Source: an uncultured Bacteriovoracaceae bacterium (GTDB lineage: Bacteria; Bdellovibrionota; UBA2394). From it: 64,000 nt of DNA. Position 1 is the first letter of the stretch. Each line of letters opens with the position of its first letter. The notes below the pieces were generated by a model, which saw only the letters and a list, made by a program, of their open reading frames with translations, searched no databases and had not been told where the DNA came from. A program made the position numbers and the translations under genes. Below, piece after piece: positions 1 through 64,000 of this stretch. Location of the stretch: positions 92,809-156,808 of the forward strand of contig CAZRLF010000004.1 of assembly GCA_964601045.1 (NCBI GenBank), given 5' to 3'.

Positions 1-440
1 GGAATTCCTTCCCAAGGAAATAAATTAAAGAGTGCGAGCCATATTTTTGTGAAAACCCTTGCAGAGGGAATTCCGCCTTGCGAGAGAATAAAATCGCGAG
101 CCTTAACGAGAGCCGGGTCATTGGCTGAATAACCTGAAATACGTAATGCAAAATAAGCTTCAACCGAAGCGCTGAGATTTCCTGGACCTTCGTAGTATAT
201 ATTCCATGAACCATCGGCTTGCTGGCGGTCGAGAATGCCAAGGGCGAGTCGCTTGATAAGCTCTTCGTCGTTAAGATCAAGCCAGCGATGAAACAAAATA
301 AATTCAGCATTCATCGTAATATTGTCATCGAGCGCAAAGTGCCAATGCCCGTCTTTTTGTTGCAAATTCCAGAGCACATTTTGAAGGTGAAATGCAAGAT
401 CGCCAGCCGCTTTAGAAAGCGGAGCTCTTACGGCCTTCAA
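1..440 (-). CDS. shc: squalene-hopene cyclase, N-terminal part; the gene runs off the left edge and is absent from the ORF track
   Basis: The minus-strand translation reads ...LQQKDGHWHFALDDNITMNAEFILFHRWL...DRQQADGSWNIYYEGPGNLSASVEAYFALRISGY...ARDFILSQGGIPSARVFTKIWLALFNLFPWEGI, which matches the SHC N-terminal QW-type repeat region. The start is uncertain: TTG at 440 or 470. Confidence 0.7.
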   Translation of the reverse strand, partial: MKAVRAPLSKAAGDLAFHLQNVLWNLQQKDGHWHFALDDNITMNAEFILFHRWLDLNDEELIKRLALGILDRQQADGSWNIYYEGPGNLSASVEAYFALRISGYSANDPALVKARDFILSQGGIPSARVFTKIWLALFNLFPWEGI

Positions 441-548
441 GGATGATCTATGGGCATTAGGGGGGTTCAATCGGAGGACAATAATAGTGGGCTTACCCCT
501 ACCAGTCCAGGTATTATGCAAAATTATAGAGCTTAAGAGGACTTACGA

Positions 549-1421
549 ATGAGCATTCCTTATACAAAAATGCATGGATGTCATAACGAGTATATTTATG
601 TCGATAATTTGGACCTCAAGTTAAGCGAACTTAAAGATATCGATATCTGCTCTTTAGCGCGCGGAGTTTCAAATCGAACCACAGGTTTAGGGTCAGATGG
701 GCTCATTTTACTGGAACCTTCGGATAACCCGAACTGTCTCGCTAGAATGCGAATGTATAATGCCGATGGCTCTGAAGGCAAAATGTGCGGAAATGGCATT
801 CGCTGCATCACTAAACTTTTAAAAGAAAAATTTGGAGCTCGAGACGTCTATCGCATTGAAACTCGAGCTGGTGTGAAAGAGTGTTTTATTGTCGACGATC
901 GCGATCCTCAAAGATTTATTGTCAAAGTCAATATGGGGCGGCCCTCATTTTTGCCAACGACAATTCCAGTTCTTTTTGACGATATGATGGTTCTTGGAGA
1001 AGAGTTTGAGATTGACAAAAAGACGTTTAAAATTTCGTGCGTCTCTATGGGTAATCCTCATTGTGTAATTCCCGTCGATAGTCTCGAGACTTTTGATGTT
1101 GCGCGGTACGGATCTCAGATTGAAAAGCACGAGGTTTTTCCTGAAGGTGTGAATGTTGAGTTTATCGAAATAAAAAACAACGAAGTTTTTCAGCGTACAT
1201 GGGAGAGGGGCAGTGGAGAAACTCAAGCCTGTGGCACCGGCGCCTGCGCTGTTGGGGTTGTTCTGATTCTAGGCGGAAAAAAACGTACTCCAATTACCGT
1301 CCATCTTCGTGGTGGCGATCTCACTATTGAGTGGGACGGTCTTAAAGATGTTTGGATGCAGGGTGAAGCGGTGACTATGGGCTCTGGGATATTTGATATT
1401 TCACAGTTTATTGAATTCTGA
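549..1421 (+). CDS. dapF: diaminopimelate epimerase
   Basis: The protein is 290 aa and starts with MHGCHNEYIYVD. Both catalytic Cys motifs are present (KMCGNGIRC and ACGTGACA). Confidence 0.9.
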   Translation: MSIPYTKMHGCHNEYIYVDNLDLKLSELKDIDICSLARGVSNRTTGLGSDGLILLEPSDNPNCLARMRMYNADGSEGKMCGNGIRCITKLLKEKFGARDVYRIETRAGVKECFIVDDRDPQRFIVKVNMGRPSFLPTTIPVLFDDMMVLGEEFEIDKKTFKISCVSMGNPHCVIPVDSLETFDVARYGSQIEKHEVFPEGVNVEFIEIKNNEVFQRTWERGSGETQACGTGACAVGVVLILGGKKRTPITVHLRGGDLTIEWDGLKDVWMQGEAVTMGSGIFDISQFIEF

Positions 1422-1484
1422 GCGGAGGGCTACGCGTTCGTGCGCCCGTATGTGTTGAGCTAAATCCTGGTCTAGTCCAAGCAA

Positions 1485-2069
1485 CTACACTTGCTTATAT
1501 CGAAAACAGCTTTTGAGATGATCGTTAACCATTCCCACTGCCTGCATATGCGCATAGATGATGGTGGAACCCACAAATCTAAATCCGCGCTTTTTGAGAT
1601 CTTTACTCCAGGTGTCAGAAATTTTACTCGTTGGGGGAAGGCCCTTGTGCGTGGTCCATTTGTTTTTAATGGGCTTTCCGTCTACAAAGGACCACTGATA
1701 TTTTGCAAAACTACCGAACTCATTTTGTACATCCATAAATAACTTTGCATTACTTATGGTCGATGTGATCTTGAGTCGATTTCGAATAATCTTCTCATTC
1801 TTCATCAGGCTTTCGATTTTTCTCGCATTAAATCTTGCGACCCGTTCGACCTCAAAATTATCGAATGCCTCTCTGTATCCTTCTCTGCGATTTAAAATTG
1901 TCGACCAGCTTAAGCCTGCTTGAGCGCCTTCTAAAATCAAAAACTCAAAAAGCTTTTTGTCATCATGAACCGGAACTCCCCATTCGCGATCATGATAGTC
2001 CATCATGAGAGGACTTGAAAGACACCAGGGACAACGCGACAAATCCTTTGTTTTGAGGTTTTTCGACAA
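1485..2069 (-). CDS. tag: DNA-3-methyladenine glycosylase I
   Basis: It carries CPWC...YHDREWGVP...LFEFLILEGAQAGLSWSTIL...RGFRFVGSTIIYAHMQAVGMVNDH, which is collinear with E. coli Tag. Confidence 0.9.
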   Translation of the reverse strand: MSKNLKTKDLSRCPWCLSSPLMMDYHDREWGVPVHDDKKLFEFLILEGAQAGLSWSTILNRREGYREAFDNFEVERVARFNARKIESLMKNEKIIRNRLKITSTISNAKLFMDVQNEFGSFAKYQWSFVDGKPIKNKWTTHKGLPPTSKISDTWSKDLKKRGFRFVGSTIIYAHMQAVGMVNDHLKSCFRYKQV

Positions 2070-2122
2070 AGTGCAGGTCCTTTTCGTAAACTTTTTGCAA
2101 GGCTAAGAACCCTCAACCCGCC

Positions 2123-2162
2123 AAAAAAAAGAGCCTATTGGTTAGAAATAGGCTCTTTTTTT
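2123..2162 (-). terminator. rho-independent terminator downstream of the 2172..2375 gene (hairpin flanked by A8 and T7, potentially bidirectional)
   Basis: The stem is gagcctat (2131-2138) paired with ataggctc (2148-2155), with a 9-nt loop. It has an A-run on one side and a T-run on the other. Confidence 0.7.
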
Positions 2163-2171
2163 AGTTTAAAT

Positions 2172-2375
2172 CTACTGAGCAGGAGTGTCTTCAGAATCAA
2201 GAGTTTCTGCTGAAGTAAAGTCGAAATCAGCCTCAGCTTCGAGGTTCTTGACGAAGTCTTCACGTTCCTTTCGGGTCAAAAAGCCGTGTTCGACTTTTTT
2301 GTCGAGAAGACGGGTATCAAACTTAGATTCGGTTGCTGTATTTGAAAAAATTTGATTTTCAGCGTTTTTAGACAT
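2172..2375 (-). CDS. small acidic hypothetical protein (67 aa)
   Basis: It is an intact ORF followed by a strong terminator. I recognise no family. Confidence 0.5.
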   Translation of the reverse strand: MSKNAENQIFSNTATESKFDTRLLDKKVEHGFLTRKEREDFVKNLEAEADFDFTSAETLDSEDTPAQ

Positions 2376-2420
2376 GATCTAGCTATTGCCTCGGTTTGGC
2401 CGAGAGGTCAAGATTTGATC

Positions 2421-4154
2421 ATGAGTTCAAAAACGAAAAAATCAGAAGTCGACGATAGCTTTTGCCGGGCCCTTTTTAACGGAAATCTTTTAGAAGAACG
2501 CCTCAATCCATATCCCGAATTTGATGCCAGCCAGTGGGAAGGGGTGACGGAGGTTATAAAACGTTTTAAGCAAGATCGGGTCGACTCCCGCAAAATTGAC
2601 GAAGAGGCGAGGGTTCCAGTTGAGCTTATCGAAGAAATGAAGCAAATGGGCCTTTATGGGGTAATAATCCCCGAAGAATTCGGGGGGTTCGGTCTCGGGG
2701 CGACCGGCTACTCCAAAGTCATGGAAGAAATGGTTCAATGTGATTCATCATTGACCCTCTCAATTGGAGCTCATCAGTCGATTGGAATGAAAGGTCTTCT
2801 TTTATTTGGAAACGAGGCTCAAAAGAAAAAATACCTGCCTAAGCTTGCGACCGGAGAGATGATTGCTGCCTTTGCTTTGACTGAGCCCACGAGTGGAAGT
2901 GATGCCCAAAGCATTCAGACTAAAGCTGTTCTTTCGGCTGATAAAAAAACTTGGACCATCAATGGCTCCAAACTTTGGATTACAAACGGAGGCATCGCCG
3001 ATTTTTTTACTGTCTTCGCCAAAGTAGAAGTCGATCAAGATGGAGAGAAAAAAGAAAAGGTCACCGCGTTTATTGTTGAGCGAAGCATGGGTGTAAAAAA
3101 CCTGGCCGAGGAGCACAAACTTGGAATCAAGGGCAGTTCCACCGTTCAACTCGTTCTCGAGGATGTAAAAGTTCCTGCAGAAAATCTGCTCGGTGAAGTG
3201 GGCAAGGGCTTTAAAGTCGCCATGAATATCTTAAACAGCGGTCGGCAGGGCCTTTCGGCCGGATGCGTGGGCGTTTCTAAATTTATGATTCGAGAAGCCA
3301 GCAAATACGCCGCTGAGCGAAAGCAATTTAATCAACCCATTGCTAACTTTAAAATGATCAAGGCCCATATAGCTCAGATGGAAATTACGGCTTATGTTCT
3401 TGAGAGCATGGTCTATCTCACGACCTCCTGGATCGATAAAGGAATTGGCGACTATTCGATGGAGTCTGCCATTTGTAAAGTATTCGGCTCTGAAATCGCC
3501 TGGGATAATGTGAATCGAGCTCTGCAGATCGCTGGTGGAAACGGGTATATGAAAGATTATCCGTACGAGCAGGCCTTACGAGATTCGCGTATCAATTTAA
3601 TTTTTGAAGGCACAAATGAGATTCTGCGTCTTTTTATTGCGCTTACCGGATTGCAAGCCAAAGCGGTTGCACTTCAAGGCACTCAAGCGGCGATGAAGCA
3701 TTTGTTTGATGAACCTATCAAGGGCTTCGGGGCATTTTATAATTATGCGTCGCAAAGACTTAAGCAAAATATTGCACCTGAAGAGGCAAAGAATTTTCAT
3801 CCGCTATTAGAGCAGCAAAAGAAGCACCTTGCTCGCTCGATTGCTGATCTTTCTGAAGCTGCCGAGTATATTGTCAAAAAATATCGAAAGAACGTCGTCG
3901 ATGAGCAGCATGATTTACGACGTATTGCCGATATTACCATCGATGTTTTTGCAATGACGGCCAGTCTTTCTCGTGTCACTCAAGAAATAAAAAAACTGGG
4001 GGAAGATGAGACCCTTCATCAGCGGCAGATTATCGCGGTTTTTTGCAGTCAGGCTCGAAGACGCATTCGTGAGAATCTACGTCGTCTTGAGATCAACAAA
4101 GATAAGGCGATTGACGCCATTGCTGATAGAGTTGTGAAGCGAAACGTGGGTTAA
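2421..4154 (+). CDS. acyl-CoA dehydrogenase, long form with a C-terminal extension
   Basis: It carries ACAD motifs AFALTEPTSGSDA, GSKLWITNGG and IFEGTNEILRLFIA. I moved the start to ATG 2421 (MSSKTKK) to avoid overlap with the upstream divergent gene. Confidence 0.85.
   Translation: MSSKTKKSEVDDSFCRALFNGNLLEERLNPYPEFDASQWEGVTEVIKRFKQDRVDSRKIDEEARVPVELIEEMKQMGLYGVIIPEEFGGFGLGATGYSKVMEEMVQCDSSLTLSIGAHQSIGMKGLLLFGNEAQKKKYLPKLATGEMIAAFALTEPTSGSDAQSIQTKAVLSADKKTWTINGSKLWITNGGIADFFTVFAKVEVDQDGEKKEKVTAFIVERSMGVKNLAEEHKLGIKGSSTVQLVLEDVKVPAENLLGEVGKGFKVAMNILNSGRQGLSAGCVGVSKFMIREASKYAAERKQFNQPIANFKMIKAHIAQMEITAYVLESMVYLTTSWIDKGIGDYSMESAICKVFGSEIAWDNVNRALQIAGGNGYMKDYPYEQALRDSRINLIFEGTNEILRLFIALTGLQAKAVALQGTQAAMKHLFDEPIKGFGAFYNYASQRLKQNIAPEEAKNFHPLLEQQKKHLARSIADLSEAAEYIVKKYRKNVVDEQHDLRRIADITIDVFAMTASLSRVTQEIKKLGEDETLHQRQIIAVFCSQARRRIRENLRRLEINKDKAIDAIADRVVKRNVG
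2543..2553 (+). repeat. GGTGACGGAGG motif copy (exact), inside the acyl-CoA dehydrogenase CDS
   Basis: This is an exact 11-mer read as GVTEV. The extended match is GGTGACGGAGGT. Confidence 0.9.
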
Positions 4155-4380
4155 TGAGGATCCAATACTTGAGGATTGAGGAAAAGCCTTAGAATACTCC
4201 ACTTTTCTCTCGATATACGTCGATCAAGGCGGAGCATTCCTTTTAAGTACGACAACGGCAGGCGCCCGCTTTTCTATTGGATGGCTCTTTAATTTAGCCA
4301 AATACGCTCCTTCTGACGGGGTGAAAATTCTATTGTTTGCCCCTTGACCAATAGGGGGCATTTGGACGAATTTCTCATTC

Positions 4381-4548
4381 ATGCCATCACCAACAGGGGT
4401 CACACGTTTAGTAAGAAAAAAGAAGAGAACTCTTCAAGGAAAGCGACGCAAGCGAGAGCTTCGTGCTTCGCCTCGAATCAATTTCTATACGGCATTTCCT
4501 GTTGCTCCTGAAGAGCCTAAAGCCGCAAAAAAAGTAGCGGCCAAGTAA
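4381..4548 (+). CDS. possible small basic protein (55 aa, MPSPTGVTRLVRKKKRTLQGKRRKRELRASPRINFYTAFPVAPEEPKAAKKVAAK)
   Basis: It is the only sizeable ORF in a 430-bp gap and falls below the 60-aa cutoff of the track. There is no clear SD and I recognise no family. Confidence 0.25.
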   Translation: MPSPTGVTRLVRKKKRTLQGKRRKRELRASPRINFYTAFPVAPEEPKAAKKVAAK

Positions 4549-4582
4549 TCACTAGAGTTCATTTTTGATTGATCGATTTTGT

Positions 4583-5944
4583 TTAAGGCTTGAACTTGCT
4601 TTTTACAAATTGAAGAGCCGAGTCTTTATCGCTCAGCCGATTTTCAAGCTGTTCAGTTTCAATCGCATTCAGAATTTCTTTAAATTGAGGTCCTGGCCTA
4701 AAGCCAAGAGCAATTAAATCGTGACCACTGATGAGAGCAGGGGGGGATAAGGCTTCAGCAGGAAGTTTAGCCAACTCAGCTTTGCAGAATTCGTACAATG
4801 TTAAATCCTTATGGCTCGCCATGCAGTCGATGTAGTGCATCTGAAGATGCAGATCAAAATTCGGGTTACGCAAAAATCGCTTAAGAGTTGAAGCCTTCAT
4901 CTGGGGAGCGTCTTTAAATTTAAGATGATCGCGAGTGAGTTCACAGACGACTTCCGTGAGCTTTCGCGAAGCCTTAAGGCGTTTTAAAATAACTAAGGCC
5001 ATATCTTCGCCGACATGCTGGTGATTATTAAACCGAATGCGATCTCCGGCCGTATGAGTGAAGGTGGGCGGTTTTCCAATATCGTGAAGTAAGCATCCCC
5101 AAGCAAGTTCGGGTGAGACGCCTTCACATTGTTTAAGTAAAAGCAGAGTATGTACCCAGACATCTCCCTCGGGATGGTATTCTGCAGGTTGTTCACAGCC
5201 TTTCATCGCGAGTGCTTCTGGTAAAAACTCCTTAAGGAGGCCCGAATCGGCTAAAAGATTCATGGCGTGATCAGAGTTCGCGCCCGTTAGCATCTTCGTC
5301 ATCTCATCAAAAATGCGTTCTTCTGAAATTTTTGTAATGAGGGGAGCTTTTTCATTAATTGCTGCCCAGAGTTCAGAATCAATTGGATACTCAAGACGAG
5401 CAGAAAACCGAATCGCGCGAAGCATTCTTAGGTGATCTTCATCGATTCTAAGTCTAGGATTTCCGATTGAGCGAATGACTTTCTTTTTAAGATCATCTTG
5501 CCCATGAACCCAGTCGAGTAACTGATCTTTGATCGGATCATAAAGCATTCCATTGATGGTGAAGTCGCGTCTCTGAACATCTTCTTGAACCGTAGCTTGC
5601 TTCACTACCGCGGGGCGACGTCCGTCTTTAATTCCAATATCTGCGCGAAATGTGGCTACTTCAATTCGAAACGGATTTTCTTCGTGCTCTGAAATGACGA
5701 GGATGACATTAAAAGCCTCGCCAACTATGACAGTCCGGGGAAAAATCTTTGCGATATCGGCCGGTAAAGCATTGGAAGCGATATCGAAATCTTTAGGCTT
5801 AGTTTTAAGGAGAAGATCGCGAACGCAGCCTCCAGCAAAGACAGCCTCAAAACCGGCCTTCTGAAGGCGATCAACAACCGAAAGGGCAAAAGAAGTGAGG
5901 GGATCTTTTCGATCAAGCTTTAGCACTTTCTGTTTATCTGGCAT
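4583..5944 (-). CDS. cca: CCA-adding enzyme / poly(A) polymerase family nucleotidyltransferase with HD domain
   Basis: It has the GGCVRDLLLKTKPKDFDIA nucleotidyltransferase head, RRDFTINGM, and the HD motif LLHDIGKP. Confidence 0.8.
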   Translation of the reverse strand: MPDKQKVLKLDRKDPLTSFALSVVDRLQKAGFEAVFAGGCVRDLLLKTKPKDFDIASNALPADIAKIFPRTVIVGEAFNVILVISEHEENPFRIEVATFRADIGIKDGRRPAVVKQATVQEDVQRRDFTINGMLYDPIKDQLLDWVHGQDDLKKKVIRSIGNPRLRIDEDHLRMLRAIRFSARLEYPIDSELWAAINEKAPLITKISEERIFDEMTKMLTGANSDHAMNLLADSGLLKEFLPEALAMKGCEQPAEYHPEGDVWVHTLLLLKQCEGVSPELAWGCLLHDIGKPPTFTHTAGDRIRFNNHQHVGEDMALVILKRLKASRKLTEVVCELTRDHLKFKDAPQMKASTLKRFLRNPNFDLHLQMHYIDCMASHKDLTLYEFCKAELAKLPAEALSPPALISGHDLIALGFRPGPQFKEILNAIETEQLENRLSDKDSALQFVKSKFKP

Positions 5945-5968
5945 TATTCGTGGAGAGTCGAGTTGAAT

Positions 5969-6682
5969 ATGAAAGCTTTGGTCCTTAAAAAAATAGCCTA
6001 TGGAGAGAAGGATCTAATCGTGCATTTTCTGCTCGAAAGTGGGGAGCAGAAGGCGGGTTTTGCGGCAGGGGCGCGTATTTCTAAAAAGCGGTTTCCGCAT
6101 CAATTTGATATTACTGGTATTTACGATTTAGAATTGGGCGCTCAGAGCGGGCTGCAAAAGTTAAGCTCTATTCATCGCTGTGAACTTATCGAATATAGCT
6201 CTCATTTGTCGGAAGATTTTGAAATCCACTGCCGCTGGGCGATTATTTTGGAGTGGCTTTATTGGAATGCAGAATCGACACAATCTTTTGAATCGGTTTC
6301 TCGTTTGCGAACTGATTTGATGAAACGCGGGCTTCAGCAGACTTATTATTCTTATTTCTTGGAACAAATCGAAGAGCACGGTTTTAAGCCTCATTTAGAT
6401 TCTTGTTTTGTCTGTCAAAAACAGTTGAGTGAGAAGATTTATTTTCAAATTCAAGAGGGAACCTTCTCTCATGACTTCTGTGCTCGTGGAAAAAATGTGA
6501 GTTTTGAAACCTACTCTTTTATAGCGAAGTTTTTTGAGAAAAAAGACATCAAGCTCACTGAAAAAATAGCTTTAGAGCTGGATGTATTACTAATTCCATT
6601 TTTAGAAGCTCAACTTGAGCGACCATTTAAAAGTTATAAAGTTTTTGATGAACTTAAGAATCTTAATTCTTTACGGAATTGA
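5969..6682 (+). CDS. recO: DNA repair protein RecO
   Basis: It has a RecO-type OB-fold N-terminus (ALVLKKIAYGEKDLIV) and a Cys pair, CFVCQ...C. The ATG at 5969 is preferred over the TTG at 5963. Confidence 0.75.
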   Translation: MKALVLKKIAYGEKDLIVHFLLESGEQKAGFAAGARISKKRFPHQFDITGIYDLELGAQSGLQKLSSIHRCELIEYSSHLSEDFEIHCRWAIILEWLYWNAESTQSFESVSRLRTDLMKRGLQQTYYSYFLEQIEEHGFKPHLDSCFVCQKQLSEKIYFQIQEGTFSHDFCARGKNVSFETYSFIAKFFEKKDIKLTEKIALELDVLLIPFLEAQLERPFKSYKVFDELKNLNSLRN

Positions 6683-7567
6683 ACCAAACATTTTTCGTTC
6701 TATGGCAATTAATTGACTGATGCCAAGAGAGTCTGCGTCGTCTTCAATAAAATCCTCTGACCTTAAGAGATTTTGGAGATGGTTAATTCCCGCTTGATAC
6801 TCTGTTTGAGCAATATGGCCAGCCGCTAAATCTTCGAACGTTTTTAAATCTTGGGTAAGAAAAGTTTTGAGCGAGCCAAAGAGATGGCGAGAAAGAGCGA
6901 GTTCCACAACACGGGAATCTAAATTCGGATACTTCAGTAAAAATTGTTCATAAAAATACTGTATGCGACTGAGAATAATAAACGATTGATAGTGAGGCTT
7001 AGTCTCAGAAGGGTAAATGATAGAGAATTGCGAGAGGGGGCTTTCTTTGATCATGTTTGCAGTTTGAAAATCGAGATGATCAAGTTGAGCTTCGGAGTCG
7101 AGAATAACGATTTCAGCTGTTTTGTTCGTAGAGGGCTTTTGCTCAGAAGCCCATTCAAAAATATTATCTCCAAGAGGGCGAAGTTCATAGAGAGAAAGAA
7201 GGCGACTATCAATCATGCCTTTAAGAGTGTCCGGATTGGCGGCATAGATAGAAATTTCTACAGGAATGAGCGTTGAGGCAAATTCATCGTTAAGATGAAA
7301 AGAAGTCTGATGTGCAGATTTTTTTTCACTAAAGATTGGGTGTGGGAGTTTAAAAATTCCTTTTTTCATTCGCGTTCGATAGAGAGGTTTAGGAGACACA
7401 GAGGGAGCTTTTTCAAAAAAAGCTGAGGGATAGGCCGATTTAAATTTTAACTTTAAAAATGCCTCAGAGCATTGCTTCCATTCAGAAACATAATCGGGAG
7501 TTTCTGCCTGAGTAGCATTCACCCAAAATCCTACAACCAAAACAACAACCCCCAAAAATCGAAACAT
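6671..7567 (-). CDS. hypothetical secreted protein
   Basis: There is a signal peptide, MFRFLGVVVLVVGFWVNATQA, if translation starts at 7567. I recognise no family. Confidence 0.5.
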   Translation of the reverse strand: MFRFLGVVVLVVGFWVNATQAETPDYVSEWKQCSEAFLKLKFKSAYPSAFFEKAPSVSPKPLYRTRMKKGIFKLPHPIFSEKKSAHQTSFHLNDEFASTLIPVEISIYAANPDTLKGMIDSRLLSLYELRPLGDNIFEWASEQKPSTNKTAEIVILDSEAQLDHLDFQTANMIKESPLSQFSIIYPSETKPHYQSFIILSRIQYFYEQFLLKYPNLDSRVVELALSRHLFGSLKTFLTQDLKTFEDLAAGHIAQTEYQAGINHLQNLLRSEDFIEDDADSLGISQLIAIERKMFGSIP

Positions 7568-7683
7568 AATGACCCTATTTATTATTGAACTGCCCGCAGC
7601 CTTGCAACCGCTTTTCGATGCCGCGGAGATCCCTCCCCAATCCCAAATTCTTCGCCCCATTTGGGGGGACAGAGACACCATGT

Positions 7684-7694
7684 GGTGACGGAGG
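7684..7694 (+). repeat. GGTGACGGAGG motif copy (exact), intergenic, part of the 16-mer TGTGGTGACGGAGGTA
   Basis: The 16-mer at 7681-7696 is identical to the one at 18911-18926. Confidence 0.9.
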
Positions 7695-7792
7695 TAGGTT
7701 AAAAAAAGCCATAAGTTTTAATGGGTTACAAAAAACATCCCCCGTGCGCAGGTGAATTCTTTGGCATGGAGATTGCATTGATTGAGGTAAGA

Positions 7793-10486
7793 GTGTGGTG
7801 CACGTTTAAAAATTATCTTAGGTCGGTTTTTCTTTTTTTGAGTGCGAATACTATCTTGTTCGCTGATCAAAACGATGAGGTTCGATTTGCGGTTGATGGG
7901 CGGGCAGCAGTCCTTAAAAACAACTCACTCTATTTGGAGTCTCAACGTGAAAAGCCTGTTCTTGAAAAAATTCAAATGATGGCCCCGCCTTTCTTTATGG
8001 CAGGGGGTAAGCTCTATCGAGTTCAAGGATTTAAAGAAGAGCTCAGGCTTTATCCAATTCAAATTAAGGCGCATAAAAGGCTTCTTTCTGACGGCGAAGA
8101 CGGAACCGAGACTAAAATTTTATCGCTTTCACCAGCCGGGCTAGTGATTTACGAATTTAAAGGAGAAACCTATCTCGCCCGACTTCAACTCGATGAGAGA
8201 TCTAGGTTTACAATTATTAACCCTGAACGCGCGGGCGAAAGAATTTCCTCTATTTATGGTCTTGCTGGTGAACATATTAAAATAAGAAAACCCGATTCAG
8301 AGCATTTTATTTACTATCGTGTAACGAACAAACCTGAAGTCGATATTTCGTATGAGATTCAATACAAAGCGGCAAAAGAAAATGTTCCTTATTTTTGGGA
8401 GAGACCCGTTCTAAAAGTTCTGCCTCCGCCTCAGCTTGAATTTAATTTTGATACGGGGCCTCTAAACGACGATGAACTTAAAAAACTAGAGATGGAACTT
8501 TCGACCGATCTCACGCTTTTTATGAAAAAATATTTTGAAAGCAGACCCCTGAAGTTTCGATACTTTCCGAGTAGTTTTTTACAAAACAGTGAGGGCTTTA
8601 TTGCGCGATGGATTAACAACCATTCTACTCAAATGGACATTCTCGATAGTCTAGAGCCTAAACTTCGCAATACAATTTCTTTGCGACCATCCAATCGACT
8701 CTATAGAGGTCAGTTAGCCCGACATCCCCTGAATGTAGCAATTGCGATCGTGCGTGATGAAGAATTGGTTCCTAAGCCAGATTCCAAAAAAATAGTGCAT
8801 CAAGAAGTGGGCAAATGGATTCAGTCCCAGGCAGGAGACGAAAATTTTTGGAATTTATGGCCCGAGGACATTCGAGAGCAAGTGCGAACAGAATTCTTAA
8901 AAAATTCAGATTCTTCAACGCCAGCTTCAAAGGTCGCACTCGTTCAAAACTCTCAAGAGCTGACCAAAGAAGAAAAACGTCACCTTCAAATTAAGCGCAG
9001 GGTTGATCCTCTACGCGTTCTTTCTGATTATCTTTTATCTCTCCCAGTAGATCAACGGCAGCTGCCGAAACAAAGAGATGCGGCAATTGCGGGAATTTTG
9101 GGCAGATGGATTGTCGATAATGGCGGACAACTTAAAGTGCTTTCGGAACTCGATCCTGAACTAAGAAAAACTGTATCGATCGACGCCGCCCATAACGGGT
9201 TTCTTCGCCAGCTAAAATTGGCTCCTTATAATTTTTCTCTTTCATTGATTCGAAAAGATAAGGCGGTACCTACGCTCGATCAGTCCTCGGCTATTTACCA
9301 AGCTGTGGCAACTTGGCTTCAAGAAGCATCTAAGCAATCTGATTTTTTACAAAATTGGCCAGAGGATGTTCGGCCAATTATTAAAAACCATTTCAAGTTA
9401 ACTGAGCATGTTTCGGGTGATTTAATTCCGAAAGGTTCTGAAACAGACCCAGTTGATAAACAAGGTTTTGATTTCTATATTCGATTGAGAACGGATCTGG
9501 TTGGTTTAGTGAAAGAATATCTCGAAGCTCTTCCCCTTGAAAATCGCATTATGCCAAATATAAACGATGGTCCAGAGGGCTACTGGATACAAAAAAAATC
9601 TTCACAGATAAAGATGATTGAGAAGCTGCCCGCTGATTTAGCAAGCACCGTCGCCGTTCGACCTTCAAATAAGTTTTATAAAGTGTATGCACAGAAAATT
9701 CCCAGAAATATTATTTTGTATTTAGTTCGAGTAAGAAAGCAGTTTCCGACAGAGCAGAGCTATCGGCTTCTTTGGGAATGGCTACAAGTCGAATCTAAAA
9801 AGGACGGCTTTTTAGATTCTTGGCCTGAAGACGTTATTCCACAATTTGCGGTTCATTTTAATCTTCGAAAGAAATCTCAGGTTGATAATCGCAGAATTCA
9901 GTCGATTCCTTCTTTGAGCGAAATAGAGAAGTTAAAAATGAAAGATATTTTTACTCGTTGGGAATATACGAGCGATCTAGAGTCTTTTAATAATCTTCTA
10001 AAAAAGCGCCAGGCTGAAGCCGAAGCACCAGTCATTGACAATAAAAATGAAATTTCATCTTGGCGAGATTTTGACGATTTAAGACAGCGATACGAAGTTG
10101 CAACAAAAGATGAGAACCATGAGGAGCATGAGGAAATTGATTTTGATTTGCTTGCGCAGAACTGGGATGCAGCGCTTAAGTTTTGGCAGACGAATCGAAA
10201 GACTGAACTGAGATCTCAACTCGCGGTTGCTTATATAAAAAGAATCGGCGTTATTCCGACAGAGAAGATGTCGCACGATTTACTTGCGGTTGAGATTGCT
10301 GCCTGGATGCGCCACGAAACCAAGGGCGGCTTTCTGCAGACTCATTTTGACGAACTCAAAGAGATTCGAGAAGTTAGAGAATTTATCTATTCAAAAATAA
10401 AGGCACAAAGCAAACGGCGCTGCACGGCTGAACTTTTAGAAATCTCAAAACAGAAGAAAAAGAAGAAAAGGAAAAATGCAGCTTAA
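7793..10486 (+). CDS. large secreted hypothetical protein with three ~155-aa internal repeats and a poly-Lys tail
   Basis: The long ORF shows coding-like periodicity. A GTG at 7793 is preceded by GAGGT and yields the signal peptide KNYLRSVFLFLSANTILFA. An alternative ATG lies at 7766. Confidence 0.6.
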   Translation: MWCTFKNYLRSVFLFLSANTILFADQNDEVRFAVDGRAAVLKNNSLYLESQREKPVLEKIQMMAPPFFMAGGKLYRVQGFKEELRLYPIQIKAHKRLLSDGEDGTETKILSLSPAGLVIYEFKGETYLARLQLDERSRFTIINPERAGERISSIYGLAGEHIKIRKPDSEHFIYYRVTNKPEVDISYEIQYKAAKENVPYFWERPVLKVLPPPQLEFNFDTGPLNDDELKKLEMELSTDLTLFMKKYFESRPLKFRYFPSSFLQNSEGFIARWINNHSTQMDILDSLEPKLRNTISLRPSNRLYRGQLARHPLNVAIAIVRDEELVPKPDSKKIVHQEVGKWIQSQAGDENFWNLWPEDIREQVRTEFLKNSDSSTPASKVALVQNSQELTKEEKRHLQIKRRVDPLRVLSDYLLSLPVDQRQLPKQRDAAIAGILGRWIVDNGGQLKVLSELDPELRKTVSIDAAHNGFLRQLKLAPYNFSLSLIRKDKAVPTLDQSSAIYQAVATWLQEASKQSDFLQNWPEDVRPIIKNHFKLTEHVSGDLIPKGSETDPVDKQGFDFYIRLRTDLVGLVKEYLEALPLENRIMPNINDGPEGYWIQKKSSQIKMIEKLPADLASTVAVRPSNKFYKVYAQKIPRNIILYLVRVRKQFPTEQSYRLLWEWLQVESKKDGFLDSWPEDVIPQFAVHFNLRKKSQVDNRRIQSIPSLSEIEKLKMKDIFTRWEYTSDLESFNNLLKKRQAEAEAPVIDNKNEISSWRDFDDLRQRYEVATKDENHEEHEEIDFDLLAQNWDAALKFWQTNRKTELRSQLAVAYIKRIGVIPTEKMSHDLLAVEIAAWMRHETKGGFLQTHFDELKEIREVREFIYSKIKAQSKRRCTAELLEISKQKKKKKRKNAA

Positions 10487-10490
10487 CCAT

Positions 10491-12179
10491 TTACGGTGAG
10501 CCCATCATAAGAGGAATTGTGAGTGGAGGTGCATCGCTTGCGGGCTCCAATGAACTATCGAATCCCCCTAATTTCTCCAGAATTATTCTATTAAATTCCA
10601 ATAGCAGAACCGGGTGTCCGACAAGCTGATTTTTAATATGATCTGAGGCTAAAGCCGCGGTCATCATCGACAGCTTTTTGAACGTTGCGATCGCAAGTTC
10701 AGGCTGAACTATAGATAGAACAGTAGAGATATTCGCCATTTTTTCTTTAGCGGTCTTTTCTTGCGATGCTGACAATATATCCGAAAATAATTTTATTTGT
10801 TGTGCATTGAGATGAGAATTTGGGCGATTGCCAGCCATAATCTGAAGGCCCCTGCCATAGCGAGTATAATTGTTTTTTTCATAGAGACGACCCAGCGAAG
10901 AAAAACTTTCAGCAGTGCCTTTAAGCAAAGCTTCTTCCCGCTTCAGACGTAAAAAAGCTGGTGAACTTGCCCCTGATTTTACTGCAGCAAAATTAGCTTT
11001 TCTAGCCAGGTCAGAAAAATTATAGGTTTTTGGATCATTCAGCGCTTGGCGAAGATCCTTCTCGTTACGCAACTTTATCGCGATATGAGCAGCCTTTAGA
11101 GCATTGACGACTCCAAATCCATAGATTTCATCGCGACCGTCTTTTCCTAAATCTATAGCTGACCCATACAGTAATGTGCGGATATTTTCTGCAGTCGCAT
11201 GGGGAAGAAGAGCTCGAATATTTGCGGCAACCCCAGAGATGAGTGGAGCAGCCATGCTCGTTCCGGTCATATAGCCGAACGATTTGTTTCGATAAGTAAA
11301 TTGCTTTGCGAAAGAGAAGATCTGTTCTCCAGGAGCAACCAGCGAGATTGGATTTCCGTAATTTGAAATATCTAGTTTTACGCCGTCAAGTCCTAATGCC
11401 CCTACAATTACGCAATCTTGTATCTGACTGAGACTTGAGTTTTGCGAAATATCGGAGCCATAATTTAAAGCGGCAATCACGCAAACTGTATCTTTTCTTT
11501 CAACCAATTCATGAAGGGCTTTAACAACTTTTGCGCTTCGACCTAGGCCATGACTCATATTGAGTACAGGGGTTGGCTCTGGACGAGTGATTAACGTAAA
11601 AAGTGCAGAGAAAAGATTTGATATCTTTAGAGATGAAAATCCTTGAAAGACATTTAAGTCTTCAATCTCGACAAGATTGGATGATCCAAACTCAGATTGA
11701 TCAGCGCCGATAAGCCCAGAGACATGAGCGCCGTGATCAAAATTTTCAGTGGGGTCGACAAGCTGATCCCTCACATCCTTCACTTCTGTGATGAGATCGT
11801 TGATGTATTCAATCAAATCTTGAATTTCAATTGGTGAACTCGTTTTTCGCGTTAGATTTTTTCCTACTTCTGTATGCGAAAGAAGCCTGAAAGGACCTCG
11901 TTCAAAGGGACTGCGAGTATCATAAGTAATTTCTTGTTTGGCGCCGTAAAAAACACCACTATCACTGACGACTACTGATATTTTTGGAAGGTTTTTAGAT
12001 GCAATGACCTTTTTAGCAAGATCTGCTCCAATTAGTTCTGATCCCCAATATAAGGGAGCCTGTTCTAAAGATTCGAACGATAGCCGAGGATCTATTTCAG
12101 ATTTGATCTCAACTGCAAAGCTACTTGCGCTAACTGCAAAAGAAAGACTTAAAAAAATGCGAAAGTGTAGACCCCTCAA
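10491..12179 (-). CDS. subtilisin-like serine protease (peptidase S8) with signal peptide and C-terminal extension
   Basis: The catalytic triad motifs are present: VVVSDSG (Asp), DHGAHVSG (His) and GTSMAAPLISG (Ser). The N-terminal signal peptide is MRGLHFRIFLSLSFAVSASSFA. Confidence 0.85.
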   Translation of the reverse strand: MRGLHFRIFLSLSFAVSASSFAVEIKSEIDPRLSFESLEQAPLYWGSELIGADLAKKVIASKNLPKISVVVSDSGVFYGAKQEITYDTRSPFERGPFRLLSHTEVGKNLTRKTSSPIEIQDLIEYINDLITEVKDVRDQLVDPTENFDHGAHVSGLIGADQSEFGSSNLVEIEDLNVFQGFSSLKISNLFSALFTLITRPEPTPVLNMSHGLGRSAKVVKALHELVERKDTVCVIAALNYGSDISQNSSLSQIQDCVIVGALGLDGVKLDISNYGNPISLVAPGEQIFSFAKQFTYRNKSFGYMTGTSMAAPLISGVAANIRALLPHATAENIRTLLYGSAIDLGKDGRDEIYGFGVVNALKAAHIAIKLRNEKDLRQALNDPKTYNFSDLARKANFAAVKSGASSPAFLRLKREEALLKGTAESFSSLGRLYEKNNYTRYGRGLQIMAGNRPNSHLNAQQIKLFSDILSASQEKTAKEKMANISTVLSIVQPELAIATFKKLSMMTAALASDHIKNQLVGHPVLLLEFNRIILEKLGGFDSSLEPASDAPPLTIPLMMGSP

Positions 12180-12321
12180 ACCTGCACCCCTAGTTCCCTT
12201 TTTAGATACAGAGGTTAGTTCAGGCGGTTCCTCATCTCAAGGGATTTCCCCCTTTCGGCCAAAAAAAACTGCTGAATCGCCTTTGACGGCTATAGCTTAA
12301 TTGAGAGAAAAATGATGAATC

Positions 12322-13668
12322 ATGGCCGAATCTGCCTCCGACAAAATGCAAAAAATAGTTTCTCTTTGTAAACGCCGGGGTTTTGTTTACCCCTCATCCG
12401 AAGTCTATGGAGGTCTAAACTCCTGCTACGATTACGGTCCTTTGGGTTACGAGCTAAAAGCAACCGTAAAACGTCGTTGGATGGATTCCATGATTCGCGA
12501 GCATGATGACATCGAGCCTCTTGATTCAAGTATTTTAATGCATCCTAAGATTTGGGAGGCTTCCGGACACGTCGCTAATTTTACCGATCCGATGATCGAC
12601 TGCAAAACCTGCAAGGCGAGATTTAGGGCAGACCAAATGGAGTCTGCCCAGTGCCCTAAAAAGCCTTCGAAAAGTCCAACAGCCTGTGGGGGGGAACTCA
12701 CTGAACCTCGCGCCTTTAATTTGATGTTCAAAACTTTTATGGGACCCGTCGAAGATTCCTCGGCAGTCGTCTACTTACGGCCTGAAACGGCTCAAGGCAT
12801 CTATGTGAATTTTTTAAATGTCATGACCACCTCTCGACAAAAAATTCCATTTGGAATCGCACAAATTGGAAAAGCATTTCGTAATGAAATTACACCCGGC
12901 AATTTTGTGTTCCGTACCCGCGAGTTTGAACAAATGGAAATGCAATATTTTGTAAAGCCTGGTGATGATGAAAACCAGTTTGAGCGTTGGAAAGAAATCC
13001 GAAAAAAATGGCATCTTTCGAATGGGCTTAAAGAAGGCAGACTTCGATTTCATCAGCATGGTGAAAATGAATTGGCGCATTATGCCCGTGCGGCCTTTGA
13101 TATTCAGTATGAGTTTCCTTTTGGCTGGCAAGAAGTTGAAGGAATTCACAATCGTTCTGATTTCGATCTTAAACAACACGAAAAATTCTCGGGTAAAAAG
13201 CTCAGTGTTTTCGATGAAGCGACTAAGGCTTCTTATGTTCCATTTATTATCGAAACCTCAGTTGGCTGTGACCGAACAGTTTTGACTTTAATCGTTGATG
13301 CTTATGATGAGGAAGCAGTTCAAGGTGGTGAAGGAGAAGAGGCCGGCACCCGGGTTGTTATGAGATTTGCGCCAGTGGTTGCGCCCATCAAGGCAAGTGT
13401 TTTTCCTCTGATGAAAAAAGAGGGCCTGCCTGAACGCGCCGATAAAATTTTTAAGGACCTTAAAAAGCATTGGCGAGTTGATCTCGATCAGTCGGGAAGT
13501 ATAGGTAAACGCTATCGACGTTCTGATGAAATCGGAGTGCCCTTTTGTATTACGGTGGATACGGTTCCCGATACTGTGACTGTTCGCGAAAGAGATTCGA
13601 TGAAACAAGTCAGAGTCGCTGAATCAGAGTTATTGAATTATTTTAAAAAAGCATTTGGAGAGATTTAA
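12322..13668 (+). CDS. glyQS: glycine--tRNA ligase (dimeric class II type)
   Basis: It carries KRRGFVYPSSEVYGGLNSCYDYGPLG, YLRPETAQGIYVNF and FRNEITPGNFVFRTREFEQME. Confidence 0.9.
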   Translation: MAESASDKMQKIVSLCKRRGFVYPSSEVYGGLNSCYDYGPLGYELKATVKRRWMDSMIREHDDIEPLDSSILMHPKIWEASGHVANFTDPMIDCKTCKARFRADQMESAQCPKKPSKSPTACGGELTEPRAFNLMFKTFMGPVEDSSAVVYLRPETAQGIYVNFLNVMTTSRQKIPFGIAQIGKAFRNEITPGNFVFRTREFEQMEMQYFVKPGDDENQFERWKEIRKKWHLSNGLKEGRLRFHQHGENELAHYARAAFDIQYEFPFGWQEVEGIHNRSDFDLKQHEKFSGKKLSVFDEATKASYVPFIIETSVGCDRTVLTLIVDAYDEEAVQGGEGEEAGTRVVMRFAPVVAPIKASVFPLMKKEGLPERADKIFKDLKKHWRVDLDQSGSIGKRYRRSDEIGVPFCITVDTVPDTVTVRERDSMKQVRVAESELLNYFKKAFGEI

Positions 13669-13688
13669 TAAAAAGTGAGGGGGGTCTC

Positions 13689-16475
13689 ATGCAACAGATG
13701 ACAAAAAAGATTAAACGAAAAGCAAAAACTCGAACTTTATCGACAAAGATGAAAGGGAGGGTTGTTTCGCTAGCGACGCGAAGACTCAGTCATTCAGTTT
13801 CAACGATCGGATATTCCACAACGGGAATTCAGCCAGCAGTAAAACTGCTTCAGTCTGAGTCGTATTCCAAACTTAAAGAAATTTTAGGTGGAAAAGGTGC
13901 TGGACTTACTTCAATGGTCAAATTGGGTTTACCGGTACCCCCAGCCATAAGTCTCTCGACCCCTCTTTGCGGGGTCTATTTGCAAAAGAGAACTTTGCCG
14001 GAGTCCATTTTAAAAGATATTCGGCAGGCGCTTTTCGGAATGCAGAAGTTTTTAAAACGAGAGTTTGGTTCTCGTACCCATCCGCTTTTACTTTCGGTGC
14101 GTTCAGGGGCGCGCGTTTCGATGCCGGGAATGATGGATACCATTCTTAATTTGGGTTTGAATCATGAAATCACTACGGCTTTAGCTGATGCACATCCTGA
14201 AAAAGAACGATTTTGGTGGGATTGTTATCGTCGATTTATTCAGATGTATTCTGAAGTTGTTATGGGAGTCGAATACTCTGTATTCGATCATATTCTTGAA
14301 AGTTGGAAGAGTCGCGACGGAGTCAAGGTTGATTCGGAGCTTTCGGTTTCGACTCTGAAAAAGGTTTGTTCAGATTTTGAAGCTTCTCTTCAGGCGCGTC
14401 AGAAACAGTTTCCACAGGATCCGTGGGAGCAACTTATTGCTGCCATTGAAGCTGTTTTTCGTTCGTGGAATACCGACCGCGCCATAACATATCGGAAGTT
14501 AAATTCGATTCCTGATGAATGGGGCACGGCTGTCACTATTCAGGCTATGGTCTTTGGAAACCTTAATGAGAAGTCGGCCACTGGCGTTGTCTTTACTCGT
14601 GATCCTTCTCACGGTGCGAATCGGATTTACGGAGAATATCTGCTTAATGCGCAAGGAGAGGATGTCGTTGCAGGAATTCGAACCCCTCAAGAAATTCAAA
14701 ATCTCAAAAGTGATTTGCCAAAAGCTTATGCCGAGTTGACCCGAGTCTTAAAAAAACTTGAACATCATTTTAGAGATGTTCAGGACGTAGAATTTACTAT
14801 CGAAAATGAGCGTCTCTTTGTTTTACAAACTAGATCGGCTAAGCGAACGGCTGCTGCACAAATCGAACATATCGCTCAATTTGTGAACGAGAAAAGAATT
14901 TCAAAAGCTGAGGGGCTCTCGCGAATTTCCTACGATCAAGTTAAGCAGCTTTTACATCCAACCCTTAAGGCTACAAGCCAAAGATCTTTTGCTAAAGGTC
15001 TTCCTGCTAGTCCGGGAGCAGTATCGGGTAAGGCAGCTTTTGATCCCGAAACCGCAGTTGATTTTGCCAGAGGAGGTCAGAGAGCGATTCTCGTCCGCAG
15101 AGATACATCTCCCGAAGATATTATGGGAATGGCTGCGTCTGAAGGTATTCTCACTTCGACGGGAGGAATGACATCTCATGCCGCCGTGGTCGGTAGAGGA
15201 ATGGGAAAAGCTTGTGTCGTGGGTTGCTCTGATCTCGAGGTTGATGAACATCGTCGAGAGGCCAGTGCTGCGGGGGTAAGTTTTTCAGAAGGAGACTGGA
15301 TTACAATTAATGGTGCAACGGGCGATGTCTACATGGGGGATCTTCCTACGGAGCCGGTCACTTGGGGGCAAACTGCACAAAAAGTTTTTTCATGGGCTGA
15401 TGAGTCAGCTCGTATTCCCGTTCTTGCCAATGCCGATACCCCAGAACAGGCAAGTCTCGCGTTAGGTTTAGGCGCTAAAGGAATCGGTCTTTGCCGAACT
15501 GAACATATGTTCTTTGAAAAAGAGAGAATTCACAAATTTAGAGCGATGATTCTTTCTGAAAGTGAAAAGCAAAGAACTGAAGCTGCTAAAGAGCTTCAAA
15601 GTTTTCAAGAGGATGATTTTTATTCCATTCTCAAGGTGATGAAGGGTTTTAGTGTTTGCGTTCGTCTTTTAGATCCTCCTCTTCATGAGTTCTTGCCGAA
15701 AGTTGAGAATGAAGTTGAGATTAACGCTCTCATTGAGGATCTCAATATTTCAAGTTCAAAACTTTTTTCCCGAATCCAACAGTTGGCAGAAGTTAATCCT
15801 ATGCTTGGACATCGGGGATGTAGGCTTGGAGTTACTTTTCCAGAAATTTATGAAATGCAGGTGAGGGCTTTGGCAGGGAGCCTCATTCGAAATTTGAGTG
15901 AGAAGGTAAATGTTACTCTCAAAATAATGATTCCACTTGTGATGACTTCTAGTGAACTCGATTTTCTGCTTTCTCGGCTTAAAAAAGTTTATGTCGAAGA
16001 GCTTGATAGACTTTGTCATGACCAAGTGGCTTTAAAGCAGAGAGCTTTAAAGGCAACTTTATGGGGAACCATGATCGAGCTACCCAGAGCTTGTCTTGTA
16101 GCTGCCGATATAGCTCACAGAGTCGATTTCTTTTCGTTTGGAACGAATGATTTAACTCAGACTACCATGGGACTTTCTCGTGATGATGCTTCAAAATTTA
16201 TTCCTGCCTACCTTGAGAAGTCTTTACTTCCGCGAGATCCGTTTGAAACTTTGGATCAGCAAGGAGTAGGTCGACTTATTCGAATGGCCGTGACTGAGGG
16301 GCGAAAGGTGAATAAGAATCTTGAGATTGGCATTTGCGGAGAGCATGGTGGAGATCCTCAAAGTGTTGAGTTTTTTGAAAGAGAAAAATTTGATTCGGTA
16401 AGTTGCTCGCCGTTTCGAGTTCCTCTTGCGCGTCTTGCTGCTTCTCGAGCTCGACAATTGAAAAAGGAGAGATGA
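13689..16475 (+). CDS. ppdK: pyruvate, phosphate dikinase
   Basis: It carries GGKGAGLTSM, the phospho-His loop TSTGGMTSHAAVVGRGMG, and the PEP-utiliser C-terminus GICGEHGGDP. A strong SD (GAGGGGGG) lies before ATG 13689. Confidence 0.9.
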   Translation: MQQMTKKIKRKAKTRTLSTKMKGRVVSLATRRLSHSVSTIGYSTTGIQPAVKLLQSESYSKLKEILGGKGAGLTSMVKLGLPVPPAISLSTPLCGVYLQKRTLPESILKDIRQALFGMQKFLKREFGSRTHPLLLSVRSGARVSMPGMMDTILNLGLNHEITTALADAHPEKERFWWDCYRRFIQMYSEVVMGVEYSVFDHILESWKSRDGVKVDSELSVSTLKKVCSDFEASLQARQKQFPQDPWEQLIAAIEAVFRSWNTDRAITYRKLNSIPDEWGTAVTIQAMVFGNLNEKSATGVVFTRDPSHGANRIYGEYLLNAQGEDVVAGIRTPQEIQNLKSDLPKAYAELTRVLKKLEHHFRDVQDVEFTIENERLFVLQTRSAKRTAAAQIEHIAQFVNEKRISKAEGLSRISYDQVKQLLHPTLKATSQRSFAKGLPASPGAVSGKAAFDPETAVDFARGGQRAILVRRDTSPEDIMGMAASEGILTSTGGMTSHAAVVGRGMGKACVVGCSDLEVDEHRREASAAGVSFSEGDWITINGATGDVYMGDLPTEPVTWGQTAQKVFSWADESARIPVLANADTPEQASLALGLGAKGIGLCRTEHMFFEKERIHKFRAMILSESEKQRTEAAKELQSFQEDDFYSILKVMKGFSVCVRLLDPPLHEFLPKVENEVEINALIEDLNISSSKLFSRIQQLAEVNPMLGHRGCRLGVTFPEIYEMQVRALAGSLIRNLSEKVNVTLKIMIPLVMTSSELDFLLSRLKKVYVEELDRLCHDQVALKQRALKATLWGTMIELPRACLVAADIAHRVDFFSFGTNDLTQTTMGLSRDDASKFIPAYLEKSLLPRDPFETLDQQGVGRLIRMAVTEGRKVNKNLEIGICGEHGGDPQSVEFFEREKFDSVSCSPFRVPLARLAASRARQLKKER

Positions 16476-17965
16476 GTTTGAAGAATTACCTAAAATTCGC
16501 AAGTATTGGATTATTGACTCTGGTTGCCAGTGCCTGTGAGCCTAAGTTTGCGGGAGATCGTCCTTTTAATATTGATATTTTGAACGGCCCCGGGCGAGCT
16601 AAATTGGTCGAGATTGGTTCGACTCAATATCTCGGTATTCTCAATACCAATCTTGAATTTGAAGCGAGCTCAGGAAGCATTCAATTTTATTCTTTAAGTG
16701 ATCCTCAGAAACCAAAACTTGAAACATCACTTTCAGTTGAAGTTCCATCAAACGTCGGCGATTTTGAATTTGATGGAGACACTCTTTTTGTTGCGGACCG
16801 TAATAAGCATAGAATTTTTGTCTATGACTATTCGAGTGGTAAATTCTCTCAGCGACTTGACGAAGACGGAGGTCCAAAATTTGTCAAAGTCACCGACAAT
16901 CCTCAGCGACTTCTTTCTTTTACACGTCCTGGCGACAATCTAAAAATGCTTGCGATTGTTTGTCAGTCGAGTGGATTTATTCACTTTATTCGTACCGATA
17001 ATCTCGAATTTGTTGAAAAAGGCAGCGATGAGTCTGTTACGCCAGACCTAGCTGTTTCTAGAAATATCAAAGGCGCCAATTTAGAAATGATTGAACGCTT
17101 AAAAACTGTAAAAAATAAAGATGGCGAAGATGAGATTGTTCAACAACATCTTGATATTTCTTTTTCTCAACGAGTTGGATTTGGAATAAACCAGGCCGTC
17201 CTTCTTGGAGTGACTGATGGAGATGGAAGCATTCCGTTGATTGTTACAGCTTCGTATTTAGCCCAAGGAATCTTCGGTTTTAGACTAGATACGTTTCAGA
17301 ACACGGCCAATATTGCTTGGGATCTTGATGGAGCTAGGAGTGGTTGGACTAAAAATAAAGGCACGGCTAACGAAATTAAAGTGCAAGGAAGTAAAGAGCT
17401 AGGCTTTCGGGGATTGGCCCGAGATGCAGCAGGAAATATCTATGCCAGCAGCCGCACAGATAATTCGCTTTATCGAATCGATAGATCAGTTTTTGAGATG
17501 TCTAAAGAGAGAAAAGCGACTGAATCAACGGCAAAGCGCAATACCGTGGGCTTTGATGAGAATGATGTCTCTTATCGGATCGTAAATTTTGATAGGGATC
17601 CAACAGATAAATTATTTCCTCGAATGGGTGAAGTCGAAGTCAATTATTGTCCAAAGTTAACGCCTCCTCCGACAAATTGTTCAACGGGTACGGCAACTGT
17701 GGCATGGGTACTAGGTTTAGGACAAAAAGATGGAAGCACAGTTGAAGTTCCTGCGAGAATTTACAGAGTTGATCTTACTCAAGATCTTACTGACGAAGAC
17801 GCCGTTACTTTCACAAAATCGGCTGATGATGCTCTTGAAGATTCTCCCCAGAGGTTGCTTTGGAATCCTGAAGGTTCAGTACTTTATGTGCTTAACGTAA
17901 AAAGTAATTCGATCAGCGTTTTAAATGATACGTCGTTAGATTTAATCGCAACAGTTCAGCCCTAG
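16472..17965 (+). CDS. lipoprotein, probable beta-propeller
   Basis: There is a lipobox-like LTLVASAC. The start overlaps the ppdK stop (ATGA); a TTG at 16478 is an alternative. I recognise no family. Confidence 0.55.
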   Translation: MSLKNYLKFASIGLLTLVASACEPKFAGDRPFNIDILNGPGRAKLVEIGSTQYLGILNTNLEFEASSGSIQFYSLSDPQKPKLETSLSVEVPSNVGDFEFDGDTLFVADRNKHRIFVYDYSSGKFSQRLDEDGGPKFVKVTDNPQRLLSFTRPGDNLKMLAIVCQSSGFIHFIRTDNLEFVEKGSDESVTPDLAVSRNIKGANLEMIERLKTVKNKDGEDEIVQQHLDISFSQRVGFGINQAVLLGVTDGDGSIPLIVTASYLAQGIFGFRLDTFQNTANIAWDLDGARSGWTKNKGTANEIKVQGSKELGFRGLARDAAGNIYASSRTDNSLYRIDRSVFEMSKERKATESTAKRNTVGFDENDVSYRIVNFDRDPTDKLFPRMGEVEVNYCPKLTPPPTNCSTGTATVAWVLGLGQKDGSTVEVPARIYRVDLTQDLTDEDAVTFTKSADDALEDSPQRLLWNPEGSVLYVLNVKSNSISVLNDTSLDLIATVQP

Positions 17966-17989
17966 ATAAGAGAATCGAAATTTAAAAGA

Positions 17990-18832
17990 TTATCTTGGCT
18001 GAATCAAAACATAAGAAAACGAATTCTCATTTGGCCTATAGCGAGCATTTGTTTCAGCTATGGTGATTCTGACAGGATATTTTTTAACGACTTCGTTAGC
18101 AGCGCGAAGAATTGTTTTGGTTTCGAGATGATCTGTTTTAAACATTTTTGCCTGTAAAATGGCGGCGCTTTTGGATTGTTTTTTATTAAGAATTCTCGAT
18201 GCTTCGCTCAAAAAACGGGTGAGTTCGTCTTGTTCGTATGAAATTCCGCCGCACGAAGTTCCTTGGCAGGAACAGTGGCAAAGAGTGTTTTCAGCTAAAA
18301 CAAGGTCGAAGGAATTATCCGAAAACAGAAAGGCCTGAGTGTTGTCGAGAAATATTTGGGAGTAGCCCTCGGCTTTTATTTTATTATTAGAGAAGAGCAA
18401 ATCGCCACTAATGACTTGAGCCTGCGGAAGTTTTCTTGAAAGCCCTTGCCCTAAAGTTTCGGTCGGAATATTAAGAAAATTCGATTTAGCTCCATCTGAA
18501 AGAACCAAGATTCTTTTTGCTTCAGGGTTGATTTCAGCTGCGTGCATAAATTCCCCGCGAGCAATCCAGTCCCATCGTTCAGATGAAGAAGTGTCAACTT
18601 CAGCGGGCCCTTCATTGACAATAATCAGTTCAACATTTTCTGCAGGGTCGACTTCGGTTGAAAAGAACTTAATAATTCGCGACGGTTTAACGGCATGATG
18701 AAGAGGGTGATTGATAATATTTGTAAGCACGGCTCCACACTCAAGGTGCGATCCCCCGCACACGGGCAAGCTAAAAGTCGCAAACACGACGAGTAAAAGC
18801 AGAGTGTTTTTAACTATCGAGAGTTTTTGCAT
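17990..18832 (-). CDS. secreted protein with a degenerate class-I methyltransferase-like core
   Basis: The signal peptide is MQKLSIVKNTLLLLVVFATFSLPVCGG. FDLVLAENTLCHC...LTRFLSEASRILNKK resembles MTase motifs II/III, but the Gly-rich SAM loop is degenerate (ILVLSDGAKS). Confidence 0.4.
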   Translation of the reverse strand: MQKLSIVKNTLLLLVVFATFSLPVCGGSHLECGAVLTNIINHPLHHAVKPSRIIKFFSTEVDPAENVELIIVNEGPAEVDTSSSERWDWIARGEFMHAAEINPEAKRILVLSDGAKSNFLNIPTETLGQGLSRKLPQAQVISGDLLFSNNKIKAEGYSQIFLDNTQAFLFSDNSFDLVLAENTLCHCSCQGTSCGGISYEQDELTRFLSEASRILNKKQSKSAAILQAKMFKTDHLETKTILRAANEVVKKYPVRITIAETNARYRPNENSFSYVLIQPR

Positions 18833-18913
18833 GCTTTCACCACATACCTAAAGCGTGCAAAAGATATGCCATAGTTTGTTCCTCTAAGTTACTTAATTTA
18901 CTGATATTTTTGT

Positions 18914-18924
18914 GGTGACGGAGG
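18914..18924 (+). repeat. GGTGACGGAGG motif copy (exact), intergenic, part of the 16-mer TGTGGTGACGGAGGTA
   Basis: The 16-mer at 18911-18926 is identical to the one at 7681-7696. Confidence 0.9.
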
Positions 18925-18929
18925 TAAAT

Positions 18930-19535
18930 ATGGGGTTTTTGCTTATCATTTGGGGATCAGATGTTCCTTATGATAAAAGCCCTAGAATGTCTGATGTAGG
19001 CCCCGATACGCGACTTCGAATCGTTTTGGTCGCGCCTCGCATTGCTGCAAATGTAGGAAACAGTGCTCGAACCGCCGAAGCTTTGGGAGCTGAACTTCAC
19101 CTGGTCGGCCCCTTTGGTTTTCAGCTGAATGAAAAAAATCTCAAACGAGCTTCTGTTGGATACTGGGAAAAACTCAAGCCCATTCTTTATAAGGACGCCG
19201 AAGAGTTTTGGAAAAAATTTGAAAAAAAAGAGGAGACCCAAATCTTTTGGGCGACGAAAAATGCAGAATCTGTCTATACTGACTGCGTGTTTGGGAGGGA
19301 TACCTGCCTTATTTTTGGTAACGAAGAAGAAGGCGTTGCAAGATCTTTCTGGCCCGAAAGCATCAAAAAAAACGATCACTTAGAAGGTATTCAGCCTTGT
19401 CGAATTCCCATGCAAAACGTACGATGCTTGAATTTGGCGACTTCGGTCGGGGTATTAGGTTATGAAGTCCACCGACAGTGGACGAGAGGGCTCCAAAACG
19501 GAGCAGAGATAAAGGTAAAGATTAGTCGAACATGA
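18930..19535 (+). CDS. trmL: tRNA (cytidine/uridine-2'-O)-methyltransferase TrmL (SpoU family)
   Basis: It carries RIVLVAPRIAANVGNSARTAEALGAELHLV and LIFGNEEEG. The ATG at 18930 has a perfect SD (GGAGGT plus 4 nt). The ATG at 18987 would better fit the usual N-terminus. Confidence 0.8.
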   Translation: MGFLLIIWGSDVPYDKSPRMSDVGPDTRLRIVLVAPRIAANVGNSARTAEALGAELHLVGPFGFQLNEKNLKRASVGYWEKLKPILYKDAEEFWKKFEKKEETQIFWATKNAESVYTDCVFGRDTCLIFGNEEEGVARSFWPESIKKNDHLEGIQPCRIPMQNVRCLNLATSVGVLGYEVHRQWTRGLQNGAEIKVKISRT

Positions 19536-22500
19536 AAATCAAATCGCTTGAAATCATCGGATTTAAATCTTTCGGTGATCGCACCATTCTTCATTTTGAT
19601 AGACAAATTGCAGGCATTGTTGGTCCTAACGGTTGTGGCAAAAGTAATATCGTTGATGCCATACGCTGGGTCATGGGAGAACAGTCCGCCAAGGGTTTAA
19701 GAGGAACCGAAATGTCTGACGTCATTTTTAACGGAACGACGTCTCGAAAAAAGGGCGCGTTTGCCGAAGTCAGTATGACTTTCGACAATACCGACAAACT
19801 TGCCAGTGCCCCTTATACCGACTGTGTAGAGATTATGATCACTCGTCGGCTCTATCGCTCCGGCGAGAGTGAATACCTCATCAATAAAGTAGCAGTTCGT
19901 CTTAAAGACATTAATGATCTGTTTTTGGGCACAGGCTCATCAGCTCGAGCTTATTCAATTGTTGCGCAAGGTAAGGTCGATCAGATCGTTCTGGCTAAGC
20001 CTGAAGATAGACGATTTTTGCTCGAAGAAGCAGCGGGTGTCGCTAAATATAAAGCTCGTAAACTGGCTGCGGAGCGCAAGATGGAGGCCACAAGAGCCAA
20101 TCTTGAAAGAGCCCATGATATTATTCGAGAGCTTGAGCGCAACGGAAAATATTTAGAACGTCAAGTTGATCGCGCCGAACAGTTTAGAAAAATTCAAAGT
20201 GAATTGCGACGTCTCGACGAGCAAGTAATTGCCTTTAAAGTAACGAAGCTCGACCGCGATGCTGAAAGTAGTGAGCGTCGGCGAACGGATGCTCGAATTC
20301 TTTTTGAATCAACATCCACCGAATTTGCCAAACTTGAGGCGGAGATTGAGCGGTTACGATTTGAAGCTCTTAATTTTGAGAAACTTTCGAGTTCAGACTA
20401 CGAACGTCTCATTCAGCTCAAGGAGAACTTTTCATTTCTCGATAAAGAAATTGAACTAGGCAATCAGAGAATAGGCTCGCTCCAAAATCAAATCGAGGAG
20501 AGAAAAAAAGATATCGAGCGTATTCGCTCAAAAGCAGAAGCGCATGATTTAACCATTCAACAAGTTCTCGAAGCTCGCACTCAAATGAAGGCGGAATGGG
20601 AGCAAAAAAAGGCCTCAATCGAGCAAAAGAGAGCTGAGCTCCAGGCTCAAGAAGAAATAATTAAAACCTTAGAAGCTAAAATCGACGCGGATGAAACCGA
20701 GTTTGATAAAAAGCAAACTGAGGCTGCAAAACAGGCTCAAAAGAGAGAGATGTTGGCTGCTGAGCGTGTGAACTTAGAGCTAACTCGAGCCGAGTTTGAA
20801 ATCGAGCTTGAACGAATTGATCTCGTTGCAAAGCAACTTAATACTCAAGGAATCGAAAAGCTGGGTTTGTCGGAGCAGGGTGCATCTGAAATTCAGACTT
20901 TTGAATCCAGGTTGACGGAATTACGTGCTGACGAGCAAAGAATTGATCAAGTCTTATCGGCCGCAGTTCTTCAAAGAACGCAACTTCAAGATCAGATTTC
21001 TTTTGCGGAAGCTCAATTAAAAAGTTTAATCGCGCTTGAAGAGCGCGAGATTGGATACGATCGAGGGGCATTAAATCGTAAAAAGCGAACCGGAAAGAGT
21101 CTTCTTCTTGAGCAAATTAAATTTAAAGCCGGAGCTGAAAAAGTTGCCGAGGGATTTTTAGCAACTTTTGGTCAGGTTTTTCTAGATGAGCCTATTGAAG
21201 GTGAGAATGGGGATGAACCCCGGTGGTCTTATCTTAAAGAGGTCGCAGCAAATGCTGCTTTTGATCAAGCTTCAAGTCTTCTTCAATATGTTGAAGGAGA
21301 TGTTTCTCCTCAACTTCAGTCATTTTTAGCAGGTATTCAGGTTGTTGATTCGATTGACGAAGCTGGTTCGGCTCAAAATCTTTTGATTGATCGTTCAGGA
21401 AAGCTTTCTTGGCCCGCGGCAAACGGTTTTGCGTTGCTCTCTCGAGGATCGCTTGAGAAAGAGCAAACTCCATTTGGTCGACAAGCTGAAATCGAAAAGT
21501 TTCGAGCTCAAAAGCAATCTTTGACAGCTGAGCTTCAAACTTTAGACGCCGAAATCGAATCTTTAAAGATTCAGCTTAAGACTGCAAAATCTTCTGCTGA
21601 AACTTGCAGACAAGATATTCAACGTAAAGGCAAAGCCTTAGGTGATCTTAAAGCAGAAGTTGCTCGTATCGAGAGCCAAAAAGAAGCTCAAGTTGAAAAA
21701 TATACCCGCTGTGAATCTGAGATAAGAGATATCGATGTAAAAATAACTTCGATTGCAACTCAGCTCAAAGAATTGGTTCAGACGCAAGATCTAGAGGAAC
21801 TAAAGGCTCGTTTAGCCGCATCCACCGCTGAACTGACTCAACTTAAGAGCCAAAAGGCTTCTGCAGATAATCTTTGGATTGAAGAGCGGATTGCTTTTGG
21901 AGCTGTACAAGAGAAATTAGATCGACTTGAGCAACAGAGTGTTCATGTAGAGATGACTAAGTCTGAGTACTCTCACAATCAAAGTATTTATCAGACTGAT
22001 ATTGAAAATTGGGCGTCCGAAGTCACTCGAGAAGAAGAGAAAATTGCCAATCATCGGTTAGCTAAACAGGCTGATGAAGGTAAAATTCGTGAACTTGAGA
22101 TTGGCTTAGCTGAGAATCGTGAAGCTCTTTCAAAAATTCGATCTGAGCTTGAACAGCTAGAAGCCTCTCGTAAGACTTCTCAGTCTGCTAAAGAAGAAGC
22201 TCAAAAGAATTTGCAAGAATTGGAACTCGACCACCAAAGACTTAAATTTGAAGTGGAAGAGCTCTCTCAGCTTGTCGAAGTTCGATACCATATTAGCCTT
22301 CAAGAAGTTCTACAGCAGGTTACGACTGCGGATCTTGAGCGGCTTGAGGATTCAACTGTTCTTGGAGCTCTAGAAGTTGAAGCCAAAGAACTCAGAGAAA
22401 AAGTTGAGAACTTTGGTGAGGTCAATTTGTTGGCTCTTACTGAGTTTGAGGATATCAAAAAGCGTCTCGATTTTATGCACAAGCAGCAAGAAGATCTGCT

Positions 22501-23026
22501 TAAGACTCTTGATTCGCTTCAAAGCATTATTGAGCGCATCAACAAAGTTACTGAGTTTCGCTTTAGAGAAACTTTTAAAGCGATTAACCATAACTTCCAA
22601 ATTTTGTTTCCGAAATTATTTGGTGGTGGTCGAGCCTTTATGACTCTGACTAATGAGCAAGACCTGCTTGAGACGGGAGTTGAAATCTTTGCAGAGCCTC
22701 CGGGTAAAAAGGTTCAAGTGATGTCTCTTTTAAGTGGGGGTGAAAAAGCCATGACGAGCATTAGCTTACTTTTTGCGCTTTTTGCTTACCGACCAGCGTC
22801 TTTTTGTATTTTGGACGAAGTTGATGCCCCTCTCGATGAGATCAATACGACTCGATACAATTCAATCATCCAAGAAATGGCGCATCTATCGCAATTTATT
22901 GTGATTACTCACAATAAACGAACGATGGAAGTTGCTGATAAGCTCTTTGGTGTAACCATGCAAGAGCCGGGCGTCTCTCAAATCATAGGTGTGGAGCTTC
23001 AAGAAGCTAAGGCATTTGTGGCATAA
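19532..23026 (+). CDS. smc: chromosome segregation protein SMC
   Basis: It has Walker A GPNGCGKSNIVDA, long coiled coils, the signature LSGGEKA and Walker B ILDEVDAPLD. Confidence 0.95.
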   Translation: MKIKSLEIIGFKSFGDRTILHFDRQIAGIVGPNGCGKSNIVDAIRWVMGEQSAKGLRGTEMSDVIFNGTTSRKKGAFAEVSMTFDNTDKLASAPYTDCVEIMITRRLYRSGESEYLINKVAVRLKDINDLFLGTGSSARAYSIVAQGKVDQIVLAKPEDRRFLLEEAAGVAKYKARKLAAERKMEATRANLERAHDIIRELERNGKYLERQVDRAEQFRKIQSELRRLDEQVIAFKVTKLDRDAESSERRRTDARILFESTSTEFAKLEAEIERLRFEALNFEKLSSSDYERLIQLKENFSFLDKEIELGNQRIGSLQNQIEERKKDIERIRSKAEAHDLTIQQVLEARTQMKAEWEQKKASIEQKRAELQAQEEIIKTLEAKIDADETEFDKKQTEAAKQAQKREMLAAERVNLELTRAEFEIELERIDLVAKQLNTQGIEKLGLSEQGASEIQTFESRLTELRADEQRIDQVLSAAVLQRTQLQDQISFAEAQLKSLIALEEREIGYDRGALNRKKRTGKSLLLEQIKFKAGAEKVAEGFLATFGQVFLDEPIEGENGDEPRWSYLKEVAANAAFDQASSLLQYVEGDVSPQLQSFLAGIQVVDSIDEAGSAQNLLIDRSGKLSWPAANGFALLSRGSLEKEQTPFGRQAEIEKFRAQKQSLTAELQTLDAEIESLKIQLKTAKSSAETCRQDIQRKGKALGDLKAEVARIESQKEAQVEKYTRCESEIRDIDVKITSIATQLKELVQTQDLEELKARLAASTAELTQLKSQKASADNLWIEERIAFGAVQEKLDRLEQQSVHVEMTKSEYSHNQSIYQTDIENWASEVTREEEKIANHRLAKQADEGKIRELEIGLAENREALSKIRSELEQLEASRKTSQSAKEEAQKNLQELELDHQRLKFEVEELSQLVEVRYHISLQEVLQQVTTADLERLEDSTVLGALEVEAKELREKVENFGEVNLLALTEFEDIKKRLDFMHKQQEDLLKTLDSLQSIIERINKVTEFRFRETFKAINHNFQILFPKLFGGGRAFMTLTNEQDLLETGVEIFAEPPGKKVQVMSLLSGGEKAMTSISLLFALFAYRPASFCILDEVDAPLDEINTTRYNSIIQEMAHLSQFIVITHNKRTMEVADKLFGVTMQEPGVSQIIGVELQEAKAFVA

Positions 23027-23034
23027 CGACAGGT

Positions 23035-24078
23035 ATGTCGTTTGTTTATATTGGTCTGGCCCTCATCTGTATTGCTGCTGTTTTTTTCTTTTTTAACAGA
23101 AGAAGCAAAAAAATATCTCCACCTGTTGATACGGCACAAATTTCTATATCGCCAACTGAACCGGTGGTCGAATCGAAAGAGGTGGTGGCTTTTAAGAAGG
23201 CGCTCCGTCCTCGAATTTCAAAAGCTATCTCGTCTTGGATTCCTCTTTTTCAATCTAAGTCTAAAGATGCTCAGCAATGGGAAGAGGTTTTGATTGAATC
23301 CGATATGGGACCTAAACTGACTTCGGGTCTTCTTGCTGAGATGAAAGATTCATCCCTTGAGCCTAAAGATTTTCTAAAGCAAAAACTGACATCTATGATT
23401 GAAGGCGCCGACCAGGGTTCAAACTCATGGCTTGAGAAAAAGCCGTGGGTTGTTTTCTTAGTGGGCGTGAACGGGGTAGGAAAAACCACCACGATTGTTA
23501 AGCTTGCCCATTATTTTCGTTCTCAAGGACTAAAGTGCGGAGTTGTCGCCGCAGATACGTTTCGAAAGGCTGCAACTGAGCAACTTGAAAGAGGTTGCCA
23601 AAAAGTTAGAGTCGACTTTTTCACTATTCAGGGATCAGAAGCTTCAGAGGGAGCAGATCCAGGAGCAGTTATTTTTGATGGGCTTCGAAAATTTGCCGAT
23701 CGAGATGTCATTTTAGTGGATACAAGTGGCCGACTTCATACGAAGAAGAATCTTATGGAAGAACTTAAGAAGATTGTTCGTGTTGCAGATAAATCTTTAA
23801 ATGGAAGTCCTCATGATATTTGGATGATTATTGATGCGACGCTAGGGCAGAACGCGACCCAACAGGCGAAGGCTTTTCATGAGGCCGTTCCGCTTTCTGG
23901 CTTAGTGCTTACAAAGATGGATGGGCTCAGTCGCGGAGGTACAATTTTTCAATTATTTCAAGAACTTCATGTGCCAATTCGCTTTTTAGGCCTTGGAGAG
24001 AGTGTTGAGGACCTCGAAGTCTTTAATTCATCAAAGTTTGTAGAGGAATTGTTTGACCAGGCTCCTGCATCTTCATAG
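23035..24078 (+). CDS. ftsY: signal recognition particle receptor FtsY
   Basis: It has an N-terminal membrane anchor and the SRP-GTPase motifs GVNGVGKTTT, DTSGRLH and TKMDG. Confidence 0.9.
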   Translation: MSFVYIGLALICIAAVFFFFNRRSKKISPPVDTAQISISPTEPVVESKEVVAFKKALRPRISKAISSWIPLFQSKSKDAQQWEEVLIESDMGPKLTSGLLAEMKDSSLEPKDFLKQKLTSMIEGADQGSNSWLEKKPWVVFLVGVNGVGKTTTIVKLAHYFRSQGLKCGVVAADTFRKAATEQLERGCQKVRVDFFTIQGSEASEGADPGAVIFDGLRKFADRDVILVDTSGRLHTKKNLMEELKKIVRVADKSLNGSPHDIWMIIDATLGQNATQQAKAFHEAVPLSGLVLTKMDGLSRGGTIFQLFQELHVPIRFLGLGESVEDLEVFNSSKFVEELFDQAPASS

Positions 24079-24149
24079 TCTAAAAGGCCTGGAGACCCGT
24101 TTAAATTGAATTAAAGGGTTTAAAAGAACGAAATAAAAAGGAGAATAAA

Positions 24150-24326
24150 ATGGCAGACAGTTTAGTTGTTCAGTCAAAGGTGCGAGAACTTTTTAAAGAG
24201 TTAGATTGCAATACGGGCAGCGATGCTCTCGATCAACTCAACAAAGAATGCGAAAGAATTATTCGCAGAGCTGTTGAGCGTACCAAAGAAAACGGTCGTA
24301 AGACTGTTAAAGCTGCTGATATCTAA
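24150..24326 (+). CDS. bacterial histone-fold DNA-binding protein (58 aa, HBb/Bd0055-like); absent from the ORF track
   Basis: The translation is MADSLVVQSKVRELFKELDCNTGSDALDQLNKECERIIRRAVERTKENGRKTVKAADI. The C-terminal GRKTVKAADI matches the archaeal HMf histone motif GRKTIKAEDI. The gene has a strong SD (AAGGAG) and its own terminator. Confidence 0.7.
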   Translation: MADSLVVQSKVRELFKELDCNTGSDALDQLNKECERIIRRAVERTKENGRKTVKAADI

Positions 24327-24348
24327 GATTTTTAGCAGAAAAGAATTT

Positions 24349-24381
24349 AAGGCAGATGTTTCTACATCTGCCTTTTTTTTT
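24349..24381 (+). terminator. rho-independent terminator of the histone-fold gene
   Basis: The stem is ggcagatgt (24351-24359) paired with acatctgcc (24364-24372), with loop ttct, followed by T9. Confidence 0.8.
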
Positions 24382-24430
24382 GCTCAGACGAAACGCTCTA
24401 GATCTCTAAAATAGACCGTTTGCGGGCTTC

Positions 24431-24460
24431 AAACGAAAAAGGCCGCTCTTGCGAGCGGCC
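24431..24460 (-). terminator. rho-independent terminator of the lysine-rich micro-ORF transcript (a T-run is also present on the plus side)
   Basis: The GC-rich stem is ggccgctc (24441-24448) paired with gagcggcc (24453-24460). On the minus strand it is followed by TTTTTCGTTT. Confidence 0.7.
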
Positions 24461-24506
24461 TTTTCGATCCGCCTTTCTTTCGAAAGGCTTGAAAAACGAT
24501 AGAAGT

Positions 24507-24563
24507 TTACTTCTTCTTTTTCTTGGTTGCTTTCTTTTTCTTCGCTTTTTTCTTAGCAGCCAT
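24507..24563 (-). CDS. 18-codon poly-lysine micro-ORF (MAAKKKAKKKKATKKKKK)
   Basis: Its initiation region AAGGAGAATAAAATGGC is identical over 17 nt to that of the histone-fold gene. It has its own promoter-like element and terminator. Translation is not proven. Confidence 0.35.
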   Translation of the reverse strand: MAAKKKAKKKKATKKKKK

Positions 24564-24653
24564 TTTATTCTCCTTCGTCGAGTTGATGAAGATTCACTTG
24601 TCGACAAATCGACTTATGTCTTCGCCGAGGGAAATATTTTTTCCCTTAACATC

Positions 24654-24681
24654 ATTGTAAGTTTTTTTTTCTTGCTTGCAA
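24654..24681 (-). promoter_or_regulatory. sigma-70-like promoter TTGCAA-16nt-TACAAT driving the micro-ORF transcript
   Basis: The -35 element is at 24676-24681 and the -10 element at 24654-24659, read on the minus strand. An A-tract (UP-like) region lies upstream at 24685-24722. Confidence 0.5.
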
Positions 24682-24726
24682 TACTCTTTTTTGATTTTTG
24701 AAAACTTTTTTTGATTTTGATGTGAG

Positions 24727-25650
24727 TTAGTGTCGAGTTGAAGTCAGTCCGCGAGTATTTTTACTTCGACGAGGAGTTTCTTTTGGTGGAATCGATTGAA
24801 GAATTCGAACAGTATGCTGAAGGTGAGCAGGAAGTTGCGCTTCAGAAAGTTCTTCGAGTCTTGTTTGCACTTCGGTGCCGTCTGCAAGCCGAATAACCCA
24901 TTGATTATTCTTATTCTTTTCTATGTCGGTGATCTGTTGTGTGGGAATTTCTTTTGCACCAATTCGAATCGACTCAGTCAAAACAGATTTGAGATTGAGG
25001 TCCTGTTGCATGTTTTCACGAAACAAAATGATGTTCAAAGCGATCAGAATCGTAATTGTGAGCGCTTTTTTAATGAAACGTGAGTTTTTTTCGTTTCGAA
25101 TTGATCGCTCAAGTCTCAAACGTTCAAGCTGATCCACACTTGAAGCCTTTGGCTTCTGCATCTGCAAAGGTATTCCTTTAGGTAGAACTGACTGAACAAA
25201 CTTCTCGAGCGCTGTACGATGTTCTAGAGAAAGATTTGTGAATTCAAGGCCTAATCCTTGAGGTGCGACGCGACAAACTTTTGCAGTGAGCTGAAAGTAT
25301 GCCACTCCACTTTCTGATTCTTTGCTTGGTATCGCAAATTCGATGGGAATAAGGTCGCCAAGTTGAGCTTTTTGCTCGGTGCGTACAAACAGGCCGCCCA
25401 TTGAGATGTTTTCAATGTACTGTCGAGCGAATTGAACTGCACTTGAGAACTTTAATTCAAGTCTCTGATCGAGAACTTCGGCCCGAGAGAACTGTCTGCG
25501 ATCTATTCCAGACTGAGTTTGAAGGATTTTTTCTTTAGGCGAAGCAGGAGATTCACCTCCGTTTTGCGTCATGATCGAAGGCAATTCATCATTTTTAGGA
25601 CCATCAGTGATGCCTTCAAAGAGTTTTGAGATATTATCTTCAAGTTTCAT
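24727..25650 (-). CDS. PilZ domain protein with a C-terminal membrane segment
   Basis: The c-di-GMP-binding motifs RRQFSR (RxxxR) and NISMGGLFV (D/NxSxxG) are present. Confidence 0.75.
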   Translation of the reverse strand: MKLEDNISKLFEGITDGPKNDELPSIMTQNGGESPASPKEKILQTQSGIDRRQFSRAEVLDQRLELKFSSAVQFARQYIENISMGGLFVRTEQKAQLGDLIPIEFAIPSKESESGVAYFQLTAKVCRVAPQGLGLEFTNLSLEHRTALEKFVQSVLPKGIPLQMQKPKASSVDQLERLRLERSIRNEKNSRFIKKALTITILIALNIILFRENMQQDLNLKSVLTESIRIGAKEIPTQQITDIEKNKNNQWVIRLADGTEVQTRLEELSEAQLPAHLQHTVRILQSIPPKETPRRSKNTRGLTSTRH

Positions 25651-25658
25651 GATGATCC

Positions 25659-26804
25659 TCAGTTCAAATTCGCATTATTCACATCAACGTAAAATTTAGA
25701 CTCATAACGAGGAAAATGATCGTTTTCTACTGTCGAAGTGAGCGGGTTATCGTAAGTATTGCCGTCGGTTGTTGCTCGATTCGATTTGAGAACGAATCTT
25801 GGACTCACTCCACGAATATCTTCAATTCCGTCATTAGAAGTATCGGCCGTATACGACATCGTTCTCTGATGCTCGATGGCTGAAGTTGTGGTGATCGTTA
25901 AAGGAAAGAACTGAATTCCATCAAGCCCTCCTTGCATTAGTTTCCAAGTTCCAAGCCCGACGAGGTCGCCTGACGACGGTTGAATTTCTCGACGGTAGAG
26001 CCCACCGTTTTCGTAAGCCCATTCGACAAGTTTAATCGGATAAATTCTCGCGCTCGAAGAAAAACCCGAAAGTCCTAAGCCACCGACTTGGTTGTAAGAG
26101 CTTCCGGTACTAGCGGCATCAACTTGGATTTGATTGCTCGATGTAGAACTTCCACCCAAATCTTGAACCGCAGTAATTTGAAAGACATTGGAGTAAACAG
26201 TAGTATTGTCCGAAAATGATTCTTGAATCAGATAAAGTTTTCCCACAACTAGGTTTCCGGTACAGCCCTCCCTTAAAGTCTGAAATCTCTCCGCACCTGT
26301 TGCAGAGCCAGCAGTTGTTGAGGGATTAGGTGAAGCATAGGAATTAAGTTTGCAATTGATTGGGGTTGTAAAATCGTAAAGTACCAGGCGCAGCCCGTCT
26401 GAAGAGCTGGTGAGGGAGGCTGTTGAATTTGAAATATTTGCTGGCACTCCAAAACTGGTCATTGCATTCACAGCTGTTAATTCAACTCCAGGTAGTGGAG
26501 TAATTCCGCCGCGAACAATGACATTGGAGCATAAGGTCGTAACCGAAGTTATGGCTTTGTTGGTATCGCAAGAGGGATTAACAAAAGCCACTTGCTTAAG
26601 ATCTTCAGAGAGCATTTTTTGAACAAGAAGTCCGGTTGATGCTAGATCACTCGCCACATCCGTGGATGTCATATTGCCAGAGGATTTGCGCATATAGTTG
26701 GCAACCATCAACCCAAGGCCCGACATCACTAAAAGAGCTATTACGAGTTCAATGAGTGTGAAGCCCGATTTTTTACTTTGTTTTTGCCGAAGTAAGAGCG
26801 CCAA
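25659..26804 (-). CDS. prepilin-type N-terminal cleavage/methylation domain protein (pseudopilin / type IV pilus minor component)
   Basis: It has the N-terminal motif KSGFTLIELVIALLVMSGL. The start is a TTG preceded by GGGGAGGA. Confidence 0.7.
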   Translation of the reverse strand: MALLLRQKQSKKSGFTLIELVIALLVMSGLGLMVANYMRKSSGNMTSTDVASDLASTGLLVQKMLSEDLKQVAFVNPSCDTNKAITSVTTLCSNVIVRGGITPLPGVELTAVNAMTSFGVPANISNSTASLTSSSDGLRLVLYDFTTPINCKLNSYASPNPSTTAGSATGAERFQTLREGCTGNLVVGKLYLIQESFSDNTTVYSNVFQITAVQDLGGSSTSSNQIQVDAASTGSSYNQVGGLGLSGFSSSARIYPIKLVEWAYENGGLYRREIQPSSGDLVGLGTWKLMQGGLDGIQFFPLTITTTSAIEHQRTMSYTADTSNDGIEDIRGVSPRFVLKSNRATTDGNTYDNPLTSTVENDHFPRYESKFYVDVNNANLN

Positions 26805-27007
26805 AAGAAATTCCTCCCCAAATTAGAAATATGGTCCCGCGATACTCAAGTTTATCACTAAGGAGAGCTCCTCCGGCCCGTGCGCAAGCTTTTTAATAAT
26901 TAAATAAGTCCCAATAATGATTAGTCTTTTTCCTAAGAAGAATGCGATATTGAGCAGGGAGTTAAGAGGTGTTAACTTTCGTTACTGAATCTTAAGGTTG
27001 CGCAGGT

Positions 27008-27709
27008 ATGAAGCTAAAAAAACTTATTTGGTCTTTCTTTGGCATCGGTTTTTTATTTTCTCCAAAATTTATTCACGCCTATTCCTTCAATGGCTCTTTC
27101 GCTGTTTTAGTGAATCAGAAATTCATGGACGATCAGAATCTTGCTTATACAAATGGAACTTCCAAGTGGGGCAATCTGAATGTCGAGGGTATCGCTGGTT
27201 TGCACGAATTTTCGTTTGGCTTAGAGCCACTCATTGGATTTGGACTCTCCAAAAACTCTGCCTCTGTTTTTTCTCGGGATACAAATGGTCAGTATGTTTT
27301 AAAAGCCGATGGTATGCGCGAAGAAGCTTTTTTTGACTATCAAATCTATTCCACAATGCTTGGCTTTCGTTATGCTCCTTGGAAAAAGGATTTTTTTATG
27401 GTGATTCCTTACGTTCAAATCATGGGCGTGCTTAACTATGTTCGTTATCGAGTGACGGACGCAGCAGGTGAGATCCATAAGCTTCAGCAAGGAAGTGAAT
27501 TTGGATTTCACTATGGGGCAGGACTACTTTTTTCTTTTTTTTACGATGCTGAGAGACAAGCTAATATGTCCGCAGAGTGGGATCTGACGGATTTTGATTT
27601 GATGACTTCTATTCGTTATACCCCCTCGGGTTACGGTAAATATGGATTACCCGATCTCAAAAATACTGGAGGTTGGGATTTTGGTTTAGGTCTTCTTCTT
27701 GACTGGTGA
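27008..27709 (+). CDS. secreted beta-barrel-like protein (paralogue A)
   Basis: The signal peptide is MKLKKLIWSFFGIGFLFSPKFIHA. The protein shows an alternating beta pattern and a C-terminal GGWDFGLGLLLDW. It is a clear paralogue of 28549..29265. Confidence 0.6.
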   Translation: MKLKKLIWSFFGIGFLFSPKFIHAYSFNGSFAVLVNQKFMDDQNLAYTNGTSKWGNLNVEGIAGLHEFSFGLEPLIGFGLSKNSASVFSRDTNGQYVLKADGMREEAFFDYQIYSTMLGFRYAPWKKDFFMVIPYVQIMGVLNYVRYRVTDAAGEIHKLQQGSEFGFHYGAGLLFSFFYDAERQANMSAEWDLTDFDLMTSIRYTPSGYGKYGLPDLKNTGGWDFGLGLLLDW

Positions 27710-29265
27710 TGTCTGACGTAAAGCCACATCTTGGTCTGCGCGTGGCTTATCACGGAAAACCTTTTTCGGGCTTTCAGCTTCAGCCTCATAGCCGGTCTGT
27801 TCAGCAAAAAATTGAAGAGGCTTTAAGTACTTATTTCCGAAAACCGATTCGTGTTTTAGGGGCCAGTCGAACTGATGCTGGAGTTCATGCTTTTGATCAA
27901 TGGGTGAGCGTGCCAAATCAATTTGAATTGTATGAAAATCTCGATGCTCATAAAAAGACTCTATTTTTAAGTTCATTAAACGCTCTTCTGGCTCCGTTTG
28001 TTTCATGTTGGCAGGTGTTAAAACTCGATCCAAAATTTCATCCAAAGCGTGATATGGCTTCTAAAGAGTATCATTATACGATTCAGCAAGGTGCGGCTGC
28101 TGACCCTTTACTCTGTGATCGTGCCTGGTGGATTCGCACCAAGTTCGATGAGAAAAAAATGACGAAAGAGCTAAAAGAACTGCGTGGTACCCACGATTTT
28201 CGTAATTTTTCGAATCGATCAAGAGACGGGCGGGTAGTTGAAGATGCGCATCGAACAATTTTTAAGGTCGCTCTCGAAAAAACAAAGCATCCGCATATTG
28301 AAAATCTGCATTTGTATAAATTTAAATTTAGAGGCTCTGGTTTTCTATATCGCATGGTCCGCAATATGGTTGGAGTTTTGGTTGATATAGGCCGGGGCAA
28401 AGATATTTCGATTAAAGATGTTCTTAATTCTGAAAAACGGCCTTCAAAAATCGTCGCTGCTCCTGCCGAAGGTCTTTGCTTGGTGCAAAGTGAGGTTTCT
28501 CGTTCGTTATACGAAGTGGTTGCCCCTGTTATTCAAACAAAAAATAAAAGAATATTTTCGCGATTAAGAGTTTTTGCTTTGATCTGCTTTTGTGCTTTTT
28601 TTCAAAGCTCTACTTTGCAGGAGCTCTATGCTTTTGATGGTTCGGCTTCGTTTGTAATGAGTCAGAGATTTTTTGAGGATGATCGTCTGGCCCATGTAAA
28701 CGGATTTTCGGAATGGGGGGCGTTTCAGTTTGATTTTACATTTGGTGTTTATGAGTTTGATATCGGACTCGAACCCATTATCGGCTTAAGTTATATTCAA
28801 AATTCAGCATCTCTCTATGCACTTGATGATAATGGTGACTATATTCTCGACGATAAGGGGGAGAGAATTGAATCTTCAGTCGATAATTTAAGTTACGAAT
28901 TCTATACCGCATCTTTAGGCCTTCGCTATAAACCATGGAGTCCTGATTTTTTCATTTTTATTCCTTATGCCGAGGTCCAGCAGACGTTTCGGTATGGGAG
29001 GGTCAAAAAAGTCACCTATGCACTCGATCAACAAAAATTGAATACCGGGGTTGATTGGGGAGTTGAGCTTGGAGGAGGAATAATCATTTCTTTTATGTAT
29101 GATGATAGGCTCCGTAGTAATTTAAAATCGGAGTGGGATTTAAAGGATTTTGGATTAATTACCTCAACTCGCTACCTTTCTTCGGGATATTTTAGGCAAG
29201 GGTTAGGGCTTATCGACAGTACCGGAGGCTGGGATTTCGGTTTAGGACTGTTTTTAGACTGGTAA
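27709..29265 (+). CDS. truA: tRNA pseudouridine38-40 synthase TruA, continuous in frame with beta-barrel paralogue B (from about 28549)
   Basis: The TruA part carries LRVAYHGKPFSGFQ, the catalytic GASRTDAGVHA and FLYRMVRNMVG. No stop codon separates it from the signal-peptide-like segment RLRVFALICFCAFFQSSTLQELYA and the barrel domain. Confidence 0.75.
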   Translation: MSDVKPHLGLRVAYHGKPFSGFQLQPHSRSVQQKIEEALSTYFRKPIRVLGASRTDAGVHAFDQWVSVPNQFELYENLDAHKKTLFLSSLNALLAPFVSCWQVLKLDPKFHPKRDMASKEYHYTIQQGAAADPLLCDRAWWIRTKFDEKKMTKELKELRGTHDFRNFSNRSRDGRVVEDAHRTIFKVALEKTKHPHIENLHLYKFKFRGSGFLYRMVRNMVGVLVDIGRGKDISIKDVLNSEKRPSKIVAAPAEGLCLVQSEVSRSLYEVVAPVIQTKNKRIFSRLRVFALICFCAFFQSSTLQELYAFDGSASFVMSQRFFEDDRLAHVNGFSEWGAFQFDFTFGVYEFDIGLEPIIGLSYIQNSASLYALDDNGDYILDDKGERIESSVDNLSYEFYTASLGLRYKPWSPDFFIFIPYAEVQQTFRYGRVKKVTYALDQQKLNTGVDWGVELGGGIIISFMYDDRLRSNLKSEWDLKDFGLITSTRYLSSGYFRQGLGLIDSTGGWDFGLGLFLDW

Positions 29266-29352
29266 ACTCTGCCGCGGCGCCCCATTTTACATGGCTATCC
29301 TGCGTTATTTTTAAGCAGCATTTATACTAGGGGTAAGGGGTTCCAGTTTTAA

Positions 29353-32300
29353 ATGAAAGTTTTAATGATTGAGGCAGCTGATGAAGAAGCTGCACAACTT
29401 AAGCTTGCGTCTGATCTCGGCATTGGTATCGGAGATCTTAAATGCGTTCGCACGCAGAATCGCAAATTTTCATTCGAAATTTTAAATTGCCCTGCCCGTA
29501 TTGAGGTTGAAATAGCTCGAGACGGAATGAAAGCTATTCTCAAGCGAGTTCTGCTTCCTATCGGAAATACCACGATACCTTTGGATGTTAATTTTATTGT
29601 TGATCAGCTGAAGGCCAAAGGCGTCAAGGCTGGAATTAAGCGAGATGTCATATCACAAGAAGTTTTTAAAATTCTTAAGACGCCCGGTTACGACGAAAGT
29701 AAAATTCTTTCGATCGTTGTTGCTGAAGGGCAAATGCCTGTAACTGCAACAACGGGGCGTCCTAAATGGGCAATAGATTTAAAATTATTTGAAAAGGGTG
29801 TGCCCCTCTACGCAAAAAAAGGAGAGGTTCTCGCACGAGCTCCGCATGCGGTACCAGGCAAAGATGGATTTAAGGTTACTGGCGAAATCATCAAAGCCCC
29901 TGTCGACGAACAATTCCGCTTGAATGTTGGCGCAGGAATTCTTACTCAATCCGGTGAGAGCGAAATTCTCTATGTTACTCAGACATTTGGCCGACTCTTT
30001 TACGATCAAGGTATTCGGCTTCGACTTGAAACTAAAATTATAGATCAGGACGGAGGCATGGCTGCCGCAATTGAAACCGGAAAAACAAGTTTTTCGGGTG
30101 CCACTATTAAGGCCGATGATCTTTTAGATATGGCGAAATCGCAAAGAATCGTCTTTGGATTTTTGAATCCAGCCGAAATTGAAGACCAACTTAAGAGTGC
30201 AAAAAAATGGCCGGCTCAAATTGTAGTCGCTCGAGGGCGTGTTCCAACCGATGGCACATATGGAGAAATAAAATATAAATATCGTGAGAGTTCTTCAACT
30301 CAGGTCATCGATACTCTTAAAGTAAAAGCCGCAATTGTATTTCCGGGTGAAGTCATTGCTGAAATCGCTCCTCCAAAAGAGCCTATTTCTGGACAAACCG
30401 TTTTCGGAGAAGCTCTTCGCGGAAAACCTGTTGATGGCCTGCCCATCTATCCCGGAAAAAACGTTAATCGTGAAAAAGTAGATCAAACGACAGTTTTAAA
30501 AGCCGCAAGTTACGGACGAGTAAAGGTCGATAAAGACCGAATCAGCGTAGAGAATGTTCTTAAAGTTTCTGCAGACAAAATGAAAGCCAGTCTTGAGCTC
30601 TTTCCTCAAAAACCTCTGAGCGTGAATGACCTAAGCAATATGCTAAGAGAGGCTGATATTTTAATGCCTCTTAATAGGGATGATATTGAAAAGAGATTGG
30701 GCGAGGTCTTTTTAAAAGCTGAGAGGGTTGAGGATTTTCTGGTTGTCGAAGGCATACCTCCTCAAGCTGGTACAGATGCCAAAGTTATTTATCGATTCAG
30801 TCCTGACTTATTTAAAGAAAAGGGATTGTTTCAGAAAAAGACCGATGCGGCTCTCTTCGCTATTCCTGGCGATCTCATCATGACAAAGATTTTGCCTCTT
30901 GAAGCTCGAGAAGGCCTAAATATTTATCGCGAAAAGCTTCCCGTACCAAAATCAGGTGTTCCTAAAGATATTGAAGTTTTAGTAGGTGATGGAGTTGACG
31001 AACTTCAAGTTGGCCGAGAAGGAGACCCTAAAGATCAGCTTCGTCTTGAGTATCGATCAAATCAAATTGGAATCTTAAGTTGGAAGGATCGAAAACTTGA
31101 TGTCCTACCAGTGATTGAAGTTGATAAGAATGAAAAATTTGCTGCCCTTCGCTTAGCAGGACGAAGCGATTTTGGAACTCAGGTAACAGAAGATGTTTTG
31201 AAGAAAATTGCCGAGGCAGAGGGAATTCGCGCCGAACTTAATTGGGCAGAAATTCGCCCAGCGCTTGCGATCAAGAGAAATCCTGGAGATCCGCTTCCGC
31301 GAGTAGTGATCGTTAAAGCAAAAGATCCCATTCAGGGAGTTGATGCTAAGGTAGATTATTTTGTGGATTATAACGGTGAGCCCATTCAAAAACAGATGGG
31401 ACCAAAAGCTGACCTTAGAGCTCCAGTTAAATTTTTGGATTGTGTTCGACCGCGAGATGTTTTGGCAATTAAGACACCTGTAGTTCAGGGTGAAGATGGT
31501 TACACAATTTTCGGGCGAAAAATTATCGCTGATCGCGGGCGTGATGAAGTTTGGCCGATAGGTGAGGGCATTGAGAGAACGGCTGACGGAAACCAGATCA
31601 TTTGTAACACCAAAGCTCCTGGATATGTCATTCTGGATCGCGGAAAAATTTGTGTTCGATCGATGGTGAAGGTGGCGAGCGATAAAATGAGTGCTAGTGT
31701 TTCCCTTTATCCCTCTCAGAATCCAAGATTTCCTCTTAAAGAAGATAAGGTTTTGGCCATGCTTCACGATATTGGTGTTCGCGAAGGAATAAAAACTCAA
31801 GCTCTGGCCGAAGCTATTCAGAAAGTGAATTCTGAGAAGGAGCCTATAATTGATTTTGTCGTAGCAGAAGGAACCAAGGCTCAGCGAGGCCAAGACGGTT
31901 CGTTCGTTACGGCTGTTGATGTGGGTAGTACCGTCGGAGAAATTCGAGCAGACGGTAGTGTTGATTTTAAAAGCAGAAATATTTTTGTGAATGTGAAGAA
32001 GGGACAACTTCTACTCATTAAGAGACCTCCAACAATGGGAGAAGACGGAAAGAATGTTATGGGTGCTCGAGTACCCGCTGCGCCAGGGGCAGACGCACGT
32101 CTTGATCCTCGCGATGGGGTTGAAGTGGTCGGAAATGGTTTAGAATATCGAGCAACCGTTGACGGTGTTTTAGAGATAAAAAACAAATCAGTTCGCGTAA
32201 TCGAAGGTTTAATGATTGGCAGCGATATTTCGTTTAAGACTGGCCACATCAACGGGGGGCATACGAATGTCTTTGTTAAGGGTGCTGTTCTTCCTGATTT

Positions 32301-33069
32301 TCAAGTGCACTCTGAAGCCGATGTGATGATTGATCAAATCGCCGAAGGTTGCATTGTGAATGCCGGACGAGACTCAGCAATTAAAGGCGGAATTTTAGGG
32401 CGAGATCGCGCGATTATTACTGTGGGGCGAAACCTTGAAACCCTCTATATATCCGGTGGAGCTACGGTCAATGTTCAGGGCAATTTGATCGTGGGAACCG
32501 AGATTCTCAACAGCAAGATTAGAGTGGCTGGTAAATTAGAGTGCTGGGAGGGTGCCGGAACTGTCAGTGGTGGAGAAATTCATGTTTTTGAAGGAATGAA
32601 AGTTAAGACATTGGGATCTTCAGGAGCTGAAAGCCAGACAACGGTCTATTTAGGGCATCATTATTTTAGGGATCGACAGGCTCAAGAAGAGATTAAGCGA
32701 TCGGGTTTGGATGTCAAAATCATCGAGGCGGAGAAGAAATTGGCAGATTTACAGAAGGAACTATTAGCCTTTTCGGAGGCTCCTACGGACGGTGTTGGAC
32801 GTGATTTTCAAGAGAAATACATGAAGGCCCTTGATCAAAAGAAGCAGTTTCAAGACGATGTTCAGCGCCTAAAAGCCGAACAGGATATGATTCTATCGTC
32901 TGTACCCATTAATAAAGACTGTGTTCTGACGGTGACGGAGATGATTTACCCCGGTGTGACCATTATATATAGAGATGTGGTCTGGACCCTTAAAGAGCCG
33001 CAAAGGGGTGTCGAAATCGTCTGGAATCCTGCGACTTCTAATATTATTTCGAGACGGCTTTCGCATTAA
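29353..33069 (+). CDS. giant DUF342 (FapA-like) protein with four N-terminal-type modules
   Basis: The C-terminus is a DUF342 beta-helix plus coiled coil (GGILGRDRAIITVGRNLE...VTEMIYPGVTIIYRD). Segments of the type VKVSADKMKASLEL are repeated four times. Confidence 0.65.
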   Translation: MKVLMIEAADEEAAQLKLASDLGIGIGDLKCVRTQNRKFSFEILNCPARIEVEIARDGMKAILKRVLLPIGNTTIPLDVNFIVDQLKAKGVKAGIKRDVISQEVFKILKTPGYDESKILSIVVAEGQMPVTATTGRPKWAIDLKLFEKGVPLYAKKGEVLARAPHAVPGKDGFKVTGEIIKAPVDEQFRLNVGAGILTQSGESEILYVTQTFGRLFYDQGIRLRLETKIIDQDGGMAAAIETGKTSFSGATIKADDLLDMAKSQRIVFGFLNPAEIEDQLKSAKKWPAQIVVARGRVPTDGTYGEIKYKYRESSSTQVIDTLKVKAAIVFPGEVIAEIAPPKEPISGQTVFGEALRGKPVDGLPIYPGKNVNREKVDQTTVLKAASYGRVKVDKDRISVENVLKVSADKMKASLELFPQKPLSVNDLSNMLREADILMPLNRDDIEKRLGEVFLKAERVEDFLVVEGIPPQAGTDAKVIYRFSPDLFKEKGLFQKKTDAALFAIPGDLIMTKILPLEAREGLNIYREKLPVPKSGVPKDIEVLVGDGVDELQVGREGDPKDQLRLEYRSNQIGILSWKDRKLDVLPVIEVDKNEKFAALRLAGRSDFGTQVTEDVLKKIAEAEGIRAELNWAEIRPALAIKRNPGDPLPRVVIVKAKDPIQGVDAKVDYFVDYNGEPIQKQMGPKADLRAPVKFLDCVRPRDVLAIKTPVVQGEDGYTIFGRKIIADRGRDEVWPIGEGIERTADGNQIICNTKAPGYVILDRGKICVRSMVKVASDKMSASVSLYPSQNPRFPLKEDKVLAMLHDIGVREGIKTQALAEAIQKVNSEKEPIIDFVVAEGTKAQRGQDGSFVTAVDVGSTVGEIRADGSVDFKSRNIFVNVKKGQLLLIKRPPTMGEDGKNVMGARVPAAPGADARLDPRDGVEVVGNGLEYRATVDGVLEIKNKSVRVIEGLMIGSDISFKTGHINGGHTNVFVKGAVLPDFQVHSEADVMIDQIAEGCIVNAGRDSAIKGGILGRDRAIITVGRNLETLYISGGATVNVQGNLIVGTEILNSKIRVAGKLECWEGAGTVSGGEIHVFEGMKVKTLGSSGAESQTTVYLGHHYFRDRQAQEEIKRSGLDVKIIEAEKKLADLQKELLAFSEAPTDGVGRDFQEKYMKALDQKKQFQDDVQRLKAEQDMILSSVPINKDCVLTVTEMIYPGVTIIYRDVVWTLKEPQRGVEIVWNPATSNIISRRLSH
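32931..32941 (+). repeat. motif near-copy GGTGACGGAGA (10/11) in the DUF342 CDS
   Basis: It has one mismatch at the last base. On its own it could be chance. Confidence 0.4.
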
Positions 33070-33209
33070 TATAGGCCATCTCCTGCTTGACGCCTCGTTT
33101 TAAACCGGACAAAAGAATAAGCATGCAAAAAGCTCGTTATTTGGCATGGCAAAAGACACCCATTTCGACCTCCAGTTTCGGTCGAAACACTAAGGGGGGA
33201 AGTCGAAAT

Positions 33210-33677
33210 ATTAAGTTTAGTCTCAAGCATTCAACTGGCGAAGTTCAGGCTGTCGAACCTAAGTGGTACGTACTTGATGCGACCGAAGCTCCTATTGGTC
33301 GTGTTGCAACAGTTGCCGCAACGATCTTGATGGGTAAACATCGAACAACATTTACTCCCGGTGCTGGTTCAGGAGATGGGGTTATCGTCATTAATGCTGA
33401 TAAAGCATTCTTCACTTCCGATAAAGCTGATCGAAAAGTGTACTATGATCATTCTATGTGGATGGGCGGTCTTAAAATGAAGACAGCTCGTGATTTGATG
33501 AAAGATGATCCTGAAAAGGTTATTTGGCTTGCTGTTCAGGGCATGCTTCCAAAAAATAAATTGTCACGTTACCAATTATCACACCTCAAAGTTTTTAGAG
33601 GTGAACATTCGATGAAGGCTCAAAAGCCTGTTCCTGTTAGTGTTAAAAAAGATTCCCTTAAGAGGCTAGGAGTTTAA
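33210..33677 (+). CDS. rplM: 50S ribosomal protein L13
   Basis: KWYVLDATEAPIGRVATVAATILMGKHRTTFTP is collinear with L13. The start is uncertain: an ATT at 33210 lies 9 nt after the SD GGGGGGA, and an ATG at 33123 would add a 29-aa extension. Confidence 0.85.
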   Translation: MKFSLKHSTGEVQAVEPKWYVLDATEAPIGRVATVAATILMGKHRTTFTPGAGSGDGVIVINADKAFFTSDKADRKVYYDHSMWMGGLKMKTARDLMKDDPEKVIWLAVQGMLPKNKLSRYQLSHLKVFRGEHSMKAQKPVPVSVKKDSLKRLGV

Positions 33678-33680
33678 GAA

Positions 33681-34073
33681 ATGGCTAGAGGTCAAGTATT
33701 TCACGCAGTCGGAAAGCGTAAGAATTCAATCGCAAGAATTTATATGAGAAGCGGTGATGGTCAAGTCACTGTTAATGATCGTACATTTGATTCATATTTT
33801 CCTGCTGATTTTCACGGCGTGGTTAAGAAACCTCTCGAAATTATCAATGTCGCTACAAAATACAACGTTACTGTGAATGTTTCAGGTGGTGGTATTTCTT
33901 CTCAGGCTCAAGCTTGCCGACATGGGATTGCAAAAGTTTTGACTCTTATCTCTGATTCCAATCGACCCCCTCTAAAAAAGGCTGGTCTTCTTACGCGAGA
34001 CTCACGAGTTGTGGAGCGTAAGAAATACGGTCATAAAAAAGCCCGTAAGAGCTTCCAATTCTCAAAACGTTAA
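33681..34073 (+). CDS. rpsI: 30S ribosomal protein S9
   Basis: The protein is 130 aa with GGGISSQAQACRHGIAKVL and the C-terminal tail RKKYGHKKARKSFQFSKR. Confidence 0.95.
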   Translation: MARGQVFHAVGKRKNSIARIYMRSGDGQVTVNDRTFDSYFPADFHGVVKKPLEIINVATKYNVTVNVSGGGISSQAQACRHGIAKVLTLISDSNRPPLKKAGLLTRDSRVVERKKYGHKKARKSFQFSKR

Positions 34074-34185
34074 TACCGAGGATTTACGCCCTGCTTTAGT
34101 CGTCTTTAAGGCGAACTGCCGTATTGCGTCATAGTTTTGTCGTAAAATTGGTCGTTTAGGCCCCTGTGTTAGGTTTTACCAAACA

Positions 34186-34201
34186 TGGTATACTACTTGC
34201 A
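34186..34201 (+). promoter_or_regulatory. sigma-54-type promoter (TGGTAT-N5-TTGCA) upstream of rpoN
   Basis: TGGTATACTACTTGCA has GG at 34187-34188 and GC at 34199-34200, separated by exactly 10 nt as in the TGGCAC-N5-TTGCW consensus. It lies about 42 nt before the rpoN ATG. Confidence 0.5.
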
Positions 34202-34242
34202 TGCTGCTCGACTGAGCAGATGGATTGGGAAAAGGGGATCTC

Positions 34243-35811
34243 ATGGCAGTGGACTTAAAATTATCAATGCGCCTTGGCCAGCAGATGGTCATGACGCCTC
34301 AACTTCAAGCTGCTATTAAACTTTTACAGATGAATCGTCTCGAGTTGGGTGAGGCCATTCAATCAGAACTCAACGAAAATCCTCTTCTTGAAGAAACTAG
34401 CGAAGTTTCAGAGCTTGAGCAGAAGAAGGCTGAAGTTCAAACCGAAGACAGCTCTGATAAAATGCACGAAGTATCTCCTGATACGGACCGTAATCCTGAT
34501 TTTGATTGGGATGCTTACCTTGACCAAAGTTTTTCTTATAAAGGCAAAAGTTCTGGCGAGATGAGCTATGACGGATCAGAAGACGGCCCTGGATTTGAAA
34601 GCTTAGCGACTAAAAAGAAAACTTTGGTCGAGCATCTTCTCGATCAAATTAATCTGAGCGACTTCGATAGAGAAGAGAAAGATTTTTCAAACGTTTTGAT
34701 TTCATCTCTTGATGAAGGTGGATACCTCAGAGAGCCGCTTGATGAAATTGCTAAAAAAAGAGGGGTTAGTTTTGAGTTTGCAGAATTGGTTTTGCATTTA
34801 ATTCAAGAGATGGACCCTCCGGGTATTGGGGCTCGAGACTTGCGTGAATGTCTTTTGCTTCAGTTAAAGCGAAATAAAGCTATTCGAAAAGTTGACCGTG
34901 AACTTCTAAAGCAATTGATTGAAACCCAGCTTTCTAATCTTGAGAAGAAGAACTTTAAAGCTATCGCCAAAGAATTAGATCTCAATATGGATGAGCTGGG
35001 AGATGTGATTAAGCTTCTTCAAAGATTTGAGCCTCGACCAGGCCGTCCTTTTGCGGAGATGGATAATAATTATATCACTCCTGATATCTATATCGCTAAG
35101 GTTAACGGCGAGTACGTTATTACCTTGAACGAAGATGGATTGCCCAAACTTAAGATTAGCAATCTTTATCGTTCTATTCTTAAAGAAATGCCTGAAGTTC
35201 GACAACTTGCCGAAGCGACTAAAGTTAAAAGCGTCGAGGATGAACTCTCGGTTCTTGCTAAAGTAGCGGAGTCGCAAGCGATTCCACCGAACTCAGAAGC
35301 CAAGCCTGTAAAGCAGAATCCAAAGGAATATATTCAAAACAAATTGCGATCAGCCTTATGGCTTATTCGTTCGATCCACCAACGACAACGAACAATTTAT
35401 AAAGTGACCGAAAGCATTGTTAAAAATCAGCGAGATTTTTTGGAGCATGGTGTAACGCATCTGCGTCCAATGGTTCTTAAAGATATCGCCAATGATATCG
35501 GAATGCATGAATCGACGATCAGTCGGGTTACCTCAAATAAGTATGTTTATACTCCTCAGGGAACATTTGAGCTTAAGTTTTTCTTCTCAAGTGCTATTCA
35601 AAAATCGAACGGAGATGGAATCGCCGCTGAGAGCGTGAAAGAAAAAATTCGTACTATTATTAAATCTGAAGATCAGCTTAATCCTGTAAGCGATCAAGGT
35701 ATCGTTGAAGCTCTAAAACGTCAGGGGATTGAAGTGGCCAGGCGAACGGTTGCAAAATATCGTGAGATGCTGGGCATTTTACCTTCGTCTCAAAGAAAGA
35801 ATTTGTTTTAA
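34243..35811 (+). CDS. rpoN: RNA polymerase sigma-54 factor
   Basis: It has region I (LSMRLGQQMVMTPQLQAAIKLLQM), an acidic region II, and the RpoN box ARRTVAKYR. Confidence 0.95.
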   Translation: MAVDLKLSMRLGQQMVMTPQLQAAIKLLQMNRLELGEAIQSELNENPLLEETSEVSELEQKKAEVQTEDSSDKMHEVSPDTDRNPDFDWDAYLDQSFSYKGKSSGEMSYDGSEDGPGFESLATKKKTLVEHLLDQINLSDFDREEKDFSNVLISSLDEGGYLREPLDEIAKKRGVSFEFAELVLHLIQEMDPPGIGARDLRECLLLQLKRNKAIRKVDRELLKQLIETQLSNLEKKNFKAIAKELDLNMDELGDVIKLLQRFEPRPGRPFAEMDNNYITPDIYIAKVNGEYVITLNEDGLPKLKISNLYRSILKEMPEVRQLAEATKVKSVEDELSVLAKVAESQAIPPNSEAKPVKQNPKEYIQNKLRSALWLIRSIHQRQRTIYKVTESIVKNQRDFLEHGVTHLRPMVLKDIANDIGMHESTISRVTSNKYVYTPQGTFELKFFFSSAIQKSNGDGIAAESVKEKIRTIIKSEDQLNPVSDQGIVEALKRQGIEVARRTVAKYREMLGILPSSQRKNLF

Positions 35812-35840
35812 TTCTCCTAAGTGCGTTAAATCTATTATGA

Positions 35841-36923
35841 ATGGCCCTATTGCCACGAAATAAATCTTGGTCAAGACGTAGTACAGACCGGACTTGGATT
35901 CAGGACCTTTTTTCAAAAGGATTTCTCAAGAATTGGTTTAAAAAACCTGATGAAGAGCTAACTCTTGTTCTTCTTTCGCGTGGGCACCTTGAAGTTAAGA
36001 AACTGCGTCTTTCAACTCGTATTCTTTGGTTGGGCAAATGGGCCATTGCTGGAATTCTCTTTATCGTGGCTGTCAGTTTTGTTCTCGGTGTGAACTTTGC
36101 ATTAAAACTACCTGAACATTCGATTCTCGTTTCTGAAAATCAAGTTCTCAAAAAGGAACTTAATAAAATACAATTTCACCTCGATACTTTGCAAATGAGT
36201 GTCGATCGTATGACTCGATTTGATCAAAAACTCAGAAACCTTACTGAAGTTGATAAAGAGTTTGAAAAACTAAAGGGACCCAAGGGGCAGGGTGGTGGTG
36301 AAGAGGAGCTGGGTGAGCCCATCTATGATTTTGGGGATTATCAAATTGATTCAGCCCATCTTGATTTAGATTCGGAAAGTCCCAAATATTTAGATCGGGA
36401 AGAAACCTTTTTAGTTCAAAAAATTTATACTTGGATGAAGAGACTTTATCGTGGCTCCGAGCTACAGGAACAAAGCTTAGAGGAGCTCTTTGAGGTTCTT
36501 AAAGGAAGAGAGATTCAGCTGTCAGCAACTCCCTCTATTTTACCAGTGCGGGGCTGGGTGACGTCGCATTTTGGATACCGCAATGATCCGTTTAACGGTC
36601 GACGAACAATGCATCGAGGGTTGGATGTTTCGGCTCGATTGGGAGCCCCGATTATGGCTCCAGCGGAGGGAATTGTGACCTTCTCCGGAAAATATTCGAC
36701 ATTCGGAAACGCCGTGATGATTTTTCATGGTTATGGAGTTTCAACTTTGTACGCGCATTGCAATGAAACTTACGCCAAAGTAGGAGATCGAGTAAAAAGA
36801 GGTGATATCATTGCATCGGTCGGTAAAACGGGTCGATCGACAGCCACGCATTTGCACTATGAAGTGATTGTTCACGGCATCCCTGTTGATCCGCGAAAAT
36901 ATATTCTCGATCGCTCTCTCTAA
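35841..36923 (+). CDS. M23 family metallopeptidase (LytM domain) with an N-terminal membrane anchor
   Basis: It carries HRGLDVSA, GNAVMIFHGYGVSTLYAHC and STATHLHYEV. Confidence 0.85.
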   Translation: MALLPRNKSWSRRSTDRTWIQDLFSKGFLKNWFKKPDEELTLVLLSRGHLEVKKLRLSTRILWLGKWAIAGILFIVAVSFVLGVNFALKLPEHSILVSENQVLKKELNKIQFHLDTLQMSVDRMTRFDQKLRNLTEVDKEFEKLKGPKGQGGGEEELGEPIYDFGDYQIDSAHLDLDSESPKYLDREETFLVQKIYTWMKRLYRGSELQEQSLEELFEVLKGREIQLSATPSILPVRGWVTSHFGYRNDPFNGRRTMHRGLDVSARLGAPIMAPAEGIVTFSGKYSTFGNAVMIFHGYGVSTLYAHCNETYAKVGDRVKRGDIIASVGKTGRSTATHLHYEVIVHGIPVDPRKYILDRSL

Positions 36924-36926
36924 GAA

Positions 36927-37739
36927 TTATTTTGTCTTTAAAATCTTAAGAACATCTCGCCAGACCTGATCCATCGATTGGTTTGAATTGATGGTGTACA
37001 TTGTTCCGTCTTTTTTAAAGTAGTCGATGACTGGGCCAGTATCTGCATGAAATGTTTCAATACGTTTTTGAACTCCTTCGGGAGTTAAATCATCTTCCCG
37101 TCGGGTGAGACTTGATCCACACTCATCACAGATGGCAGGCTGAAGGGGAGGTCTTGATATTGTATGATAGATTTCGCCACAAGTTTTTTTAGAGCAGGTT
37201 AGTCGACCCGCTGCGCTAAAATGAACGGTCTCATCGGTAGCGTCAAAATAAAGGACACGAATCCCTCTCCAGCCCTTTTCAATAATAAGTTTCTTAAGCC
37301 ATGCTGCTTCAAGAAGCTTTCGCGGAGAGCCATCAATAATAATGCCTTTTTTGATATCAAGTGTTGAAAGCCATTGTTCTAAGACCGGGATTAGATCGGA
37401 TGTTGCAATATTTTGTTGCGCTCTCATCATTTCGCCAATGCGAAGTCCTAGGGGGGTGCCTGAGTCGCGAATAGCTCTTAAAACATCGCCGGTTGACTGA
37501 TAGGGAATGTTCAAAAGTTTTGCGAGTGGGCGTCCATTGGTGCCCTTATGTGCTGCAGGCTTACCAACCAAAAAATAGACCCATTCGTGCGCATCAGCGT
37601 CGATTTTAAGCTCTTCAGCAGTGACTTTGCTATAAAGACGTGCCGTCGCAATTGAGCAGGGCTCCGAAGCACCAAGTGAAAAACAAAACAGGGAGTTAAA
37701 GACAAAACTGCCCAAAATTCCTAAAAGGCCAAGCTTCAT
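36927..37739 (-). CDS. adenylate-kinase-like protein with signal peptide and an altered P-loop
   Basis: It is collinear with Adk: [15 protein letters not shown], the zinc LID C..C...C..C, and RREDD. The P-loop reads GKPAAHKGT instead of GxPGxGKGT. The N-terminus [24 protein letters not shown] is signal-like. Confidence 0.65.
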
Positions 37740-37862
37740 GATCGAAATGGTCTAAACGAGGCAAGGTCAAATGAAAAGCCTTTTAGATCAATTATTCTGC
37801 AGCATTTTCAGCTGTTTAAATGTGTTCTTTTCAGAGAAGAATATATGTTAGAAATCTTTCAT

Positions 37863-40529
37863 ATGATCAAAAGTCTAGTCTTTAAAATGATCGGAACTCC
37901 TCATGAAAGAGAAGTTCGTAAGCTCATGCCGTTGGTCGAAAAGATCAATTCTTTGGAACCTGATTTTCAGAGAATGAGTGATATCGAGCTAAAGAGCCAG
38001 ACCATTAAATTTAAAGAGCGACTTTTGGGTGGTGAAAGTCTCGACTCTATCCTTTGCGAAGCTTTTGCTGCTGTTCGAGAAGCTGGTCGACGAACCATGA
38101 AGATGCGTCACTATGATGTTCAGCTGATCGGGGGAATGGTTCTTAATCGCGGAAAAATTTCTGAAATGAAAACAGGGGAAGGTAAAACCCTTGTTGCTAC
38201 ACTACCACTCTATCTCAACGCGCTTGAAGGAAAAGGTGCGCATCTTGTTACTGTTAACGATTATCTCGCGAAACGAGATGCGACCTGGATGAGTCCGATT
38301 TACGAAGCTCTTGGAATGAAAGTCGGAATCATTGTTCACGGACTTACCGATGCCCAGCGAAAAGAAGCATATGGGTCGGATATCACTTATGGAACCAATA
38401 ACGAATTTGGTTTTGATTACTTAAGAGACAATATGAAGGTCTCTAAAGATTCTCTCGTTCAGAGAGATCTTCATTATGCGATTGTCGATGAAGTTGACTC
38501 AATTTTGATCGACGAAGCCCGAACCCCTTTAATTATTTCGGGTCCAACAAACGAAACGACCGATAAATATAAAATTGTAAATGCAATTATTCCCTTCTTA
38601 AAACGGGATGTTCATTTTACTGTCGATGAAAAGGCTCGCTCATCGCATCTTACCGACGAAGGAGTTGATGCCGTTCAGGCGCGACTGAGAATTGATAATC
38701 TTTATGATCCCCGGCATATCGAACTCGTTCATCATGTGGATCAGGCACTTAAAGCGCATGTACTTTTTAAACGAGATGTTGATTATGTGGTTCGTGAAGG
38801 CGAAGTTGTAATCGTAGATGAATTTACCGGACGTTTGATGCCCGGTCGCCGCTATAGCGATGGCTTGCATCAAGCACTTGAAGCTAAAGAGGGCGTCCAA
38901 ATTGCGAATGAGAATCAAACACTCGCAAGCATTACTTTTCAGAATTATTTTAGAATGTACAAAAAACTTTCCGGTATGACTGGAACGGCTGATACAGAAG
39001 CCGAAGAGTTTGGTTCAATTTATAGATTGGGTGTGACTCTGATTCCTCCCAATCGTCCGATGATTCGCGATGATCAAGCAGATGTCGTTTTTAAAACTGA
39101 AAAAGCAAAGTTTCGTGCCATTGTGCGAGACATCAAAGAAGCAAATGCTAAGGGCCAGCCTGTTCTGGTCGGTACAGTTTCAATTGAAAAATCAGAAAGG
39201 CTTTCGGAGCTTCTTAAGCGAGAAGGAATTCAGCATGTTGTCTTGAATGCAAAACAACATGAGCGAGAAGCCGGCATTGTTGCCGAAGCAGGCCAGCGCG
39301 GAGCTGTGACGATTGCTACCAATATGGCCGGTCGGGGAACCGATATCGTGCTTGGTGAGGGTGTGCGCGAAGCGGGCGGTCTTTATATTCTAGGAACAGA
39401 GCGTCATGAATCTCGTCGTATTGATAATCAGCTCAGAGGGCGAGCCGGCCGACAGGGAGATCCGGGACGATCTCGTTTTTATCTTTCGCTTGAAGATGAT
39501 TTGCTTCGTATTTTTGCGGGCGATCGTTTGCTTAAAGTTATGGATTTTTTGGGCATGGAAGAAGACGAGCCCATTGAAGCCAATATGATTTCAAGGGCTA
39601 TCGAAGATGCTCAGCGACGAGTTGAGGCCAGAAATTTTGATGTTCGAAAGCATTTGCTCAAATACGACGATGTCATGAGTTATCAACGTCGCATTGTTTA
39701 TGCTTGGAGACGAAAGCTGCTCTTTAAAGAAGAACTCAAAGACGATATTAAAGACACCATTCATGAAGTTCTCGATTTTGTTATAAGCGAAGCCATTCCT
39801 CCTAAGACACCCGTGGAATCTTGGAATTGGACATTTTTGAAAGACGAAATGGAGAGGCTTTTCGGAGAAGATCTTGGCATCACAGCTCTGCAAGAACAAA
39901 TCGAGCGCGGTAAATCTAGTATCGGAAGTGAGCAAGAGCTCTTCGATGAAATCTTAAAGGCGGCCTTGGTGCTTTACGAACGAAAAGAAAAAGAATTAAC
40001 CACACCCATTTTTAGGCGTCTTGAAGCCATGCTTCTTTTGCATACTCTTGATGATCGATGGAAAGACCATCTGCTCGATATGGATCACTTAAGAGAAGGA
40101 ATTAACTTACGAGGCTATGCTCAAAAAGATCCTATTTTAGAATATCAAAAAGAAAGCTTCAGGCTTTTTGAAAGTATGTTTGCAACCGTCAAGGCTGAAT
40201 TTGTTAGCAAGCTCACTCGGGTACGCATTGCTCCACCAGAAGAAATCTTATCCGAAGGCTTAGACGATGGTGCTGTTGCGCAAGATGAGAGTCGCTTGGA
40301 ATCAGAGAGACGTGAGTTCGAACGTCAGATGGACGAAGAAGAAACTCAACGTGCTGAGAGAGTGAAAAAACTTAATCTTTTCTCGGGTGGTGGTCAGACT
40401 GCGGATGCTTCAAAGCCGCAGACCGTAAAGCGTGAAGCGGAGAAAGTTGGTCGAAATGACCCATGTCCTTGCGGTAGTGGCAAAAAATATAAGAAATGTC
40501 ATGGAGCTTCAGCAGCCGGGGCAGAATAG
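37863..40529 (+). CDS. secA: preprotein translocase ATPase SecA
   Basis: It has Walker [10 protein letters not shown], the DEAD-like [20 protein letters not shown], and the C-terminal zinc finger [14 protein letters not shown]. Confidence 0.95.
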
Positions 40530-40534
40530 GCGGC

Positions 40535-40774
40535 TTAGTTTGCTCTAAGATAGTGATGCCAGTAGTAGATTATTGAAGTGACGATGCCGAGCATTGTACA
40601 AGAGGCGAATGCAGTTAAAGTGAGCCAATGAGTCTGACGTTTGTTTAATTTTGTAAGCGTGCCGATAAGTAAAAGAGCAAAAGCAATTACAAATAAAACT
40701 ATGGCTATATAGCTTAAAGACTGAGCTTGAAACGCCGACATCTTAAGCCATGAAAAATCAAAATGGGAATTCAT
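40535..40774 (-). CDS. small membrane protein (79 aa, two hydrophobic helices)
   Basis: The call rests on the ORF and the hydrophobic segments only. Confidence 0.4.
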   Translation of the reverse strand: MNSHFDFSWLKMSAFQAQSLSYIAIVLFVIAFALLLIGTLTKLNKRQTHWLTLTAFASCTMLGIVTSIIYYWHHYLRAN

Positions 40775-40885
40775 TGAGCTCCTTGTAATCTAGAAAATAG
40801 GAGTTTGTCATCAATCGATCGCCTGATCCTTATTCACTCTTAAATTATTGTTTACAGAGCCCTTTTGATCGTTTTCTTTGAGGCG

Positions 40886-41962
40886 ATGAAGTTCTTTTTT
40901 GTGTGTTTAGTGTGTTTTTTAATCTCATTTGTACAGATTTCTGCGTATGCCTCAATGACCTGTACACATGGTCTTTCGCATCTTTGGGGCGGTGAAAATC
41001 CGGCGCGTGTGTTAGCTCAAAAATTAGAGCCCACATTTAAACATATAAAAATCGATCGTGCTCGAATTGCAGAAGTTGTGAAGAGTTTTGAGCTGGCCGG
41101 TCAAAAACTTGAAATTTCAGAGTGGAATTATCCTCCTTATCTTCAATCGGATGATCCCATTCAACTCACCAATTTTCTTTTGGTGATGAATTCCAATAAT
41201 TTTAGTTTTTTTGATCCAAAATCAGGACGGCCGTTTCAGAGTGGAAGAGATTCAGGATCAACATTGGCGACGAAACGGCTTGTAGAAGTTTGGCCGCAGA
41301 TTTCGAATCCCGATTACCTGAGAAATATTTCTGTGGAATACGTGAGAGATAAATTATTTGCCGCGGATGTTCCAGTTTCACTTGTGGAAGCAAGAACACG
41401 AGTTCTTAGAGAAGCTGGAGATTTTATTTTTACCCAAGGTCCTGGTGGAACATTCAAATGGATTCAAAGTTTACAAACGAGAGAGGCTGGTCCGATCGCA
41501 GTATCAATTCCTACTTTTCTTCCCACTTGGCGGGACCCCTTTTATAAACGTTCACAACTTTTTTTAGGGATGTTATACGGCCGATTTCAAAAGCGGGCAG
41601 ATAATCCGATCGATCGAAATTCACTGAATCAGCTAACGGTTTTTGCAGACTATCGTTTACCGCAGACTTTAAGAGCCATGAATGTTTTGCTAGTGGCCAA
41701 CGACGCTGAAGCTTTAATTGAAAAAGGAGCTCCCATTATACCCGGCAGCGAAATTGAGATTGAGTTACGGGCAGCTTCAATCTTGGCGGCTGATTTTCTG
41801 GTTGCTGAACTTAATAGGTCTGGCAAGTGGGGGCGGGTTAGCGTCTTAGAAGTGGATTACCTTTTATGGTCAGTGGGCCGGGCTTTAACCAAGGGTCTTG
41901 AGATGCCTGGAGTGCTCGTGCGGGGGGCCAAAGAGCATCAGACGATTTCAACAGATTACTGA
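40886..41962 (+). CDS. queuosine salvage protein (DUF2419 / QNG1-like) with a signal-like N-terminus
   Basis: NNFSFF, FYKRSQLF, TVFADYRLPQTL and VDYLLW are collinear with the QNG1/C9orf64 family. The N-terminus is MKFFFVCLVCFLISFVQISAYA. Confidence 0.7.
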   Translation: MKFFFVCLVCFLISFVQISAYASMTCTHGLSHLWGGENPARVLAQKLEPTFKHIKIDRARIAEVVKSFELAGQKLEISEWNYPPYLQSDDPIQLTNFLLVMNSNNFSFFDPKSGRPFQSGRDSGSTLATKRLVEVWPQISNPDYLRNISVEYVRDKLFAADVPVSLVEARTRVLREAGDFIFTQGPGGTFKWIQSLQTREAGPIAVSIPTFLPTWRDPFYKRSQLFLGMLYGRFQKRADNPIDRNSLNQLTVFADYRLPQTLRAMNVLLVANDAEALIEKGAPIIPGSEIEIELRAASILAADFLVAELNRSGKWGRVSVLEVDYLLWSVGRALTKGLEMPGVLVRGAKEHQTISTDY

Positions 41963-41984
41963 TAAATATATGCCTCCCCATTTG

Positions 41985-42013
41985 TTGACACGGACCCGCG
42001 CGTTTTTTAGCGT
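41985..42013 (+). promoter_or_regulatory. sigma-70-like promoter TTGACA-17nt-TAGCGT directly abutting the gap start codon
   Basis: The -35 element is at 41985-41990 and the -10 element at 42008-42013. The ATG at 42020 lies about 7 nt after the -10, and no SD is present. Confidence 0.35.
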
Positions 42014-42019
42014 TCGCCC

Positions 42020-43066
42020 ATGACAACAATTAGACCTAACCTTAAGAAACCCCTCAAGATTGCAATCAATGGATTTGGCCGAATTGGTCGATGCCTTTTT
42101 AGAATTTTAGCTGAGACACCCGAGTTTCGTGACGGCCTTGTTCAAGTGACCACAATTAACGACCTTACCGACGCTGAAACTTTAGCTCATTTGCTTAAGT
42201 ACGATTCTGTTCATGGACGGTTTGGGGGGGATGTAAAGGTCGATGGAAATAAACTTTCTGTTTACGGAAAAGCAATCGAAGTAACGGCTATTCCTGAACC
42301 GGCAAAATTAGGTTGGGCAGCTCAAAAAGTTGATATCGTATTGGAATGTACCGGTCGGTTTAAAGACAAGGCACAAACAGCTCAGCACTTAACAGCAGGG
42401 GCTAAAAAAGTTATTTTTTCAGCTCCTTTAAAAGATGCAGATCTCACCGTTGTTTACGGTATTAATCATGAACAATTTGATCCTGCTAAGCATGAAATTT
42501 TAAGTAATGCTTCATGCACCACCAACTGCTTAGCGCCTGTCGTTAAGGTCATTGATGATAATTTTAAAATTATTCACGGCTCAATGACGACCATTCATTC
42601 TTATACGAACGATCAAAGAATTTTAGATTTGCCGCACTCAGATATGCGAAGAGCTCGAGCTGCTGCGGTTTCAATGATTCCGACAACCACAGGAGCTGCA
42701 AAAGCAGTGGGTCTGGTTCTTCCTCACTTAAAAGGAAAGATCGATGGAAACTCCATCAGAGTTCCTACTCCGAACGTTTCAGTTGTTGATTTTGGTTGTG
42801 AAGTTGAAAAACAAACCACTATCGAAGAAGTGAATGCAGCCTTAAAGAGTGCTTCGCAAGGAGTTCTTAAGGGTGTGCTTGGTTTTGAAGAAGAAGAATT
42901 GGTATCAGTTGATTTTAATGGTGCCACCGAATCCTCAATTGTAGATGCTCCTTCAACCAATGTGATTGATAAAAAGTTTATTAAAGTTCTCTCTTGGTAC
43001 GACAACGAATGGGGTTTCTCCAATCGTATGGTCGATTTAACTTTTTATATGGGAAATAAACTCTAA
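42020..43066 (+). CDS. gap: glyceraldehyde-3-phosphate dehydrogenase
   Basis: It carries INGFGRIGR, the active site SNASCTTNCLAP, and WYDNEWGFSNR. Confidence 0.95.
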   Translation: MTTIRPNLKKPLKIAINGFGRIGRCLFRILAETPEFRDGLVQVTTINDLTDAETLAHLLKYDSVHGRFGGDVKVDGNKLSVYGKAIEVTAIPEPAKLGWAAQKVDIVLECTGRFKDKAQTAQHLTAGAKKVIFSAPLKDADLTVVYGINHEQFDPAKHEILSNASCTTNCLAPVVKVIDDNFKIIHGSMTTIHSYTNDQRILDLPHSDMRRARAAAVSMIPTTTGAAKAVGLVLPHLKGKIDGNSIRVPTPNVSVVDFGCEVEKQTTIEEVNAALKSASQGVLKGVLGFEEEELVSVDFNGATESSIVDAPSTNVIDKKFIKVLSWYDNEWGFSNRMVDLTFYMGNKL

Positions 43067-43078
43067 GAGGAATTGTGT

Positions 43079-44326
43079 ATGAAGATTCTACGTGTTGATG
43101 AAATCAACTGGGGCGCTATTAAAACAGAAAAAAAAGTCGCTTTTGTACGAGTTGATTTTAATGTTCCTCTCAAAGGTGGCAAAGTCGTCGATGATTTTCG
43201 GATTCGACAGGCAATTCCTACTCTCGAGTATTTATTAAAGCAAAATTGCCTCTTAGTTTTGGCTGCCCATTTAGGACGGCCCAAAGGAAATGACGAAGAA
43301 AGCCGCAAAAAGTATTCATTGCTTCCAGTAGCTGAAAAGCTCTCTGAGTTAATGAATCGAGAGGTTTTGCTTTCTGAAGATCTAACTGGGGACGGAGTTC
43401 GAAAGCTTATCTCGGATGGTCGAGGTGGAAAGACCGTAATTTTGCTTGAGAATATTCGATTTAGCACGAACGAAGAAGCAAACGATCCTCTCTTTGCTGA
43501 AGAGTTATTTAAATATTGTCATGTTTATGTGAATGACGCCTTTGGTGCATCGCATCGCGCGCATGCTTCGATTGAGGCCATTACTCATTTTGCAAAAGTT
43601 AAAGCCGCAGGCTTTTTGCTTTCAAAAGAGTGGGATGCTTTAAATCAAGTTCTTCACAGCCCGGTTCAGCCTCAGTATGCAATTTTAGGCGGTGCCAAAA
43701 TTGCCGATAAAATTCAAGTGATTAAAAATTTGATCTTAAGATCGAAAAAGCTTTTTATCGGCGGACGAATGGGCCTTACGTTTTTAGCGGCTCAAGGTTA
43801 TCAGCTAGGAAGTACTTCAATTGAAGAAGAAAGTTTGCCTGTAGCGCGACGCTTGATGACGGAGGCGAAAGCCCAAGGCGTTGAGATGTTTTTTCCTATC
43901 GATGGACGCGCGGGTAAAACGATTGAAGATAAAGAAGCACAAATTATCTCTATCGAACGCGATAAAAAAACTCCCGATGGTTTAGCTTTCTTTGATATTG
44001 GTCCCAAAACATTAGAACTGTGGAAGAAAGAACTTTCTTCAGCAAAGAGCATTGTTTGGAATGGACCTTTAGGTGTTTTTGAAAATCCTGCATTTGCTGA
44101 GGGAACCCTTCAAATGGTGGATTATCTTATGAGCGTTAAAGATAAAATTCAGACCATCGCTGGGGGCGGAGAAACTGTAGCAGCCATTACTCAAAAGGGT
44201 GGTCTTACAGAACTTTATCATGTCTCAACAGGTGGCGGCGCGATGCTTGAGTTCATTGAAGGAAAAGCTCTACCAGGCTTCGAATCTCTCAAATTGAAAG
44301 ATCGCGAAGTTCAGGCGATGGCATAA
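43079..44326 (+). CDS. pgk: phosphoglycerate kinase
   Basis: It carries VRVDFNVPL, AHLGRPKG, and the C-terminal GGGAMLEFIEGKALPG. Confidence 0.95.
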   Translation: MKILRVDEINWGAIKTEKKVAFVRVDFNVPLKGGKVVDDFRIRQAIPTLEYLLKQNCLLVLAAHLGRPKGNDEESRKKYSLLPVAEKLSELMNREVLLSEDLTGDGVRKLISDGRGGKTVILLENIRFSTNEEANDPLFAEELFKYCHVYVNDAFGASHRAHASIEAITHFAKVKAAGFLLSKEWDALNQVLHSPVQPQYAILGGAKIADKIQVIKNLILRSKKLFIGGRMGLTFLAAQGYQLGSTSIEEESLPVARRLMTEAKAQGVEMFFPIDGRAGKTIEDKEAQIISIERDKKTPDGLAFFDIGPKTLELWKKELSSAKSIVWNGPLGVFENPAFAEGTLQMVDYLMSVKDKIQTIAGGGETVAAITQKGGLTELYHVSTGGGAMLEFIEGKALPGFESLKLKDREVQAMA

Positions 44327-45039
44327 TGATGAAGTATATTTTCGGTAATTGGAAGATGGCGCAGACTTTAGAAACTGCGACAAAGTTTGTTGAAGACTGG
44401 AAGCTCCATCAAAATTTAAATCTTAAGGTCGTTGTTTTTCCTTCAGCTCCGCATCTCAAATCAGTTATTGATTTAGTGGCACAAAAAAAATCTGCTCTCG
44501 AAGTCGGCGGCCAGGATTGTTCAACAGAAGAGAAGGGTGCTTATACCGGAGAAGTCTCAACCCTTATGTTGAAAGAAGTGGGGTGCAAATATGTTCTCGT
44601 TGGTCACTCCGAACGTCGAATGCGAGGGGCTGAAACCGAATCGACTCTCAAGCGCAAGGTCGAACTGGCCTTGAGAAATGGGCTCACACCGGTTTATTGC
44701 CTAGGCGAAACGGAAGCTGAAAGAAATGCCGGCCGAGTCGAAGAAATTCTTAAAAAGCAGGCCGCAGTAGTCGCCGGCATTTCAGAGAATTTCTTAGTCG
44801 CCTATGAGCCCGTGTGGGCGATTGGCACTGGTAAAACTGCAACGAACTCTGATATTGAAAAAGCCCATAAGTTACTTCGATCTTTGCTTCCAGAAAAAGT
44901 TGCAATTCTCTATGGCGGAAGCGTAAACGCATCAAATGCCAGAGAAATCATGACACTTAAAAACGTTGATGGAGTTCTTGTAGGTGGAGCAAGTGTAAAG
45001 CCTGCTGATTTTTCGATTATTGCAGAGTCAGCGATTTAA
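44326..45039 (+). CDS. tpiA: triosephosphate isomerase
   Basis: It carries GNWKM, VLVGHSERR, AYEPVWAIGTG and YGGSV. The start overlaps the pgk stop. Confidence 0.95.
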   Translation: MMKYIFGNWKMAQTLETATKFVEDWKLHQNLNLKVVVFPSAPHLKSVIDLVAQKKSALEVGGQDCSTEEKGAYTGEVSTLMLKEVGCKYVLVGHSERRMRGAETESTLKRKVELALRNGLTPVYCLGETEAERNAGRVEEILKKQAAVVAGISENFLVAYEPVWAIGTGKTATNSDIEKAHKLLRSLLPEKVAILYGGSVNASNAREIMTLKNVDGVLVGGASVKPADFSIIAESAI

Positions 45040-45152
45040 AGCTGCCGATGCCCCCCTCAAATCCCGCTCGAAAGCCCAAAGAGAGTCCAAACTTCTTGAT
45101 TGAAGCTTCTGAGGATTTAAGGCTAAAACCATTGTTTAGGAGATATTTTTAA

Positions 45153-45608
45153 ATGTTAGAACTCTTTATCGCTCTTAAGTGGCCCCTCATCATTCTTCAG
45201 GGAATTATTTCATTAGTTTTAATTATCATGATTTTGCTTCAATCGGGTAAAGGCGATGATATCGGATCAGCTCTTTCAGGCTCCATGGGAGGGGGAGTTC
45301 AGGGAACCGGTGGAACCTCTAAATTTTTAGTTCGAGGAACTGTTCTCTTTACCATTCTCTTTATGGTGAATTCGATTGTTTTAGCTAAAATGTTTAAAGA
45401 AATCAGCGTATCGAGCATCGGAGCTTCAGCTCCTGCTCCTTTAGTTCCTGCTGAAAATTCAGCTGCAAACGCCGTGACAGGAAATGCAGTTGGTACGAAC
45501 TCTTTGCAACCAGCTGCTGAACCCGAATCAGCACAGCCGGTTGCCACTCCTGCAGCTAAGCCAGCTCCCGCGGCGAAACCTACGAAGACAGAGAAGCCTA
45601 AAAAATAA
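45153..45608 (+). CDS. secG: preprotein translocase subunit SecG with a Pro/Ala-rich C-terminal extension
   Basis: It carries ILLQSGKGDDIGSA...GG and two TM helices. Its position after tpiA is conserved. Confidence 0.8.
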   Translation: MLELFIALKWPLIILQGIISLVLIIMILLQSGKGDDIGSALSGSMGGGVQGTGGTSKFLVRGTVLFTILFMVNSIVLAKMFKEISVSSIGASAPAPLVPAENSAANAVTGNAVGTNSLQPAAEPESAQPVATPAAKPAPAAKPTKTEKPKK

Positions 45609-45627
45609 TTTTGGTTAGTCTTTTTTT

Positions 45628-46503
45628 ATGTCTGTAAGTCTTCGCACTTATTCCACTATAAAAATTGGAGGAAGTGCAGAGAAAATCATTTTTCTTAAAG
45701 ATCTTACGGACACAATTTTGCTTCCCAAGCCCATTCGTATTTTAGGTAATGGCAGTAATATTTTGATTGATGATCGGGGATTAAAAGGAACGGTCATTAT
45801 CTGTCGAGACTTCTCCCCTACTGAACCGGTGATTTTGACAGATCATCTTTCAGAAACGATTGTTTCAGCCTCCTCGGGAACATACCTTCCTACTTTAGCA
45901 GCATGGGCGGCAAAAAATGGGCTGAGTGGCTGTGAATATATGGTGGGAGTGCCGGGGACATTAGGTGGAGCTGTTCTTCAGAACGCTGGGGCTAATGAAC
46001 AAGAGATTTCTCATATTCTTGTTTCGGTAAAGGCCCTCAATATTGCGACCGGAACGTTTGAAGTGTTTTCCGCAGAGGAGTGCGGATTGACTTATCGTCA
46101 CTCCGCCTTAAAAAATCGTCCTGAACTTTTAGTTAAAGAAGTGACGCTTAAATTGAAGAAAGCAGATTCAGCAGCGATTCAAAATCAAACCAATCTGAAT
46201 TTGCAGTATCGCAAATCAAAAACACCTTATTCGAAGCCCAGTCTTGGAAGTGTTTTTACTCGTCTTAAAGAAAACGATACTTGGATTTATCCCGGTAAAC
46301 TCATTGAGGATTCTGGTCTAAAAGGGGTTTCTAGCGGAGCTGCGATGGTATCGCCCGTGCACGCGAATTATATCGTAAATGAAGGGGGAGCCAGCTTTTT
46401 AGACGTGCTTCAGCTTATCAAAAAAGTAGAAACCACTGTTTTAGAAAAAACTGGTAAAAAATTGGAACGTGAAATTTTAATTTGGACTGATCTCGCCGAA
46501 TAA
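45628..46503 (+). CDS. murB: UDP-N-acetylenolpyruvoylglucosamine reductase
   Basis: It carries GNGSNILIDD, GVPGTLGGAVLQNAGA and SLGSVF. Confidence 0.9.
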   Translation: MSVSLRTYSTIKIGGSAEKIIFLKDLTDTILLPKPIRILGNGSNILIDDRGLKGTVIICRDFSPTEPVILTDHLSETIVSASSGTYLPTLAAWAAKNGLSGCEYMVGVPGTLGGAVLQNAGANEQEISHILVSVKALNIATGTFEVFSAEECGLTYRHSALKNRPELLVKEVTLKLKKADSAAIQNQTNLNLQYRKSKTPYSKPSLGSVFTRLKENDTWIYPGKLIEDSGLKGVSSGAAMVSPVHANYIVNEGGASFLDVLQLIKKVETTVLEKTGKKLEREILIWTDLAE

Positions 46504-46505
46504 AC

Positions 46506-47192
46506 TTACTTTAGCATCGTAAAGAATCGACTAAAGCGTAAGTACGGAAAATGATCCTTATTAAATGAAAACCAAATAAAACCCGCTTTACCTAAGAGTT
46601 TTTCTCGAGGCACAAACCCCCAAAATCGAGAATCTGCGCTATCGTCTCGGTTATCTCCCATCACAAAAAGTGAGTTTTCAGGCACCGTGACAGGCTCAGT
46701 GTCACCAACTTCTTTACTGTTCGAGTACATGGTGTGATGTTTTACATTATTAATGGTTTCAAAAAAGAGACTTTGATCTTCAGGATCATATTTAGGAGTA
46801 AGATCTTCTAAAATATTTCGATCTTTAGCAACTTCAACCGCTAAAGGCTGCCCGTTCAAAATAATTCGATCATCTTTAACTTCAACAGTATCTCCAGGAA
46901 TTCCAATAACACGTTTGATATAGTCTTTATCGGGATCATTCGGATATTCAAAAACTACAATATCGCCGCGCTCTGGATCGCTTCGTTTAATCAAAGATTT
47001 TCGGGTAAAGGGTATGTGCCAATCGTAGGCAAACATATTTACAAAGATGAACTCTCCAATTTTAATGGTAGGAATCATTGATCCGGTAGGAATATGACGA
47101 GGAGATGCAATTGTCGTTCGAAAGAAAAAGGCAACGATAGCAGCGACTCCTAGAGGAAGAATCCAATCTTTATAAAACTTCTTAAAGTCCAT
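46506..47192 (-). CDS. lepB: signal peptidase I
   Basis: It carries the catalytic Ser box PTGSMIPT, the Lys box YIKRVIGIPGD, and GDNRDDSADSRFWGFVP. Confidence 0.9.
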   Translation of the reverse strand: MDFKKFYKDWILPLGVAAIVAFFFRTTIASPRHIPTGSMIPTIKIGEFIFVNMFAYDWHIPFTRKSLIKRSDPERGDIVVFEYPNDPDKDYIKRVIGIPGDTVEVKDDRIILNGQPLAVEVAKDRNILEDLTPKYDPEDQSLFFETINNVKHHTMYSNSKEVGDTEPVTVPENSLFVMGDNRDDSADSRFWGFVPREKLLGKAGFIWFSFNKDHFPYLRFSRFFTMLK

Positions 47193-47201
47193 TTCTTTAA
47201 C

Positions 47202-48290
47202 TTACTCGGGGAGTTTAAGGCCTGTCGAGTCTAAGTCGATAATTCCGCCGCGCTCCAAGTCAAAAAATGGCTTATTTTGCTCATTTTCATTTCGGTTAAG
47301 TAAGCTTACTTTCCATCTCTTACCTTGTGAGCAAAGCCATTTTTCACAGCGGCCTTTACTTTTAATTCTGCGACTTACCATTCGAGCTTGAGAGGAGGTG
47401 AACTTTGTTTTTTGTTTGCCTAAGCAGAGCATTGAAAACTGCAAAAGATTTCTTTGAAAACCCATTTCGTGAACCAGATTCCAGTAGCTTGATGGAGCTA
47501 AGTAAGGCCTTTCCTCATGGCACCAGTCGTCCGTTAAAAGAGCCGGGCAAGAGAAAGAATGCGTGCACGGCAGTAAGAGCGGAATTTCTTTAATAAGTTC
47601 GTTTCGAAGGGCTAAAAAATTTCGATTAATCTGTTTTGATGCCGGCTCTATAAAAACCAGAATTGTTGATTCGGTCGCATTTTTGCACCACGATAGAATT
47701 TCTCGATACCAATGTGCATGAGTGTCGATAGCATCTTTCTTATCGAGTAATCCCATTTCGTTCAGAACATCGACACTTAAAACTAAACTTGAATCGAGAT
47801 CGCTTCCATATGGCGAGCCTTTAGACGTCTGAATATGTTTAGGTAAAAACTCAGAAAAGCTAAGCTGAGCCCACCGAATAGGATCTAAATCTTGATCAAA
47901 CCCTTGAAGTGAAATTGGAGTGTGGGCTCTTTCTTTAAAAAAATCATAAGCTCCTAAAGTTGCGCCTAATGTTCCTGCTCCAAAATCGATTATTTTTTGA
48001 GGACCTCTAGGCCAGATATCAAGGTAGCCATAGCTTTCAAGCTCTCGAAGAACGGCTTTCACTTTTAAAGAAGTCAGAGCTCCAAAATATTGTGAGTAGG
48101 CTCGCATCACCGGACCTTCCCATCTTCGTGCCGTCCCCGTTTGATAAGAGTGACATCTCTTTTTTAAGGCTTCGACCTCTCGCTTTTGAAGGCGATGTCC
48201 AAAGACAGCTTTTTCAAGCTTTTCTGAAAGCCGTATTTTGGGAACGACAACTCGAGGAGGTGTCTCATCGTCGAAAACTTCTTCTGTCAT
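47202..48290 (-). CDS. Rsm22-like SAM-dependent methyltransferase
   Basis: It has the Gly loop IIDFGAGTLGA and the Cys cluster CTHSFSCP...WCHEE typical of the Rsm22 family. I moved the start to ATG 48290. Confidence 0.5.
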   Translation of the reverse strand: MTEEVFDDETPPRVVVPKIRLSEKLEKAVFGHRLQKREVEALKKRCHSYQTGTARRWEGPVMRAYSQYFGALTSLKVKAVLRELESYGYLDIWPRGPQKIIDFGAGTLGATLGAYDFFKERAHTPISLQGFDQDLDPIRWAQLSFSEFLPKHIQTSKGSPYGSDLDSSLVLSVDVLNEMGLLDKKDAIDTHAHWYREILSWCKNATESTILVFIEPASKQINRNFLALRNELIKEIPLLLPCTHSFSCPALLTDDWCHEERPYLAPSSYWNLVHEMGFQRNLLQFSMLCLGKQKTKFTSSQARMVSRRIKSKGRCEKWLCSQGKRWKVSLLNRNENEQNKPFFDLERGGIIDLDSTGLKLPE

Positions 48291-48351
48291 GCTGAACTCA
48301 CAGAATCGTAAAGTATTGCGCGAGAGGGCGCAACTATCTAGCCTAAAGAGA

Positions 48352-49419
48352 ATGAAGGTAGTTGTTCTTAAACCGTTGATTTTGGCCAGAGCCAATGGGG
48401 GAGAAATAGCCCTTATAGAGCGTCTCCGTTGGTTTAAAATGAAGGGGGCAAGCATATCAGTTCAGATTGCTCTTCCGCTTAGCTTTAAACCGCATTTGAG
48501 CGGGATTTTGAAAAATTTTGGCGTTAACTTGGAGGGCGACGGATATATCATCAATGATATCGAATGTAAGGTCGCGTACGACCAAAATTTTGATGCAGAT
48601 CAGGTTACAAGTCAGAAACCTTTTGAAGAGTATTTTTCAGAAGTGATTAAGAGTGAGAAGCCTGACTGGGTTTGGACGCATTATACTGATTTTTTTGCCA
48701 GCACTGCTGCACTCAAATGGAATGCATCAAAAACCTGGATTGATATCACAGACAATGAATTTCCGAGGTTAGAGCAGCTTCAGCAACTTCCAAGTATTCA
48801 AAGTGTTTATCGATCAATCCAGAATATTTTAGTCGCTTCATCTTTTATGGAAGCTGAAGTTCAATCGAGTTTTTCAAAAGCCCGATCTCTTTTGCTTCCA
48901 AATATTATTGAAGACCTCAGTTTAGGAAAAGTTGAGCGCAAGGCTGAGGCATGGATTTTTGTAAATCCAGTAGTTGTCAAAGGCGTTGAGTTTGTTTTGC
49001 AGCTCGCAAAAATTTTGCCGGAAGAGAAATTTATTTTTGTGGGTAATTGGGGACTCGAGCCACCTAAGGATTTGCCTTCCAATATTGAGTTTGCAAAGAG
49101 ACAGGCGAGTTTAAGAAAAATATTTTCACGCGCGAAAGGGCTCCTTATGCCCAGTGTTTGGCAGGAGGCCTTTGGACGAGTTCCTCTTGAAGCTATGGCT
49201 GCAGGTGTTCCAGTTATTTCAAGTGATCGAGGAGCTCTGCCAGAAACCGTTGGCAGTGGTGGAATGGTTTTGCCTCTTGAAACAAAGCGTTGGACTGACG
49301 CTATGGGTCAGTCTTTAGAAAGTTTTATTGAACGAGGCTTTCAGCGAGTCAAAGACTATCAATCTCAAGTTCAAACGGCTTATAAGACTGCAGAAAGTAT
49401 ATTTTGGAGAGGCGAGTAG
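48352..49419 (+). CDS. glycosyltransferase (GT-B fold, GT4-like)
   Basis: It has the C-terminal motif QEAFGRVPLEAMAAGVPVISSDRGALPE. I moved the start to ATG 48352. Confidence 0.7.
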   Translation: MKVVVLKPLILARANGGEIALIERLRWFKMKGASISVQIALPLSFKPHLSGILKNFGVNLEGDGYIINDIECKVAYDQNFDADQVTSQKPFEEYFSEVIKSEKPDWVWTHYTDFFASTAALKWNASKTWIDITDNEFPRLEQLQQLPSIQSVYRSIQNILVASSFMEAEVQSSFSKARSLLLPNIIEDLSLGKVERKAEAWIFVNPVVVKGVEFVLQLAKILPEEKFIFVGNWGLEPPKDLPSNIEFAKRQASLRKIFSRAKGLLMPSVWQEAFGRVPLEAMAAGVPVISSDRGALPETVGSGGMVLPLETKRWTDAMGQSLESFIERGFQRVKDYQSQVQTAYKTAESIFWRGE

Positions 49420-49446
49420 GCTCTATCCGAGGTAGAATGAGGGGAG

Positions 49447-50037
49447 ATGGGTGATTATCCTGTAGAGCGAAATTACTTTAGGATTGCCTGTGAATTTCAG
49501 GTTCGCTTTCGCGTCATTTCTGATGAAGAACTCGGTGTGTTTAGTAACTATGCCATGCGCCCTTCTCCCTATTCGCATTTAAGGTTTGAGCTTGAGAATC
49601 AATTGCAAGCGATGGATATTCGTGACGAGTCTAAATTTCTCTTTGAAAAAGCTTTTCAAATTCTAATGAATATCGATCAAAGACTTGAGCGACTTGAAGA
49701 GCAAATGCAGTCAATCAAAACCGGCGATAAAGGCGTACTTGAATCTTACGAATGGGTTCATGGTGACCTCGGCGCGGGGAGTACCGCTTTCGTGGCCTCT
49801 AAGACGACGGAAGTAAAGGTTGGTAATCATATTTTACTCGATATTATTTTGCCTGCACTTCCAGAGTATCGATTTGTAGCTGCAGCAAAAGTAGTTCATG
49901 TTGATGAGAAAAATATTGGATGTGAGTTTTCGGCTATTCATGAAGATGACCGTGAATTTATTCATCGTTATGTGATCCAAAGAGAGCGCGAAGTCTTGCG
50001 AAACCGTGCTCAATCTAAAGGTAAGCAAGACGCTTAA
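49447..50037 (+). CDS. PilZ-like domain protein
   Basis: It has a split PilZ-like signature, RNYFRI ... DLGAGSTAFV. The assignment is moderate. Confidence 0.45.
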   Translation: MGDYPVERNYFRIACEFQVRFRVISDEELGVFSNYAMRPSPYSHLRFELENQLQAMDIRDESKFLFEKAFQILMNIDQRLERLEEQMQSIKTGDKGVLESYEWVHGDLGAGSTAFVASKTTEVKVGNHILLDIILPALPEYRFVAAAKVVHVDEKNIGCEFSAIHEDDREFIHRYVIQREREVLRNRAQSKGKQDA

Positions 50038-50118
50038 GTTCTAATGGCGTAGAATTTTTTAAATGCTACCACTGTTTTGGTTGTCTTAAGTAAATCTCGG
50101 CTCTAAAAAGCAAGAATC

Positions 50119-50880
50119 ATGAAGATTTTAAATTGGAATGTGAATGGCATTCGGTCTTGCTGGTCTAAAGGTTTTCAGGATGTTATCAAAAAACTCAATC
50201 CTGATATTATCTGTCTGCAAGAAACTAAGGCTTATCGAGAACAGTGTGGTGAGATTGATCAGGGAAGCTCTCTTTACGAACAATCTTGGCATTCTGCGGA
50301 GAAGGCGGGTTACAGCGGGGTCTTAACTTTTTCCCGCTCCAAACCTTCAGAATTCAAAGTCGGCTGTGGAATTAAAAAATATGATAGAGAAGGTCGTGTC
50401 ATTTTAATGGATCAAGGCCCCTTTTATTTGGTGAATCTTTACTTTCCGAACGGTGCTCAAAGCGATGAGCGACATTTTTTTAAAATGGATTTTCTTAAAG
50501 ATATTCTCGATTACTTTAAAGAGCTCGATAAGAAAAAACCGGTGATTGCAACCGGAGATTTTAATATCGCGCATAAAGCGATTGATATTCATGATCCAGT
50601 CCGACTTGATGGCACGAGTGGATTTAAACCAGAGGAGCGCGAGTGGATGGACCAACTCGTAGATGCCGGTTTTATAGATGCTTTTCGATTAAAATACCCG
50701 GACGTCAAAGATCAGTATTCGTGGTGGTCATATAGACAGGCCGCGCGAGAGAGGAACAAGGGATGGAGGATTGATTATTTCATTGTTTCAAATCGGTTTG
50801 CTTCGCATATTGAATCAATCAAGATGCACCAGGATATTAAAGGTTCTGATCATTGTCCCCTGACTTTAGTGATTAAATAA
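50119..50880 (+). CDS. xthA: exodeoxyribonuclease III
   Basis: It carries MKILNWNVNGIRS, CLQETK, GDFNIAH and SDHCP. Confidence 0.9.
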   Translation: MKILNWNVNGIRSCWSKGFQDVIKKLNPDIICLQETKAYREQCGEIDQGSSLYEQSWHSAEKAGYSGVLTFSRSKPSEFKVGCGIKKYDREGRVILMDQGPFYLVNLYFPNGAQSDERHFFKMDFLKDILDYFKELDKKKPVIATGDFNIAHKAIDIHDPVRLDGTSGFKPEEREWMDQLVDAGFIDAFRLKYPDVKDQYSWWSYRQAARERNKGWRIDYFIVSNRFASHIESIKMHQDIKGSDHCPLTLVIK

Positions 50881-50972
50881 GAATTCAATCTCATTTGATA
50901 AAATTCCTTAAAATTTGTCTGCAGTGTAAATTATGTTTACTTCATCCGAAGAAAAATGAGTGGTCTGAGGGC

Positions 50973-52481
50973 TTATTTTTCTCTGTAAGCATCTTCTTTG
51001 CTAATCGTGCGCTCCGTGATCTCTTTACCGTCGTATGAAAGCACTCGGTAATGATCATCAATAAGAGTCTGAATATGAACAGGTCGTCGCCATACTTGAA
51101 AGACATTGCTTAAAGTATCTTTAGCCGTCGCAAGCTTAAGCTCGACACCTTCAAATCTATGCCAGAGATAAAGTTCACCGCGATTTTGGTAATTAGCATT
51201 TACCGCGAAAATTCGGGGTCTTCCCATATTTGTAAGCTGAAATAAAAGAGTCTTTTTAATTTTCTCAAACTCACGTGAAGCAATTTCGTATTCATTGCTT
51301 TTGGGGTTCATTTGAAACGTAAAGAGTTTGTGATCAGCACAAAATTCAGGAGTTAAAAATTCATCTAAAAACATTACATCGTTATAGATTTTTCGAACTT
51401 CAAAAATTTTATCTCTACCTTTGCCTACCTTTTTGTCCCATCTGCGTTTTTCGGCAATATCGGTGCAGTTGTCGTAGTCGGATCCAAACTTTCCTTTATT
51501 CCAACGATCTTCGATATCTCTAAAAAGTTCGATTCCGATTTTATAGGGATTAAATCGTCCCCCGGCCATCGAGACAGTGCCAGAGTGATGATCGGCGTAA
51601 TCGACAACTTCTGAATCTTCGAGAGCATTTCTGGTCATGATAGTTGAATGCCAATAGCTCGCCCAACCTTCATTCATAACCTTAGTCTGTGCCTGAGGAA
51701 GAAAATAATAAGCTTCGTCGCGAATCATCGAAAGAATATCTCTCTCCCAGTTTTCGAGAGGAGCGTTTTCGATCATGAAAAGCAGAGTATCTTGTTCGGG
51801 AGCTTCAGGAAAGTTTCTTTGGCGTTGAGCATCCTCGATCATCTTTGATCTCTGCTCTTCAAGAAATTCGGGCGGGTTGATAAACCGATCCATATAGTTT
51901 TTGGACGTTCTTAATTTTGGTATTCGAGATCGCGTAGGATCTTCATACTCTTCAACGCCTTCTCGACGTCGTTTCATGAAGTTTCCATGGGGATCGATCA
52001 TATTGTCGAGAGAAAGACAAATATCGAGCCAAGATTCAACTCTTTCAAATCCAAATTTTTCAATATAGCGGCGAATGCGAACCGCGTGATTAGCCATCAT
52101 GTCGATAGCTTTTCGATTTGTAGCAGAGAAGAAATAATTATTTTTAAAAAAATCGGCATGACCAAATACATGGGCCATAACTAACTTTTGATCGGTAATT
52201 GCATTTGATTTGAGAAGGTAGGCAATGACAGGGTCATTATTGATCACCATTTCATATATTTTTGAAAGACCGTAAGAGTAACTTTTTGAAAGTCTTTCGT
52301 ATTCCATACCGAAGGACCAGTGAGGATACCGAGTAGGGAATCCTCCATAACTGGCGACCTGGTTTAACTCTTCAAAATCAAGAACTTCAAAAACAACCGG
52401 TAAAAAATCGAGATTATAATTGCGTGCATAACCTTCGATTTCGTCTTGGTAGGCTCTTAATTCTCTAGGTAGATCTGCCAT
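50973..52481 (-). CDS. spoVR: SpoVR family protein
   Basis: It is collinear with the SpoVR/YcgB family (YPHWSFG, MAHVFGHADFFKNN, NEGWASYWH). It is the third gene of the prkA operon. Confidence 0.85.
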   Translation of the reverse strand: MADLPRELRAYQDEIEGYARNYNLDFLPVVFEVLDFEELNQVASYGGFPTRYPHWSFGMEYERLSKSYSYGLSKIYEMVINNDPVIAYLLKSNAITDQKLVMAHVFGHADFFKNNYFFSATNRKAIDMMANHAVRIRRYIEKFGFERVESWLDICLSLDNMIDPHGNFMKRRREGVEEYEDPTRSRIPKLRTSKNYMDRFINPPEFLEEQRSKMIEDAQRQRNFPEAPEQDTLLFMIENAPLENWERDILSMIRDEAYYFLPQAQTKVMNEGWASYWHSTIMTRNALEDSEVVDYADHHSGTVSMAGGRFNPYKIGIELFRDIEDRWNKGKFGSDYDNCTDIAEKRRWDKKVGKGRDKIFEVRKIYNDVMFLDEFLTPEFCADHKLFTFQMNPKSNEYEIASREFEKIKKTLLFQLTNMGRPRIFAVNANYQNRGELYLWHRFEGVELKLATAKDTLSNVFQVWRRPVHIQTLIDDHYRVLSYDGKEITERTISKEDAYREK

Positions 52482-53596
52482 TAATAACCTTTATTTAAAA
52501 ATTCTTTGATCGAATCGTAAATGGATTCTTTATTGGGAATTCGAGACGAGATCACAAGTTCTTTAAATGCATTACTGCCTTGAAAGCGTTCTTTAAGATC
52601 TCGTAAAAACTGGCCACTGCCGTAAAGACTTTCAACCTGGCCGTAACAAAACATATTCACCTGTGGAAGAATTTGCTGCTCCATAATTTGAAAACATTTC
52701 TGGGTATCGTCAGCACTCCAATTATCTCCATCTGAAAAATGAAATGGGTAAATATTCCATTCTGAAGAAGGATAGTTGCGTTTGATGATTTCATTTAAAA
52801 GCACATAGGCCGACGAAATAATTGTTCCGCCTGACTCTCTGGTTGAAAAAAATGTTTCTCGATCAACTTCTCGCGCCGAAGCATCGTGAACAATATAGCG
52901 TGTTTCTAGGCCTTTATACTGAGATCTCAACCAAGTATCGATCCAGAAGGCCTCAGTTCTTACGATTTCCTTTTGCTCGTCACCCATAGAACCCGAAACA
53001 TCCATAATCAAAATGATGGCCGCACTATTATTTTCGTGCTGCTTGGTCTTCCAGGTCCTAAATTTTTGATCACGCGCTTGAGGAATAATGACTGGATTAT
53101 CGGGATTATAATCATCCATTGAGATCTGACGTTTAAGTGCCTGTTTATAGGTTCTCTTTAAATGTAAAAGCGATTTAGGACCAATCGAGTGAATACCTGT
53201 GTATTTATCTTTTACAGATGAAATGTTCTTGTTTCCTCGAGGTTTGATGCGAGGAAGTCCGAGTTCTTCACCCATGATGGCTGCAAGTTCGTCGAGAGTG
53301 ATATCGACTTCGCGTAAATGCATTCCCTCAGCATCGCCAGCTCCCGATGAGCCTTCACCTTCACCGGGGCCGAGCGATTGACCCGGTTGACCATCGCCGG
53401 AGCCCACCCCTTGCCCTTTATTATCACCAAACTCGAAATGGGGCAGATCGATCGAAGGCATTGGAATACTTACTAAGTCTTTGCCTTTGCGGCCGACCAT
53501 CTCACCTTTTGAAATATACTTTCTTAAATGCTGCTTGATACGGCCGCGAATAATTTGGCGAAATCGTGCGTTGTCTGAATTAATCTTTAAAAACAC
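52481..53596 (-). CDS. yeaH: YeaH/YhbH family protein (DUF444, vWA-like)
   Basis: It has a Gly-rich acidic loop and [12 protein letters not shown]. The start is a GTG preceded by GAGAGGA. It lies between prkA and spoVR. Confidence 0.85.
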
Positions 53597-53649
53597 GTTT
53601 GTCCTCTCGAGAGAAGATGAGCTTTAGGTTTTAGCAAGAGAGGGATTCA

Positions 53650-55749
53650 CTATCCCTTGCTCTTGATATCACCTCGAGCAAAAATGGAGGCCACAAAGTT
53701 CAGCACATCTGTTGCACTCTCATCGTTATAACCAAAGTTTTTGATTAAACGCGTTTTGACGACATCAATTTTCTCCTGGGTTTCTTTGTCCACAACATTA
53801 GAGACGAGATTCGTCAATTTGATTGAATCTTTTTGATCCTCAAAAAGTTTGAGCTCTAAAGCTTTATGCAGACGCTCATTGGTTTTGTAATAAAAGGTTT
53901 TTCCTTCTACCGCCAGAGCGCCGATATAGTTCATAATCTCTCTTCTGAAATCATCTTTTCGAGATTCAGGAATTTCAATTTTATCTTCGATAGAGCGCAT
54001 AAGCTTCTCATCGGGTTCTTCATACTGACCTGTAAATTTATTTTTGACTTTTTCGCGCTGAGTATAGGATTTGACCGAATCAATATAATTGGCACAAAGC
54101 TTTTGAATCGAATCTTCATCGGCACAAACCGCTCTTTGAACTTCGTTCTTAACTATATCTTCGTACTCTTGTCGTACAACGGTCAGAAGATCTCGATATT
54201 TCTTTCGAGTTTCTTCATTAGCGATGAGAGAGTGGTGCTTAAGGCCACCCTCAAGCTCGTGAAGAATCATAAAGGGATTAATCGAGGTTGATTCATTCGA
54301 AACTAATGCATTTGAAATCTTATCTTGAACGTATCGAGGTGAAATGCCCTCCATACCTTCGCGAGGCGATTCTTTTCGAAGCTCTTTAATATTGTCTTCG
54401 GTAAATCCTGCCAGAGATTTGCCGTCGTAAAGTTTAAGTTTTTGAAGCAAAGTGAGATTCGCTTTCTTAGGCTCATCAAGTCGAGTGAGCACGGCCCACA
54501 TAGCTGCCATCTCAAGAGTGTGGGGAGCGACGTGCTTTCCGTGAACGCGTTTGACGTTGTAGTCTCGCTTATAGATTTTGGTCTCCTCGGTCCATTTGGT
54601 CACATAGGGAATATCGACTTTCACGGTTCGATCGCGAAGAGCTTCCATGAACTCGTTGTTTTGAAGTTTTCGATATTCAGGTTCGTTCGTATGACCGATG
54701 ATCACCTCATCGATATCGGTGAGAGGAAATTTCTTTGGTTTAATTTTGTGCTCTTGGCTGGCACCTAAGAGGTCGTAAAGGAATGCAACATCAAGTTTGA
54801 GAACCTCTATGAATTCAATCAAACCTCTATTGGCTACTTGAAACTCACCATCGAAATTAAAAGCGCGAGGATCGGATTCAGATCCAAAGATCGCAATTTT
54901 TCGGTAGTTGATATCGCCGGTGAGCTCGGTCGAATCTTGATTCTTTTCATCCTTAGGTTGAAAAGTCGCAATACCTTGGCGCTTCTTTTCAGAAAGTTCG
55001 ATGCGTCTAATTTTTACGCAATCAAGAACTTTGCGATAGTCGCCTTTATAGTAATCGAGCAAAACATTATAAATAAATCGGCAGCAAGGATTAAGCTCGC
55101 CTTCAATTACGATTTGATCTTCAGGACTTCGACCATGGTTAATTGATTGCAAAACTTCTTCGCGCACTTCGGGGGGCAGAAGTTTGAGCGGCTCTTCGTT
55201 CATGGGTGAGGGCAGCTCATCAATTCCTTCTCCAAGCAGAGGTTTGCCTTCAAAGGTGACGGGGTCGGGCAAAATCCAGCTGAAGCTGTAGAGCTTTCCT
55301 TCAGGTTTGCGAGAATATTTCTCGAGCCCTTTTTTTAGGGCTCTTACGATCGTTGATTTAGAACTACCGACTGGCCCGTGAAGAAGTAAAACGCGGTGTT
55401 CAGTTCCATAACCTTTAGCGGCAGCTTTGAGAGCGGCCATAAATTTCATGATGGGTACATCAAGACCAAAGATAGAATCTCTTCCCTGGTCATCCGGATC
55501 ATCAAAAAAATTATAATGAATAATATTTTTCTTCGCGTCCACGAAGTCGCGAGTGCCGTAGCTCATCACCATATCGTAGAGGCGCTGAAAGGCGTTACGT
55601 GCGATATTGGGATCTTCTTCTACAAATTTAAGGTAATCCCAAAACGTGCCTGACCAGCCTAAATTCTGGTACTGATCTACGTATTTAGATTGAGAAAGTA
55701 TGCTTTCAATGCTCGATTTGAGTTTTGAGTCGCCTCTTGTCATTGCCAT
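53650..55749 (-). CDS. prkA: PrkA family serine protein kinase (AAA-type N-domain)
   Basis: It carries [13 protein letters not shown] and is collinear with PrkA/YeaG. The start is probably MAMTRGD (55749); the ORF is open up to 55779. Confidence 0.9.
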
Positions 55750-55831
55750 TCGCCCTTCATGTTTTGATCGTTCTCTCAAGTGTTTCCTTCCCGGACCGGG
55801 AGGAACCTATCAACCGACTTTTCCTCTCTCC

Positions 55832-55860
55832 ATTATCTCCCGAATACAGCTTTTCGTCAA
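55832..55860 (-). promoter_or_regulatory. sigma-70-like promoter TTGACG-17nt-GATAAT for the prkA-yeaH-spoVR operon
   Basis: Read on the minus strand, the -35 element is at 55855-55860 and the -10 element at 55832-55837. A hairpin (TTCCTTCCCGG/CCGGGAGGAA) follows in the leader. Confidence 0.5.
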
Positions 55861-55899
55861 AAAACCTCAAAGATTGAGCGTATTTGCATTAACTCAGTG

Positions 55900-55928
55900 T
55901 TGACACAAGGGATCACGAATCGGAGAAT
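55900..55928 (+). promoter_or_regulatory. sigma-70-like promoter TTGACA-17nt-GAGAAT for hup
   Basis: The -35 element is at 55900-55905 and the -10 element at 55923-55928. The SD GGAGGA is at 55962 and the ATG at 55972. Confidence 0.5.
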
Positions 55929-55971
55929 GAGTCGTTATTTTTAAATTTAACCAACTCATTCGGAGGAAAGC

Positions 55972-56250
55972 ATGACAAAAGCAGATCTCATTTCAGCTAT
56001 TTGCAAGAAATGTCCCAATCTTTCAAAGAAAGCGGTTTCAGAAATCGTTGACACAGCGTTTACGACTTTAGCCGTGGGTCTCAAAAAAGATAAACGATTC
56101 ACATATCCTGGTTTTGGAACCTGGACTGTAAAACAACGCAAGGCTCGCAAAGGGATCAATCCTCAAACAGGCCAAGCCATCAATATCAAGGCTTCAAAAA
56201 CCTGTACCTTTAAGCCCAGTGCCGAATTTAAAAAAGGCTTAAATAAGTAA
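55972..56250 (+). CDS. hup: HU family DNA-binding protein
   Basis: MTKADLISAI...GFGTWTVKQRKARKGINPQTGQAINIKASKTCTFKPS is a classical HU/IHF fold sequence. Confidence 0.9.
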   Translation: MTKADLISAICKKCPNLSKKAVSEIVDTAFTTLAVGLKKDKRFTYPGFGTWTVKQRKARKGINPQTGQAINIKASKTCTFKPSAEFKKGLNK

Positions 56251-56300
56251 TTAGAAGACTTTTGCGGCGCGTTTATTTGTGCCAACAGAGTTTATGAGGG

Positions 56301-56340
56301 AGGCCCTTCCAGAAATGGAAGGGCCTCTGTTCATTTTGGT
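56301..56340 (+). terminator. rho-independent terminator of hup
   Basis: The stem is aggcccttcc (56301-56310) paired with ggaagggcct (56317-56326), followed by a T-rich tail. Confidence 0.6.
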
Positions 56341-56396
56341 GCAAAATTTTGAGGGCGTTGATGAGATAAAATGATTTGGGCGATTTTAGGGGGGAG

Positions 56397-57131
56397 ATGT
56401 TTTCAATTCCTTCCATTTCAAGGCCTCAGTCGCCAACTCAGACTGAAAATCGTCAGATTAAAGTTTTTTCTGACTTTGACGGAACCATCTCCAGTAAAGA
56501 TTCGCTCAAACTTCTCCTCAATCGCTTTGCCGGACCTCAATGGTCCCGGCTCGAGAAAAAGCTTTTAAATGGAGAGCTCTCTGAATCAGTTGTTTTACAG
56601 AAAGCTTTTGATGCCATTGATTTGCCATTTACCCAAGCTATTCAGTTTCTACTTAAAGAAGTTCGAATCGATTCGGGTTTTAAGCCTTTCGTTCAATGGA
56701 CGAAGCGAGAGGGCGTTGATCTCACTATTTTGAGTGGAGGGTTTGAAAACTTTATCCGACCGCTTTTGCTACGCGAGGGCTTGGTCGATATGCCTGTCTT
56801 GGCTAATCAGGTGTCGGTTCGTGGGAAAGTCTGGGAGGTGAGCGCTTGCAAAATTTCTCGACTTTGTGAGCTTTGCAATCATTGTAAGACGGCTTCACTC
56901 GTTCAAGAGATTCAAAAAAATCCTGAAACTTTTATCGTTTATATAGGCGATGGACATACGGATCATTGCCCCGTTCAATTGGCGGATCTTATTTTTGCGA
57001 AGGCAGGACTTCGAGAATATTGCGAAGCTAAACAACTCCCTTATGTTCCGTACGAAACATTTTTTGATATTCGTCAGGTTCTAGAGCCGATTCAAATGAG
57101 AATGGTGAGACGTCTTGAGCAAGTCGCTTAA
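56397..57131 (+). CDS. HAD-IB family phosphatase (MtnX-like)
   Basis: It carries the DFDGTIS nucleophile motif and GDGHTDHCPVQLADLIFAK. Confidence 0.55.
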   Translation: MFSIPSISRPQSPTQTENRQIKVFSDFDGTISSKDSLKLLLNRFAGPQWSRLEKKLLNGELSESVVLQKAFDAIDLPFTQAIQFLLKEVRIDSGFKPFVQWTKREGVDLTILSGGFENFIRPLLLREGLVDMPVLANQVSVRGKVWEVSACKISRLCELCNHCKTASLVQEIQKNPETFIVYIGDGHTDHCPVQLADLIFAKAGLREYCEAKQLPYVPYETFFDIRQVLEPIQMRMVRRLEQVA

Positions 57132-58547
57132 TTAAAAATTATAGTGAAATCCCACTGCGTACGTGGTTGAAGTCGAATTAGATTTAACATCATTCGTAAT
57201 CATTCCGGCACGATTTCCAGCTCCAGAATATGATCGAGAGAAGTCTTCAATTCTGATAGCTGCAAAAATTTCTGAATTTGGCATTTGCAGTTTTTTCATC
57301 GTCCAGCCCACACGGCCGCCATAAGAGAGCAGAAGAGATCCTATTTCAGGTTCTCCAGTTCGAATACTGGTGGTGGGGTCAGCGCTATTTAAAACAGGAC
57401 CTTCGAAGAAATAATTAAATAAAATTATTCCAAGTTCAGGTGTGATCTTAAAGTCATAGGGGACATAAACAGCTGGAAGAAGGTTCAGTTTGGCAAATAT
57501 TTGATAGAGATTCATAAGCACGGGCTGGCCGAGGCGTGAGGGATTCGTTGGACTAATATCTCTCAATTGATTGGTAAGAAATATATTTGTTCCGAACCCG
57601 ACTTGAGCTTCGGGCTCTACACGAATGCCGTATTTAAGAAAAAAAGTTTTTCGCATAAAGCCATAACCTTGGATTTCATGTGCTTGAGCTTGAATATTTG
57701 TTTTTTCAATTTCATCGTTTGAGGGGTCAACAGATTCAGAAAAATAGGTGAATTGATAAGAGAGTTTTCCGCCATAAGTGTATTCAGGAAGTCTCATGCC
57801 GAGTTCATCGCTAATTCCGATTGCCAAGCCCGTAAAATCATAACTCAAGAAGGGGCTATCGTAGTATGATCCGTCAGTTTTTTGAGTGGAGTATTTATCT
57901 TCCCATTGTTGTAAGCCCATTTGTGCATCGAGTTCTTGATAAAAGCCCAGTCTTTCGCGAGCTATGGCAACAGGTTTTTGTTGGATGATTTCAACGGGAG
58001 CTTCACCAGATTTCAATGTAAAACTTCGTTTGTCGCTTTTTGGAATAACGACTTTTTCGGCGAATTTTTGGTCGGGGAATGATTCAACTTTGGTTTCGTA
58101 AGTTTTCTTTTGCTCACTATCTGGCGAATAAGGCTGGTCGAGTGGACCCTTAGAATTTAAAGCGAAGCTGCCGCGACGGAGAGCGCTTAAGGGGATCCAT
58201 CCCGAAACAGGAAAATCTCCCTCTAATTTATATCGAATTTTGGCAAAGGCTTGCTGAAGCTCAAGAATCTCAACAAAATCTCCCTTTTTAAGCTGAACGA
58301 TAAGGGGAGATTCAAGATTAGCCTCTCGGGTCACTTTAGCGGTGGTCGCCACAATAGTCGCCGTTTCCGGTTGCTTAAGAACCTCTGATTTCACTGACTC
58401 TGGCGGTACCACGGGTGACGGAGGCGGAGTTGAAAGCGTCGACGACGGTATGGCGAGAGAATTTGTCTCTTGAGCCATTAGTGAATTAAAAGTTGTAGTC
58501 GAGACGACCCAAAAGAGTATGGGAGAGAATATCTGTATCGAGCGCAT
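57132..58547 (-). CDS. secreted protein: Pro-rich linker, SH3-like domain, C-terminal beta-barrel
   Basis: The signal peptide is MRSIQIFSPILFWVVSTTTFNSLMA if translation starts at 58547. There is an SH3b-like segment, KKGDFVEILELQQAFAKIRY...GWIPLSAL. The protein ends in YAVGFHYNF, with the terminal Phe of an OMP signature. Confidence 0.6.
   Translation of the reverse strand: MRSIQIFSPILFWVVSTTTFNSLMAQETNSLAIPSSTLSTPPPSPVVPPESVKSEVLKQPETATIVATTAKVTREANLESPLIVQLKKGDFVEILELQQAFAKIRYKLEGDFPVSGWIPLSALRRGSFALNSKGPLDQPYSPDSEQKKTYETKVESFPDQKFAEKVVIPKSDKRSFTLKSGEAPVEIIQQKPVAIARERLGFYQELDAQMGLQQWEDKYSTQKTDGSYYDSPFLSYDFTGLAIGISDELGMRLPEYTYGGKLSYQFTYFSESVDPSNDEIEKTNIQAQAHEIQGYGFMRKTFFLKYGIRVEPEAQVGFGTNIFLTNQLRDISPTNPSRLGQPVLMNLYQIFAKLNLLPAVYVPYDFKITPELGIILFNYFFEGPVLNSADPTTSIRTGEPEIGSLLLSYGGRVGWTMKKLQMPNSEIFAAIRIEDFSRSYSGAGNRAGMITNDVKSNSTSTTYAVGFHYNF
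58414..58424 (+). repeat. GGTGACGGAGG motif copy (exact), antisense to the SH3/barrel gene
   Basis: This is an exact 11-mer. The coding strand reads CCT CCG TCA CC (PPSP). Confidence 0.9.
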
Positions 58548-60192
58548 AATCATGCTCATGAGAGAAATCATAACGGAATTGCCCAATGAGATTCGAGAGA
58601 AACCTGTAAGAGGTTCCAGCTCCGGCATAAAAATCGGTCGATTTGTCTCGATAAGACGGGGCTGTTTGGTTCAAAACGGCGGAGTCGATGTCTCTTTTAC
58701 TTGAAACGTACTGAAAATACGCGTCAAAAGCCCATTGAGTGCCCCAATCGTAAGCGACGGTTTGATAAAAGTCGTACCCCTGGGATTTGAATCGCTGTGT
58801 ATAGGTTGCCGTACTTTCCGTTTCGAGTTGACCACCTAGGAGAAAGAGACGAAGGCCGAGCGAAGTGCGATGGGCATCTTTTCGGTTTAGAACGCTAAGG
58901 TTTTTGGAAGGAGTGAAGTCAGCTGCTGGGGTGACCGGTGTATTATCGGCTGTTTTGTTTGAATCTATAGTTCGTCGCTCGTATCGAAAGCGTACAAAAG
59001 GCTGAGCCTCGAGAATGGGGCGATAGGAAAGTCCAACATCAAAACGATAGCGATGCGATTTGTCGAGACTGTCGCTAACGCGGAGGGACTGAGTACTGCC
59101 ATCATCTGTCACCCAACGAACGGCGGTCTGATCGAGAAAACGACTAATTCTAAATTGCGAAAACCCAAAGGAGGCAAACCACTGCGATTGCGGCCTCCAA
59201 AAGGTTTGAAGCGAGAAATGTGAGCTGCTGAATCCGTTATCTTCTTTGGCTGGAGGCCAGGGGAGTTCAAGAGTGGAGAGAGCAAGAAAGCTCACCTGAC
59301 GAACAGGGGTGAAGTGAACTTTATTGTAGAGATAGAATCGACTCATATCGCCTTTATACATTTCAGCAACGAGTGATCCGTCGGCATAGAGTTTGGTATC
59401 ACCTTGAGATGCAAAATTGGGAATGAATCGATAAGTGGGGCCTACAGTGAGGTAGTCTTTTGAAGGGTATTTTGAAATGGGATCGGGAGCGAGTCCTAAA
59501 AAGAAACCCGCAGCCTTAGCGTCGGGAGACGATGAGGGCCCAAAAAACTTTTCGCCATAGACGCCGTCGACGGTAGCGGGGCCTGTCAGGGAGCGACGGC
59601 CAATACTATATAAATAGTCTGCGCCCTTATATTCAAAGTAGGTATCGGAGAACCTTGGTCGATATTTTTGGGAGCCATAGAGGGCCCGATTTTCCATCAA
59701 ATTGGCTGTGAAGTTACCGTTTATTCTAAAATTCAACGGACCACTGACCCCGCGAATATCAGCTCCGATATTGGAGAGAAGAGTGTCGCCACCAAGTTCA
59801 CCTTTAGTGATCGTTTCGCTGCCGGTGGGGTCGGAGGAGTTAATTGTTCTGCCGAGCTCAAGCTCACTGCCATTGCCTTCGCCGGTTCCAATTTTTCGGA
59901 ATTCACAACGCCGAGGTGCCGCGCACTCAGTGGGAATATCGGGGCCGACAGCAACTCCAAGCAAATTATCGCTAGCATCGTAAACAAGTGCGACAGTGGT
60001 CGAATCAAAATCATCAAGTTGATAGAGCGACCAAGTATTCAATCTCCCTTGAAATAACCAAGACCCCGAAGCCGCTGCCGATTCCGTAGCTTCTAGCCCA
60101 CTACCGTTGGTGACAGAGGCCGCAATTGCGGTGACGGAGGCAAGTCGGTTAAATAATTTGAATGCCGATAATTTTAAGGAGTGCTGTTTCAT
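58486..60192 (-). CDS. large outer-membrane beta-barrel protein (about 568 aa)
   Basis: It has a signal peptide, MKQHSLKLSAFKLFNRLASVTAIAA, alternating beta-strand patterns, and a C-terminal LLGRLDYNF. Its start overlaps the cytochrome stop (ATGA). Confidence 0.65.
   Translation of the reverse strand: MKQHSLKLSAFKLFNRLASVTAIAASVTNGSGLEATESAAASGSWLFQGRLNTWSLYQLDDFDSTTVALVYDASDNLLGVAVGPDIPTECAAPRRCEFRKIGTGEGNGSELELGRTINSSDPTGSETITKGELGGDTLLSNIGADIRGVSGPLNFRINGNFTANLMENRALYGSQKYRPRFSDTYFEYKGADYLYSIGRRSLTGPATVDGVYGEKFFGPSSSPDAKAAGFFLGLAPDPISKYPSKDYLTVGPTYRFIPNFASQGDTKLYADGSLVAEMYKGDMSRFYLYNKVHFTPVRQVSFLALSTLELPWPPAKEDNGFSSSHFSLQTFWRPQSQWFASFGFSQFRISRFLDQTAVRWVTDDGSTQSLRVSDSLDKSHRYRFDVGLSYRPILEAQPFVRFRYERRTIDSNKTADNTPVTPAADFTPSKNLSVLNRKDAHRTSLGLRLFLLGGQLETESTATYTQRFKSQGYDFYQTVAYDWGTQWAFDAYFQYVSSKRDIDSAVLNQTAPSYRDKSTDFYAGAGTSYRFLSNLIGQFRYDFSHEHDYALDTDILSHTLLGRLDYNF
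60109..60119 (+). repeat. motif near-copy GGTGACAGAGG (10/11), 21 nt from the copy at 60130
   Basis: It forms a tandem with the exact copy at 60130. Both encode ASVT in the barrel signal peptide. Confidence 0.6.
60130..60140 (+). repeat. GGTGACGGAGG motif copy (exact), antisense to the barrel gene
   Basis: This is an exact 11-mer. The coding strand reads (G)CC TCC GTC ACC (ASVT). Confidence 0.9.
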
Positions 60193-62447
60193 AGACGTCT
60201 CCTTAACTTCCAGGAAATTTGAGAATGGCAATCTGAGCAATCTTTAGAGGATGCAAGATCATGAGGAGATTTGCCGTTTGTGGTCTTTAGATAAGAGTCA
60301 GCATGACAGAAGAAGCAGTCGTTTGGCAGGCCTTCATAGATTTGGTTTTTATGGCAGTCGGAGCAAGCAGCATACCGATGAGCGCCTGTAAGCCTAAAGC
60401 CTGTAAGGTTATGTTTGAATTTAGGTGGCAGCCATGCTGTCTGGGAGTGGCAGTCACCGCAAGTAAGGCCAAGTTTACCGAGGTGTGGATCGTTCTTTTG
60501 ATGGCAAGTGCCGCAAAGAATGCCCATGCCTTGGTTAGTAGCATCCGATCGATGGCATTCGTTACATCCCATTTTGTCGTGGTAGCCTTCGAGTTTAAAG
60601 AATCCTAGATCATGGACCTTAGCCCCCCGTTCAACCGAGAAAGAACTTGTACTATGGCAGGAGTCGCAAGCTTTTCCATATTGTCCAGCGTGAACGTCAG
60701 TGTGGCAGTTAAGACAGTCCGTTGGAGCTGAGTCGAACTGAGATTTTGGTACTTCATATTTTTTAAGCAAATGCTGAGGATGACATTTTTGGCAGGAAAG
60801 TTCGGCGTGACGACCAGTTAATGCCCATCGGCCGATAAGCGAGTGTTCAAATTTTGAGACTGGTTTAAATCCATCTGTGCGATGACAGTCGCCGCATGTA
60901 TCGGGCATGGATTTACCGTGAGGATCCTCATGGCAGCCAGCACAATTGGGATTTGTATTGTTGGCGGGCATATTTTTGAAGCCTTCATTCACATGGCAGG
61001 AAAGACAGGCGACGCTACGATGTTTTCCGGTGAGGTCGAACTGGGTGTTTTTATTGTGGTCAAACTGGATCCAAGAAAATTCCGTCGTTACGTGGCAGAA
61101 TGAGCATGGTTTATCGATCTGTCTTTTATCGTGGGGATTTCGATGGCAATCGCTGCACTCGCCTGTGGAGAGATTTTCAAAAGTTCCACTTAAGTGACAT
61201 TTGTTACAGTCGAGAACTTGATGCTTACCCGAAAGTGGGAATTTTGTTTTGGAGTGCCTTTCGAGGTCGAATGTTGAATTAATGAATTTTTGAGTGAAGC
61301 TGTGACAGCTTTCACATGATTGCTTAGCGAATTGCTCTCCGTGCGGAAATCCGTGGCAGTCAGAGCATTCATCAAATTTATCAGAGGGAACTTTAAATTT
61401 AGCTTTTGGGTCTGTATGGCAAGAGTCGCAAGCCACGGCTTCATGATATCCTTTGAGCGGGAACTTTGTTTTTGAGTGATCAAAACCCTTATCTTTGGAT
61501 GAATGCTTTTTGCCATCCCTAGTGGGAATAATATCTTTCCATTTTCGGTAGACGTTATGGCAAGTCGTACAGTCGTTTCCAAAACTTCCCTTGTGCGGAT
61601 CGGCATGGCAGTCGGTACATTTATCAAAGTTCAGTGGGGCAAATGTGGTAAGTCTTTTCTTTTGGGAATCAAGTTTATGGCATTCTTTGCAACCGACGGG
61701 AACGTGAAGTCCTTCAAGTTTAAATTCTGTTTTGTCATGATTGAAGCTCTGCTTCTTGGCCATTTTTTTCCAGTTTTCAATTGTGGAACTGTGGCACTGA
61801 GTACAATTGAGCCAGTCTTTTTTTGAGAATTTATGTTCGTAATCATTTTTATGGCAGGGATAACAATCGGTTGGGGCTTCCAGATACGTCCGAGAGGATG
61901 TGGTTTCTGATGTTTTTGAGTTTTTACGAAAGGTTGAGTGACAAGATTTACAGTCGGGGCTGGTATGTTTTCCGATGAGTGCGTAGCCGGTTTCGTCGTG
62001 GTTAAAGGTTTTAAGCCAATCTGAGGGAGCAAAAATCGAGTGATCTTTTCCTTTATGGTCTGCGTGGCAGTTTTTGCACTCGGGTTTGTCGCGATGGTAG
62101 CCACGTTGCTTGTCTATGCGAGAAGAAATATCTGTGTGGCAGTCGAGACATTTTTTGTGAACAACGTCTTTACCAGTGCGGCTTTGGTGACACTCAATAC
62201 AACCTTGAACGGTATCAATTTCTTCATGTGCCTTTGTCAGAGGGCCAGGGGATCGGGTTAGGAGTTCTTTCAAAAACTCCTGAGCCTGGAGAGAGGGGGG
62301 GACTATTTGCAGTTTACCTCCGTCACCGAGAAGAACAAAAAATACAGAAAAGGAGAGACAGAAACGGACAAACACAGTCATTCGAGAATTTCGGGACATT
62401 TGTCTAATGCTTTCGCCTTTTGTTGTGATTTTGTACTCCGTCACCAT
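60189..62447 (-). CDS. multihaem c-type cytochrome with 27 CxxCH motifs (nine trihaem c7/c3-like modules)
   Basis: I counted 27 CxxCH by eye. The repeated unit is F.H..T.F.L.G.H....CxxCH ... CxxCH.DPH.G.....CxxCH. The signal peptide is ...MTVFVRFCLSFSVFFVLL...SLQA. Alternative starts are at 62399 and 62381. Confidence 0.85.
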   Translation of the reverse strand: MVTEYKITTKGESIRQMSRNSRMTVFVRFCLSFSVFFVLLGDGGKLQIVPPSLQAQEFLKELLTRSPGPLTKAHEEIDTVQGCIECHQSRTGKDVVHKKCLDCHTDISSRIDKQRGYHRDKPECKNCHADHKGKDHSIFAPSDWLKTFNHDETGYALIGKHTSPDCKSCHSTFRKNSKTSETTSSRTYLEAPTDCYPCHKNDYEHKFSKKDWLNCTQCHSSTIENWKKMAKKQSFNHDKTEFKLEGLHVPVGCKECHKLDSQKKRLTTFAPLNFDKCTDCHADPHKGSFGNDCTTCHNVYRKWKDIIPTRDGKKHSSKDKGFDHSKTKFPLKGYHEAVACDSCHTDPKAKFKVPSDKFDECSDCHGFPHGEQFAKQSCESCHSFTQKFINSTFDLERHSKTKFPLSGKHQVLDCNKCHLSGTFENLSTGECSDCHRNPHDKRQIDKPCSFCHVTTEFSWIQFDHNKNTQFDLTGKHRSVACLSCHVNEGFKNMPANNTNPNCAGCHEDPHGKSMPDTCGDCHRTDGFKPVSKFEHSLIGRWALTGRHAELSCQKCHPQHLLKKYEVPKSQFDSAPTDCLNCHTDVHAGQYGKACDSCHSTSSFSVERGAKVHDLGFFKLEGYHDKMGCNECHRSDATNQGMGILCGTCHQKNDPHLGKLGLTCGDCHSQTAWLPPKFKHNLTGFRLTGAHRYAACSDCHKNQIYEGLPNDCFFCHADSYLKTTNGKSPHDLASSKDCSDCHSQISWKLRRRL
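62317..62327 (-). repeat. GGTGACGGAGG motif copy (exact), sense orientation in the cytochrome gene
   Basis: The plus strand reads CCTCCGTCACC. The mRNA reads GGT GAC GGA GG (GDGG). Confidence 0.9.
62435..62445 (-). repeat. motif near-copy GGTGACGGAGT (10/11), fused to the ATG of the cytochrome ORF
   Basis: The mRNA reads ATG GTG ACG GAG TAC. Confidence 0.6.
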
Positions 62448-62451
62448 TTAA

Positions 62452-63189
62452 CTATTGGTCCATCGAATTGTTAGTGTTAGGAGGCTGACGAGGCGTGGTT
62501 TCTAAATTTATTCCGTTTGCTTCGGCCAAACCTTCAAAATTTGCTCGTAGATTGGGGGCAAGCCTTAAGACTGGTTCACAAAGGGAGTCGCGAAAAGATT
62601 CAAAGCTCTGATCTCGCACACTTTTAAGGATTTTTGACAGAGTTTCCCATTCGGATCGTGTGATTGTATAAGAGAGATACGGAGTTATGAGTTCCTCGCG
62701 AGTCCATCGTACTCGGGGAGTGGGTTCTGTTGGTGACGGAGGCAGAGAATCCGTATTTGCTGCGTTTGCTCGATTTCGAAAAATAGCAGCAAAGAATGTT
62801 GCTCGAACATAGTCGGCTTTTGAACTTCCAAAAACGGTCCCAATTGGCAGTTTCTGAGCTTTTGAACGAAGTCTGGTTCTTCCAAAAATCAAAGAGTGGG
62901 CAATTCTGCAAAAAATTTGCGAGTTTGGTTTGGACCCTTTGGTGACGGAGGAATCTTCGTACCAAAATCGAAGATCGACTCCATTTCTGCCTTCCAAATT
63001 GCTTTGAAAAACTCCTTCAAAACGGTGACGGAGGAATGGCTTTACGGGAGATAAGCCCCAGATTTTTTCGTATTCTGGAAGAGATGCGACGGTTGAGAAT
63101 TTTTGCGAGCTTGTAAGAGAGGGCAATGGACCATCAAGTTGACTGATTAGAAAAAGCGGAACAAACAGAAAAAATGAAAAAGTAGGCAC
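62452..63189 (-). CDS. hypothetical secreted protein, first gene of the cytochrome operon
   Basis: It has a GTG start, and the signal-like N-terminus is MPTFSFFLFVPLFLISQ. I recognise no family. Its stop lies 4 nt before the cytochrome ORF. Confidence 0.5.
   Translation of the reverse strand: MPTFSFFLFVPLFLISQLDGPLPSLTSSQKFSTVASLPEYEKIWGLSPVKPFLRHRFEGVFQSNLEGRNGVDLRFWYEDSSVTKGSKPNSQIFCRIAHSLIFGRTRLRSKAQKLPIGTVFGSSKADYVRATFFAAIFRNRANAANTDSLPPSPTEPTPRVRWTREELITPYLSYTITRSEWETLSKILKSVRDQSFESFRDSLCEPVLRLAPNLRANFEGLAEANGINLETTPRQPPNTNNSMDQ
62732..62742 (+). repeat. GGTGACGGAGG motif copy (exact), antisense to operon gene 1
   Basis: The coding strand frame is CCT CCG TCA CC (PPSP). Confidence 0.9.
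62941..62951 (+). repeat. GGTGACGGAGG motif copy (exact), antisense to operon gene 1
   Basis: The coding strand frame is TCC TCC GTC ACC (SSVT). Confidence 0.9.
63024..63034 (+). repeat. GGTGACGGAGG motif copy (exact), antisense to operon gene 1
   Basis: The coding strand frame is CTC CGT CAC C (LRH). Confidence 0.9.
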
Positions 63190-63241
63190 GCCTACTATCT
63201 TGCATTAAAATTCATGCAAATTCATTAAAAGAGATCTTAGA

Positions 63242-63279
63242 TTCTTAGCCGTCGAGTTTTTTGTAACGACGACTAAGAA
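63242..63279. other. 13-bp imperfect inverted repeat (hairpin) between the small gene at 63318 and the cytochrome operon
   Basis: ttcttagccgtcg (63242-63254) pairs with cgacgactaagaa (63267-63279), with one mismatch and a 12-nt loop. There is no clean U-tract. Confidence 0.4.
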
Positions 63280-63317
63280 TCGCATTCGGACTGAAAATGG
63301 GGATGAATCATCGGTTT

Positions 63318-63533
63318 TTATTCATTGTTATTTCTTCTCAGCCTAAATTCTAACTGGTTGGAATCTAACGTTAACGTTAGCTGGCTTATATTTGCGTCAA
63401 TACGCTCCAGGATTTTGAGCTGGCGCCTAATTCCGGCCTCCAGGGCCCAAATACTTTCAAGTAATCTTAACTCCGCATTTTCAAGTTCTTGCTCAAGATA
63501 CATAATCGATAATTCTTGATTAGAGGTGTTCAT
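63318..63533 (-). CDS. small coiled-coil hypothetical protein (71 aa from ATG 63533)
   Basis: The ORF reads MNTSNQELSIMYLEQELENAELRLLESI... and overlaps the comM stop by 14 nt. I recognise no family. Confidence 0.35.
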   Translation of the reverse strand: MNTSNQELSIMYLEQELENAELRLLESIWALEAGIRRQLKILERIDANISQLTLTLDSNQLEFRLRRNNNE

Positions 63534-64000
63534 GGGGTCTCTCCATTCGCATAATAAACTCATTAAAGTTGTTTTGATCGCGTTGTGTTGGCGCCGAGCA
63601 TTCATAAAATTTGCACCAGCTAATAAAGCTTTCGAGTTGATTTCTTTGACGCCGTGGATTTTGTTTTGAGTTTAGTCGAATGTTTTCCAAGTTTATGGCT
63701 TTTAAATTTCGCGCATCAATAATTCTCTTCTTAAGAGTTTTAATTTCAAATTCTCTCGACTTAGAGAAATCATGAAAATCCCAAAATACTTTGAAGTGAA
63801 AGCGATCTTGAAGCGGCCCTGAGATCCGAGCTTTGTAAGCTTGGTATTCAATCGTTCGACAAGTACAGACTGTGGTTGAGCAATGAAATCCGCATTTGCA
63901 TGGATTCATCGCGGCGAGTAGCTGAATGTCTGCGGACATCTGTGCTGTTGCTCCTGATCGAGCAATGCTAACGCGTTTCGTTTCTAAGGGTTCTCGAAGA
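63520..64000 (-). CDS. comM: Mg-chelatase-like ATPase ComM/YifB, C-terminal part (the gene runs off the right edge)
   Basis: The frame is open to the window edge. LREPLETKRVSIARSGATAQMSADIQLLAAMNPCKCGF...YKARISGPLQDRF matches the ComM/YifB core. Confidence 0.75.
   Translation of the reverse strand, partial: LREPLETKRVSIARSGATAQMSADIQLLAAMNPCKCGFHCSTTVCTCRTIEYQAYKARISGPLQDRFHFKVFWDFHDFSKSREFEIKTLKKRIIDARNLKAINLENIRLNSKQNPRRQRNQLESFISWCKFYECSAPTQRDQNNFNEFIMRMERPHEHL

Follow-up and report, generated by a model that had tools for sequence, protein, structure and literature searches.

Why should one short sequence be packed into a multihaem-cytochrome operon? In the window (the whole 64-kb stretch of DNA analysed here), the exact 11-mer GGTGACGGAGG occurs nine times. 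An earlier note on this DNA had listed these nine copies (Table 1) together with 10/11 copies at 32931, 60109 and 62435, and had placed six exact and two near copies within 58414-63034; all of these were re-found, and two further 10/11 copies (26409 and 43855) were added. As argued below, GGTGACGGAG(G) is probably the lineage-specific form of a short GACGGAG-core repeat that belongs to a clade of REP-associated tyrosine transposases (RAYTs), HUH/Y1 enzymes acting on single-stranded DNA, and that depends on the transposase. The operon hosts the cluster without causing it.

Frequency and shape of the repeat

The conserved unit is the 10-mer GGTGACGGAG, with 11 exact copies in the window (nine on the plus strand and two on the minus strand) where a Markov-1 model expects 0.043. 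Together with the absence of the 11-mer from 100 dinucleotide shuffles, this bears out the claim that the frequency is far above chance. GGTGACGGAG and GGTGACGGAGG are the most over-represented 10-mer and 11-mer of the window, and one-mismatch variants of the 10-mer are only mildly enriched (7 versus about 1.8 expected). Conservation around the copies is limited to t-GGTGACGGAG-G-a/t, and the flanks beyond are random. The motif is thus 10 to 12 nt long, asymmetric and non-palindromic, and motif windows form no hairpin (minimum free energy −13.5 kcal/mol, versus −11.8 kcal/mol for background windows). Copies lie on both strands and in all reading frames; the near copy at 62435-62445 shares the G of the cytochrome ATG (62447).

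Table 1. Motif copies and neighbouring genes in the window
Position	Strand	Match	Context
2543..2553	+	exact 11-mer	N-terminal extension of acyl-CoA dehydrogenase ORF, before Pfam domain start (residue 67)
7684..7694	+	exact 11-mer	intergenic; 78 nt upstream of sigma-54-like promoter TGGCATGGAGATTGCA (7762-7777)
18914..18924	+	exact 11-mer	intergenic; GGAGG 5 nt before ATG (18930) of SpoU methylase gene; minus-strand sigma-54-like promoter (18856-18871) about 45 nt downstream of the copy
32931..32940	+	10-mer	3' end of FapA-like ORF, upstream of rplM
58414..58424	+	exact 11-mer	antisense; N-terminal Pro/Ser linker of 498-aa gene, reads PPSP
60109-60119		10/11	adjoins the 60130 copy
60130..60140	+	exact 11-mer	antisense; N-terminal region of 584-aa probable outer-membrane barrel gene
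62317..62327	-	exact 11-mer	sense; end of cytochrome signal peptide, reads GDGG; orthologous in L126, L127
62436..62445	-	10-mer, 11th base T	sense; at cytochrome ORF ATG, reads MVTE
62732..62742	+	exact 11-mer	antisense in hypothetical gene, reads PPSP; variable linker
62941..62951	+	exact 11-mer	antisense in hypothetical gene, reads SSVT; orthologous in L126 and L127
63024..63034	+	exact 11-mer	antisense in hypothetical gene, reads LRH; orthologous position in L126, L127, L132
57132..63189	-		four-gene operon: 245-aa hypothetical, 752-aa multihaem cytochrome, 584-aa and 498-aa probable outer-membrane proteins
63520..64000	-		comM/Mg-chelatase-like gene, 3' part

Copies inside genes and dialects in relatives

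The copies in ORF 62452..63189 are indeed read in three different frames, and the cytochrome ORF copy as yet another peptide (Table 1). A repeated peptide is excluded as the cause, as had been proposed, and the constraint acts on nucleic acid: motif-bearing lineages always write the conserved LRH as CTC CGT CAC C, whereas motif-less orthologues use CTCAGGCAT or TTTCGACAT. Where the His is invariant, the T form of the motif is retained. The SSVT site is YAIN or FSAT in motif-less orthologues, a swap without an indel, and the GDG site (62317 in the window) is GGGGACGGAG in L132, the dialect having switched in place. Judged from these alignments, copies inside genes are shown to have arisen by base substitution and not by insertion, with codons and amino acids changed and no indels. 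Such ORF-internal copies account for 64 of 111 (58%), and intergenic DNA is enriched, holding 42% of the copies in 15.5% of the sequence.

In a small group of Bdellovibrionota the motif is shown to occur across the whole genome, with counts taken from sampled loci, of which all the motif-rich ones but L101 were sampled near a RAYT gene. Two syntenic relatives carry 13 (L126, cytochrome 67% identical) and 10 (L127, 62% identical) copies of the core 10-mer per 22 kb; L101, a ketoacyl-synthase locus of an Oligoflexales MAG, has five and L133 has four, and the 10-mer is the top k-mer at each of these four loci. Sister lineages use dialects, with 28 copies of tGGGGACGGAGy per 20 kb in L132 and 17 copies of GGGGACGGAG per 20 kb in L188 (14 of the 17 with the 11th G).

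The earlier note had read the cluster as an element that regulates the cytochrome operon locally. This reading is not supported: the 10-mer occurs in many unrelated genes and spacers of relatives (dnaK flanks and TPR, NTP-transferase, DUF444 and ketoacyl-synthase genes), and with respect to transcription it favours neither orientation (26 sense and 38 antisense).

Association with a RAYT gene

In all syntenic relatives the RAYT gene is the immediate upstream neighbour of comM, which places it two genes from the operon, and it is intact in every motif-bearing lineage. We infer that the RAYT gene of the window genome lies about 1 kb past the window end and, from the matching length (171,598 bp) of the contigs that carry P0122 and the window's cytochrome, that P0122 (231 aa; HUH motif NHPHI, HYIDMNPVRA) is the RAYT of the window's own contig. 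The RAYT matches the NCBIfam profile REP_Tyr_transpos with E = 2.8e-14, which is below the curated cutoff, and also Pfam Y1_Tnp. In a Foldseek search with its AF2 model (pLDDT 83.6), the top match was E. coli TnpA-REP (4ER8; E = 1.8e-6, TMt 0.68), and IS608/IS200 transposases came next.

Motif and transposase occur together. An intact RAYT is present in six motif-bearing lineages (L126, L127, L132, L133, L188 and the window's contig, with P0122). L128 and L130 retain only a remnant without the HUH and Tyr residues, L001-L006 gave no RAYT match, and none of these carries the motif; in all, it is absent from seven related lineages with a decayed or missing RAYT. This contrast comes from a phylogenetically clustered sample, in which the Bdellovibrionota cases fall into a single clade and leave few independent events behind the correlation. 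A forward prediction held: L188 was chosen by its RAYT, and the motif was then found there. The same comparison speaks against an operon-bound role, as the motif follows RAYT presence and the orthologous operons of RAYT-less relatives have none. The motif sequence also changes with RAYT lineage (GGTG, GGGG, AAGACGGAGT, AAGACGGAGG, ATGACGAAGG and others); in the tree, RAYT-positive lineages group together and dialects follow clades. RAYT loci of UBA10199, Myxococcota, Pseudobdellovibrionaceae MAGs and one bin labelled Nitrospirales have their own GACGGAG- (or GACGAAGG-) core variants, and a clear motif was missing at about a third of the RAYT-clade loci examined.

The copies are also arranged around the RAYT gene. 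In 10 loci a copy precedes the RAYT ATG by 124-151 nt, and in two others by 175-219 nt; the UBA10199 and Myxococcota loci have inverted copies 270-360 nt beyond the 3' end of the RAYT match. Across 18 loci, motif density falls from 2.0 per kb within 1 kb of the RAYT to 0.18 per kb at 9-10 kb, and 7 of the 11 window copies are no more than about 6.6 kb away from where the RAYT gene is placed. The cytochrome operon is probably packed with copies because density declines with distance from the RAYT gene, because the operon starts about 2 kb from that gene and because it offers tolerant sequence. Neighbouring copies no more than 120 nt apart are mostly direct pairs (36 of 41, 88%), and same-orientation clusters are common.

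The RAYT link is correlative. In the mechanism that we propose, the RAYT protein would read a linear sequence of 10-12 nt, probably in single-stranded DNA, and a process that depends on the RAYT and is most effective near the gene would create and/or preserve exact copies where they are tolerated, as in spacers, signal peptides, linkers and ORFs under weak constraint. We know of no RAYT or IS200 mechanism that writes a short motif into ORFs by point substitution, and the structurally characterised RAYT, E. coli TnpA-REP (4ER8), was solved bound to a REP hairpin. The real reader of the motif could be another factor that co-varies with the RAYT.

Other possible readers and comparison with known repeats

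A different reader, in our view an unlikely one, would be a competence receptor that prefers DNA carrying the 10-12-mer, with biased uptake and recombination raising copy number genome-wide. The motif resembles the uptake signals DUS (Neisseria, with dialects) and USS (Pasteurellaceae) in its length, sharp consensus, non-palindromic unit, hundreds-fold enrichment on both strands and in any frame, dialects among related lineages and intergenic enrichment; like them it reshapes codons and peptides, here through substitutions where the protein is only weakly constrained, and it is conserved at some orthologous sites. The adjacent comM also fits, but comM is widespread and found in motif-less relatives too. 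An uptake signal predicts no RAYT dependence, no fixed RAYT-flanking copies and no ten-fold density decay with distance, whereas this motif is tied to and concentrated around the RAYT gene. In addition, one-mismatch variants are barely enriched, and close pairs are direct, unlike the inverted terminator pairs typical of DUS and USS.

Binding by another sequence-specific protein (a sigma-54 enhancer-binding or nucleoid protein), with the RAYT merely one target gene, is about equally doubtful. At five loci, every strong sigma-54-like promoter (TGGCAY-N5-TTGCA) has a copy no more than 200 nt upstream; at the promoter downstream of dnaK, this copy lies 22 nt upstream and is kept in four lineages, with the dialect switch. 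RAYT genes themselves carry sigma-54-type promoters, and the same-orientation clusters are as this reading would have them. Most copies, however, are inside ORFs and far from any such promoter, the copies show no helical phasing (Rayleigh p ~0.36), and the site is asymmetric with exact matches dominating, unlike typical degenerate operator sets. This reading also leaves unexplained why the motif is lost exactly where the RAYT decayed.

The earlier note had also considered long-range duplexes around the cytochrome start possible. As a riboregulator, CCUCCGUCACC in the upstream ORF would pair with GGUGACGGAG at the cytochrome start and control translation or stability, which we consider improbable. 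The duplexes do form in silico: in a predicted fold of a 781-nt transcript, which disregards translating ribosomes, nested helices join 63024 to 62317 (p = 0.998) and 62941 to 62435 (p = 0.89). The window, L126 and L127 each have at least two antisense copies in the hypothetical gene and at least two sense copies where the cytochrome gene begins, of which the second occupies non-orthologous positions among the three. However, L126 and L127 share the inverted arrangement by descent from two ancestral sites, the motif clusters in one orientation generally, and L188 has only antisense copies in this region, so that the inverted arrangement is missing there. The same operon runs motif-free in RAYT-less relatives, the motif is plentiful elsewhere on both strands, and Rfam gives no match. 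Any effects within the operon, whether through RNA duplexes or through a Shine-Dalgarno-like GGAGG, would be secondary; a side effect of the motif on cytochrome translation is conceivable.

A Chi-like or replication-oriented sequence read by RecBCD/AddAB or FtsK is very improbable: the motif is G-rich and 9 of the 11 window copies are on the strand whose GC skew is positive, but the strand split (window, 82% seen and 70% expected; four syntenic relatives, 35-40% seen and 36-49% expected) shows no bias beyond order-0/order-1 base composition in eight loci, and neither Chi nor KOPS resembles a 10-11-nt unit that is enriched more than 250-fold, forms tight direct pairs and depends on a RAYT.

A repeat dependent on a RAYT would resemble the REP/REPIN-RAYT systems (E. 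coli TnpA-REP with REP/BIME; Pseudomonas REPINs), in which the HUH/Y1 transposase is likewise domesticated, vertically inherited and fixed in place, flanked by the most abundant short sequence (the top k-mer per locus, hundreds-fold over-represented), and in which the repeat co-varies with the RAYT lineage and is gone where the RAYT decayed. REPIN populations have been reported to decay once their RAYT is lost (bioRxiv 10.1101/2021.07.10.451892). The differences are that the motif has 10-12 nt instead of a 20-40-nt imperfect palindrome with a GTAG-type head, that its close pairs are direct whereas REPINs are inverted doublets, that more than half of its copies sit in ORFs through substitution whereas REPs are extragenic and arise by insertion, and that its density decays steeply away from the RAYT gene.

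REPs inside genes, and CGTC repeats in the predatory Micavibrio, have been described (Di Nocera et al. 2013, PMC3733652). CGTC is also contained in the core when read on its complementary strand (CTCCGTC), a resemblance we take as a lead only. CGTC REPs are hairpins with 8-9-bp stems that form head-to-head dimers and were reported without a dedicated transposase (PMC3733652). Unlike them, the motif lacks a stem and flanks a RAYT.

The motif also shares with the HIP1 element of cyanobacteria its frame independence and its high iteration as a short sequence at conserved orthologous sites. HIP1 (GCGATCGC) is a palindromic 8-mer linked to methyltransferases, whereas the motif is asymmetric and linked to a RAYT.

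A short word recurring across genes and relatives

The exact 11-mer GGTGACGGAGG occurs nine times in the window, eight times on the plus strand and once on the minus strand, as the earlier note had reported. All three one-mismatch copies that it listed were recovered, along with two more (table), giving 14 sites with at most one mismatch. By k-mer counting, the conserved unit is the 10-mer GGTGACGGAG, which is the strongest over-represented 10-mer in the window, as is the 11-mer at its own length. Chance does not explain these numbers: the 11-mer appeared in 0 of 100 dinucleotide-preserving shuffles, and the 10-mer is present in 11 copies (9 plus, 2 minus) versus 0.043 expected under a Markov-1 model of the window. 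One-mismatch variants of the 10-mer are mildly enriched (7 versus approximately 1.8 expected), and we found no conservation in the sequence flanking the copies beyond t-GGTGACGGAG-G-a/t. The proposed independence of reading frame was borne out by the ORF map and translations, with copies in ORF 62452..63189 reading LRH, SSVT, and PPSP and the copy in the multihaem cytochrome ORF (60189..62447) reading GDGG.

The window is chromosomal DNA from a Bdellovibrionota/Bacteriovoracaceae-like organism, and its gene content includes SMC, acyl-CoA dehydrogenase, SpoU methylase, L13, PrkA, and comM. L126 and L127, the nearest relatives of the cytochrome locus that could be retrieved, are both syntenic and encode cytochromes 67% and 62% identical to that of the window; they carry 13 and 10 copies of GGTGACGGAG, respectively, each in 22 kb, located in the TPR/dnaK spacer, downstream of dnaK, in hypothetical genes, and in the NTP-transferase and DUF444 genes. 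Two further syntenic loci carry a one-base variant of the word and are denser still: L132 has 28 copies of tGGGGACGGAGy in 20.6 kb, and L188 has 17 copies of GGGGACGGAG in 20.7 kb. We also scanned genome contigs for GGTGACGGAGG-N0-30-GGTGACGGAGG pairs. The matches listed were mostly tandem coding repeats of high-GC genomes; the only useful one among them, an unrelated 4.6-kb Oligoflexales MAG contig with a ketoacyl-synthase gene (L101), contains five copies.

Among 111 copies from seven loci, 42% are intergenic, versus 15.5% of the sequence. ORF-internal copies lean to the 5' third, and 48% of gene copies lie within 300 nt of an ORF start versus 28% in the background, a moderate excess that is partly an artefact of using the longest ORFs; we therefore rejected a strong 5' proximity. 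There is no sense-strand preference in this set (26 sense versus 38 antisense), and base composition suffices to account for how the copies divide between the strands relative to GC skew. Together with the spread over relatives and unrelated genes, these results indicate that the constraint acts on DNA, genome-wide within the clade, rather than on the mRNA of one operon. Close spacing is a general feature of the motif: 41 neighbor gaps are at most 120 nt (11.8 expected), and 36 of these 41 pairs are in direct orientation. Helical phasing of direct pairs looked promising with 12 spacings and was gone with 39 (Rayleigh p about 0.36), and a hairpin adjoining each copy was not supported.

The RAYT gene beside comM

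In L126 and L127, a gene directly upstream of comM and two genes from the cytochrome operon encodes an IS200-like Y1 protein (for L127 we took an ORF longer than the automatic gene call; table). This protein matches the NCBIfam model "REP-associated tyrosine transposase" (RAYT) better than IS200 and carries an HUH motif (NHPHI) and an HY-D-NPVRAG tyrosine region. An intact homologue, P0122 (231 aa, 58% identical to the L126 RAYT), appears to be encoded on the same 171,598-bp contig as the window cytochrome, P0001; because the window ends inside comM, its own RAYT lies outside view. A phmmer search of P0122 against the PDB returned no match and a profile search only a weak one to 4ER8 (E = 0.21), and we therefore turned to predicted structure. 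Modelled with AlphaFold (pLDDT 83.6), the window-genome homologue best matched E. coli TnpA-REP 4ER8 (E = 1.8e-6, TMt 0.68), followed by the IS608, IS200, and ISDra2 transposases. On sequence and predicted structure, we identify the comM-adjacent gene as a RAYT.

Ten loci have a motif copy 124-151 nt upstream of the RAYT start codon, in two others the upstream distance is 175-219 nt, and inverted copies lie ~270-360 nt past the 3' end of the RAYT tblastn match where comM does not overlap the RAYT. This combination of upstream and inverted downstream copies is the layout termed a REPtron. Runs of the palindrome TCCGGA/TTCCGGAA sit upstream of the RAYT in three loci, between the motif copy and the RAYT's sigma-54-like promoter; they look like enhancer-binding-protein sites and suggest that RAYT expression is regulated.

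The motif is found in all lineages with an intact RAYT (the window, L126, L127, L132, L133, and L188), while L128/L129, L130/L131/L001, L002, L005, L003, L004, and L006 contain neither the motif nor any other over-represented oligomer. At the syntenic position, L128 and L130 retain a RAYT remnant lacking the HUH and Tyr segment, and no RAYT was detectable there in the other motif-less loci. L188 served as a forward test, as it was chosen because its RAYT homologue (P0127) and cytochrome homologue (P0009) come from contigs of equal length, and it then proved motif-rich. In a neighbor-joining tree of the cytochromes, RAYT-positive lineages group together, remnant-bearing L128 adjoins them, and the two word forms, or dialects, track sub-clades (GGTG in the window, L126, and L127; GGGG in L132 and L188). 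Dialect thus co-varies with RAYT lineage, and dependence of the motif on an intact RAYT is indicated by correlation. REPIN populations are reported to shrink and decay on RAYT loss (bioRxiv 10.1101/2021.07.10.451892), which parallels the absence of the motif from the RAYT-decayed relatives here.

Motif density declines with distance from the RAYT. Pooled over 18 RAYT loci, it is 2.03 copies per kb at 0-1 kb, 0.97 at 1-2 kb, about 0.64 at 2-4 kb, about 0.4-0.5 at 4-7 kb, and 0.18 at 9-10 kb. In the window, 7 of the 11 copies of the 10-mer lie within ~6.6 kb of the inferred RAYT position, and the other 4 are spread over the remaining 56 kb, still ~100 times the chance expectation. The clustering in the cytochrome operon that the earlier note described is real, but its cause is not specific to the operon. 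Rather, the operon is packed with copies because it adjoins the RAYT gene and contains stretches that tolerate them, namely a hypothetical ORF of poor conservation, the ends of signal peptides, and Pro/Ser linkers. Our verdict is that the cluster reflects the position of the operon beside the RAYT gene, in a lineage that carries this RAYT clade's short word throughout its genome. A dedicated cytochrome-operon regulator, as previously proposed, is not supported, given the motif's spread over unrelated genes and relatives, its lack of sense bias, and its absence where the RAYT has decayed.

Origin of the copies and competing explanations

No indels were seen at motif sites when the four operon genes were aligned as proteins and as codons. 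At the LRH site, an invariant Arg-His of the hypothetical protein is coded CTC CGT CAC C in the window, L126, L127, and L132, and CTC AGG CAT (L128) or TTT CGA CAT (L130) in motif-less loci; at another site, SSVT (TCC TCC GTC ACC) stands in place of YAIN/FSAT. The GDG site of the cytochrome reads GGT GAC GGA G in the GGTG clade and GGG GAC GGA G in L132, so that the dialect has switched synonymously in place. At the LRH site L132 retains the T form, as a change to G would put another residue in place of the invariant His. Several intergenic copies are kept at orthologous places despite diverged flanks, and a copy 22 nt upstream of the sigma-54-type promoter downstream of dnaK is present in L126, L127, L132, and L188, with a dialect switch. 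Coding copies without indels and retained orthologous copies argue that copies arise and persist through substitution, driven by a force that tracks each lineage's own consensus. The earlier suggestion that selection acts on nucleic acid is upheld.

Other HUH/Y1 enzymes act on single-stranded DNA, and the RAYT protein would read the linear word most plausibly in this form. A RAYT-dependent process, acting preferentially near the RAYT gene, would then generate and/or maintain exact copies. In its full form, which we put forward tentatively and consider rather less probable than its negation, a RAYT clade of Bdellovibrionota, UBA10199, and Myxococcota has replaced hairpin REPs with a linear 10-12-nt word; the genome is progressively rewritten to exact copies, preferentially near the RAYT and even in ORFs, with changes of codons and amino acids, and the dialect shifts in place with enzyme specificity. 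We know of no RAYT or IS200 reaction that favors point-substitution copies. This gap is the main weakness of the proposal and also the seat of its novelty.

An uptake-signal sequence fits many features of the motif but not all, as it leaves the RAYT dependence, the RAYT-flanking copies, and the distance decay unexplained. It is possible that another DNA-binding protein reads the motif, perhaps tied to sigma-54 promoters, as each strong promoter of this type in the table has a motif copy at most 200 nt upstream. An operon-specific RNA switch is unlikely: the long-range duplexes previously suggested at the cytochrome start are predicted in silico (63024/62317 and 62941/62435) but are not conserved in L188, and no Rfam family matches. 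A Chi-like element is likewise unlikely given that strand bias does not exceed base composition.

Relation to REP systems and the wider clade

Few bacterial repeats are as abundant or as poorly understood as RAYT/REP elements, which to our knowledge have been described only as extragenic hairpins, with copy and paste as their presumed mode of spread. The present system is alike in genomic logic, but REPs are palindromic and the motif is not, REPs are extragenic and the motif also lies inside ORFs, and REPINs are inverted doublets whereas close motif pairs are direct. Because these three defining features are absent, we regard it as a variant of REP/REPIN-RAYT systems and not a member. CGTC REPs carry a CGTC tag and were reported without a transposase (PMC3733652); the complementary strand of the motif also contains CGTC, which is a lead only. 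Text searches returned no description of the motif sequences, with strings matching only primers, and no paper that connects a motif of this kind with Bdellovibrio-like bacteria. A 10-12-nt word would escape published RAYT surveys, which use 16-mers from the flanks (PMC5581495).

This RAYT clade is associated with a bare word of 10-12 nt, unlike hairpin REPs, that enters coding sequence by substitution, is kept at orthologous sites over deep divergence, switches dialect in place, and thins away from the transposase gene. If the association is causal, one protein and one short single-stranded word would provide a tractable system for RAYT function, selection or drive on short words could shape protein sequences, and surveys based on 16-mers or palindromes would have missed a whole class of RAYT-associated repeats. 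Were the full reading true, the molecular drive at work would be linked to a protein and based on substitution, a kind for which we know of no precedent in any transposase family. For annotation, local clusters of such short words should not be read as operon-specific regulators.

Scanning GTDB representative genomes with RAYT alignments returned ~70 RAYT loci from UBA10199-type "Deltaproteobacteria," Myxococcota, Pseudobdellovibrionaceae MAGs, and one bin labelled Nitrospirales, as well as more distant RAYT-like loci, mostly from Firmicutes. A separate homologue search gave roughly 240 RAYT matches. Many close homologues have, in the DNA around them, a strongly over-represented short word of their own on the same core (e.g., AAGACGGAGTAA, AAGACGGAGGAA, CAGACGGAGGA, ATGACGGAGtTC, CACAAGACGGAGG, AGACGGACT, and CATGACGAAGG); about a third of the RAYT loci have no clear word. 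Distant Firmicutes homologues are flanked by longer, classical REP palindromes with a motif-like head (TGGGGACAGG...). UBA10199-type MAGs carry three to five or more copies of this RAYT clade per genome, unlike the single syntenic RAYT next to comM in the Bdellovibrionota group, which may represent IS-like and domesticated states, respectively.

Coordinates of features in the window and in loci from relatives
Feature	Window or locus	Position (strand) or contig
One-mismatch copies of the 11-mer, listed earlier	window	32931, 60109, 62435
One-mismatch copies of the 11-mer, additional	window	26409, 43855
Strong sigma-54-type promoters (TGGCAY-N5-TTGCA)	window	7762-7777 (+), 18856-18871 (-)
Strong sigma-54-type promoters	L126	5015, 6672
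Strong sigma-54-type promoters	L127	5300, 6776
Strong sigma-54-type promoters	L132	8346, 9969
Strong sigma-54-type promoters	L188	8160, 9969
RAYT ORF	L127	6808-7476
TCCGGA/TTCCGGAA runs	L126	~6580-6640
TCCGGA/TTCCGGAA runs	L132	~9890-9950
TCCGGA/TTCCGGAA runs	L133	~2680-2740
Multi-copy RAYT	L140-142, L190, L209-213, L199/202/217, L204/210/221	JACKPK01, JAHFST01, CAXXGI01, JBDRBB01
Outer-membrane-type genes, longest ORFs	window	57132..58628 (-), 58486..60240 (-)
PrkA/DUF444/SpoVR trio	window	50973-55779 (-)
FapA-type protein	window	29353-33069 (+)
Sub-threshold BTnc231 match	window	63228-63371 (-)
Tandem array GTGACATGGGG / GGGGACGTTTCG	L172	7936-8200

Since the longest ORF 7721..10486 encloses the window promoter at 7762, the true start codon of this gene is probably a later one. 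Taken as longest ORFs, the two outer-membrane-type genes share 143 nt; orthologues begin with MI(S/F)LMK, which puts the probable start of the 498-aa gene close to residue 19. The C-terminal ...YNF that is usual for outer-membrane beta-barrels occurs in both proteins, and with the MtrC-like cytochrome they resemble a porin-cytochrome module that is conserved throughout the family. Upstream of the operon, the spacer has a weak, sub-threshold Rfam match to the Bacteroides sRNA BTnc231 (24.8 bits versus a gathering score of 80.4, E = 0.09), which is probably due to chance. A yeaG-yeaH-ycgB-like trio (PrkA, DUF444, and SpoVR) is conserved beside the operon in all relatives. Elsewhere in the window, a 1238-aa protein, unusually large for its family, has a FapA beta-solenoid domain after five FapA_N repeats. 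The array in L172, an Oscillospiraceae MAG locus, is dense and lies ~2 kb upstream of a distant RAYT-like gene.

Follow-up and report, generated by a model that had tools for sequence, protein, structure and literature searches.

Organization and conservation of the operon

The window, the 64-kb stretch of DNA analysed here, comes from a predatory-type bacterium (Bacteriovoracaceae) and contains four co-directional genes on the minus strand: A (62452-63189), encoding a secreted protein; B (60189-62447), encoding a 27-haem cytochrome c of 752 aa; C (58486-60192), encoding an outer-membrane protein of 568 aa; and D (57132-58547), whose 471-aa product carries an SH3b-like domain and a probable barrel. 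The open reading frames and junctions matched those of an earlier sequence-only reading, which had described a four-gene unit with coupled junctions, and each junction was confirmed. The stop codon of A is separated from the ATG of B by a 4-nt spacer (62448-62451, minus strand). B and C share an ATGA stop/start overlap (60189-60192, minus strand, reading TCAT on the plus strand), a signal of translational coupling. C and D overlap by 62 nt (58486-58547, minus strand), with the D ATG at 58547 and the C stop at 58486; this dual-coding segment specifies the last codons of C, with its beta-signal, and the D signal peptide, read in different frames.

The operon was syntenic in ~10 Bacteriovoracaceae/Bdellovibrionota MAGs. 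Wherever the DNA of a clade locus extended far enough, the order A-B-C-D was kept (22-62% identity); the ATGA junction between B and C was kept in 9/9 clade loci, and a C/D overlap of 53-74 nt in 8/10 loci. Judged by gene order and junctions, A-B-C-D is a conserved, translationally coupled unit, and the co-occurrence of B and C inside the Bacteriovoracaceae is a single syntenic inheritance.

The operon is located among housekeeping genes. Within the 64-kb window, B was the only protein with CxxCH motifs, and no extracellular cytochrome, inner-membrane quinol dehydrogenase or respiratory gene was found. Of the earlier view of the window as part of an aerobic, predatory, Bdellovibrio-like genome, the Bacteriovoracaceae-like affinity was supported, and the aerobic character gained no support. 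A promoter scan of the non-coding stretch upstream of A (63190-63374, minus strand) returned one weak sigma-70-like match (63374-63347, minus strand), and a hairpin with a T-run (63196-63181, minus strand) straddles the GTG start of A. No promoter could be established upstream of A, because sigma-70-like matches were no more numerous than in shuffled sequence.

The 27-haem cytochrome

B contains exactly 27 CxxCH motifs, arranged as nine c7-type triads with short-short-long spacing, and no CxnCH variants were present anywhere in the protein. There are ~26 residues per haem, and the whole protein has 58 His and only 8 Met. Pfam Cytochrome_C7 matched B at 3.7e-30 over 8 stretches. The signal peptide is clear, with hydrophobic residues 21-43 and an LQA/QE (AQ-type) cleavage site, and no lipobox was found. 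These features uphold the earlier assignment of B as a periplasmic-type c7-polymer cytochrome, and B is predicted to be Sec-exported and soluble. All 30 B orthologs have 27 CxxCH motifs, and every complete ortholog has 27 haems.

As a single sequence, B had no match in a phmmer search of the PDB. A profile of the B family (21 members) had as its top PDB match 3OV0, the Geobacter protein GSU1996, at E 2.7e-8. Within the family, 25 non-motif His were invariant and one more near-invariant, against 27 haems, which suggests mostly bis-His ligation. In GSU1996 each c7-type domain has one His-Met haem; B would probably differ from it, with a conserved candidate for the second His at almost all of its haems.

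The outer-membrane barrel

C has a signal peptide, an N-terminal region of ~100 residues with a conserved Cys pair, and a beta-barrel of ~21-22 strands (residues 143-566; 58489-59766, minus strand), and ends in LDYNF. The AF2 model, of moderate confidence (pLDDT 66.6, pTM 0.54), had 21 long strands. When this model was searched with Foldseek, outer-membrane barrels were matched exclusively, with TM scores of at most 0.39; they included MtrB (6r2q_B, TM 0.27-0.30) and, at similarly low TM, the usher barrels FimD and PapC. No Pfam or NCBIfam match was obtained for C or for 15 members of the C superfamily, and there is no curated family. Close members number ~10 in 1.84 billion representative proteins, all of them within this operon. 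The barrel assignment of the sequence-only reading gained the agreement of model and Foldseek matches, and C as modelled is a large outer-membrane beta-barrel that is not an usher or a porin of the ordinary kind.

The usher matches raise the question of whether C might instead be a secretion or anchoring pore through which B is exported to the surface, in the manner of an usher or two-partner secretion, to form an extracellular nanowire. The tight, translationally coupled pairing of B with C would fit such a role, and an extracellular location has been predicted for some of the 27-haem wires of Geobacter (bioRxiv 10.1101/2024.01.05.574438). However, C has no POTRA, two-partner-secretion or usher domain, and indeed no Pfam match at all; B lacks a lipobox or any recognizable secretion domain; and a barrel of ~22 strands would have difficulty in passing a folded protein with 27 covalent haems. 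Export of B through C is thus considered unlikely.

The accessory proteins A and D

In the mature A protein, of ~190 residues, two Cys are invariant, and RHRFE, WYEDSSVT and FCRIAH motifs are present. No relatives were found in Pfam, NCBIfam or the PDB. Orthologs (31-48% identity) occupy the same position at 9 loci, and A was absent from the outgroup loci. By these comparisons, A is a conserved secreted protein found only within the Bacteriovoracaceae clade.

From its N-terminus, D comprises a signal peptide, a Pro/Ser linker, an SH3b-like domain and a second linker, after which the C-terminal part is probably a barrel of the outer membrane. The SH3b-like domain (~residues 64-122; 58182-58358, minus strand) was placed by matches to SH3_3 and to SH3b structures in the PDB. 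D from the window gave by itself a weak, sub-threshold SH3 match (E 0.06). SH3_3 was matched by 9/10 members of the D family (best 4.3e-5), and the family profile matched two bacterial SH3 structures, 2kyb and 2kt8 (E 0.0025-0.007), in agreement with the SH3-like domain proposed earlier. The barrel (~residues 200-471; 57135-57950, minus strand) was proposed at the same time. In its favour are 10-12 amphipathic beta segments, the C-terminal FHYNF, and a match to OMP_b-brl in one D-family member (0.004). The AF2 model of D gave no reliable fold (pLDDT 30) and so brought no structural confirmation; from its sequence features, the C-terminal part of D is probably an outer-membrane barrel.

Beyond the signal peptides, no transmembrane helices were found in A-D. 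The signal peptides themselves, attributed earlier to all four products, were evident in B and C. That of D exists only if translation starts inside the C/D overlap, where orthologs retain one. A is atypical: as annotated, it starts at GTG, and its hydrophobic stretch comes with no charged n-region, while its orthologs carry ordinary signal peptides.

Recurrence of the cytochrome-barrel pair

Outside the clade, a C homolog came after four of six outgroup cytochromes. These four, which sit in different neighbourhoods, are 27-haem B homologs at loci L013-L015 and a 30-haem B homolog at L016, in a Myxococcota MAG; the cytochrome and barrel genes overlap by ATGA in L013, L014 and L016. Homology between C and the barrels that follow outgroup cytochromes was found with hhalign (97.7%, E 1.9e-12; also 98.7%). 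Three of three distant C relatives lay directly after a c7-type cytochrome, of 27, at least 45 and 11 haems, in genomes of 34, 51 and 66% GC. In metagenome data, a barrel of the C superfamily came right after the last cytochrome gene in 13 of 32 assessable c7-polymer loci; none stood beside the cytochrome in the other 19 of the 32, nor in a Nitrospira locus (L017). In other lineages the cassette is preceded by a cNMP-binding/2x[4Fe-4S]/membrane protein, which is missing at this operon. Across these loci, C relatives adjoin c7-type multihaem cytochromes almost exclusively, and A and D are, by their distribution, lineage-specific additions outside the widespread B-C core.

These data bear on whether the genes are mere neighbours, the cytochrome having no relation to a porin of ordinary type and an OmpA-like protein beside it, a view to which the generic nature of the C and D barrel signals lends itself. 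The sequence-only reading had held that its conduit would fall if the barrels proved ordinary and did not accompany the cytochrome in other genomes. The neighbourhood data showed otherwise, since C relatives lie almost only beside c7-type multihaem cytochromes, beyond the clade as well. The recurrence of the pairing across lineages contradicts the neighbours view, as do the confinement of the ~10 close C members to this operon and the coupled junctions; it is highly improbable. The B-C pairing gives the most decisive support, at the level of gene content, for a porin-cytochrome-type module.

The same pairing weighs on a second alternative, in which B stores or relays electrons within the periplasm (a 'capacitor') and C docks B at the outer membrane or transports something else, with no electrons crossing that membrane through the pair. 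Such a function has been proposed for Geobacter GSU1996-type proteins, the Geobacter members of the c7-polymer family being described as periplasmic (PMC10138318), and the absence of a surface cytochrome from the operon accords with it. Storage would nonetheless leave unexplained why, in distant genomes, a barrel family is exclusive to sites after c7-type cytochromes, and why the ATGA coupling is conserved. It is given a low probability, similar to that of export through C.

Comparison with known systems

Adjacent genes for a porin and a periplasmic multihaem cytochrome are the signature of a porin-cytochrome cluster (He et al. 2017, PMC5566968). At this locus B adjoins C with an ATGA overlap and C is modelled as a barrel, which places the pair within that operational definition.

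Among characterized proteins, B resembles the Geobacter c7 polymers, which are regarded as periplasmic and include GSU2210, with 27 haems as in B, and GSU1996 and GSU0592, with 12 (PMC10138318). Shared features are the tandem c7-type trihaem domains, a haem count that is a multiple of three, and a periplasmic-type signal peptide. B is, however, only distantly related to these proteins in sequence, and its gene is coupled to that of a dedicated outer-membrane barrel.

With MtrAB(C), PioAB and MtoAB the locus has in common that a periplasmic multihaem cytochrome gene adjoins a gene for a large outer-membrane barrel, and the principle of a cytochrome sheathed by a barrel is likely the same. The components differ. 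B scored 32.7 bits against TIGR03508, the cut-off being 192.2, and has 27 haems rather than 10, so it was rejected as an MtrA/DmsE decahaem cytochrome. C was rejected as an MtrB/PioB barrel, having no MtrB_PioB match, TM scores of 0.27-0.30, and ~21-22 strands against 26-28. An MtrC-type surface cytochrome is also lacking here.

The porin-like proteins of Pcc systems have 18-22 predicted strands (PMC4245776), and the 21 modelled strands of C lie in this range, a match of size only. A periplasmic multihaem partner, as in the Geobacter Pcc (OmbB-OmaB-OmcB) and Ext clusters, is likewise present. In contrast to Pcc, where the periplasmic cytochromes have 5-14 haems and the clusters encode an outer-membrane lipoprotein cytochrome, there is here a single 27-haem protein and no lipoprotein cytochrome; compared with Pcc and Ext, the gene order here is cytochrome then barrel. 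PCC3 of iron oxidizers combines a porin with a very long periplasmic cytochrome of 21-27 haems, for which a periplasm-spanning arrangement is proposed (He et al. 2017; Gallionellaceae pangenome). PCC3 differs in its extracellular cytochrome of 10-85 haems and its conserved 5-TM inner-membrane protein with two HX13H motifs, both absent here, and in porins of up to ~42 predicted strands. The earlier statement that the operon does not correspond to the Mtr or Pcc sets was borne out, and the comparison supports a B-C module of porin-cytochrome type that would be distinct from Mtr, Geobacter Pcc and PCC3.

Proposed mechanism

On this evidence, the favoured interpretation is that B and C form a porin-cytochrome module passing electrons between periplasm and cell surface, to which we assign a probability of roughly 55%. 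As first put forward, the conduit comprised all four genes. The conserved, coupled B-C core of that idea stands, while the barrel of D was left unconfirmed by its AF2 model and A and D are not core components.

The core would be the two-gene cassette, in which B may be a nearly all bis-His, peptide-minimized haem wire of c7-type trihaem domains, and the ATGA-coupled junction would hold the output of C in fixed proportion to that of B. We infer a physical B-C complex and its topology, which way and between which partners electrons would flow, and what A and D would do. The elongated B would place one end in or at the C barrel, allowing electrons to move between periplasm and surface. Crossing the ~200 Å periplasm has been estimated to need ~27 haems (PMC7096707), and, given its 27 haems, the other end of B may reach the inner membrane. 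The SH3b domain of D, in the periplasm, is probably a tether that fixes the assembly either to peptidoglycan or to some partner; the small secreted A, in which a Cys pair is conserved, is possibly an assembly or redox partner.

A broader and more tentative proposal is that the locus belongs to a widespread, unrecognized class of conduit, in which a 27-haem ruler spans the periplasm and plugs into its own barrel family. In most lineages the cNMP-binding Fe-S membrane protein would feed the cytochrome. The Bacteriovoracaceae version would be a remodelled one that has gained a second barrel, anchored by SH3b, as well as a new secreted protein.

The Bacteriovoracaceae are known as predators; to our knowledge they are known neither as electroactive nor for metal respiration. 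It may be that B and C serve envelope redox chemistry other than respiration: they could help to acquire iron or metals reductively, to detoxify or to sense redox state or, in a predator, to exchange electrons with the prey or bdelloplast. The housekeeping surroundings and the standing of the operon as a stable core trait of such a lineage speak for this, and the lineage-specific accessories A and D suggest adaptation. The sequence, however, indicates no particular substrate, and many non-predatory lineages have the cassette alongside the membrane Fe-S protein, making a non-respiratory role quite improbable, more so than either export or storage. If the broader proposal is true, predatory bacteria would gain a capacity for extracellular or prey-directed electron transfer. 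On the favoured interpretation, the same pairing in many unrelated environmental bacteria would represent a class of porin-cytochrome module so far undescribed.

A repeated DNA word

The operon also carries an array of the word GGTGACGGAGG (58414-63034, both strands, exact and one-mismatch copies), which had been taken as a sign that the operon is specially controlled. The array is real: at up to one mismatch there were 14 matches, against 0.46 expected, and 6 of the 9 exact copies lie within the operon. Five exact copies are on the plus strand, antisense to the genes (58414, 60130, 62732, 62941 and 63024), and one is on the minus strand (62317); one-mismatch copies include 60109 (plus strand) and 62435 (minus strand), the latter covering the ATG of B. 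Special control of the operon was not established, as copies are also present elsewhere in the window and in intergenic DNA, run in either orientation and fall in all three frames, and a one-base variant is spread over a related genome. With 'dialects' seen in L002 and L007, the pattern of occurrence identifies GGTGACGGAGG as a lineage-specific DNA word with one-base 'dialects'.

Operon layout and conservation within the clade

The four co-directional genes and coupled junctions described in the sequence-only reading were recovered as reported, in their open reading frames and at all three junctions. The operon lies on the minus strand and comprises gene A, encoding a secreted protein (62452-63189, 245 aa, GTG start), gene B, a cytochrome (60189-62447, 752 aa), gene C, a barrel (58486-60192, 568 aa counted from the ATG overlapping the B stop), and gene D, an SH3b-like and putative barrel protein (57132-58547, 471 aa). 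A and B are spaced by 4 nt, B and C share an ATGA overlap (TCAT on the plus strand, 60189-60192), and C and D overlap by 62 nt (58486-58547). The ATGA junction was present in 9/9 clade loci, and a C/D overlap of 53-74 nt, within which the D signal peptide is encoded, in 8/10. The conserved C/D overlap is dual-coding: one frame gives the C-terminal beta-signal of C and another the D signal peptide.

Promoter and terminator matches were no more numerous than in shuffled sequence, so that the case for co-transcription of A to D is made from gene spacing. An Rfam search of 55000-64000 returned no match. Downstream, a convergent HAD-phosphatase gene (plus strand, ending at 57131) abuts D (minus strand, stop codon 57132-57134) with zero spacer, and a terminator would not fit between the two genes.

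A scan of GTDB genomes found C in seven MAGs, labelled mostly as Bacteriovoracaceae or Bdellovibrionota, with one Deltaproteobacteria and one Bradymonadales. The A-B-C-D order was identical in every clade locus with enough DNA, flanked on one side by a ComM-type gene and a small ORF and on the other by HAD phosphatase, HU and prkA-DUF444-spoVR. Identity to the window proteins was 57-62% for B, 37-55% for C, 31-48% for A and 22-43% for D. The remaining genes of the window are housekeeping genes (SMC, FtsY, SecA, RpoN, glycolysis genes, a tRNA synthetase and proteases). Judged by this gene order and setting, the operon is an old core trait of the clade and no island; for the same reason, the clade loci together amount to one observation of co-occurrence.

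B is a c7-polymer cytochrome

The 27 CxxCH motifs claimed for B proved exact, with a short-short-long spacing in nine repeats, and B is the sole CxxCH-bearing ORF in the whole 64-kb window. The protein has one N-terminal hydrophobic segment and about 26 residues per haem, and no lipobox was found in it. Pfam matches were to Cytochrome_C7 (3.7e-30, eight stretches), Cytochrom_c3_2 and Cytochrom_CIII, and scores against the MtrA/DmsE, HmcA and Ext models were far under the cut-offs. A phmmer search of the PDB with the single B sequence gave no match; only the profile of 21 family members reached a solved relative, the best being the Geobacter dodecahaem c7 polymer GSU1996 (3OV0, E 2.7e-8). B belongs to the c7-polymer family, whose Geobacter members include GSU1996, GSU0592 and GSU2210 (27 haems) (PMC10138318). 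In the 21-member alignment 25 non-motif His are invariant and one is near-invariant, a pattern that points to bis-His ligation for almost every one of the 27 haems. Such ligation would fit low-potential electron transfer.

Haem number is strongly conserved. About 30 orthologs at ≥50% identity were found before a sharp drop to ≤39%, and all 30 have exactly 27 CxxCH. More than 5400 c7-polymer cytochromes were found overall; among the 120 best matches, 39 have exactly 27 haems in 650-770 aa, the 27-haem proteins belong to at least two diverged clades, and in 82 the haem count is a multiple of three. Annotation of the family in public data is probably incomplete. In the JGI copy of the closest relative's contig (L001, 5900-8000) a 762-aa cytochrome is uncalled and five small antisense ORFs are called instead; the cytochrome gene is present in the Logan copy of the same DNA (L002).

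C is a predicted barrel of a new sequence family

The aromatic outer-membrane-type C-termini noted previously were confirmed (LDYNF in C, FHYNF in D). C had no relative in Pfam, NCBIfam or PDB sequences, and its profile also found no match in the PDB. Relatives are few: only 8 were found among 5.8 billion clustered proteins and, at E<1e-10, 10 among 1.84 billion representatives. An AlphaFold2 model from a nine-sequence alignment (pLDDT 66.6, pTM 0.54) contains 21 long antiparallel strands over residues 143-566, mostly at high confidence; the N-terminal region of about 100 residues, which bears a conserved Cys pair, is poorly modelled. A Foldseek search of the PDB with this model returned outer-membrane barrels only, at TM-scores ≤0.39 (porins, OprC, the FimD/PapC ushers, MtrB and LptD). 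Because sequence relatives are absent from these databases and the structural matches are barrels at low TM-score, C is predicted to be a barrel that belongs to a new sequence family, without ties to any particular structural group. One main rival to an electron conduit, in keeping with the ushers in the Foldseek list, makes C a pore that would secrete or anchor a surface nanowire.

The accessory proteins D and A

From its N-terminus, D has a signal peptide and a Pro/Ser-rich linker, then a domain of about 60 residues and, after another linker, a C-terminal stretch of about 270 residues whose last residue is an invariant Phe. The SH3-like domain of the sequence-only reading stood: 9/10 D orthologs match SH3_3, the D profile matches the solved bacterial SH3 domains 2kyb and 2kt8, and the domain of about 60 residues is accordingly assigned, by sequence, as SH3b-like. 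The second barrel claimed for D was only partly borne out. Its C-terminal part contains 10-12 amphipathic beta segments and one ortholog weakly matches OMP_b-brl, and it is probably a barrel; the assignment stays at that strength because the AF2 model, from a two-sequence alignment, was unusable (pLDDT 30). C and D as paralogous barrels was rejected, hhalign finding no homology between them, and none was detected between D and the outgroup barrels.

A is a real gene. Its orthologs (31-48% identity) have a pair of invariant Cys in common, together with the motifs RHRFE, WYEDSSVT and FCRIAH; no relative turned up in Pfam or, with an A profile, in the PDB. The annotated GTG start of A sits in a hairpin with a T-run (63196-63181, within 63170-63205), and the signal peptide read from this GTG is without a charged n-region. 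Translation from a different-frame ATG at 63205 would give MQDSRRAYFFIFS... up to a stop. A homopolymer indel in the assembly could lie at this N-terminus.

The cytochrome-barrel pairing recurs in other lineages

Six outgroup cytochromes (L013-L018) were looked up. Those of L013, L014 and L015 have 27 haems and 37-39% identity to B, and that of L016, from a named Myxococcota, has 30. In gene neighbourhoods quite different from that of the clade, each of these four is directly followed by a 448-482-aa protein with a signal peptide and a C-terminal Phe, through a 4-nt ATGA overlap in L013, L014 and L016. Profile alignment by hhalign matched C to the L013-15 barrel alignment (probability 97.7%, E 1.9e-12, 382 columns), and the L016 barrel to the same alignment (98.7%, E 2.5e-16); on these profiles, the four proteins are assigned as C homologs. 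The L018 cytochrome (45 haems) is followed by a protein that is outer-membrane-like yet has no detectable homology to C, and was rejected as a homolog. The Nitrospira locus L017 has no barrel.

Distant C relatives from the profile search gave the same picture. For all three (P0026, P0023 and P0027) the gene immediately preceding encodes a c7-type cytochrome, with 27, at least 45 and 11 CxxCH, respectively, in genomes of 34, 51 and 66% GC. A metagenome scan with the outgroup 27-haem alignment produced 80 diverse c7-polymer loci, and in 13 of the 32 with room to judge a C-superfamily barrel directly follows the last cytochrome gene; the scan with alignment A3 gave no confirmed locus. The metagenome barrel is often preceded by two cytochromes, of 20-23 and 7-36 haems, an arrangement nearer the classical layout of a periplasmic plus a surface cytochrome. 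In this order, with the C-type barrel last, it was seen in L023, L031, L033, L040, L045, L046, L058, L063, L064, L070, L088 and L094.

The C family occurs essentially only beside c7-polymer cytochromes, and the accessories are lineage-specific. Since the pairing recurs in outgroup loci from which A and D are absent, the conserved core is cytochrome plus barrel, with A and D as Bacteriovoracaceae-specific additions. In L013-L016 and in the further locus L019, the gene just upstream of the cytochrome encodes a product of about 660 aa that combines a cNMP-binding domain with two CxxCxxC clusters (4Fe-4S motifs) and 2-4 hydrophobic segments. This protein, which may be an inner-membrane partner or a regulator, is absent from the window and the clade loci.

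A porin-cytochrome reading of the operon

The porin-cytochrome reading had been staked on co-occurrence of barrel and cytochrome in other genomes. It survives that comparison, and the other lineages add independent support. Of the original claim, the pairing is established, as a secreted c7 polymer of 27 haems and a coupled gene for a large barrel, with the accessories of this lineage; the conduit itself is read from genomes, and we place B and C as a porin-cytochrome module at slightly better than even odds (about 0.55). B and C would associate so that the barrel gives one end of the haem wire access to the exterior, much as MtrA has inside MtrB. B may be long enough to reach the inner membrane; a published estimate puts the number of haems required to cross a periplasm of about 200 Å at about 27 (PMC7096707). 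D would probably anchor the assembly through its SH3b domain, and A might help assembly or electron delivery. Besides the nanowire pore, the main rivals are that B is a purely periplasmic electron store, which leaves the recurrent barrel to be accounted for, and that the set has a non-respiratory redox role at the envelope.

A porin-cytochrome cluster is operationally defined by a periplasmic multihaem cytochrome gene lying next to one for an outer-membrane barrel (PMC5566968), and the locus falls under this definition. The mismatch with the Mtr and Pcc sets was nevertheless upheld. The locus is without the decahaem cytochrome, MtrB_PioB match or MtrC of Mtr/Pio/Mto systems, whose barrels have 26-28 strands compared with about 21-22 in C. 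It differs from Geobacter Pcc in that the latter pairs periplasmic partners of 5-14 haems with a lipoprotein cytochrome, although the size of C falls in the Pcc porin range (18-22 strands). PCC3 is alike in its periplasmic cytochrome of 21-27 haems; its extracellular cytochrome and 5-TM inner-membrane protein have no counterpart in the locus. We found no literature linking c7-polymer cytochromes to a dedicated barrel, and nothing relevant on multihaem cytochromes or extracellular electron transfer in Bacteriovoracaceae or Bdellovibrionota. We regard the locus as a new pairing of cytochrome and barrel, accompanied here by two accessories particular to the lineage and present in an unexpected host group.

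Porin-cytochrome modules electrically connect Gram-negative metabolism to minerals, electrodes and other cells, and few families are characterised (Mtr and Geobacter Pcc/Ext, with PCC3/4, Cyc2 and Uet as candidates). The locus defines another pairing, in which a c7-polymer cytochrome goes with barrels of a family unrepresented among Pfam and NCBIfam models; it is known from Bacteriovoracaceae, one Myxococcota MAG and many unclassified metagenome contigs. As the recurrent 27 haems equal the periplasm-bridging estimate, the idea of a single-protein periplasmic bridge is directly testable. A stable core trait of this kind in a predator lineage would widen the range of organisms expected in extracellular electron transfer.

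An over-represented DNA word

The word GGTGACGGAGG has 14 matches at ≤1 mismatch in the window against 0.46 expected. The array claimed to mark special control of the operon is thus real; special control is one of several readings. Six of the nine exact copies are in the operon. The other three lie at the 5′ ends of, or upstream of, genes for an acyl-CoA dehydrogenase, an unknown 921-aa protein and a SpoU methylase, and further copies occur upstream of ComM in L002 and L007, so an operon-specific word was rejected. A peptide or protein repeat was also rejected, as copies use three frames and both strands and also fall between genes; within A alone the word encodes LRH, SSVT and PPSP in three different frames.

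The word varies between lineages in the manner of dialects. The window (2543, 7684, 18914 and 58414-63034) and L002 have the 10-mer CTCCGTCACC in common, with seven copies in 17.6 kb of L002 (993-5869), and L007 has the one-base variant CTCCGTCCCC, with 18 copies in 17.5 kb (488-9329); more distant clade members have neither. Copies in L002 and L007 are on both strands, in coding and intergenic DNA. In all three genomes the word clusters in the same syntenic stretch: gene A, the 5′ portion of B, and the unknown genes that lie upstream of ComM.

This distribution can be read as an operator array for a co-evolving factor or as an uptake-signal-like word. A third reading, mRNA pairing that couples B translation to A, builds on a layout common to the window and L002, in which A contains two copies and the B 5′ end another two that are complementary, one of these at or near the B start codon. 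RNAfold pairs the A and B copies in nested fashion, but these pairs arise by construction, from complementarity alone, and the excess of sense copies in L007 disfavours pairing as a general rule. Elsewhere in the window, two Pfam-less ORFs (6671-10486; 336 aa, minus strand, and 921 aa, plus strand) diverge from the intergenic copy at 7684, which lies 2 nt upstream of the ATG of the 336-aa gene.
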